DNA from: a virus
Lineage: Duplodnaviria; Heunggongvirae; Uroviricota; Caudoviricetes
Length of the DNA stretch: 14,605 nt
Strand: one strand, 5' to 3'
IMG/VR virus record: IMGVR_UViG_2648501787_000003
Shown: positions 1 through 14,605 of the stretch, in pieces
Numbering within the stretch: the first letter of the stretch is position 1
How the letters are laid out: each line of letters starts with the position of its first letter
Made by a program: the position numbers and the translations under genes
The notes under the pieces: model-generated
Databases searched by the model: none
What the model was told of the DNA's origin: nothing
What the model saw: the letters and a program-made list of their open reading frames with translations, nothing else

Positions 1-1118
1 AATGCTCCCATATCCGGTATCTGATTATCTCCTGTGCCCACATCCCTTTTCGCCGCTTCTCCCAAACCAAGGTATGAGAGAAGACCAGCGACATCCTTTC
101 CACTCAAATTAGTCAGCGTATTGTCCAGCGGTTGTTTACCTGCCAGCGCATTAAGCATTGTCGTGGCAAAGTTCGGATCATTCCCCAGTGCCGCCGCCAG
201 TTCGTTCAGTGTATCCAGTGCAGCAGGTGCAGACCCCACCATTGCTGCAATTGCCGATTTCACAAAAGCCGTGGTGGCAATCTGTGTATTGTTAACCGAC
301 TGTGCGGCAGTGGGGGCTGTTGGCGTTCCGGTGAGTGCCGGACTTGACAGCGGCGCTTTCAGTGCCAGCGCATTGTTAATGGTGGTACTGAATTTCGGAT
401 CATTGTTAATGGCTGCGGCTAATTCTTTCAGCGTGTCCAGCGTGGCTGGCGCACCATTAATCAGGGCCGTCAGTGCCGCCTGAACAAACGCGGTGGTCGC
501 AACCTGCGTGGTGTTATTCCCTGCCGCTGGCGTTGGCGCTTTTGGTGTCCCGGTAAACGTCGGACTTTCTTTCTGTGCATACTGTGAATGCGGGTCCGGT
601 GCGGCAAGATGTTTTGCCATCTGATCATCCACGTACACCTTCAGCTCCAGTACCTTGTCATCCACATACTTGCGGGTTGCCAGCACTACGGCAGGGTCGA
701 TTTTCAGGGTGATATTGTCCGTGCTGCTGGTAATCAGCACCATGCGCACGGTCTGGGTACGCCCGCTGCCTTCAGCCAGTTGCGGTTTATAGCTTTCCGG
801 GCAGTTCCCCACGGCAATCAATGCCCCTGACTCATCAAACAGGCCCACTTCACGTATCCACCAACCGCCCTCGTTTTCAGGGATCACCTGTTCAGCAATA
901 ATCTGGCTGCTGTTCTGCGGGTCGATATAGAGCATATTCAGCGCAGCCCGGCGTTTCTCATTTACCAGTGCCGTCTGCTTTGCGTCCGGCGTCGGCAATG
1001 CTCCGCCGCCATCGCCCACCGCCATATGGGTAATTTTTAGCGGCACACCGAGCGCGGCGGCGCTGGCAAGTTTCGCCGCGCCAATATCCGTCAGCAGGGT
1101 ATAAAATTTTGTGCTCAT
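1..1118 (-). CDS. H: Tail fiber protein gpH, N-terminal part (partial; C-terminal receptor-binding region lies beyond window start)
   Basis: ATG at 1118..1116 overlapping the stop of gene I (ATGA). Manual translation is open for 372 codons to position 1 (MSTKFYTLLTDIGAAKLASAAALGVPLKITHMAVGDGGG...) and matches my recollection of the P2 H N-terminus, including NDPNFATTMLNALAGKQP. Contains two tandem ~74-aa repeats. Absent from the ORF track because it has no in-window stop. Confidence 0.85.
   Translation of the reverse strand, partial: MSTKFYTLLTDIGAAKLASAAALGVPLKITHMAVGDGGGALPTPDAKQTALVNEKRRAALNMLYIDPQNSSQIIAEQVIPENEGGWWIREVGLFDESGALIAVGNCPESYKPQLAEGSGRTQTVRMVLITSSTDNITLKIDPAVVLATRKYVDDKVLELKVYVDDQMAKHLAAPDPHSQYAQKESPTFTGTPKAPTPAAGNNTTQVATTAFVQAALTALINGAPATLDTLKELAAAINNDPKFSTTINNALALKAPLSSPALTGTPTAPTAAQSVNNTQIATTAFVKSAIAAMVGSAPAALDTLNELAAALGNDPNFATTMLNALAGKQPLDNTLTNLSGKDVAGLLSYLGLGEAAKRDVGTGDNQIPDMGA
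142..522 (-). repeat. Internal tandem repeat within tail fiber gene H (two diverged ~222-bp / ~74-aa units)
   Basis: Plus-strand text from 142 (gccagcgcattaagcattg...ggatcattcc...) recurs from 364 (gccagcgcattgttaatgg...ggatcattgttaat...). Protein units TTAFVQAALTALINGAPATLDTLKELAAAINNDPKFSTT and TTAFVKSAIAAMVGSAPAALDTLNELAAALGNDPNFATT. Confidence 0.75.
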
Positions 1119-1720
1119 GGATTCACTCTCATTGTGTCAATAACATGGACCGCCCCGCCTTCATGCGCGGTGCCACCGGAAATAATCGTTTCGTTGATAT
1201 ACGGATAGATCGTGATTTCTTCGCCAAGATAGCTGGCGGCTCCCACCCAATGCGGGCCGCTGGTCTGCAGATTGATGGACATGCCGATCATGTGGCGGCT
1301 ACATGGTTTGGCATCGCTTATCAGTCGCTCAAGTTCCAGATAGGTATCTTCAGTGATGCCCTGGTCCTGCACGCCGATATCCAGGCGAAACGTGCCCGGT
1401 GCCTCTCCGGTTTGCCACCACTCAATAATGCGGATCAGAAAGCCGAACGGCTCCACCACCCGCCGCACGGCACTGGTGGTCCCTTTATGCTGATGAATAT
1501 AAAAAGCATCCTTCACCACCTGGCGCTTGACGCTTTCTGTCCAGCCCTCGTCCCAGCGATCCACAGAGAACGCCCAGGCGAGATAAGGCAGGAAACTGAC
1601 CGGACAGGTTGCCGGATTCCACAAGTCACGAAGCGGCACCTGCAGATCAGAAATCCCGCTGCAGGTTTGCGCCAGTCGGCGCTCCAGTGGTGTTGAACCC
1701 GGTGGCAGCAGACTATTCAT
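1115..1720 (-). CDS. I: Baseplate assembly protein gpI
   Basis: 201-aa ORF, ATG at 1720; position between J and H matches P2 order; start overlaps J stop by 8 nt (operon coupling). Confidence 0.8.
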   Translation of the reverse strand: MNSLLPPGSTPLERRLAQTCSGISDLQVPLRDLWNPATCPVSFLPYLAWAFSVDRWDEGWTESVKRQVVKDAFYIHQHKGTTSAVRRVVEPFGFLIRIIEWWQTGEAPGTFRLDIGVQDQGITEDTYLELERLISDAKPCSRHMIGMSINLQTSGPHWVGAASYLGEEITIYPYINETIISGGTAHEGGAVHVIDTMRVNP

Positions 1721-2621
1721 CCGTTCCTCCGTTGGTTACGCTCCACTGCGTACATGATGCCGCCTGTGTTTTGTTCAGGACCACATCCGCCAGAGGAGAA
1801 GCCAGCTCCACACGCTGCACACCCTCAACATGCAGGGCGGCAAAGATGGCGCTACGGCGAATATCCCGACCAAGACGCGTCTGACTGGCGATGTACTTCT
1901 GCAGGCTGGCTTTTGCCGCTGCCATTACCGGCTCTGCTTCCGGTCCCGGATAGAGAAAAATGGTGGCTTCCACGCGATACGGGATGATTTCTGCGCTGCG
2001 AACCGTAAGACGGTCAGCCACCGGGCGGACGTTCTCACTGTTCAGAGCTTTTTCCACCACGTCCAGCAGGTCTTTTTCTGCAGTTCCATCGCCTTCGCGG
2101 CTAAGGACTGTCAGCACCACCTCTGCAGGTGCCGGGCTGGTTGCACTGGCATCCGCCACCCGACCGTCGGCGCTTCGGGCATGAAATTCATAAGCTGCAG
2201 TTGGCCCCGCAACTGAAAGCCCTTCAAAGGCTGCAGGCACACGCAGGCGTAACGCTTCATCGCTTTCCATCACAGCTGCAACGGGCGGCACAGCGTCATT
2301 ATCAGCAGGCGTCACCGTCAGGCGTTTCACGTTGTAGTTGGCAGCGAGCTGGTCAAGATCGCTGCCCATCGCGTAAGCCACCATCACAGCCTGCGCGGCT
2401 TCGTTAATGCGCTGGCGCAGAAGCAACTCACGGTAAGCGTTCTCCTGCAGCAATTTGGTGACGGGTTCAGATTCCAGTTTCAGCGTGCGGATCACTGCTT
2501 CCTGCTCATCTTTCGGATGAAGCGCAACAAATTCGGCCTTGCGTTCGGCAAGCAGCGTCTCAAAGTCCGGCACATCCACAATCTGCGGCGCAGGCAACTG
2601 CGAAAGGTCAATCACTGCCAT
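1713..2621 (-). CDS. J: Baseplate assembly protein gpJ (gp6-like wedge)
   Basis: Track ORF is 1713..2660; I place the start at the internal ATG at 2621 (MAVIDLSQLPAP...), preceded by CAGGAGCAGAGA (SD GGAG at ~8 nt). About 302 aa, similar in size to P2 gpJ; start overlaps W stop. Confidence 0.8.
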   Translation of the reverse strand: MAVIDLSQLPAPQIVDVPDFETLLAERKAEFVALHPKDEQEAVIRTLKLESEPVTKLLQENAYRELLLRQRINEAAQAVMVAYAMGSDLDQLAANYNVKRLTVTPADNDAVPPVAAVMESDEALRLRVPAAFEGLSVAGPTAAYEFHARSADGRVADASATSPAPAEVVLTVLSREGDGTAEKDLLDVVEKALNSENVRPVADRLTVRSAEIIPYRVEATIFLYPGPEAEPVMAAAKASLQKYIASQTRLGRDIRRSAIFAALHVEGVQRVELASPLADVVLNKTQAASCTQWSVTNGGTDE

Positions 2622-2967
2622 TCTCTGCTCCTGTTGATACGGAAAGGGAAACAGGCACACCGTTATTACGCCGCCCGCTCAGCGCCACCACCATTGAACC
2701 GTCAAAATTGCTGTTGATGGTGATGGAATCCAGCGTCATCCGTGGCTCCCAGCGACTCAGCGCCACATACACTGCCGACATGACCTGCAGGCGTAATGCC
2801 GGATTTTGTGGCTGGTCTATCAGTGCCGACAGCAGGGAACCATATTCACGGCGAGCAATGCGGCTACCCTGCGGCGTCAGCAGAATGTCCCGCACCGACT
2901 GGCGCAGATGGTCAATATCAGTAATGGCTTTACCGCTGGTATTGTTCATCCCGCTATAAAGCGTCAT
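2608..2967 (-). CDS. W: Baseplate wedge protein gpW (gp25-like)
   Basis: 119 aa; ATG at 2967 overlaps V stop (ATGA); SD GGAGG ~9 nt upstream. Sequence resembles P2 gpW (…GSRIARREYGSLL…DQPQNPAL…). Confidence 0.85.
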   Translation of the reverse strand: MTLYSGMNNTSGKAITDIDHLRQSVRDILLTPQGSRIARREYGSLLSALIDQPQNPALRLQVMSAVYVALSRWEPRMTLDSITINSNFDGSMVVALSGRRNNGVPVSLSVSTGAENGSD

Positions 2968-3542
2968 ACCGGGCCTCCGGTTGTATCGCCGCCTTTCAGG
3001 ACGCCAGTATGCTGATGCGCATCAACCACGATCCCGTTAGAACTCATCGCTCCGCCGCCCTGGGTAACGCCACCATTGATCACCACTTCGCTGTTAATGC
3101 GCGTGCGGTCAGCCTCCAGTACAAACTCACTGGTTTTCATGGTGATGTTGTCAGCGGCCTCAATGACCATTGATTTGATGCCCCTGACATACCAGCGCCC
3201 GGTGGCGGGTTCATATTCAAACCAGCCACCGTCAGGATGTTCTGTCACGCAGGCGTCCGCCGACGTCGACGGTGGTGCGAACTGATTCGAATAGACAGCG
3301 GGCAGCGCAAAGGCAGTCTCCAGATTGCCGCCCAGACTCAGCAGCACCACCTGCTCACCTTCTGATGGTTTCCACCATGTGCGGGCATTACCCGCGCGCA
3401 GCGTCAGCCAGTTAATCCAGTTAGTTTCAAGGTCGCCCGTTTTCACCCGGCAAAGCCAGTTTGTCCTGTCCACTTCGGTGACTACCCCAGTGCGGATCAG
3501 GTTGGTGATAAGGCGCATGATTTCGGTTAATTGTGCGTTCAT
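2964..3542 (-). CDS. V: Baseplate central spike / assembly protein gpV
   Basis: 192 aa, ATG at 3542; resembles P2 gpV, including the C-terminal HxH (AHQHTG) motif; first gene after the S-V intergenic dyad. Confidence 0.85.
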   Translation of the reverse strand: MNAQLTEIMRLITNLIRTGVVTEVDRTNWLCRVKTGDLETNWINWLTLRAGNARTWWKPSEGEQVVLLSLGGNLETAFALPAVYSNQFAPPSTSADACVTEHPDGGWFEYEPATGRWYVRGIKSMVIEAADNITMKTSEFVLEADRTRINSEVVINGGVTQGGGAMSSNGIVVDAHQHTGVLKGGDTTGGPV

Positions 3543-3587
3543 AGGGAAAGGTTGCCATCAGGGGAAGAAAGGCGGCAGTGCTGCAAC

Positions 3588-3607
3588 TTGTATCAGTGCT
3601 GATACAA
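3588..3607 (-). promoter_or_regulatory. Perfect 9-bp inverted repeat with 2-bp spacer containing TGT-N12-ACA; candidate Ogr/Delta-type late-activator site (P_V-like)
   Basis: ttgtatcag-tg-ctgatacaa in the 68-bp S-V intergenic region; TGT at 3589-3591 and ACA at 3604-3606. Dyad centre is only ~55 bp from the V ATG, so the promoter geometry is unverified. Confidence 0.4.
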
Positions 3608-3610
3608 AAA

Positions 3611-4057
3611 TCACCCCGCCAGCCATTGCAGAATCATGTCGCGGGTCATTGCCTCAACATCATCATTTACACCCAGAAGGCGACGCTCTGCGTAACGGAC
3701 CTCCGGTCCTTTGCGGCTGACGCGATCACGTAAGCCGTAGTGATGAACACGGGCAATGCGCTGTACCTTGCCTTCAAACTGCACGCTGGCAGAGTCGGCG
3801 CTGGCGGCAGTTTTCAGGTATTTTGTGGTGCGCAGCTTTGTAAACATCTGACGTTTGATGCGCCCCTTTTTGCTGCGTGCTGTTACCCTGCGCGGCTCAT
3901 AACTGCTGCCATCAGGATTGCGCTGCATCCTGATGTTCTGCTGCTGTGTCCGGCGCAGTTCCTGCGCCAGCTGGCGCATCATGCGGCTTCTTGCGGCTGG
4001 CTCCAGATTCGCCAATAATGCACTCAGCCAGTTGTCCACCTTCTGCAGTTCAGCCAC
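3611..4057 (-). CDS. S: Tail completion protein gpS
   Basis: 148 aa, basic; position between R and V matches P2. Track start at 4057 is a GTG overlapping the R stop; exact start is uncertain. Confidence 0.75.
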   Translation of the reverse strand: MAELQKVDNWLSALLANLEPAARSRMMRQLAQELRRTQQQNIRMQRNPDGSSYEPRRVTARSKKGRIKRQMFTKLRTTKYLKTAASADSASVQFEGKVQRIARVHHYGLRDRVSRKGPEVRYAERRLLGVNDDVEAMTRDMILQWLAG

Positions 4058-4481
4058 GTTTCACCGTCCACATTTCTTCAGGTTCATCAGGTTCCGCTAC
4101 CGCTTCAACGTTCGACACACTGCCGTCAGTGCTGACTAGCACACGCTCCGTCAGTTGCAGGTTAAGGCTGATATCACAGACATCGTTGCGCAGAATATCC
4201 ACCTCAAAGGTGAATAGCTTTTCCCGTAACGCCGGGTTATTGATGGCATCGGGCTGGTTATCCCGCAGCCACAGCAAAACCGGGGCCATCAGCAGATTCT
4301 GGTCGCCGCTGAAATCCTCAATCACCACGTTCAGGGTGTAGCGGTACTCCCATGACATGGAGCTGGCCCCCGTGGCAACCAGCGAACCGTTATCCACAAA
4401 CAGATGCAGTTTGTCCGGGTTATTGCGGACATAAGGCACCGCTTTATTGAGGGCGTGGCGCAGGGATTGTGGTTTGTTCAC
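4050..4481 (-). CDS. R: Tail completion protein gpR
   Basis: Track ORF is 4050..4502 (TTG). I prefer GTG at 4481, preceded by AGGAGCGAAACA (SD AGGAG at 7 nt). Resulting N-terminus VNKPQSLRHALNKAV... aligns with the P2 gpR N-terminus (…KPDSLRRAL…), as do FVDNGS and NQPD. Confidence 0.8.
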   Translation of the reverse strand: MNKPQSLRHALNKAVPYVRNNPDKLHLFVDNGSLVATGASSMSWEYRYTLNVVIEDFSGDQNLLMAPVLLWLRDNQPDAINNPALREKLFTFEVDILRNDVCDISLNLQLTERVLVSTDGSVSNVEAVAEPDEPEEMWTVKRG

Positions 4482-4734
4482 TGTTTCGCTCCTGACACGC
4501 AATAATCATGTCCACTTTGTCTGCACAGACCGCCCAGGCGGCCTCCGTTTCATCCAGCAATGCGTTCAGATCACCGTTAGTGCGCGGCGCTGTCTGATCC
4601 AGCCGACACGGCGTCACTCGCGGACAACCACTGACGGTAAGCTGCACCTCCGGTGAGTGCCGGACGTTCCCGCAGCCGGATAATGTCAGCAGGCAAAGGA
4701 GTATCAGCCCAGCGGCGTAAATCCTCGTTCTCAC
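4444..4734 (-). CDS. lysC: LysC / Rz1-like outer-membrane spanin lipoprotein (embedded overlapping gene)
   Basis: 96-aa ORF in an alternate frame, overlapping the 3' part of lysB and the 5' end of R. GTG start at 4734 with SD GAGGAA ~8 nt upstream. N-terminus has a hydrophobic signal peptide and lipobox LTLSGC; Pro/Thr-rich as in Rz1 proteins. Confidence 0.6.
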   Translation of the reverse strand: MRTRIYAAGLILLCLLTLSGCGNVRHSPEVQLTVSGCPRVTPCRLDQTAPRTNGDLNALLDETEAAWAVCADKVDMIIACQERNSEQTTIPAPRPQ

Positions 4735-5005
4735 GTTTCAGTTCCTCGATCCGGCGTTGTCGTTGTCTCAGCTGTGCGCTGGTCTGTTCTGCTTCGGCAT
4801 AGAGCCGCGCCTGCTCCCGGTTATTGGTTTCAGTCAGAATGGACAGGCTGATAAGCTGGCTGTTGCTCTTTGCCAGTGCCTGGCTTTTGCTCTGCAGCTC
4901 GTTTGCCTGCGTGCTGATGGTCTGGCTGGCATCAGCCAGCCGCCACGTCTGCCAGCCCAGCGCCGCCAGTAATAACGCCAGCACAACCAGCAGCAACCGG
5001 TTCAT
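4577..5005 (-). CDS. lysB: LysB / Rz-like inner-membrane spanin
   Basis: 142 aa; N-terminal signal-anchor MNRLLLVVLALLLAALGW, then a charged Q/E/R-rich coiled-coil region; ATG at 5005 overlaps the lysA stop (ATGA). Confidence 0.75.
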   Translation of the reverse strand: MNRLLLVVLALLLAALGWQTWRLADASQTISTQANELQSKSQALAKSNSQLISLSILTETNNREQARLYAEAEQTSAQLRQRQRRIEELKRENEDLRRWADTPLPADIIRLRERPALTGGAAYRQWLSASDAVSAGSDSAAH

Positions 5006-5379
5006 GCTGCTACCTGTTGCGCCATCTGATTACGGGTGATCCAGAAGGCAATAACGGTCAGCAGATAAAAGACCAGGGTAATAGCCCACCCCGTCCATGC
5101 GAGACTTACAACAATCAGCAATCGCATCACCCAACAGATAAATACATTTTCTTTTCGGGTAATTGTCTTCAGCAAAGATGTCCTTAACTCCTGCCAGAGC
5201 GGGCCATTCTGAATTAACGCAGCCAGTGCTACCGGAATTACCGCCCATGTCAGCAAACAGGCTACCCAAACGCCGGACGCTGCCAGTACCGGAAAGATCC
5301 CCTGCGGATACACCATTGCTGCGATTAACAGCGCCATCCATAACATCAGAAACAGTCCGCTGATTAATTTCTTTTTCAT
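5002..5379 (-). CDS. lysA: LysA-like integral membrane lysis-timing protein (approximately four hydrophobic helices)
   Basis: Track ORF is 5002..5451; I place the start at ATG 5379 (MKKKLISGLFLML...), immediately after the endolysin stop, with GGGAG upstream. Several hydrophobic helices; position matches P2 lysA. Confidence 0.6.
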   Translation of the reverse strand: MKKKLISGLFLMLWMALLIAAMVYPQGIFPVLAASGVWVACLLTWAVIPVALAALIQNGPLWQELRTSLLKTITRKENVFICWVMRLLIVVSLAWTGWAITLVFYLLTVIAFWITRNQMAQQVAA

Positions 5380-5380
5380 T

Positions 5381-5893
5381 TCAGTTTGCTCCCTGTAAAC
5401 ACCAGGCCATCTCCCGCGCACGGCGGTTATCCAGCCCCTGATTAAACACACCTTTTACATAAACCCAGCGCGGCAACTGTCGGCACGCATCCGCCCAGCG
5501 CCGCTGATTGAGCAATTTCACCAGCGTGGAACTACAGGCATTGCCCGTCCCCACGTTGAAGGCAAACGACACCGTAGCGTCATACACCTTCTGTGGTGGC
5601 TGTTGCTTCACACACCTTTCCAGTGCCCGCTCCACACGCAGCACGTTGGAGATCAGCCCTTCTGCTGCCTGTCGTTCCGTGATTGTTTTGCCGGGAATGA
5701 CGCCCGACGTATTACCAATGCCGTCGGTCCAGACACCCGCGCTGCACTGATACGGCTGCAGACGACAACCTTCGTAATCGGCAATCAGTTTCAGCCCTTC
5801 CACGGAGGTGTGAAGCTGCTGAAAACCCGGCAGCGTGGCAGCAATAGCCAGCACGGCCCCGACAAGGCAGCGTTTAACGATTGATGGATTCAT
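5381..5893 (-). CDS. SAR-type endolysin (T4-lysozyme/GH24 fold, P1 Lyz-like)
   Basis: 170 aa. Gly/Ala-rich N-terminal hydrophobic segment (CLVGAVLAIAATLPGF) typical of signal-arrest-release domains. The catalytic region EGCRLQPYQCSAGVWTDGIGNT aligns position-for-position with T4 lysozyme E11-D20-T26 as E41-C50-T56, with additional Cys9 and Cys43. Confidence 0.85.
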   Translation of the reverse strand: MNPSIVKRCLVGAVLAIAATLPGFQQLHTSVEGLKLIADYEGCRLQPYQCSAGVWTDGIGNTSGVIPGKTITERQAAEGLISNVLRVERALERCVKQQPPQKVYDATVSFAFNVGTGNACSSTLVKLLNQRRWADACRQLPRWVYVKGVFNQGLDNRRAREMAWCLQGAN

Positions 5894-6089
5894 AGTCCTC
5901 CCGCGAGATCTGCCCGTCGCGCAGAAGCTGGTAGGCTTTGTGTTTGTAGTACCAGTTGATAGCCAGCATCAGCACACCAATCATCAGGCCGCCCAGCGTT
6001 GAGGCATCCTTGATGGACAAATCGCCCAGCCAGGCCAGCACAACGGCGATGCAGTACGTGATAAAGGCGCTGATTCGCTCAAGCGTCAT
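5874..6089 (-). CDS. Small two-TM holin (candidate pinholin)
   Basis: 71 aa; two hydrophobic helices (ISAFITYCIAVVLAWLG and GGLMIGVLMLAINWYY) and a charged C-terminal tail; directly upstream of the endolysin and overlapping it by 20 nt. Confidence 0.65.
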   Translation of the reverse strand: MTLERISAFITYCIAVVLAWLGDLSIKDASTLGGLMIGVLMLAINWYYKHKAYQLLRDGQISREDYESINR

Positions 6090-6092
6090 AAT

Positions 6093-6296
6093 TCAGTCCC
6101 ATAGCTGGACGGTCTGCACGGTGGTGGTGGCCGGAATGTCCGGCAGCTCCACCTGCAGCCCGTGAGGTAAAAAGGGGCCATATTCGGCAAGCCCCGGATT
6201 TGCCTTCAGTACCTGCTCCGTGACACCCTGCGTGCGCCCGTAATGACGCCAGCAAAGCGCGTCCACCGTGTCATACTGATGCGCACGCACTTTCAT
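6093..6296 (-). CDS. X: Tail protein gpX (LysM-like)
   Basis: 67 aa; resembles P2 gpX (…DTVDALCWRHYGRT…ANPGLAE…LPHG…VELPD…); ATG overlaps the L stop (ATGA). Confidence 0.8.
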   Translation of the reverse strand: MKVRAHQYDTVDALCWRHYGRTQGVTEQVLKANPGLAEYGPFLPHGLQVELPDIPATTTVQTVQLWD

Positions 6297-6760
6297 CAGA
6301 TAAGCTCCACTGTACAGTGCGGCGCATCCTGCACCCGGCTGATGGCCCAGCGGGCGTCACGCCACAAATCACCGCTGGATTCCGCCAGTTCCTCGCCTCG
6401 CTTCACACCGGATGCCGTGGCGTCATAGTCCTGGTATCGTTCGTTGAGCATGGCGCGTGCCCAGCAGTAAACCGCGTTGAAATAGTGCTGAATGCGCTCA
6501 CTTTTCCCGTCCAGCTGTTCTGCCGGAACCTCTGCCAGCGAGGCATACCCCAGCATCTGCTGGCGTCTGCGAAACTCATACAGCTCTGCGTTGACCTCCG
6601 AAATTGCCGACAGCGCAACCTGCTTTAAACGCGGCTGCGTCACCGTGCCGTCAGTGCGCATCACGCTGCGAAACTCCGACAGGTCCACATCAGGCCAGAA
6701 CGGTGTATTTCTGATGATTTCCGCCTGTTCCGGTGCCTGTTCTGGCGCAACAAACTTCAT
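6296..6760 (-). CDS. L: Capsid completion / head stabilisation protein gpL
   Basis: Resembles P2 gpL (…NAELYEFR…LWRDARWAISR…). Start chosen at ATG 6760 (MKFVAPEQ...) with SD CAGGAGAAAGCAGC; the track's longer form (6823) begins at a GTG with no SD, so the start is uncertain. Confidence 0.8.
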   Translation of the reverse strand: MKFVAPEQAPEQAEIIRNTPFWPDVDLSEFRSVMRTDGTVTQPRLKQVALSAISEVNAELYEFRRRQQMLGYASLAEVPAEQLDGKSERIQHYFNAVYCWARAMLNERYQDYDATASGVKRGEELAESSGDLWRDARWAISRVQDAPHCTVELI

Positions 6761-6855
6761 GCTGCTTTCTCCTGAAATAGAGGGCGGTGGACGGAGTTTT
6801 GATGTGGCTGTGCCTTTCGCCACCCCGTGCCGCCCGTGCGCGGGGGCACGTTCTG

Positions 6856-7506
6856 TCAGCGGCTGTCATTGCGCAGTCTGCGCTCCAGCTGCTGTTTGTC
6901 TTTTTTCACGCCACAGCGGGGATCGAGCTGCAACGCATGGTTGAGATGGTTAAGGGCGGAAGCCGGATTGCTTTCACTCAGGACAGCGCCAATCGCTTTA
7001 TGCAGACGCGCCCGTGACTGGTCCGGCATATCCAGACCGTCTGTCAGCTCCAGCGTCTGCAGCAACAGATCGGCATCAAAGCCGGTGGCGGCAAGCATTG
7101 CGCTCTGCGCCGCGTCTGCCATTTCCTCTGCCAGCACGGTCTGCACATTGCGGTTACCCAGTGGCATCACCCAGCCATGACGCAGGGCATGACATCCGAT
7201 CTCCAGCGCCCCGGCATAATCTCCGGCATCAATGCGCCACAGCATCACGTACATCAGCACGTCATCCTGTTGAGTGCCTCCGGCAGCCAGGACGCCCTCT
7301 GCCCAGGCGGCGTACTTCGGCAGCAGCTCCACCTTGATTTCCGCTTTTTTGACCGTGGACTGAACACCCTTGAGACGGCGGCGGTCTTCCGCCAGTTGCA
7401 GCAGCATCAGGTCATAGCCCGACGCGTGGAGAACACTGCCGCCCTCGCGGGCGGCCTGTTCAGCCTGAACGCGCAGGCGATGCTGCCGTGCGGGACTCAG
7501 GCTCAT
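6856..7506 (-). CDS. M: Terminase small (endonuclease) subunit gpM
   Basis: 216 aa; resembles P2 gpM (…QDD.LMYVMLWRID.GD.AGALEI…, GVKK near the C-terminus); ATG at 7506 lies 4 nt after the N stop. Confidence 0.85.
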   Translation of the reverse strand: MSLSPARQHRLRVQAEQAAREGGSVLHASGYDLMLLQLAEDRRRLKGVQSTVKKAEIKVELLPKYAAWAEGVLAAGGTQQDDVLMYVMLWRIDAGDYAGALEIGCHALRHGWVMPLGNRNVQTVLAEEMADAAQSAMLAATGFDADLLLQTLELTDGLDMPDQSRARLHKAIGAVLSESNPASALNHLNHALQLDPRCGVKKDKQQLERRLRNDSR

Positions 7507-7509
7507 GGA

Positions 7510-8568
7510 TTACGCTCCGGTTTCTGCTGCGGCGGCGCTGAAGTCGCCAATCTGGATGTTTTCCACAAGTGCGGCACAGCGGTAGTCCTCAACCACATAG
7601 GCTTCGTTAACGGATTCAAAGTTTTCAATCCGGTCACGTTTCGGGTTGTCGATAACTGAACGGCGGCGGGTGTCTTCCTGCCAGTAGATGGACAGGTTAT
7701 CCAGACGGGTGATCAGCAGTGCATTCGGCGGGAAGAACGGTGCACGCACGGCCTGCAGGCCACCCATGCGTTTCTGACTGATGATCATATCGGCAGCCAG
7801 TTTTTCACTGTTTTCCTGCTCTTTGTTAACCAGCGGGAAATACTTGTCAGACAGCAGTTCACGCCCGCAAATCACCACCAGATCGTCATCGTCCTGGTAG
7901 ACCACGTCGATAAGCTCATTGACGGCATCCATCACCACGGCGTCCAGGTTGGCATATTCGCCACCTTTACCGACTTTCACCGCGCCCGGTGTGGTTTCAC
8001 CGCCCATGGTGGTGCTGCCCATGACGTGATCCGGTGCATCCTCACGGATTTTCTGCAGCCAGCCTTTGTTCACATCCTGCAGCAGCGGGTTTTCGCTGCG
8101 GTTGGAGGTTTTCGCACGCTTCACGCCGTTAAAGCCGATCATGATGCGGTCCAGTGCCTGACGTTTCACGATGGCGTCACGGATACGCACCTGGAAATCC
8201 TGAAACTTCGCCCACAGGTCCAGCTTCGCGTAGGTCAGTACCGTGTCAAAGTTGGTCTGCTCGCATTTGTATTCCACATCGACCATCAGCGTAGGATCGA
8301 CAGGTTCACGCTCTTTCGCGGTGGTGTCAGTGGTTCCGGCAATGGTGCTACCAACACCCAACCCCAGCAGCTGACCGGACTGCTCAGTCACTGGCGTGAC
8401 GTTAATCAGCGTCAGGAAAGCGGCGGACTGCTGGATCTGGTCTTCCAGCGTCTGCTGTACAGACGGCTCCACGGTGAACTTGCTGGACAGTTCTTCAACT
8501 GCCACACCGTTCAGACGCGCCAGCTGCTGCAGGTAAGCGTTAAAAGCAAAGCGGGTATTCTTCTTCAT
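7510..8568 (-). CDS. N: Major capsid protein gpN
   Basis: 352 aa; strong resemblance to P2 gpN (TRFAFNAYLQQLARLNGV…FTVEPSV…IMIGFNGVKRA…NPLLQDVNKGWLQK). Confidence 0.9.
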   Translation of the reverse strand: MKKNTRFAFNAYLQQLARLNGVAVEELSSKFTVEPSVQQTLEDQIQQSAAFLTLINVTPVTEQSGQLLGLGVGSTIAGTTDTTAKEREPVDPTLMVDVEYKCEQTNFDTVLTYAKLDLWAKFQDFQVRIRDAIVKRQALDRIMIGFNGVKRAKTSNRSENPLLQDVNKGWLQKIREDAPDHVMGSTTMGGETTPGAVKVGKGGEYANLDAVVMDAVNELIDVVYQDDDDLVVICGRELLSDKYFPLVNKEQENSEKLAADMIISQKRMGGLQAVRAPFFPPNALLITRLDNLSIYWQEDTRRRSVIDNPKRDRIENFESVNEAYVVEDYRCAALVENIQIGDFSAAAAETGA

Positions 8569-8584
8569 CAGGTTTTGTGCTCCA

Positions 8585-9418
8585 TCAGCAATTGGTCAGA
8601 GTGTCAGCGGGGGCGTTACCGCCTGTTGCACGCTGGCGGTAGTCCTGGCGGCTGTCTTCATGACTCAGCTTATTCACCAGTTCGTTAAAGGCGGTCTGCT
8701 GTGCCTGCAGGGCAGTCTCCAGCTCAGACAGACGTTCTTCCTGCTCAGACAGGGATTTTTCGGTGCGTGCGCTCAGGTTTTGCTGCTCAGTGGCGACCAA
8801 CTCCACGGCCTTATGCACATCAGAGAACCGGGCATCGTCGGACTGCTCTTTTTTGGTGAACAGTGCCGTGACGCGGGCAAACAGGGACGGCTTGTCCTCC
8901 TGGATTTCTTCCAGTTCGATCACCGTTTCCTCTGCGGCGGTAAAGAGATTGGCGGGATTCTGCTTGCGGTTTGCCAGCGGGTTATGGGCTGCACTGGCGC
9001 TGAATGTCAGCATTTCAGTGCCCAGACTGGCAGGGTCATCAGTGGCAGCCAGGCCGACCAAGTAGGCTTTGCCCGTATCAGCAAACTTCGGACTGACTTC
9101 CATAGATGTGAATAATTTCTGGCCTTTTTTCACCAGTTCCACCAGGGATTCCGTTGGCTCAACGTCGGCATACAGCGCCATCTTGCCTGCCAACGGACCT
9201 TCCGTGATTTCTTCAGCAAACAGCGCCGTCACCTTGCCGTAGCGGTTAAAGGTGCTGTCCGGCAGATAAGACTTGATGTGCTCAAGGTTAATCAGCGCGG
9301 TATACACCGCCGGGTTGTAGCTGGCTGCCATCTGTTCCAGCCATTCACGCTGGATTTCGCGTCCGTCGGTGGTGGCACCTTCCACCCCGATGCGAAAACG
9401 CTTTGCTTTCACTGTCAT
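8585..9418 (-). CDS. O: Capsid scaffolding protein gpO
   Basis: 277 aa; resembles P2 gpO (FRIGVEGATTDGR…INLEH…YLVGLAATDDPASLGTE…SDDARFSDVH…ATGG…TNC); first gene of the leftward late operon. Confidence 0.9.
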   Translation of the reverse strand: MTVKAKRFRIGVEGATTDGREIQREWLEQMAASYNPAVYTALINLEHIKSYLPDSTFNRYGKVTALFAEEITEGPLAGKMALYADVEPTESLVELVKKGQKLFTSMEVSPKFADTGKAYLVGLAATDDPASLGTEMLTFSASAAHNPLANRKQNPANLFTAAEETVIELEEIQEDKPSLFARVTALFTKKEQSDDARFSDVHKAVELVATEQQNLSARTEKSLSEQEERLSELETALQAQQTAFNELVNKLSHEDSRQDYRQRATGGNAPADTLTNC

Positions 9419-9496
9419 GAGCCGTGCTCCGTTAGAAAAAACTTACTGGAGCCTTATGGTTGCGGTGATGGGGGCAGTGAAACAATGCGCGGTATT

Positions 9497-9514
9497 TGTA
9501 CCGACAACCACACA
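9497..9514 (-). promoter_or_regulatory. TGT-N12-ACA dyad in the O/P divergent intergenic region; candidate late-promoter activator site (P_O-like)
   Basis: TGTaccgacaaccacACA. Centre ~88 nt upstream of the O ATG, with a possible -10 (CATAAG, minus strand, 9458-9453) ~50 bp downstream of the centre. An adjacent ACA-N12-TGT (9482-9499) shares the TGT. Confidence 0.45.
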
Positions 9515-9560
9515 AACCGCAGGCGGGGAAAGCCTTCATTCAAGGCTGTAGGTTTGTGCC

Positions 9561-11327
9561 ATGAACACCACACTGACACCCGCAGATCTCGATCCCCGTC
9601 GGCAGGCCATGCTGCTGTACTTTCAGGGATACCGCGTCGCCCGCATTGCTGAAATGCTGGGCGAGAAAGTTGCAACTGTTCACAGCTGGAAAAAACGCGA
9701 CAAGTGGGGTGACTATGGGCCGCTGGATCAGATGCAGCTCACCACCGCCGCACGCTACTGCCAGCTCATTATGAAGGAGCACAAAGAAGGGAAAGATTTC
9801 AAAGAGATTGACCTGCTGGCGCGCCAGTCGGAGCGCCACGCGCGGATCGGCAAGTTTAACAATGGCGGCAACGAAGCCGATTTAAACCCTAACGTCGCCA
9901 ACCGCAACAAAGGCCCACGCCGTCAGCCGGAAAAGAATGTTTTCACCGATGAACAGATTGAGAAGCTGGAAGAAATCTTCCATTCCTCCATGTTCAACTA
10001 CCAGCGCCACTGGTGGGAAGCCGGAAAAACCAACCGCATCCGCAACCTGCTGAAGTCACGCCAGATCGGCGCAACCTTCTATTTTGCCCGTGAAGCCCTG
10101 ATTGACGCCCTGCTGACCGGACGTAACCAGATTTTCCTTTCCGCCAGCAAGGCACAGGCCCACGTCTTTAAGCAGTACATCTTCGACTTCGCCAAAGAAG
10201 TGGAGGTGGAGCTGAAAGGTGATCCGATGGTGCTTCCTAACGGTGCCACGCTTTACTTCCTCGGCACCAATGCCCGCACTGCCCAGAGTTATCACGGCAA
10301 CCTGTATCTGGATGAATATTTCTGGATACCGAAATTTCAGGAGCTGCGTAAAGTGGCTTCCGGTATGGCTATTCACAAAAAATGGCGACAAACCTATTTT
10401 TCCACGCCATCAAGCCTGACCCACAGTGCTTATCCGTTCTGGTCCGGTGCGCTGTTCAACCGTGGACGCAACAAAGCCGACAAGGTGGACATCGACCTGT
10501 CCCACAGCAATCTGGCCCCCGGCCTGCTGTGCGCAGACGGGCAATACCGCCAGATAGTCACCGTGGAAGATGCGGTGCGCGGCGGCTGCAACCTGTTCGA
10601 CCTTGACCAGTTGCGCATGGAGTACAGCCCGGACGAATACCAGAACCTGCTGATGTGCGAGTTTGTGGACGATCTCGCGTCCGTGTTTCCGCTCAGCGAG
10701 CTGCAGGCGTGCATGGTGGACAGTTGGGAAGTCTGGACCGACTTTCATGCACTGGCCCTTCGCCCGTTTGGGTGGCGCGAAGTGTGGATCGGTTATGACC
10801 CGGCAAAAGGTACGCAGAACGGCGACAGCGCCGGATGCGTGGTGGTGGCACCGCCAGCCGTGCCGGGCGGTAAGTTCCGTATTCTTGAGCGCCACCAGTG
10901 GCGCGGGATGGACTTCCGCGCCCAGGCGGACGCCATCAAAAAACTGACCGAACAGTACAACGTGACATATATCGGCATCGACTCGACGGGTGTCGGTCAC
11001 GGGGTTTACGAGAACGTGAAAGCGTTTTTTCCTGCCGTCCGGGAGTTTGTCTACAACCCCAACGTTAAAAATGCCCTGGTACTCAAGGCATACGACATTA
11101 TCAGCCACCGCCGTCTGGAGTTTGACGCCGGGCACACCGACATTGCGCAGTCATTCATGGCAATCCGTCGCGCCACCACCGCCAGTGGCAACCGCCCGAC
11201 CTATGAAGCCAGCCGCAGCGAAGAAGCCAGCCACGCCGATCTGGCCTGGGCAACGATGCACGCACTGTTTAATGAACCGCTGCAGGGCGAGTCCGCCAAT
11301 ACAAGCAATATTGTGGAGATTTTTTGA
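9561..11327 (+). CDS. P: Terminase large (ATPase) subunit gpP
   Basis: 588 aa; the N-terminal region resembles P2 gpP as I recall it (…DLDPRRQA…SWKKRDKW…KEGKDFKEIDLLARQ…); ATG at 9561; stop TGA overlaps the Q start. Confidence 0.9.
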   Translation: MNTTLTPADLDPRRQAMLLYFQGYRVARIAEMLGEKVATVHSWKKRDKWGDYGPLDQMQLTTAARYCQLIMKEHKEGKDFKEIDLLARQSERHARIGKFNNGGNEADLNPNVANRNKGPRRQPEKNVFTDEQIEKLEEIFHSSMFNYQRHWWEAGKTNRIRNLLKSRQIGATFYFAREALIDALLTGRNQIFLSASKAQAHVFKQYIFDFAKEVEVELKGDPMVLPNGATLYFLGTNARTAQSYHGNLYLDEYFWIPKFQELRKVASGMAIHKKWRQTYFSTPSSLTHSAYPFWSGALFNRGRNKADKVDIDLSHSNLAPGLLCADGQYRQIVTVEDAVRGGCNLFDLDQLRMEYSPDEYQNLLMCEFVDDLASVFPLSELQACMVDSWEVWTDFHALALRPFGWREVWIGYDPAKGTQNGDSAGCVVVAPPAVPGGKFRILERHQWRGMDFRAQADAIKKLTEQYNVTYIGIDSTGVGHGVYENVKAFFPAVREFVYNPNVKNALVLKAYDIISHRRLEFDAGHTDIAQSFMAIRRATTASGNRPTYEASRSEEASHADLAWATMHALFNEPLQGESANTSNIVEIF

Positions 11328-12373
11328 TGGGAAAGAGTAAGAAAAACCGCGCTGCGGCGATGAATCACATCCAGCATAAAAGCCAGACTTCAGCCGAAGC
11401 ATTCAGCTTCGGCGATCCCGTTCCTGTTCTGGACCGCCGAGAATTACTGGACTATGTGGAATGCGTACAGATGGACCGTTGGTATGAGCCGCCCGTCAGC
11501 TTTGACGGACTGGCGCGCACCTTCCGCGCCGCCGTGCATCACAGTTCCCCGATTGCAGTAAAGTGCAACATTCTGACCAGTACCTATATCCCTCATCCGC
11601 TGCTCAGCCAGCAGGCTTTTTCGCGTTTTGTGCAGGACTATCTGGTATTTGGTAACGCCTACCTGGAGAAACGCACGAACCGCTTCGGTGAAGTTATCGC
11701 CCTTGAACCGACCCTGGCAAAATACACCCGACGCGGATTAGACCTGGATACCTACTGGTTTGTGCAATACGGCATGACTACGCAGCCGTATCAGTTCACG
11801 AAAGGCAGCATTTTTCATCTGATGGAACCGGACATCAACCAGGAGATCTACGGCCTGCCCGGTTATCTTTCTGCCATTCCGTCAGCCCTGCTCAACGAGT
11901 CCGCCACGCTGTTCCGCCGCAAGTATTACATTAACGGCAGTCATGCAGGCTTCATCATGTACATGACCGATGCAGCGCAGAACCAGGAGGATGTGAACAA
12001 CCTCCGCAATGCGATGAAAAGCGCCAAAGGTCCTGGTAACTTCCGTAACCTGTTTATGTACTCGCCTAACGGTAAAAAGGACGGGCTTCAGATTATCCCG
12101 TTGTCAGAAGTGGCGGCGAAGGATGAGTTCCTGAATATCAAGAACGTGAGCCGGGACGACATGATGGCGGCGCATCGTGTGCCGCCACAAATGATGGGGA
12201 TAATGCCTAATAATGTCGGGGGGTTTGGGGATGTAGAAAAGGCAAGCCGTGTCTTTGTCCGCAACGAGTTGATACCTCTGCAGAAACGCCTACAGGAACT
12301 TAACAACTGGCTGGGCGATGAAGTTATACGTTTCGAGCCGTACACTTTAGATATTCAGAATGAAAAGAAATAA
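11327..12373 (+). CDS. Q: Portal (capsid vertex) protein gpQ
   Basis: About 348 aa, immediately downstream of P as in P2. The track starts at TTG 11324; I prefer ATG 11327, which overlaps the P stop (TGATG). Stop TAA at 12371-12373, followed by a hairpin. Confidence 0.85.
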   Translation: MGKSKKNRAAAMNHIQHKSQTSAEAFSFGDPVPVLDRRELLDYVECVQMDRWYEPPVSFDGLARTFRAAVHHSSPIAVKCNILTSTYIPHPLLSQQAFSRFVQDYLVFGNAYLEKRTNRFGEVIALEPTLAKYTRRGLDLDTYWFVQYGMTTQPYQFTKGSIFHLMEPDINQEIYGLPGYLSAIPSALLNESATLFRRKYYINGSHAGFIMYMTDAAQNQEDVNNLRNAMKSAKGPGNFRNLFMYSPNGKKDGLQIIPLSEVAAKDEFLNIKNVSRDDMMAAHRVPPQMMGIMPNNVGGFGDVEKASRVFVRNELIPLQKRLQELNNWLGDEVIRFEPYTLDIQNEKK

Positions 12374-12400
12374 AAGTTAGCGAATAAAAATCATTAGCAT

Positions 12401-12421
12401 AGGCCGCAAACTGAGCGGCCT
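12401..12421. terminator. Hairpin between convergent genes Q (+) and the 89-aa ORF (-); candidate bidirectional terminator
   Basis: aggccgc-aaactga-gcggcct (7-bp GC-rich stem, 7-nt loop), followed by tattcatt on the plus strand; located between the stop codons of the two convergent genes. Confidence 0.5.
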
Positions 12422-12427
12422 TATTCA

Positions 12428-12697
12428 TTACCAATTTCTTTTTTCGGAGTTTAGCCAATCACCGCATGGATAATATCTTGACGCCCATTCACCTTGTAAA
12501 CGAGCTACAAACAGAATATCGTTACTATCGACCCTGGCTTGGAGTCCGTCACGCAGTTGAGTTGCGGTCAGCGTTGTATCTACTAACCAAAATGATTCAA
12601 GATATTTACAGTATGTAAATTGCTTTAGATAGTCAAAAACTTCATCGTAGTTTCTTCCCGGAGCCTTCAAGTCATAGGTTATACAATAAATAGCCAT
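12428..12697 (-). CDS. Hypothetical 89-aa protein, predicted alpha/beta (ferredoxin-like beta-alpha-beta-beta-alpha-beta pattern); function unknown
   Basis: ATG at 12697 lies 3 nt after the stop of the upstream Cys-rich ORF; GGAG upstream; AT-rich codon usage unlike the structural genes; hairpin immediately after the stop. MAIYCITYDL... is a hydrophobic beta-strand-like N-terminus. No family assignment possible. Confidence 0.5.
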   Translation of the reverse strand: MAIYCITYDLKAPGRNYDEVFDYLKQFTYCKYLESFWLVDTTLTATQLRDGLQARVDSNDILFVARLQGEWASRYYPCGDWLNSEKRNW

Positions 12698-12700
12698 TCT

Positions 12701-12883
12701 CTAAGCTCCGCATTTTTTATCATTTGGGGAACATCTTAACCTGCGACATTTGCGGCAATACGATTGAGGGATCAGCCGCTCTCCTTCCATAGTTCTAAAA
12801 CCAAACACTTCTTCAATTTTGTTCAAATCACCACTTGCAATAACCCCACAGCAGGGGCAGACAGCCTCAATTTGAAATGCCAT
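12701..12883 (-). CDS. Hypothetical small Cys-rich protein (putative zinc ribbon), 60 aa
   Basis: Seven Cys in 60 aa, arranged CPCC…(30 aa)…CRKC…C…C. ATG at 12883 preceded by TGGAGATAGAC (GGAG 6 nt upstream). The track's 81-aa version starts at TTG 12946. Tightly coupled to the downstream 89-aa ORF. Confidence 0.45.
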   Translation of the reverse strand: MAFQIEAVCPCCGVIASGDLNKIEEVFGFRTMEGERLIPQSYCRKCRRLRCSPNDKKCGA

Positions 12884-12982
12884 GTCTATCTCCATTCCAC
12901 ATGTTGAATGTAGGGTAATACTTCCTTTCAAGCAAAAATGAGACAAGGATCTTGAAACCTAATTTAAACTTGCTTGCGCGCG

Positions 12983-13001
12983 CTCGTATCCCCGCCACGC
13001 C
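12983..13001 (-). other. Candidate cos site (cohesive-end region) of the P2/186 type
   Basis: Minus strand reads 5'-GGCGTGGCGGGGATACGAG-3'. By recollection the P2 and 186 cohesive ends are GGCGAGGCGGGGAAAGCAC and GGCGTGGCGGGGAAAGCAT (15/19 match to 186). Orientation relative to Q matches P2, where the 3' end of Q faces the left cos end. Confidence 0.45.
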
Positions 13002-13023
13002 TGCCCGCTTTATGTAGTAGTTT

Positions 13024-13130
13024 TCATGCAGGTGCATGATCTACGCGAAAGCCCGCCAGTTCTGGCGGGCCCTAGCAAAAACGATCCTCAAACGATCATG
13101 CGATCTCATGCAGCATAGTCATGCACGATC
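13024..13130. repeat. Cluster of TCATGC(A) repeats with five GATC sites
   Basis: TCATGCA at 13024-13030, 13106-13112 and 13119-13125; TCATGCg at 13096-13102; inverted TGCATGA at 13033-13039, forming the palindrome tcatgca-gg-tgcatga. GATC at 13038, 13083, 13094, 13102 and 13127. Confidence 0.5.
13051..13070 (-). terminator. GC-rich hairpin downstream of the 280-aa membrane-protein gene; possible terminator or cos-region structure
   Basis: gcccgccag-tt-ctggcgggc (9-bp perfect arms); on the minus strand it is followed by TTTCGCG, a weak T-tract. Confidence 0.35.
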
Positions 13131-13961
13131 ATTTGACTCAGCATCTGCTGCACGCTTGCTGCGCGAAGATGCACTTTTACTATCAATCTTTCGACAGTTC
13201 TTTCTATCCCTGGCTTCATTTTCTTTAAATTTGTTATATGTCTCAGTATCAAAAAACGAAATTGTTTCAACCTCATCTTTTGGTATGAGCACACGGAAAT
13301 CTTCGATATTAAGCCGAGACATTCCACTTATCACACCACTATCAAGATAATGTTGGTGATAGTTAGTCGTGATACTAATCGTTAGATCATCTTTATCCCG
13401 ATATCCGCTTAACATCGGGAGAAGTTCAAGGTGCTCTGAAAGCCCGTTTTCTAACGCCGGACAAGTAACAAGACCAACATAGATTTTGCGAGACGACAGA
13501 GTTGCTATGATCGGAAACTGTCTTGCGGACGCTTCCATGAGTAATGATTCGAAAGCGTTATTACCCACAGCTTTAGCTAAGGCATCCCAGCGACGATCTC
13601 CACGTGATGTGCGTAACTTATTTCCAAAACCTGAAATCGCAGCGAGGACAATTGAAATCATAACCCATGCTATCTGTTTGATTTCATTTATTCTTTGAAG
13701 TTTGTCTTTCGATGAAGACAACATGCCATTAAAACTGTCAGGTGTTAGATTCAAGGCATTAGCCAGCCAACGAAACCCTCCGCTGACGTTCAAAATAAAG
13801 GTGAAAAAACCGCCAAGGAGAAAAAAAACGATACCCCAGGCAGCCACAAAAAAATAAGCGTCCCAGCCGTTGGAACGCTTATATCGGTATCTTGTTGAAA
13901 GTGATAGGTTTACATAAATAAAACCACTAACCAAAATCACTGCTAAAAGTAATGTTGCCAT
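13119..13961 (-). CDS. Hypothetical membrane protein, 280 aa: three N-terminal TM helices plus ~160-aa C-terminal soluble domain with charged Ser/Lys/Arg-rich tail; function unknown
   Basis: Long ORF in AT-rich DNA; hydrophobic helices at about residues 2-21, 36-58 and 98-113. ATG at 13961..13959 overlaps the TAA of the upstream 71-aa ORF (TAATG), indicating translational coupling. Hairpin 13051-13070 lies ~50 nt past the stop. Confidence 0.65.
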   Translation of the reverse strand: MATLLLAVILVSGFIYVNLSLSTRYRYKRSNGWDAYFFVAAWGIVFFLLGGFFTFILNVSGGFRWLANALNLTPDSFNGMLSSSKDKLQRINEIKQIAWVMISIVLAAISGFGNKLRTSRGDRRWDALAKAVGNNAFESLLMEASARQFPIIATLSSRKIYVGLVTCPALENGLSEHLELLPMLSGYRDKDDLTISITTNYHQHYLDSGVISGMSRLNIEDFRVLIPKDEVETISFFDTETYNKFKENEARDRKNCRKIDSKSASSRSKRAADAESNDRA

Positions 13962-14176
13962 TATCTGGTTCTATTAGTTTTCTCTTTTACAGTGCTCGTT
14001 TTGATGCCTTCAAGCTTATCCATCTGTGCCTTGATGGCATCCATTGCTCTTTTGTTAGACAAGTCTACGGACACAAAACCATCTTTACTAAGATTGAGTT
14101 TGTCCTGGTTCTCTTTAAGAACCCTTGCCAGACGTTCAACTGGGTTACCCAGGCTAAATGCGGCGATGCTTGACAT
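13961..14176 (-). CDS. Hypothetical 71-aa soluble protein (predicted mostly helical, Lys/Glu-rich); first gene of a two-gene cassette
   Basis: ATG at 14176 preceded by a G-rich SD (AAAAGGGGGAGTT-ATG); stop overlaps the start of the membrane protein. The antisense plus-strand ORF 13992..14252 is the alternative reading, so confidence is moderate. Confidence 0.5.
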   Translation of the reverse strand: MSSIAAFSLGNPVERLARVLKENQDKLNLSKDGFVSVDLSNKRAMDAIKAQMDKLEGIKTSTVKEKTNRTR

Positions 14177-14365
14177 AACTCCCCCTTTTCACATGGCGCG
14201 GAAGTCTACACTCCGACGCCTACAACCTCAACAGATTATCTTTAAAATTTAGACAACAATATCATCTGTTGATTGCGTTACTTAAACTTAAGTTCAATGC
14301 GCTCGATCATGCAAGCTGTTTCTTAAGAACTGTTAATTTCCTGGCATATATAGTGGTTAAGGTAA

Positions 14366-14593
<228 letters not shown>

Positions 14594-14605
14594 AGCTATA
14601 ACCCC

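Follow-up and report, generated by a model that had tools for sequence, protein, structure and literature searches.

Gene content of the interval between the portal gene and cos

The window, meaning the whole 14,605-nucleotide stretch of DNA analysed here, is part of a P2-like (Peduoviridae) prophage and is 100% identical over the stretch to a prophage of E. coli S56, whose portal is likewise 100% identical to that encoded by gene Q. Two small genes on the minus strand occupy the interval between Q and cos (Table 1). The upstream gene encodes a predicted zinc-finger protein of 60 residues, and the downstream gene encodes an 89-residue protein related to Cas2 and VapD. Given the position of the cos core and the Q stop at 12373, the distance from Q to cos is 609 nt. 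In phage P2, for which cosL is annotated, the gap measures 167 nt and the terminator tQ is its sole content, which bears out the short non-coding stretch described for P2 in the initial annotation. The same cos core is present in 25 fetched P2-like loci, and 87 phage records and 1,274 E. coli genomes share the conserved 143-nt cos flank. Beyond cos, the window carries genes for proteins of 280 and 71 amino acids.

Both minus-strand open reading frames were confirmed within AT-rich DNA, as the initial annotation had described them. The GC fraction is 0.40-0.41 across positions 12301-12900, compared with 0.52-0.64 in the structural genes. Between the convergent Q and Cas2-like genes lies a GC-rich hairpin that is likely a bidirectional terminator, with a stem that is conserved and a loop that varies in loci L017 and L133-L138. 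A search of positions 12300-13200 against Rfam returned no credible RNA family, the only match being a Trp leader (E=0.36), and the window holds no tandem repeat arrays and no CRISPR-like or other meaningful repeats.

Table 1. Features of the two-gene cassette and its boundaries (positions in the window)
Feature	Position	Strand	Basis or remark
Terminase gene P	9561-11327	+	
Portal gene Q, left boundary of the slot	11324..12373	+	Pfam Phage_portal, E=1.8e-18
GC-rich hairpin between the convergent Q and Cas2-like genes	12401..12421	.	Terminator scan: 7 pairs, 6 of them G-C
Stand-alone Cas2/VapD-superfamily protein, 89 aa	12428..12697	-	ORF list; phrog_1090; RefSeq WP_001580536, 'hypothetical protein'
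GGAG ribosome-binding site of the Cas2-like gene	12706..12709	-	Minus strand CGGAGCTTAGAGAATG
Predicted zinc-finger protein, 60 aa, basic, histidine-free, seven cysteines	12701..12883	-	phrog_19700; without RefSeq annotation
Long form of the upstream ORF, 81 aa from TTG	12701-12946	-	ORF list
Zinc-finger gene leader, with putative promoter	12884..12982	-	Conserved blocks; GGAG at 12893-12890
cos core, 19-nt cohesive-end sequence, right boundary of the slot	12983..13001	-	Minus strand GGCGTGGCGGGGATACGAG

The 60-residue cysteine-rich protein

The full 60-residue profile of PHROG 19700 aligns to residues 22-81 of the 81-residue upstream reading frame, and the homologues are 58-68 residues long; the true start is therefore the ATG at 12883, with its GGAG 6 nt upstream. 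The lower end of the size range proposed in the initial annotation, 60-81 residues, thus holds, and the TTG start that would give 81 residues was rejected.

The 60-residue protein contains exactly seven cysteines (C9, C11, C12, C43, C46, C51 and C58) in the arrangement CxCC-N30-CxxC-N4-C-N6-C, and homologues down to 52% identity retain every one of them. Histidine is absent from the protein, and the C-terminal end is basic. The structure model (pLDDT 83.5) adopts a hairpin-helix-hairpin-helix arrangement and supports a cysteine-rich, putatively zinc-binding fold, in agreement with the zinc-ribbon-like character first ascribed to the protein.

Two known classes of small protein were considered and set aside. 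An HNH or beta-beta-alpha-Me nuclease was ruled out because a protein without histidine cannot supply the catalytic His. A late-gene activator of the Ogr/Delta type was rejected on the lack of a PF04606 match (no Pfam match at E<=1) and on the different cysteine spacing of that family (CxxC-N22-CxxxxC); in addition, the satellite locus L125 has a separate Ogr_Delta gene.

The 89-residue Cas2/VapD-superfamily protein

A ferredoxin-like pattern had been predicted for the 89-residue protein, and the structure model confirmed this fold. The accompanying statement that the protein is not recognisable no longer applies: by fold and motifs it belongs to the Cas2/VapD superfamily, while failing the curated profile threshold and lacking the context of a CRISPR Cas2. 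In Pfam, it gives no CRISPR_Cas2 match at E<=1 and falls below every threshold of that database, and its match to the PADLOC Cas2b model is weak (E=5e-4). Among 91 relatives, 38 match Pfam CRISPR_Cas2 (PF09827) on their own, the best with E=1.7e-9, so membership by profile is transitive, the window protein itself remaining under the curated threshold.

The family is very large: an exhaustive profile search at E<=1e-3 returned 4,196 clusters (50% identity), almost all of them 85-95 residues long. Its conserved positions are Y8-D9-L10, P13-G14, Y17, S35-x-W37, R49-D50, D57-x-N59-D60, V64, W71 and W81-L82; of 134 family representatives, 94% have D9 and 92% have S35. Residues D9, S35 and D60 align to the YDI, SVF and DS motifs of Cas2 BH0342 and are conserved in 91-99% of members. 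As expected for the superfamily, the Asp lies at the C-terminal end of beta1 and the Ser at the beta2-beta3 turn; for VapD, BPSL1038 and some Cas2 proteins, this Asp and Ser are regarded as the catalytic residues (PMC11980593, PMC10491678). The scan of loci used a narrower alignment (A1), the broad family alignment (A3) being too diverse.

The closest known systems include Cas2 of CRISPR-Cas adaptation modules (PF09827; 1zpw, 7mi4_E, 3exc, 2i0x, 4es1) and BPSL1038 of Burkholderia pseudomallei (PDB 7vxr; PMC10491678). No VapD is found among the best structure and sequence matches of the 89-residue protein, which looks more Cas2-like than VapD-like. Unlike CRISPR Cas2, it is carried by a phage and has neither cas1 nor an array beside it, and its family has its own W37, W71, W81-L82 and PG-x-x-Y loop. 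The window contains no cas1, CRISPR array or other cas gene, and none of these lies near any of 56 genomic relatives found outside P2-like prophages; of the 142 neighbours closest to these relatives, none is a Cas1. Identity with NsnA of the Menshen system was rejected, NsnA being a ParB-DUF262 protein (PMC12065111).

Coupling of the two genes, leader and selection

The 3-nt gap between the two genes that had been read from the sequence is correct: the stop TAG at 12703-12701 is followed by AGA and by the ATG at 12697. The GGAG of the Cas2-like gene sits within the last codons of the zinc-finger gene. The ribosome-binding site of the second gene thus lies inside the first, an arrangement typical of translationally coupled genes. 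All nine distinct pairs, down to 71% and 80% identity, retain this gap and the ribosome-binding site within the first gene.

The conserved blocks of the leader are common to P2-like loci and are also found in L020, in which the zinc-finger gene and about 75 nt of leader are found across cos, with a different gene after them. On this sequence comparison, the leader travels with the zinc-finger gene. A sigma-70 scan gave no consensus match upstream of this gene and three promoter-like matches elsewhere, all inside the Cas2-like coding sequence, and no P2 late-promoter dyad (TGT-N12-ACA) was seen by eye. A promoter for the zinc-finger gene is accordingly proposed on the conservation of the leader, in a region with no sigma-70 consensus.

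Comparison with diverged copies gave dN/dS values of 0.005-0.08 for the zinc-finger protein and 0.09-0.43 for the 89-residue protein, with dS up to about 1.7. Judged from these substitution patterns, both are true coding genes under purifying selection. The possibility that the reading frames are remnants, either decaying or without function, in AT-rich junk DNA, which the initial annotation had named as a way in which its proposal could fail, is hardly credible. It would agree with the base composition of the region, with the lack of a consensus promoter in the scan and with the missing RefSeq annotation of the zinc-finger frame. Both frames, however, are full-length relative to their families, with dN/dS from 0.005 to 0.43, and both have GGAG ribosome-binding sites and confident structure models; the selection analysis effectively refutes the remnant reading. 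RefSeq annotates only the 89-residue gene of the pair, and PADLOC has no model for the pair.

Distribution of the pair and cargo of the hotspot

Of 5,426 complete E. coli genomes, 8 have the cassette and 1,274 the corresponding cos region; among phage records, 4 have the cassette (Klebsiella Gegevirus phages, 84% DNA identity), compared with 87 that have the cos flank. Together with the empty interval of P2, the genome counts support the original proposal that the pair is inserted, non-core cargo. An empty interval is nevertheless not the norm among P2-like phages, the Fels-2-like lineage having a variable cargo slot at this place. Fels-2 itself carries a gene for a 565-aa protein in the slot, and other P2-like prophages carry there a TIGR02391/Hypoth_Ymh protein, a 557-aa protein, or a pair of 208 and 60 aa. 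Strain 210221272 has the 280-aa and 71-aa far-side genes of the window but a different gene on the Q side; since only the far side is shared, the two sides of cos reassort independently.

The P2 hotspot is the best-studied phage defence hotspot. The whole gpQ-gpA region, including cos, has been described as rich in anti-phage systems (Rousset et al. 2022, PMC9122126), and WP_001580536 appears in the locus table of that study solely as 'hypothetical', the cassette not being among the systems named, tested or validated there. Like other gpQ-gpA cargo (PMC9122126; PMC13586616), the cassette is situated between gpQ and gpA and varies between prophages that are nearly identical otherwise; it sits on the Q side of cos, whereas P2 old and tin sit on the A side. 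The cassette is therefore a rare optional cargo of a known cos-proximal P2 hotspot, catalogued though unnamed.

Within P2-like phages the two genes are closely associated. The pair is co-inherited across Escherichia, Klebsiella, Citrobacter and Kluyvera, and all Cas2-like copies with at least 71% identity (11 IMG/VR contigs and L001, L011, L029, L032 and L033) lie in the P2-like Q-cos slot directly after the zinc-finger gene. An arrangement with the Cas2-like gene only was not seen in any P2-like locus.

Occurrence of each gene without the other

The tight pair suggested by the initial annotation is not an obligate one, as each gene occurs widely without the other. The two genes always co-occur at Cas2-like identities of at least 71% in P2-like phages and never at 65% or less, and the zinc-finger gene is often alone. 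The Cas2-like homologues with at most 65% identity are lone genes with no zinc-finger gene and no recurrent neighbour, which argues that the Cas2-like family is not generally dependent on an antitoxin. These lone genes are found in integrative elements and beside integrases or cI-like repressors; in other phages they are typically single and on the strand opposite to their neighbours. One distant relative has Thoeris and Abi_2 as neighbours in a marine defence island, and others lie directly upstream of a CBASS, NsnB/NsnC or TIR gene.

A partner of the solo homologues was sought by all-against-all comparison of the reading frames within 60 nt on either side, which gave one weak matching pair only. 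The members of that pair are two Nlp/Ner-like HTH proteins, and most of the compared reading frames looked non-coding.

The zinc-finger gene occurs alone in Salmonella P2-like prophages (67 blocks in the index), with GAPS4, GmrSD_N+HEPN, DinI or other cargo across cos. In a P4-like satellite of Pectobacterium, the first gene to follow a cos-like site is again this one. Elsewhere it is flanked by a GAPS4 operon on one side and by an integrase at smpB on the other, and it lies further in marine integrase islands, in one defence-island-like region and, in a non-P2 phage, next to a Dam methylase gene. In the zinc-only loci it is under strong purifying selection (dN/dS about 0.03), which argues that it has a function of its own.

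The Salmonella loci also retain a trace of the second gene. Directly after the zinc-finger stop they carry the scar GAT TGG CTA AAC GTG GAT TAT AGG ACT TGG TAA, which corresponds to the final ten codons of a Cas2-like gene (DWLN....W*). Its sequence is consistent with a deletion between two TGGCTA repeats, one at the start of the gene and the other near its end. All six sampled loci (6/6) have the scar in common, which indicates that one ancestral loss of the Cas2-like gene spread widely.

These distributions bear on the view that the two are accessory genes ('morons') with no relation to each other beyond a common promoter, neither of them needing the other. The zinc-finger gene would then be a resident of cos- and integrase-proximal hotspots, perhaps a nucleic-acid-binding regulator, and the Cas2-like gene would have arrived downstream of it as cargo in its own right. 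The wide occurrence of each gene alone fits this account, as do the relocated zinc-finger gene and leader of L020 with a different gene next to them, the leading position after cos in the P4-like satellite, the purifying selection that persists in zinc-only loci, and the lone, oppositely oriented Cas2-like genes of other phages. It is opposed by the 3-nt gap and embedded ribosome-binding site in all nine distinct pairs, by the lack of any Cas2-like-only arrangement in P2-like phages and by the co-inheritance across four genera. Considering both sides, we regard a purely incidental association as somewhat doubtful, yet as the main rival of the toxin-antitoxin reading given below and little less likely than it.

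Comparison with VapD toxin-antitoxin modules and proposed function

VapD nucleases work with an Asp and a Ser, are toxic and trigger the SOS response if made in excess, and are neutralised by small proteins encoded immediately upstream, namely VapX, VapY and VapW, while other VapDs are stand-alone (PMC11980593). The cassette resembles the VapXD, VapYD and VapWD type II toxin-antitoxin systems in that its second protein belongs to the same superfamily and keeps the Asp and Ser, and in that a small gene lies directly upstream. The VapXD layout is also reproduced in the 3-nt gap and in the placement of the second gene's ribosome-binding site inside the first, and the 89-residue family, like VapD, includes paired and stand-alone members. 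The upstream partner differs: VapX and VapY are SH3-like barrels and VapW is an inactivated VapD, whereas the partner here is a seven-cysteine zinc finger belonging to none of these antitoxin families. The antitoxin-plus-effector layout that the initial annotation had seen in the pair consequently has a precedent, the effector being Cas2/VapD-like and VapD being paired with small upstream antitoxins (PMC11980593).

The best explanation of the cassette, which we put forward tentatively, is a VapXD-like toxin-antitoxin or exclusion module. The operon would have been assembled from two separately mobile small genes and would be expressed from the prophage. The zinc-finger protein, co-translated with the Cas2-like protein, may bind and restrain it or direct it; once released, the Cas2-like protein would act as a nuclease effector damaging RNA or DNA, with superinfection exclusion, abortive infection or retention of the prophage as possible outcomes. 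We infer that the Cas2-like protein would be a toxic nuclease, that the zinc-finger protein would neutralise it and that the cassette may act against phages. The VapXD-like reading is favoured by the gene order with the small gene first, the short gap and translational coupling, by the retention of the catalytic-type residues D9 and S35, by the position in a defence hotspot together with the distant relatives in defence islands and operons, and by the one-way pattern of loss, in which the zinc-finger gene is seen alone and the Cas2-like gene never is in P2-like phages. It is weakened by the wider Cas2-like family, which needs no partner, by the zinc-finger gene being common alone and beside unrelated cargo, and by the zinc-finger protein having neither an SH3-barrel nor an inactivated-VapD fold.

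The cassette might instead be an anti-defence module, in which a Cas2 look-alike serves as an early decoy or dominant-negative protein against Cas1-Cas2 spacer acquisition, or as a nuclease aimed at an immune RNA or signal of the host. Two observations on the neighbours of relatives raised this possibility: in the gut-phage contig L110, the Cas2-like gene lies 33 nt from a Tad2-like anti-Thoeris gene, and 1 of 59 neighbours, which neighbour not being localised, matches Acb1. The Cas2-like family is, moreover, carried mainly by phages and mobile elements, its protein is small and single-domain, and in the circular or prophage form the cassette is co-oriented with the early gpA-DinI genes across cos. 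A passive decoy, however, would not need the catalytic-type residues, which are strongly conserved; some relatives lie in chromosomal defence islands or head defence operons; and the gene in L110 is on the strand opposite to the early operon and the same as the cI-like repressor. An anti-defence role accordingly appears improbable.

Relation to known Cas2 proteins and significance

To our knowledge, Cas2 is known almost solely as a structural partner of Cas1, and free-standing Cas2 relatives (VapD, BPSL1038) are few and poorly understood. The present comparison shows a large unnamed solo Cas2-like family that rides phages and mobile elements and sometimes heads defence operons, one branch of which acquired a novel zinc-finger partner in the P2 hotspot. 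In the searchable literature we found no description of this Cas2-like family or of its zinc-finger partner, nor of the partner's link to cos in P2-like and P4-like elements; a 2013 paper remarks in passing that 'Cas2-like proteins' are often part of integron cassettes (PMC3710099).

A broader reading joins these observations, and we offer it as a long shot. The 89-residue protein would stand for a branch of Cas2 that is independent of CRISPR, very large (about 4,200 clusters at 50% identity) and without a name, and that works as a self-contained immune or counter-immune effector of mobile elements: a nucleic-acid sensor or nuclease heading CBASS, TIR and NsnB/NsnC operons, a solo prophage exclusion gene, or a decoy sabotaging Cas1-Cas2 acquisition. 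The zinc-finger protein would be the product of a cos-linked hotspot gene exchanged between P2 helpers and P4 satellites, with its own role in helper-satellite or packaging conflict.

If the toxin-antitoxin or exclusion reading is true, the zinc-finger protein would be a new type of antitoxin for VapD and the pair a new small system in the catalogue of the P2 hotspot; if the decoy reading is true, the Cas2-like protein would define a new class of anti-CRISPR acting on adaptation. Both readings could be tested in E. coli at little cost. The zinc-finger gene, left unannotated, further illustrates that annotation systematically misses 60-aa genes in hotspots.

Association of Cas2-like relatives with defence genes

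Distant members of the Cas2-like family head defence operons in several bacteria (table). Directly upstream of the Menshen genes NsnB and NsnC, two such members, with 28-34% identity, occur in Flavobacterium aquatile and Psychroserpens sp., the spacing being a 4-nt overlap in the former and an 8-nt gap in the latter. The usual occupant of this slot in Menshen is the ParB-DUF262 sensor NsnA (PMC12065111), whereas in these two loci the position is taken by the Cas2-like member. In Pedobacter sp. ok626, a single nucleotide separates the end of the Cas2-like gene from a CBASS operon comprising a SAVED-endonuclease effector together with a cyclase-E2 fusion. The Ectopseudomonas mendocina member is followed, after a 24-nt gap, by the gene of a protein with a coiled-coil N-terminus and a TIR-like C-terminus, as judged by eye from its sequence.

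Solo Cas2-like genes, lacking the zinc-finger partner, are also found in phages. The gut-phage contig L110 carries one within a temperate-phage early region, on the same strand as a cI-like repressor gene and convergent with a Tad2-like (anti-Thoeris) gene 33 nt away. Among phage neighbours of solo Cas2-like genes, 1 of 59 gave an Acb1 match, which is not assigned to a particular locus.

Coordinates of the features compared, with 14,605-nt window positions where indicated
Feature	Position	Strand	Source
Distant Cas2-like member directly 5' of NsnB and NsnC (Menshen system)	L078 6001-8332		Flavobacterium aquatile
Distant Cas2-like member directly 5' of NsnB and NsnC (Menshen system)	L081 1319-3679		Psychroserpens sp.
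Cas2-like member and CBASS operon	L070 5968-9096		Pedobacter sp. ok626
Cas2-like member, then 249-aa protein	L063 6001-7041		Ectopseudomonas mendocina
Solo Cas2-like gene near Tad2-like gene	L110 3968-5688		IMG/VR gut-phage contig
60-aa zinc-finger gene	L011 9331-9510 = window 12701-12883		E. coli S56, NZ_CP010242
Cas2-like deletion scar	~90 nt, zinc-gene stop to portal stop		L017, L018, L133-L138
Seven-Cys zinc-finger gene beside cos-like site	L125 3520-4183		Pectobacterium odoriferum P4-like satellite
280-aa protein, phrog_3630	window 13119-13961	-	Far side of cos
71-aa protein, phrog_9843	window 13961-14176	-	Far side of cos

Zinc-finger gene and its surroundings

The 60-aa zinc-finger gene is under strong purifying selection, although RefSeq/PGAP provides no CDS for it in E. 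coli S56; in Klebsiella phage records it is absent from the annotation, truncated or mis-called. In Salmonella-type loci, it is directly followed by the final 10 codons of a Cas2-like gene, a deletion scar identical across all loci sampled despite differing cargo on the other side of cos.

Outside the pair, the zinc-finger gene of the Pectobacterium satellite is the first gene past a diverged cos-like site, flanked by the delta (Ogr_Delta) gene on one side and by cargo and an integrase on the other. From this cos-adjacent place, it follows that helper and satellite alike have their cos-proximal hotspot marked by the same small gene. The GAPS4 defence operon adjoins the zinc-finger gene in two element types (L130-L132; L135, L137). 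In an integrase island at smpB, where a search for a cos motif found none, the two are divergent and 202 nt apart, and in Salmonella P2-like prophages they lie on opposite sides of cos. This adjacency could reflect hotspot coincidence or a functional link.

Two-gene unit beyond cos and domain variants

On the far side of cos in the window, the stop of the 71-aa gene overlaps the start of the 280-aa gene, forming a two-gene cargo unit. Neither protein has an assignment in Pfam, NCBIfam or PADLOC; the N-terminal region of the 280-aa protein is hydrophobic and possibly membrane-spanning. E. coli 210221272 harbours the same pair with a different Q-side gene, and the pair is a candidate uncharacterised hotspot system.

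Some Cas2-like family proteins from the profile search depart from the single-domain form (P0033, P0164 and P0160), comprising single polypeptides of 184 aa and 273 aa in which the Cas2-like domain is tandemly duplicated, and a 1,507-aa protein with a Cas2-like copy embedded at residues 367-433.

Follow-up and report, generated by a model that had tools for sequence, protein, structure and literature searches.

The two genes studied here, which lie in a window of 14,605 nucleotides (the whole stretch of DNA analysed, IMG/VR record IMGVR_UViG_2648501787_000003), belong to an autonomous accessory cassette (moron) of a P2/186/Fels-2-like E. coli prophage, situated in the cos-proximal A-Q hotspot. 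We are nearly certain that they constitute a real, autonomous two-gene accessory module. As regards its role, the best overall explanation is a moron that most likely protects the lysogen against other phages, a reading that we hold with slightly less than even confidence, and the chances that the cassette has an anti-phage function of any kind are evenly balanced. The slot that it occupies is made up as follows.

12974 to 13126, no strand: conserved left (cos) flank of the slot, from flank comparison with other genomes
12983 to 13001, no strand: cos-like 19-mer CTCGTATCCCCGCCACGCC (complement GGCGTGGCGGGGATACGAG), from comparison by eye
13127 to 14375, no strand: moron insert of 1,249 bp, 40.6% GC, relative to the empty site in a related phage
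14376 to 14510, no strand: conserved right flank of the slot, from flank comparison with other genomes
14447 to 14605, minus strand: DinI-like gene, with its 3' end in the right flank; the gene extends past the window edge

The boundaries of the insert are given by phage vB_EcoM-813R9 (L043), where the site is empty and just 7 bp separate positions 12974-13126 from 14376-14510. The DNA had been described as AT-rich, and indeed the GC content of the insert (40.6%, with 29 to 56% in 100-nt windows) compares with 56.1% in bases 1-12373, and GC3 is 0.35-0.45 in the cassette as opposed to 0.70 in the terminase gene P. The insert is flanked by cos on one side and by the DinI-like, hyp62 and replication A genes on the other, and the cos-like 19-mer is 118 bp away from the stop of the 280-aa gene. 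For P2 we used what we take to be its cohesive-end sequence. The 19-mer was judged by eye against the P2 and E1114 cos-region sequences of Table S2A of Rousset 2022, and its location agrees with the original prediction that the genes occupy the cos-proximal position equivalent to old/tin, i.e. the P2 gpA-gpQ slot, which belongs to a defence hotspot validated by experiment (Rousset 2022, PMC9122126). Like P2 old/tin/orf91 and other A-Q cargo, the cassette has cos on one side and the replication genes on the other; its DNA is AT-rich, it is present in some genomes and absent from others, and it is not tied to the neighbouring cargo. With P2 Old (an ABC ATPase-TOPRIM protein) and Tin the equivalence is in position only, as there is no sequence relationship (PADLOC and Pfam gave no match).

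The slot was expected to vary among P2-like prophages, and it does. The cassette is present in 52 out of 5,426 E. coli genomes while the slot flank occurs in 1,276, and in most of the latter the slot is vacant or holds different cargo (DUF6236, DUF4145, DUF8087 or P-loop NTPase genes); in many E. coli genomes the slot spans about 293 bp. These figures bear on the possibility that the pair serves the phage's own life cycle, i.e. lysis timing, DNA packaging or ejection, or lysogeny control. The cassette adjoins cos, its divergence follows the P2-like backbones, and lysis cassettes contain membrane proteins with small partners. However, most close relatives lack the cassette, among them isolated phages that are viable with an empty site, and the pair also turns up in other types of phage at positions unrelated to this one, on plasmids and at phage-free chromosomal sites. 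We consider such a role extremely improbable.

On the portal Q side of cos the cargo changes independently of the cassette slot. Here it consists of a Cas2-like protein and a zinc-ribbon protein, elsewhere of a 557-aa protein (L001) or a TIR protein (Klebsiella phage L002), and SieB or PIN_12 are given in the table of Rousset 2022 (PMC9122126). Because the TIR gene of L002 lies near the pair, we considered whether the cassette is Rousset's AC1 'transmembrane + TIR' system. This identity was rejected, the AC1 proteins (a 125-aa 2TM protein, a 186-aa 1TM protein and TIR) being unrelated, and in L002 the TIR gene and the pair are on opposite sides of cos. The P4 'hydrolase + 3TM' system was rejected as well, its 3TM partner being unrelated, and the cassette is likewise set apart from the validated AC1 '2TM + 1TM + TIR', 'hp+hp+hp', DUF4238 and DprA-PRTase systems. 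The pair does appear in Table S5A of Rousset 2022 as 'hypothetical + hypothetical' (WP_000094764 + WP_021556032; PMC9122126), and it is absent from the systems cloned and tested in that study. Its accessions were not found in the Vassallo 2022 and DefensePredictor supplements, and literature searches found no characterisation or functional test of the pair. The original interpretation, which is partly supported, had missed this listing, where the pair stands without annotation.

The two genes and the translation signal of the first are located as follows.

13961 to 14176, minus strand: gene 1, 71-aa soluble basic protein, pI 9.9, ATG start, phrog_9843
13119 to 13961, minus strand: gene 2, 280-aa inner-membrane protein, ATG start, phrog_3630
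14179 to 14185, minus strand: Shine-Dalgarno GGGGGAG of gene 1, from sequence reading

Both open reading frames belong to recurrent families (gene 1 matches phrog_9843 at 1.4e-36 and gene 2 matches phrog_3630 at 8.8e-99) and are therefore real genes and not chance ORFs. Both are under purifying selection, with dN/dS values of 0.18-0.22 for gene 1 and 0.035-0.048 for gene 2 against copies that are about 79% identical in nucleotide sequence. The predicted TAATG overlap is present, the stop of gene 1 and the start of gene 2 sharing base 13961. Sequence reading revealed no Shine-Dalgarno for gene 2 comparable to that of gene 1, so the translation of gene 2 probably depends on coupling. The 71-aa product is predicted to consist of a helix, a Gly-centred beta-hairpin (KDGFVSVDL) and a second helix (AF2, pLDDT 67.5), and its Gly33 is invariant across an alignment of 20 diverse small partners. 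It belongs to no PADLOC-DB v2.0.0 family. An AbrB/MazE-like antitoxin was considered on account of the 'VVGRGTLV' motif in distant partners and rejected, having no Pfam support and the wrong predicted topology.

The cassette appears, as far as can be read from the DNA, to have its own promoter, operator-like repeat and terminator hairpin.

14203 to 14231, minus strand: predicted sigma-70 promoter of the cassette, from sequence reading
14228 to 14272, no strand: operator-like inverted repeat TCAACAGAT...ATCTGTTGA, with 15-nt arms that are 87% complementary, overlapping the predicted -35
14282 to 14297, no strand: conserved palindrome with a GAACTTAAGTT core, upstream of the predicted promoter
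13051 to 13070, no strand: perfect 9-bp GC-rich hairpin (GCCCGCCAG/CTGGCGGGC), downstream of gene 2, in the conserved cos flank

The putative promoter consists of a -35 TTGAGG (14231-14226), a 17-nt spacer and a -10 TAGACT (14208-14203); it scores under the 9/12 threshold of the consensus scanner, which made no call. The TTGnnG-17-TAnAnT pattern is kept in L002-L007 and L018, with TATAAT as the -10 in L007. The CAACAG/CTGTTG arms of the operator-like repeat are conserved in L002-L006, and the GAACTTAAGTT palindrome is kept in L007 and L018 as well, although these cassettes are divergent. The hairpin, which also occurs in other P2-like cos regions (pFR109 sequence), is likely to be a terminator. 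The region upstream of the cassette contains no LexA box and gave no sign of SOS control, and the non-coding parts of the cassette match no Rfam family.

The 280-aa protein can be divided into three parts.

13623 to 13958, minus strand: three TM helices (aa 2-113), from hydropathy, charge, AF2 helices and alignments
13248 to 13556, minus strand: predicted Sm/LSm-like beta-barrel domain (aa 136-238), with the family signature P-x-x-SGYRDKD
13122 to 13247, minus strand: long, charged, poorly conserved C-terminal helix/tail (aa 239-280), from alignment, AF2 and charge

Three N-terminal TM helices followed by a cytoplasmic domain had been proposed for this protein, and hydropathy and charge bear this out: the hydrophobic segments are at about aa 2-21, 35-58 and 96-113, and the K/R-rich loop 1 and post-TM3 segment predict an N-out/C-in topology with a cytoplasmic part of about 165 aa. 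According to the alignments, cytoplasmic loop 1 (RYRYKRSNGWDAYF) is conserved, and variation within the protein is greatest in periplasmic loop 2. Ala, Gly and Ser abound in TM3. Further on, K159, Y161, S185, G186, Y187 and R188 are invariant.

The predicted Sm/LSm-like nature of the cytoplasmic domain had been overlooked in the original prediction, as had the very large family that reaches well beyond P2 phages. In the predicted monomer (pLDDT 79.5), on which the assignment rests, an N-terminal helix is followed by five strongly bent antiparallel beta-strands, as in the Sm/LSm/Hfq fold, so the domain is best modelled as Sm/LSm/Hfq-like. Profile similarity is not significant (hhalign probability 0.9% against SmAP1 and 0.3% against Hfq), and the alignment covers only the Sm1-like stretch. 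A fold search of BFVD returned weak matches only, one of them annotated Sm-like. As opposed to Sm/LSm/Hfq proteins and the related WYL sensor domains, the domain here is fused to three TM helices, has an insertion of roughly 22 residues ahead of the last strands, and carries the family-specific P-x-x-SGYRDKD in place of the Sm2 or WYL motifs, which are absent. In line with the original prediction, no characterised family was matched: Pfam and NCBIfam searches of both cassette proteins gave no usable match, a PDB sequence search gave 0 hits, and against PADLOC-DB v2.0.0 the 280-aa protein had a chance-level match only (E 0.14). Searches with 71 family members and 10 distant small partners were equally unproductive.

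It is instructive to compare the protein with MscS, the core architecture of which is three TM helices plus an Sm-like beta-domain. The 280-aa protein resembles MscS in as much as three TM helices (N-out, C-in), the third of them Ala/Gly/Ser-rich, are followed by a cytoplasmic Sm-like beta-domain. It differs in that the C-terminal alpha/beta domain of MscS is missing, a single long charged helix being in its place. There is no match to the MS_channel profile and MscS is not among the top structural matches, and homology to MscS was rejected on these two grounds.

The family of the 280-aa protein comprises 2,877 clusters at 50% identity, nearly all of about 250-290 aa. In all of the 30 loci examined in detail, which include Acidobacteria, Legionellaceae, Methylophilus and Pseudomonas, a small same-strand ORF lies directly upstream of the large gene, its end no more than about 20 nt away, and the small partners checked by alignment have the Gly-centred hairpin core in common. 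A scan of IMG/VR with alignment A2 of the family yielded 232 viral contigs with family members; among the best 80, a recognisable phage context was found in 64 and the P2 A-Q hotspot was the site in 58. Other sites include lambda-like tail clusters (between gpK and gpI, or between the tape-measure gene and gpM), siphovirus prophages, where the pair is directly ahead of the tape-measure gene, the integrase-attP end of phage phiES15, and the accessory region of an IncC plasmid, where the pair adjoins an AAA ATPase. One locus adjoins a PD-Lambda-4_A homologue, and the pair also occurs at chromosomal sites without phage genes. At 20 distant loci only a handful of the 134 neighbour ORFs matched defence models and many neighbours were housekeeping genes, a modest association with defence outside prophages. 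Searching 71 diverse family members against PADLOC gave a single stray pAgo match and no fitting model. Three of the 71 match Pfam DUF6338 (PF19865) weakly (best E 4.6e-5), so a remote relationship between the two families is possible; the 280-aa protein itself does not match DUF6338 even at E up to 1, and for DUF6338 we found no known function and essentially no literature.

The breadth of this distribution and the MscS-type core architecture would suit a role in lysogenic conversion or membrane physiology that has nothing to do with phages, for instance as an ion or osmolyte channel or as a factor in envelope stress from which the host benefits, the more so as many distant homologues lie among housekeeping genes. 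On the other hand, the likeness to MscS extends neither to sequence nor to top-ranked structural matches and stops short of the C-terminal alpha/beta domain, the closer relatives are strongly enriched at prophage moron sites (the IMG/VR counts given above), and the dedicated small partner has no counterpart in MscS-type channels. A physiological function of this kind is improbable in our view.

The gene arrangement is also what one would expect of a toxin-antitoxin-like addiction module, in which a membrane toxin and a small antitoxin or autorepressor stabilise the mobile element with no primary anti-phage role. The small upstream gene overlaps the larger downstream gene, an arrangement seen in 30/30 loci, the operator-like inverted repeat lies over the predicted -35, and prophages, plasmids and islands carry the pair next to integrases, transposases and MazF-type toxins. 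In addition, the large gene was split or truncated with the small gene intact in 5 of 40 genome loci, but the fourfold difference in gene length by itself would give about this 5:0 ratio. Moreover, the 71-aa protein and 10 diverse partners had no Pfam match at E up to 1, hence none to an antitoxin or DNA-binding family (RHH, AbrB, HTH, Phd), the AF2 topology of the 71-aa protein is helix-hairpin-helix, and a polytopic toxin of 280 aa with a folded cytoplasmic domain would be atypical. We regard an addiction module as decidedly improbable.

A further possibility is superinfection exclusion without cell death, in which the membrane complex would block phage DNA entry in the manner of HK97 gp15, P22 SieA and T4 Imm; the cytoplasmic Sm-like ring might act by capturing the entering DNA end. 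Like these, the 280-aa protein is a phage- or prophage-encoded inner-membrane protein at a moron site. The exclusion moron gp15 of HK97 occupies a tape-measure-proximal position similar to that of the siphovirus prophage pairs, which lie directly before the tape-measure gene or between it and gpM. The variable periplasmic loop 2 is as expected of a surface co-evolving with phages. In P2-like phages the divergence of the cassette tracks that of the portal, and the cassette looks like a long-term resident of these lineages rather than a product of the rapid turnover typical of defence cargo; long-term retention, too, would fit exclusion. In contrast, known Sie proteins are single genes of narrow distribution (HK97 gp15, P22 SieA and T4 Imm are single small proteins without an Sm-like domain or partner and have no detectable homology to the pair), whereas here a cytoplasmic partner is universally conserved, the cytoplasmic parts are the most conserved, and the far more widely distributed family is also found on plasmids, in Acidobacteria and at chromosomal sites far from phages. 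Exclusion of this type seems rather unlikely.

We return to the preferred reading, a moron protecting the lysogen. It is favoured by the clean boundaries and shifted base composition of the insert, the polymorphism of a slot that lies in a defence hotspot, the conservation of the pair as a unit, its recurrence at other moron or accessory sites and the strong purifying selection on both genes; the long retention of the cassette in P2-like phages, the lack of a PADLOC match and the modest association with defence genes at distant loci speak against it. In the mechanism that we infer, the two translationally coupled proteins would be expressed in the lysogen and work together, the 280-aa protein residing in the inner membrane and exposing its Sm/LSm-like beta-barrel to the cytoplasm, and the 71-aa basic protein acting as its obligate cytoplasmic partner. 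Sm-like domains usually form 6- or 7-membered rings, and such a ring beneath the membrane may gather the TM3 helices, rich in small residues, into a gated pore whose architecture would be analogous to MscS. The partner would keep this pore shut or link it to a signal of phage origin, which may be a nucleic acid that the Sm-like domain binds. Upon infection the pore would open, the membrane potential would collapse and the infection would be aborted, following a logic similar to RexAB. By analogy with lambda RexAB, in which a prophage expresses a soluble sensor and a polytopic membrane channel, the cassette is a two-gene prophage module of a soluble and a multi-pass inner-membrane protein for which expression in the lysogen is plausible. 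It differs from RexAB in that the sizes are reversed, the soluble partner being tiny (71 aa) and the membrane protein bearing a large folded domain, and no RexAB homology was detected for the cassette proteins with PADLOC. A gated-pore abortive mechanism specifically is on balance unlikely to be the correct one.

In a bolder and clearly unlikely version, the pair would be a widespread, unrecognised immune module in which a membrane-anchored Sm-like ring and its small partner sense, at the inner membrane, a nucleic acid of phage origin or some other sign of infection and respond by pore opening or a block of genome entry. If true, no Sm/Hfq-fold sensor-effector would have preceded it in anti-phage defence, and about 2,900 clusters at 50% identity represent it in prophages, on plasmids and in the chromosomes of Proteobacteria and Acidobacteria. 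Several validated defence systems have already come from the P2 cos-proximal hotspot, but a large share of its cargo still goes under the label hypothetical, and since the cassette is cleanly delimited and small (1.25 kb) it is directly clonable. The combination of three TM helices, an Sm-like domain and an obligate partner is undescribed in the defence and exclusion systems of the libraries and literature that we searched, and the family amounts to thousands of sequence clusters without a Pfam, NCBIfam or PADLOC model. If the cassette is anti-phage, it would represent a new effector/sensor architecture in bacterial immunity and thousands of genes would become annotatable; if it is not, a function would still be gained for a large orphan family of membrane proteins that is recurrently carried by phages and plasmids.

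The window is part of a P2/186/Fels-2-like E. coli prophage, and the region of interest is 100% identical to several complete E. coli genomes. The two minus-strand open reading frames of the original prediction are real, and the stop of the 71-aa ORF and the start of the 280-aa ORF overlap by one base in a TAATG motif, as had been claimed. The cos-like 19-mer was identified from its resemblance to the P2 cohesive ends and to the P2-type cos sequences in Table S2A of Rousset et al. With cos on one side and, in the identical E. coli locus, the genes for a DinI-like protein, a 62-aa protein and replication endonuclease A coming next, the cassette lies on the old/tin-equivalent side of cos, where it had been placed.

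Features of the window around the cassette
9561-11327, plus strand: terminase gene P, reading toward cos
11324-12373, plus strand: portal gene Q, reading toward cos
12428-12697, minus strand: Q-side cargo, 89-aa Cas2-like protein (PADLOC Cas2b, E 5e-4; Cas2, E 3e-3; phrog_1090)
12701-12946, minus strand: Q-side cargo, 81-aa ORF of a Cys-rich CxxC...CxxC protein
12983-13001: cos-like 19-mer, 118 bp past the stop of the 280-aa gene
13051-13070: perfect 9-bp GC hairpin after the 280-aa gene
13119-13961, minus strand: gene 2, 280-aa ORF
13961-14176, minus strand: gene 1, 71-aa ORF
14185-14179, minus strand: strong Shine-Dalgarno GGGGGAG of the 71-aa gene, read from the sequence
14231-14226 (TTGAGG) and 14208-14203 (TAGACT): predicted promoter
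14228-14242 / 14258-14272: inverted repeat TCAACAGAT...ATCTGTTGA, overlapping the predicted -35
14282-14297: palindrome with GAACTTAAGTT core, conserved in divergent cassettes
14396-14446, minus strand: 9-bp stem TTGCTGGCG / CGTCAGCAA with one G-U pair and a 17-nt loop, read from the sequence

The cassette is an autonomous, mobile and strongly conserved two-gene unit. Its precise delimitation as a moron, i.e. an accessory transcription unit set between conserved phage genes, is new here: in vB_EcoM-813R9 the equivalent of window 12974-13126 is joined straight to that of 14376-14510 with 7 bp between, so that the cassette is a 1,249-bp insertion (13127-14375). The AT-richness originally noticed is evident in the GC content, 40.6% in the cassette region versus 56.1% in the structural genes. 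The slot is variable, which was one of the proposed checks. Among 5,426 complete E. coli genomes the cos flank is found in 1,276 and the cassette in only 52; in the others the slot is empty (about 293 bp), holds an unrelated insert of about 1 kb, or is occupied by DUF6236, DUF4145, DUF8087 or P-loop NTPase genes. Fels-2 fills the same slot with a different, 243-aa gene.

About 200 bp upstream of the 71-aa gene move together with the cassette and contain a conserved pattern, TTGnnG-17-TAnAnT, whose -10 position is TATAAT in a Serratia copy. A consensus scanner did not call the cassette promoter, which is therefore predicted from conservation. The inverted repeat and the palindrome may be binding sites of some regulator, possibly the 71-aa protein; no LexA box was found in the upstream region and no Rfam family in the non-coding parts. 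The 280-aa gene has no Shine-Dalgarno sequence comparable to that of the 71-aa gene; its translation is therefore probably coupled to that of the gene before it. The stem at 14396-14446 lies just after the DinI-like stop (14447-14449) and before the insert boundary at 14375; lacking a T-run, it could be a terminator of low strength or a landmark of recombination.

No family had been assigned to either gene, and neither protein has a match in Pfam, NCBIfam or PADLOC, the last being another of the proposed checks. They fall into PHROG families without an assigned function (phrog_9843 for the 71-aa and phrog_3630 for the 280-aa protein), and nothing came up when PDB sequences were searched with a profile. 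The three transmembrane helices and cytoplasmic domain ascribed to the second gene agree with our predictions: there are three hydrophobic segments (about residues 2-21, 35-58 and 96-113), and the K/R-rich loop 1 and post-TM3 segment indicate an N-out/C-in topology. In the AlphaFold2 model (42 homologues as input, mean pLDDT 79.5) three TM helices and two short ones lead into a beta-barrel (strands 151-155, 159-165, 177-189, 194-200, 224-227 and 231-236), after which comes a long charged C-terminal helix. The modelled cytoplasmic domain has an Sm-like fold, a prediction that is new here. The phrog_23864 profile, of only 143 positions, matches just this domain (residues 124-247, E 1.8e-26), as do tblastn matches in Pseudomonas phages vB_Pae_U5 and U6, so soluble stand-alone versions may exist; some short database entries are clearly frameshifted fragments.

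The 71-aa protein is basic (pI 9.9) and lacks a hydrophobic segment; its weaker model (pLDDT 67.5) suggests a helix at 12-22, a hairpin at the invariant Gly33 and a helix at 42-56. NCBI and UniRef name it 'multidrug ABC transporter ATPase' (homologues P0059-P0076), a propagated legacy misannotation, as the protein has only 71 residues and domain searches lend the name no support.

A word-indexed search returned only 57 homologues of the 280-aa protein, all from gammaproteobacteria; an exhaustive profile search yielded 2,877 cluster representatives (50% identity; E<=1e-3), 1,995 of them at <=1e-10. The best 150 listed are, with few exceptions, 240-300 aa long and match over their whole length. 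Broad invariants are G13, Y161, P182, S185, G186, R188 and Y201, and G32, Y36, G43, K159, G163, Y187 and F237 are at least 90% conserved. Only 3 of 71 diverse members give a hit to Pfam DUF6338, a family that is itself uncharacterised, and no PADLOC or NCBIfam model matches any of them. With phmmer or HMM searches the small partner was found directly upstream in 24 of 40 loci from GTDB species genomes. On direct inspection, 30 out of 30 loci (three of them contigs from other look-ups; Bryobacteraceae, Legionellaceae, Methylophilus, Pseudomonas and Chromatiaceae among them) had an ORF of 54-88 aa on the same strand, with its end 0-20 nt ahead of the large gene. Twenty diverse partners align in a common helix-hairpin-helix layout with one invariant Gly, and a Pfam scan of diverse partners recognised none. 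The family's size and the small partner, universal in the loci inspected, are new here.

Both genes are under purifying selection (dN/dS 0.035-0.048 in the 280-aa gene, 0.18-0.22 in the 71-aa gene). For the same sequence pairs dS is about fourfold lower in the small gene (0.46-0.49 versus 1.9-2.3), which could reflect a recombination mosaic or synonymous-site constraint (RNA structure or coupling). In 5 of the 40 species-genome loci (L016, L018, L027, L028, L034) the large gene is split or truncated and the small gene intact; Symbiopectobacterium, Photorhabdus or Xenorhabdus genomes account for several of these cases. The pattern would fit the loss of an effector that is costly or toxic, but it also fits a larger mutational target; a toxin-antitoxin-like addiction module, to which such losses also bear relation, seems improbable to us.

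The cassette shows a preference for plasmids and for the moron or accessory sites of several phage types. In the best 80 of 232 matching IMG/VR contigs, 58 pairs lie in the A-Q (cos) region of P2-like phages with portals 44-100% identical to that of the window, five lie in lambda-like tail clusters, and 16 are without the markers tested.

Other sites of the pair
Lambda-like prophage, Enterobacter: between gpK and gpI
L117, an IMG/VR locus: between the tape-measure gene and gpM
Siphovirus prophage, Aeromonas: directly before the tape-measure gene
Lambdoid prophage: between replication/integrase and lysis genes
P2-like prophage, Shewanella: at the cI end
Cronobacter phage phiES15: between integrase and attP
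Salmonella IncC conjugative plasmids: accessory region, adjoining an AAA ATPase and a methyltransferase
Chromatiaceae MAG (L031, 2771-5548 and 5791-6789): directly downstream of a 926-aa PD-Lambda-4_A homologue (E 3e-169)
Phage-free chromosomal sites

The IncC-type copy occurs in 25 Salmonella plasmids; in pSTY1-2010K-1587 (L055, 2872-5789) it is a distant copy of 68 aa + 262 aa that closely follows a 547-aa AAA-family ATPase, with a DNA methyltransferase and mer genes nearby. That the pair recurs on plasmids and at moron sites in unrelated phages is new here. The 20 most distant loci have housekeeping genes, integrases, transposases, MazF-type toxins and a few defence-model matches as neighbours, hence the defence-island signal outside prophages is modest; a membrane function unrelated to phages, which such surroundings bring to mind, we consider quite unlikely. 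Within P2-like phages the identity of the 280-aa protein (100, 87, 80, 74, 55, 47%) tracks similar portal values, from 100%/100% to roughly 46%/45% (IMG/VR loci L057-L127), which points to lineages keeping the cassette for long rather than exchanging it rapidly and argues against typical defence cargo. A function in the life cycle of the phage itself appears highly improbable.

The Q-side cargo of cos varies independently of the cassette, and for this reason the cassette-to-portal distance ranges from 0.3 to 3 kb in the P2-like loci (L057-L127). The Cas2-like and Cys-rich genes, placed between the portal Q stop and cos and separate from the cassette, recur as a pair at 84% nucleotide identity in Klebsiella phages ST512-KPC3phi13.6 and ST258-KPC3phi16.1. 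The phrog_19700 match covers residues 22-81 of the ORF, and the Cys-rich protein therefore probably starts at Met22 (about 60 aa). Elsewhere the cargo is a 557-aa protein (strain 210221272), a TIR protein (Klebsiella phage ST15-OXA48phi14.1) or, in the table of Rousset et al. 2022 (PMC9122126), SieB or PIN_12. A stand-alone Cas2-like gene inside a defence hotspot may merit its own study.

Rousset et al. 2022 (PMC9122126) described the P2-like gpA-gpQ region as a hotspot of defence genes, counted 1,650 arrangements in 18,150 loci and validated several systems from it; a 2026 follow-up confirmed the hotspot. Table S5A of Rousset et al. lists WP_000094764 + WP_021556032, exactly the pair of the window, as 'hypothetical + hypothetical' (PMC9122126); the sequences of the pair are not among the systems cloned in that study, and its accessions turned up neither in the Vassallo 2022 and DefensePredictor supplements nor in a full-text search. 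The proteins differ from those of the validated AC1 '2TM + 1TM + TIR' system and of the P4 'hydrolase + 3TM' system. The cassette can be placed among the prophage-hotspot membrane modules.

The cassette encodes a three-TM protein of predicted N-out/C-in topology with a predicted cytoplasmic Sm-like domain, and its obligate small cytoplasmic partner. Sm-like domains (Sm, LSm, Hfq, the MscS beta-domain) typically form six- or seven-membered rings. We speculate that those of the 280-aa protein would form a ring beneath the membrane and gather the TM3 helices, rich in Ala, Gly and Ser, into what could be a pore, by analogy with MscS; the 71-aa partner would be a plug, inhibitor or signal adaptor, and infection would open the pore and thereby be aborted. 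This ring-pore mechanism is a tentative proposal, and non-lethal superinfection exclusion at DNA entry, which would likewise employ a membrane protein, is somewhat less probable still. For an anti-phage role of any kind we see the chances as evenly balanced, and the original prediction of an undescribed system, possibly of abortive infection, is a reasonable but unproven hypothesis. We infer that the lysogen expresses the cassette, to the advantage of host and prophage together; interference with other phages is the most plausible form of that benefit.

Follow-up and report, generated by a model that had tools for sequence, protein, structure and literature searches.

The TCATGC(A) repeats at 13024-13130 of the window (the whole 14,605-nucleotide stretch of viral DNA analysed here, IMG/VR record IMGVR_UViG_2648501787_000003) can be read as the recognition arm of a cos packaging site of the P2-family kind, working like cosB of phage lambda, and from comparison with related sequences we give this reading a probability of about three in four. 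The window is part of a P2/Fels-2-like (Peduoviridae) phage or prophage, and the repeats belong to a selected, indivisible cos block within which their distances to the nick are constant across unrelated spacers. A protein-recognition array with a cosB-like terminase role had been one of several suggestions in the earlier note, and it is the one that we favour, because the distances to the nick are fixed in P2, a 186-like phage, the Fels-2 group and satellite P4 although their spacers are unrelated; the repeats are thus most likely terminase-recognition elements. The features that carry this reading are as follows.

12976 to 13126, no strand assigned: conserved, non-coding cos block, about -26 to +125 from the predicted nick between 13001 and 13002
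12983 to 13001, minus strand: predicted 19-nt cohesive-end sequence (cosN), GGCGTGGCGGGGATACGAG, from alignment to P2 and Smp131
13024 to 13039, no strand assigned: proximal inverted pair TCATGCA-GG-TGCATGA, +23 to +38, its first half inside the published 55-bp core
13096 to 13102, plus strand: distal repeat R1, TCATGCG, ATGC core at +97, also in P2, P4 and the 186-like phage
13106 to 13112, plus strand: distal repeat R2, TCATGCA, ATGC core at +107, also in P2, P4 and the 186-like phage
13119 to 13125, plus strand: distal repeat R3, TCATGCA, core at +120 (the same in P4 and the 186-like phage, +119 in P2)

The block at 12976-13126 is a cos site with predicted cohesive ends. It spans about 150 bp, is 88-95% identical in Fels-2, RE2010, SEN8, E. 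coli 500465-1 and Klebsiella and Yersinia Peduoviridae (megablast/blastn; the hosts thus include E. coli, Salmonella, Klebsiella and Yersinia), and is the only part of the window (about 12974-13127) that dozens of Peduoviridae match in searches of phage genomes. In an alignment of ten phages the invariant columns run from GCGCGCGC (12976) to CATGCAC (13126) between unrelated flanks, so that the right edge of conservation is the last repeat, R3. The array had been described as lying beside cos, and the complement of a P2-type cohesive end does lie at 12983-13001: GGCGTGGCGGGGATACGAG aligns base for base with the annotated P2 cosL/cosR sequence GGCGAGGCGGGGAAAGCAC (14/19 identical), it matches the Smp131 end quoted in PMC3931495 at 18/19 positions, and the SEN8 genome record ends at the base matching window position 13002. 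Positions are numbered here from the predicted nick, with +1 at 13002 and the ends inferred by alignment. Downstream of the portal gene come two small minus-strand ORFs and then ...GCGCGCGCTCGTATCCCCGCCACGCC/TGCCCGCTTT..., and ungapped comparison with P2, P4, the 186-like phage and Erwinia phage ENT90 gives 77-85% identity at -26 to -1 and 72-83% at +1 to +29. Information content is high between -26 and about +36 (-12 to +9 being fixed by the search pattern), in agreement with the quoted '55-bp core'. The site as a whole is asymmetric, with about 26 conserved bp on the portal-gene side of the 19-nt end and about 125 bp on the other side. It lies beside the portal gene, with gpP and gpM terminases in the same element, a layout repeated in Fels-2, SEN8 and others. 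A coding reading of the block was rejected, since the ORFs at 12867-13037 (minus strand) and 13036-13350 (plus strand) are without family matches and in relatives the block lies between genes. Where records place small 'hypothetical proteins' across it, the annotation is probably wrong. Rfam gave no credible match, the one miRNA family found (13241-13290, E = 0.25) being far below its gathering score and taken as chance.

The sequences on either side of the block are exchanged from one relative to the next. The flanking cargo includes TIR-domain proteins, an AIPR protein, a retron effector, DinI and proteins of unknown function, and in complete E. coli genomes 100%-identical matches on the right-hand side start exactly at 12974, beside different left cargo; gene hotspots adjacent to cos are already known (PMC9122126). 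At the right junction in relatives, CATGCAC is joined within about 8 bp to CTAACGCCTCGC..., which in the window occurs only at 14376, and for this reason 13127 to about 14375 is read as 1.25 kb of inserted cargo directly next to the last repeat. Cargo and defence genes insert only outside the block because selection keeps it intact; the array abuts a cargo gene, and just touches its 3' end, because insertions are confined in this way. The overlap with the 3' end of a membrane-protein gene that had been pointed out earlier is real and marginal only: the last repeat is shared with the stop codon and last two codons of a 280-aa cargo ORF (13119-13961, minus strand), the TCA of R3 being its stop codon (TGA on the minus strand).

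The repeats themselves are present as the earlier note had it. A word search finds four direct copies of TCATGC on the plus strand, starting at 13024, 13096, 13106 and 13119, and one inverted copy at 13034-13039 on the minus strand. The form with a trailing A, TCATGCA, occurs at 13024, 13106 and 13119, the copy at 13096 reading TCATGCG, and the first direct copy and the inverted copy together form the 16-bp palindrome TCATGCA-GG-TGCATGA at 13024-13039. The five GATC words that accompany them are likewise where they were said to be, starting at 13038, 13083, 13094, 13102 and 13127 (five in 93 bp). Over the whole window both words have unremarkable totals, 16 TCATGC against 13.2 expected and 57 GATC against 47.9 expected. 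The enrichment over shuffled sequence, proposed earlier as a check, is clear for the cluster: in 2000 dinucleotide-preserving shuffles of the whole window, at least five TCATGC (both strands) never fell within 95 bp (0/2000), and at least five GATC fell within 89 bp in 14/2000.

Further evidence comes from the position of the words in other cos sites. One ungapped register from the nick accommodates P2 (right end and left end), P4, a 186-like Yersinia phage, a P2-like E. coli prophage, ENT90 and the Fels-2 group, and all of them have the same architecture: (C/A)ATGCA at +24, usually followed by an inverted copy, and then two to four (C/A)ATGC(A) words from about +96. In this register the window, satellite P4 and the 186-like phage all have ATGC cores at +25, +97, +107 and +120, and P2 has them at +25, +97, +107 and +119. 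The proximal pair has arms that are invariant in ten relatives, around a central dinucleotide of GG or CC, and in the same register P2 reads TAATGCAcc and P4 TAATGCAgtTGCAc. The three direct repeats are spaced 10 and 13 bp apart, with a fixed separation of 72 bp from the proximal pair. P2 and P4 are 93% identical at +1 to +29, 18% at +30 to +94 and 52% at +95 to +125, the corresponding values for the window and P2 being 72%, 23% and 65%; with only 18% identity in the P2/P4 spacer, the distal words have therefore been kept without general homology. Terminases with a gpM only about 48% identical to that of this phage go with the same architecture.

A wider scan gave the same picture. Searching IMG/VR with a pattern that fixes only -12 to +9 of the cos core yielded 120 loci with 110 unique right arms, among which an ATGC starts at +25 in 99%, at +97 in 85%, at +107 in 80% and at +120 in 65%. 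The mean number of ATGC per arm is 2.95 in +91 to +130, against 0.09-0.16 in neighbouring segments and 0.15 on the left arm, and the consensus words are TTTT(A/C)ATGCAgtTGC, cATGCAAAt, TCATGCAcc and acATGCAtgg. When the arms were clustered on the spacer (+30 to +94) at <50% identity, 34 lineages resulted, and at least two distal ATGC are present in 33 of them, the first at +96 to +98 in 31; sequence relatedness inflates such counts, an effect that dereplication and spacer clustering reduce and do not remove. Conservation of the heptamer array next to cos in other P2-like genomes, which had been suggested as a further check, is thus borne out. The ATGC words are not universal in cos arms, given a few exceptions. 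Aeromonas phage LPM4 is without the distal ATGC words and has GATCC at +92, +104 and +123 instead; a relative of it in IMG/VR (L130) has no ATGC in +1 to +140, so that the proximal word is lost too, and carries the same GATCC words in its distal arm, as read by eye; and one further arm (L021) has a single ATGC.

An alternative that we consider quite unlikely is Dam-gated packaging, in which the methylation state of the GATC sites controls terminase binding or cos cleavage, or hemimethylated DNA recruits SeqA. It can be judged from how well each site is kept in the Fels-2-type subfamily, defined as the 53 unique arms that share at least 60% identity with the window.

13038 to 13041: GATC no. 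1, at +37, in 23% of Fels-2-type arms (alternatives GACA, GATA and GACC)
13083: GATC no. 2, at +82, in 72% of Fels-2-type arms, within the word cGATCCt
13094: GATC no. 3, at +93, in 74% of Fels-2-type arms, within the word cGATCATGC, fused to R1
13102 to 13105: GATC no. 4, at +101, in 13% of Fels-2-type arms
13127 to 13130: GATC no. 5, at +126, in 4% of Fels-2-type arms, outside the cos block at the start of the cargo insertion

In favour of Dam gating, the local density of the sites is beyond chance (14/2000 shuffles), the +82/+93 pair stays GATC in 72-74% of these arms while neighbouring bases vary, and P1 pac is a precedent for a Dam-controlled packaging site (PMC10028697). The pair (13083-13097) lies 11 bp apart within the longer conserved words cGATCCt and GATCATGC, and in the ten-phage alignment it is invariant while GATC no. 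1 varies. The hosts of these phages are Dam-positive enterobacteria, which also counts for the idea. Against it, the remaining three sites are poorly kept, and the fifth falls within the 280-aa ORF of the cargo insertion. The modal number of GATC in Fels-2-type arms is two, and five occur only in the two arms that match the window (L044 and L134). In the other subfamily GATC is found at +82/+93 in about 5% of arms, with a mean of 0.46 per arm, and the arm of P2 and P4 contains none, so that methylation is no general requirement of this type of cos. In addition, otherwise intact arms carry GTTCC, CATCC or GCTCC at +82, the flanks here (TGATCT, CGATCC, CGATCA, CGATCT and CGATCA) are unlike the P1 hexamer, and in the Aeromonas phages GATCC(TT) is itself the distal repeated word, which suggests recognition of sequence rather than sensing of methyl groups. 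The five-GATC cluster is therefore mostly peculiar to this phage and is not the functional unit, three of its sites being incidental, and across the aligned arms the GATC data appear to fit a GATC-containing protein-recognition word better than a methylation switch. The methylation-sensitive role proposed in the earlier note is largely unsupported, with two of five sites conserved, and these in the Fels-2-type group only; Dam gating could be an added layer in that lineage rather than a full alternative. A second methylation reading was set aside: YhdJ is a host ATGCAT methyltransferase, and the conserved word is (C/A)ATGCA, of which only some copies read ATGCAT.

Very unlikely, in our estimate, is the view that the array is read by an accessory DNA-binding protein of host or phage that bends cos, or that it is a terminator or insulator module shielding cos from read-through. 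This view draws on a further element in the middle of the arm.

13051 to 13070, no strand assigned: GC-rich inverted repeat GCCCGCCAG-TT-CTGGCGGGC, centred at +60

The +60 repeat is kept in the Fels-2-type group of the ten-phage alignment, and an inverted repeat of at least 5 bp centred at this position recurs in 45 of the 110 unique arms, mostly with the core GCCAG-NN-CTGGC; at this position P4 has CCGCGCC-N6-GGCGCGG. As minus-strand RNA the window's repeat forms a strong GC hairpin (-24.7 kcal/mol, z = -3.4). It could act as a hairpin or terminator on minus-strand transcripts, and may then keep transcription on the cargo side from running into cos; otherwise it could be a palindrome in the spacer at which a protein binds or the DNA bends. 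An accessory factor would also have a precedent in host IHF, which is used at lambda cos (PMC4856287), and a terminase subunit is itself only a candidate for the protein that reads the repeats. Yet the IHF consensus WATCAANNNNTTR has no match at ≤1 mismatch within 13002-13126, and a lambda-like IHF site was rejected on this ground. Nor was the hairpin called by the terminator scan, the T-run after it being poor (TTTCG in the window, TTTTG in most relatives). A terminator also leaves unexplained the three phased direct repeats downstream and their fixed distance to the nick across unrelated spacers, and an intrinsic terminator was rejected as a full explanation. Against this view, too, the words co-occur with the cos core in satellites sharing nothing else with their helper.

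We regard as highly improbable the notion that the array serves the cargo cassette next to it as operator or promoter, or that recombination at the array exchanges the genes of the flanking hotspots. The array does touch the 3' end of the 280-aa ORF, and in P2 the old-tin transcript starts are annotated about 26 bp past the distal array. Genes are exchanged in hotspots on both flanks, with breakpoints exactly at the block edges, and a role of cos ends in promoting recombination is a speculation of Rousset et al. (PMC9122126). Nevertheless, the array stays constant next to genes that change in nearly every relative, and its position in the window is downstream, not upstream, of the neighbouring gene. 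As for recombination, no recombinase gene adjoins the array, and breakpoints at the edges are expected anyway from purifying selection on a packaging site. The same contrast between variable neighbours and a constant block deprives of support two roles that the earlier note had entertained, regulation of the adjacent cassette and a function in partition or replication. Finally, the idea that short words have clustered by chance in intergenic DNA of mixed AT/GC content, with which the whole-window counts of TCATGC and GATC (neither significantly above expectation) would agree, can be rejected almost with certainty, as no shuffle reproduced the TCATGC cluster and the positions are kept in 33 of 34 independent spacer lineages.

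Candidate readers of the repeats are encoded in the same element.

6856 to 7506, minus strand: gpM-type small terminase subunit, candidate reader (PF05944 Phage_term_smal, E = 9e-40)
9561 to 11327, plus strand: gpP-type large terminase, second candidate reader (PF03237, PF17289 and PF06056)
11324 to 12373: portal protein gpQ

The gpP protein has an N-terminal HTH-like domain at residues 11-68 (PF06056), with weak Sigma70_r4_2 and HTH_23 matches on residues 13-46; a search for solved structures related by sequence to gpM or to the gpP N-terminus found none. The gpM that accompanies Fels-2-type arms shares about 94% identity with the one here, against about 48% for P2/186-type arms, a correspondence that is confounded by common descent and is not used as evidence on the binder. 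We propose three components for the long arm. Closest to the nick, at 22 bp, are two inverted (C/A)ATGCA half-sites; a spacer follows whose length is fixed and whose sequence is free, the GC-rich palindrome at +60 often lying within it; and the third component is the direct triplet of (C/A)ATGC(A) words. A gpM that is probably oligomeric would be the subunit by which the P2-type terminase binds the direct repeats of this distal set, and their spacing of 10 and 13 bp would suit the adjacent DNA-binding domains of such an oligomer. The proximal pair may be bound by gpM as well or by the HTH-like domain of gpP, its inverted arrangement at 22 bp from the nick suiting a dimeric reader. A constant separation of 72 bp suggests that the DNA between the two sets of sites is bent or wrapped, which would hold the sets together, and the bent complex would place the gpP nuclease on cosN to introduce nicks staggered by 19 nt. 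P4-type satellites would owe their packaging to having these words in the same register. These elements can also be combined with the GATC data into a more ambitious proposal, which we consider unlikely as a whole: the cos of the entire P2 family and its P4 satellites would be a tripartite site of about 150 bp rather than a 55-bp core, with the distal triplet as the terminase-docking 'cosB', and in Fels-2-type phages docking would respond to Dam methylation or SeqA through the GATC pair fused to R1, on the model of P1 pac.

The presence of a cos site in a P2-like phage is known biology, as is the place of the first TCATGCA in the published core. What the present analysis adds is a testable map of the packaging signal, a modest extension of cos architecture and not a new mechanism. 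The map matters because cos is the one sequence that P2-like phages must have in common with P4-like satellites, and it anchors two of the richest known anti-phage defence hotspots. A functional cos extending from about -26 to +125, rather than over 55 bp, offers a testable terminase-docking map, of a kind not published for the P2 family in the accessible literature, and the limits of this functional block would account for cargo insertions that stop exactly at 12976 and 13126. The design of P2/P4 cosmids and transducing particles may also be aided, as short cos fragments that omit the distal repeats may package poorly. The Dam idea is relevant only to the Fels-2-type lineage, if at all.

Three known packaging sites help to place the array. 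P1 pac, which contains seven TGATCA/G hexamers and depends on PacA/PacB and Dam, needs methylation of the hexamers for cleavage (PMC10028697). It shares with the window an above-chance cluster of GATC and a closely spaced GATC pair beside protein-recognition words. In contrast, it belongs to a headful system whereas the system here is a cos system, the repeated word here is TCATGC, and the two conserved GATC of five are confined to one lineage, whose sister cos sites in P2 and P4 work with none. An array of P1-like hexamers was rejected, as the GATC flanks do not match TGATCA/G.

The comparison with lambda cos is closer. There, three TerS-binding repeats and a bend lie beside cosN, and their spacing to the nick is critical (PMC4856287); here, several copies of a short word lie on one side of the nicking site and the spacing is constant. 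Both sites are asymmetric: to one side of the nicking site there are three to five copies of a short word, of which the inverted copy is nearest the nick and the direct copies lie farther away, beyond a segment that is bent in lambda and may be bent here. The differences are equally plain: the TerS here is of the PF05944 (gpM) type and not gpNu1, the ends are 19 nt long instead of 12 nt, the IHF consensus is absent, and P2-type phages package from monomeric circles (PMC2231350). If the Q-side end enters the capsid first in P2-like phages, the array would lie on the last-packaged end, unlike lambda cosB. To our knowledge, the (C/A)ATGCA repeats have no sequence similarity to the lambda R sites. 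With a different TerS family, no resemblance to R sites and no IHF site, the array would work like lambda cosB (R3 - bend - R2 - R1) by analogy and is no member of that family.

The nearest relatives are the cos sites of P2 and P4. A fragment of roughly 125 bp may suffice for P2/P4 cos function, a figure not used here as evidence. The cos packaging signal is the only homologous region between P2 and P4, and P4 uses the P2 terminase (PMC9122126). A 55-bp conserved core is credited to Ziermann & Calendar 1990 in the later papers, as far as these could be consulted (PMC3931495, PMC5694545, PMC9594776, PMC2231350), and longer cos flanks improved cosmid transduction in one of them (PMC9594776). An extension to +125 is unmentioned in the accessible literature, which quotes 55 bp, the 1990 original lying outside that coverage. 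The window has the same GC-rich 19-nt end as these sites (14/19 identical to P2), the same flanks, with GCGCGC on one side and (T/C)GCCCGCTT...TTTT(C/A)ATGCA on the other, the same place between the portal gene and the early or cargo region, and the same terminase families, and its first TCATGCA is the last element of the 55-bp core. Fels-2-type sites differ from P2 and P4 in having C instead of A before the first ATGCA and two extra GATC-containing words. Compared with the quoted core, the architecture here reaches to +125, as it also does in P2 and P4 themselves, and adds the inverted partner at +32 to +38, the palindrome at +60 and the direct repeats at +97, +107 and +120.

In complete E. 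coli genomes (hits H91-H98), the right-hand side of this region, comprising the conserved non-coding cos block and both cargo genes beyond it, is 100% identical, and the homology begins precisely where the cos block does on its left, at window position 12974. The recombination breakpoint thus falls right where functional cos ends. The 1.8-kb query used for this comparison was matched in some part in 1274 of 5426 E. coli complete genomes. On its right, the cos block is directly adjoined by a 1.25-kb cargo insertion (13127-14375); in relatives it runs nearly straight into CTAACGCCTCGC, the window counterpart of which lies at 14376. On its left, a second cargo segment (12428-12946) fills the interval from the portal terminator to cos and is made up of two short ORFs on the minus strand. 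The cargo ORFs are as follows.

13119-13961, minus strand: 280-aa ORF, phrog_3630, with hydrophobic segments at its N-terminus
13961-14176, minus strand: 71-aa ORF, phrog_9843
within 12428-12946, minus strand: 89-aa ORF, phrog_1090
within 12428-12946, minus strand: 81-aa ORF, phrog_19700

Both right-hand genes also occur in Klebsiella phage ST15-OXA48phi14.1, and Pfam and PADLOC gave no hit for the 280-aa product. The 89-aa ORF has weak Cas2-like PADLOC matches (E = 5e-4), and its homologue is labelled 'SinR' in the annotation of Klebsiella phage ST437-OXA245phi4.1; it and the 81-aa ORF may be the two halves of a small toxin-antitoxin or defence module within the known cargo hotspot between the portal gene Q and cos. 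Upstream of the 71-aa ORF, GATCATGC, an 8-mer identical to the first distal repeat of cos, recurs at 14305-14312; this is a single copy 1.2 kb away from cos and is most likely due to chance. Several deposited phage records also carry small 'hypothetical proteins' annotated over the conserved cos block itself (L006, 1153-1296; L009, 1489-1638; L015, 363-533; L008, 1427-1636). A family search with the corresponding window ORFs, 12867-13037 (minus strand) and 13036-13350 (plus strand), returned no hits, and these annotations are probably artefacts.

Within the block, both arms of the proximal palindrome are invariant, and its central dinucleotide (13031-13032) is GG in the window, as it is in some relatives from IMG/VR, and CC in all nine other phages of the alignment, so that the window 16-mer is the exact reverse complement of theirs. 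The distal ATGC words are absent from Aeromonas phage LPM4 (L013, 401-600) and from a second relative, L130, both of which keep the cos core. In LPM4, GATCC(TT) stands at +92, +104 and +123, almost the same positions as those words; the L130 arm, read by eye, carries GATCC words as in LPM4 and has lost the proximal ATGCA too. In these arms the recognition word seems to have undergone a natural swap of specificity. The large terminase gpP has a PF06056 domain at its N-terminus (residues 1-70, 9561-9770), which also gives sub-threshold matches to Sigma70_r4_2 and HTH_23, so that TerL itself carries an HTH-like module; a search for solved structures related to this module by sequence found none.

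In P2 (NC_001895, 33194-33593), the annotated old-tin transcript starts at 33424 and 33426 on the minus strand, about 26 bp past the third distal repeat. At this spacing, the -35 element of the P2 cargo promoter (TTGAAT within cccTTGAATGCA) appears to lie over part of the cos array.
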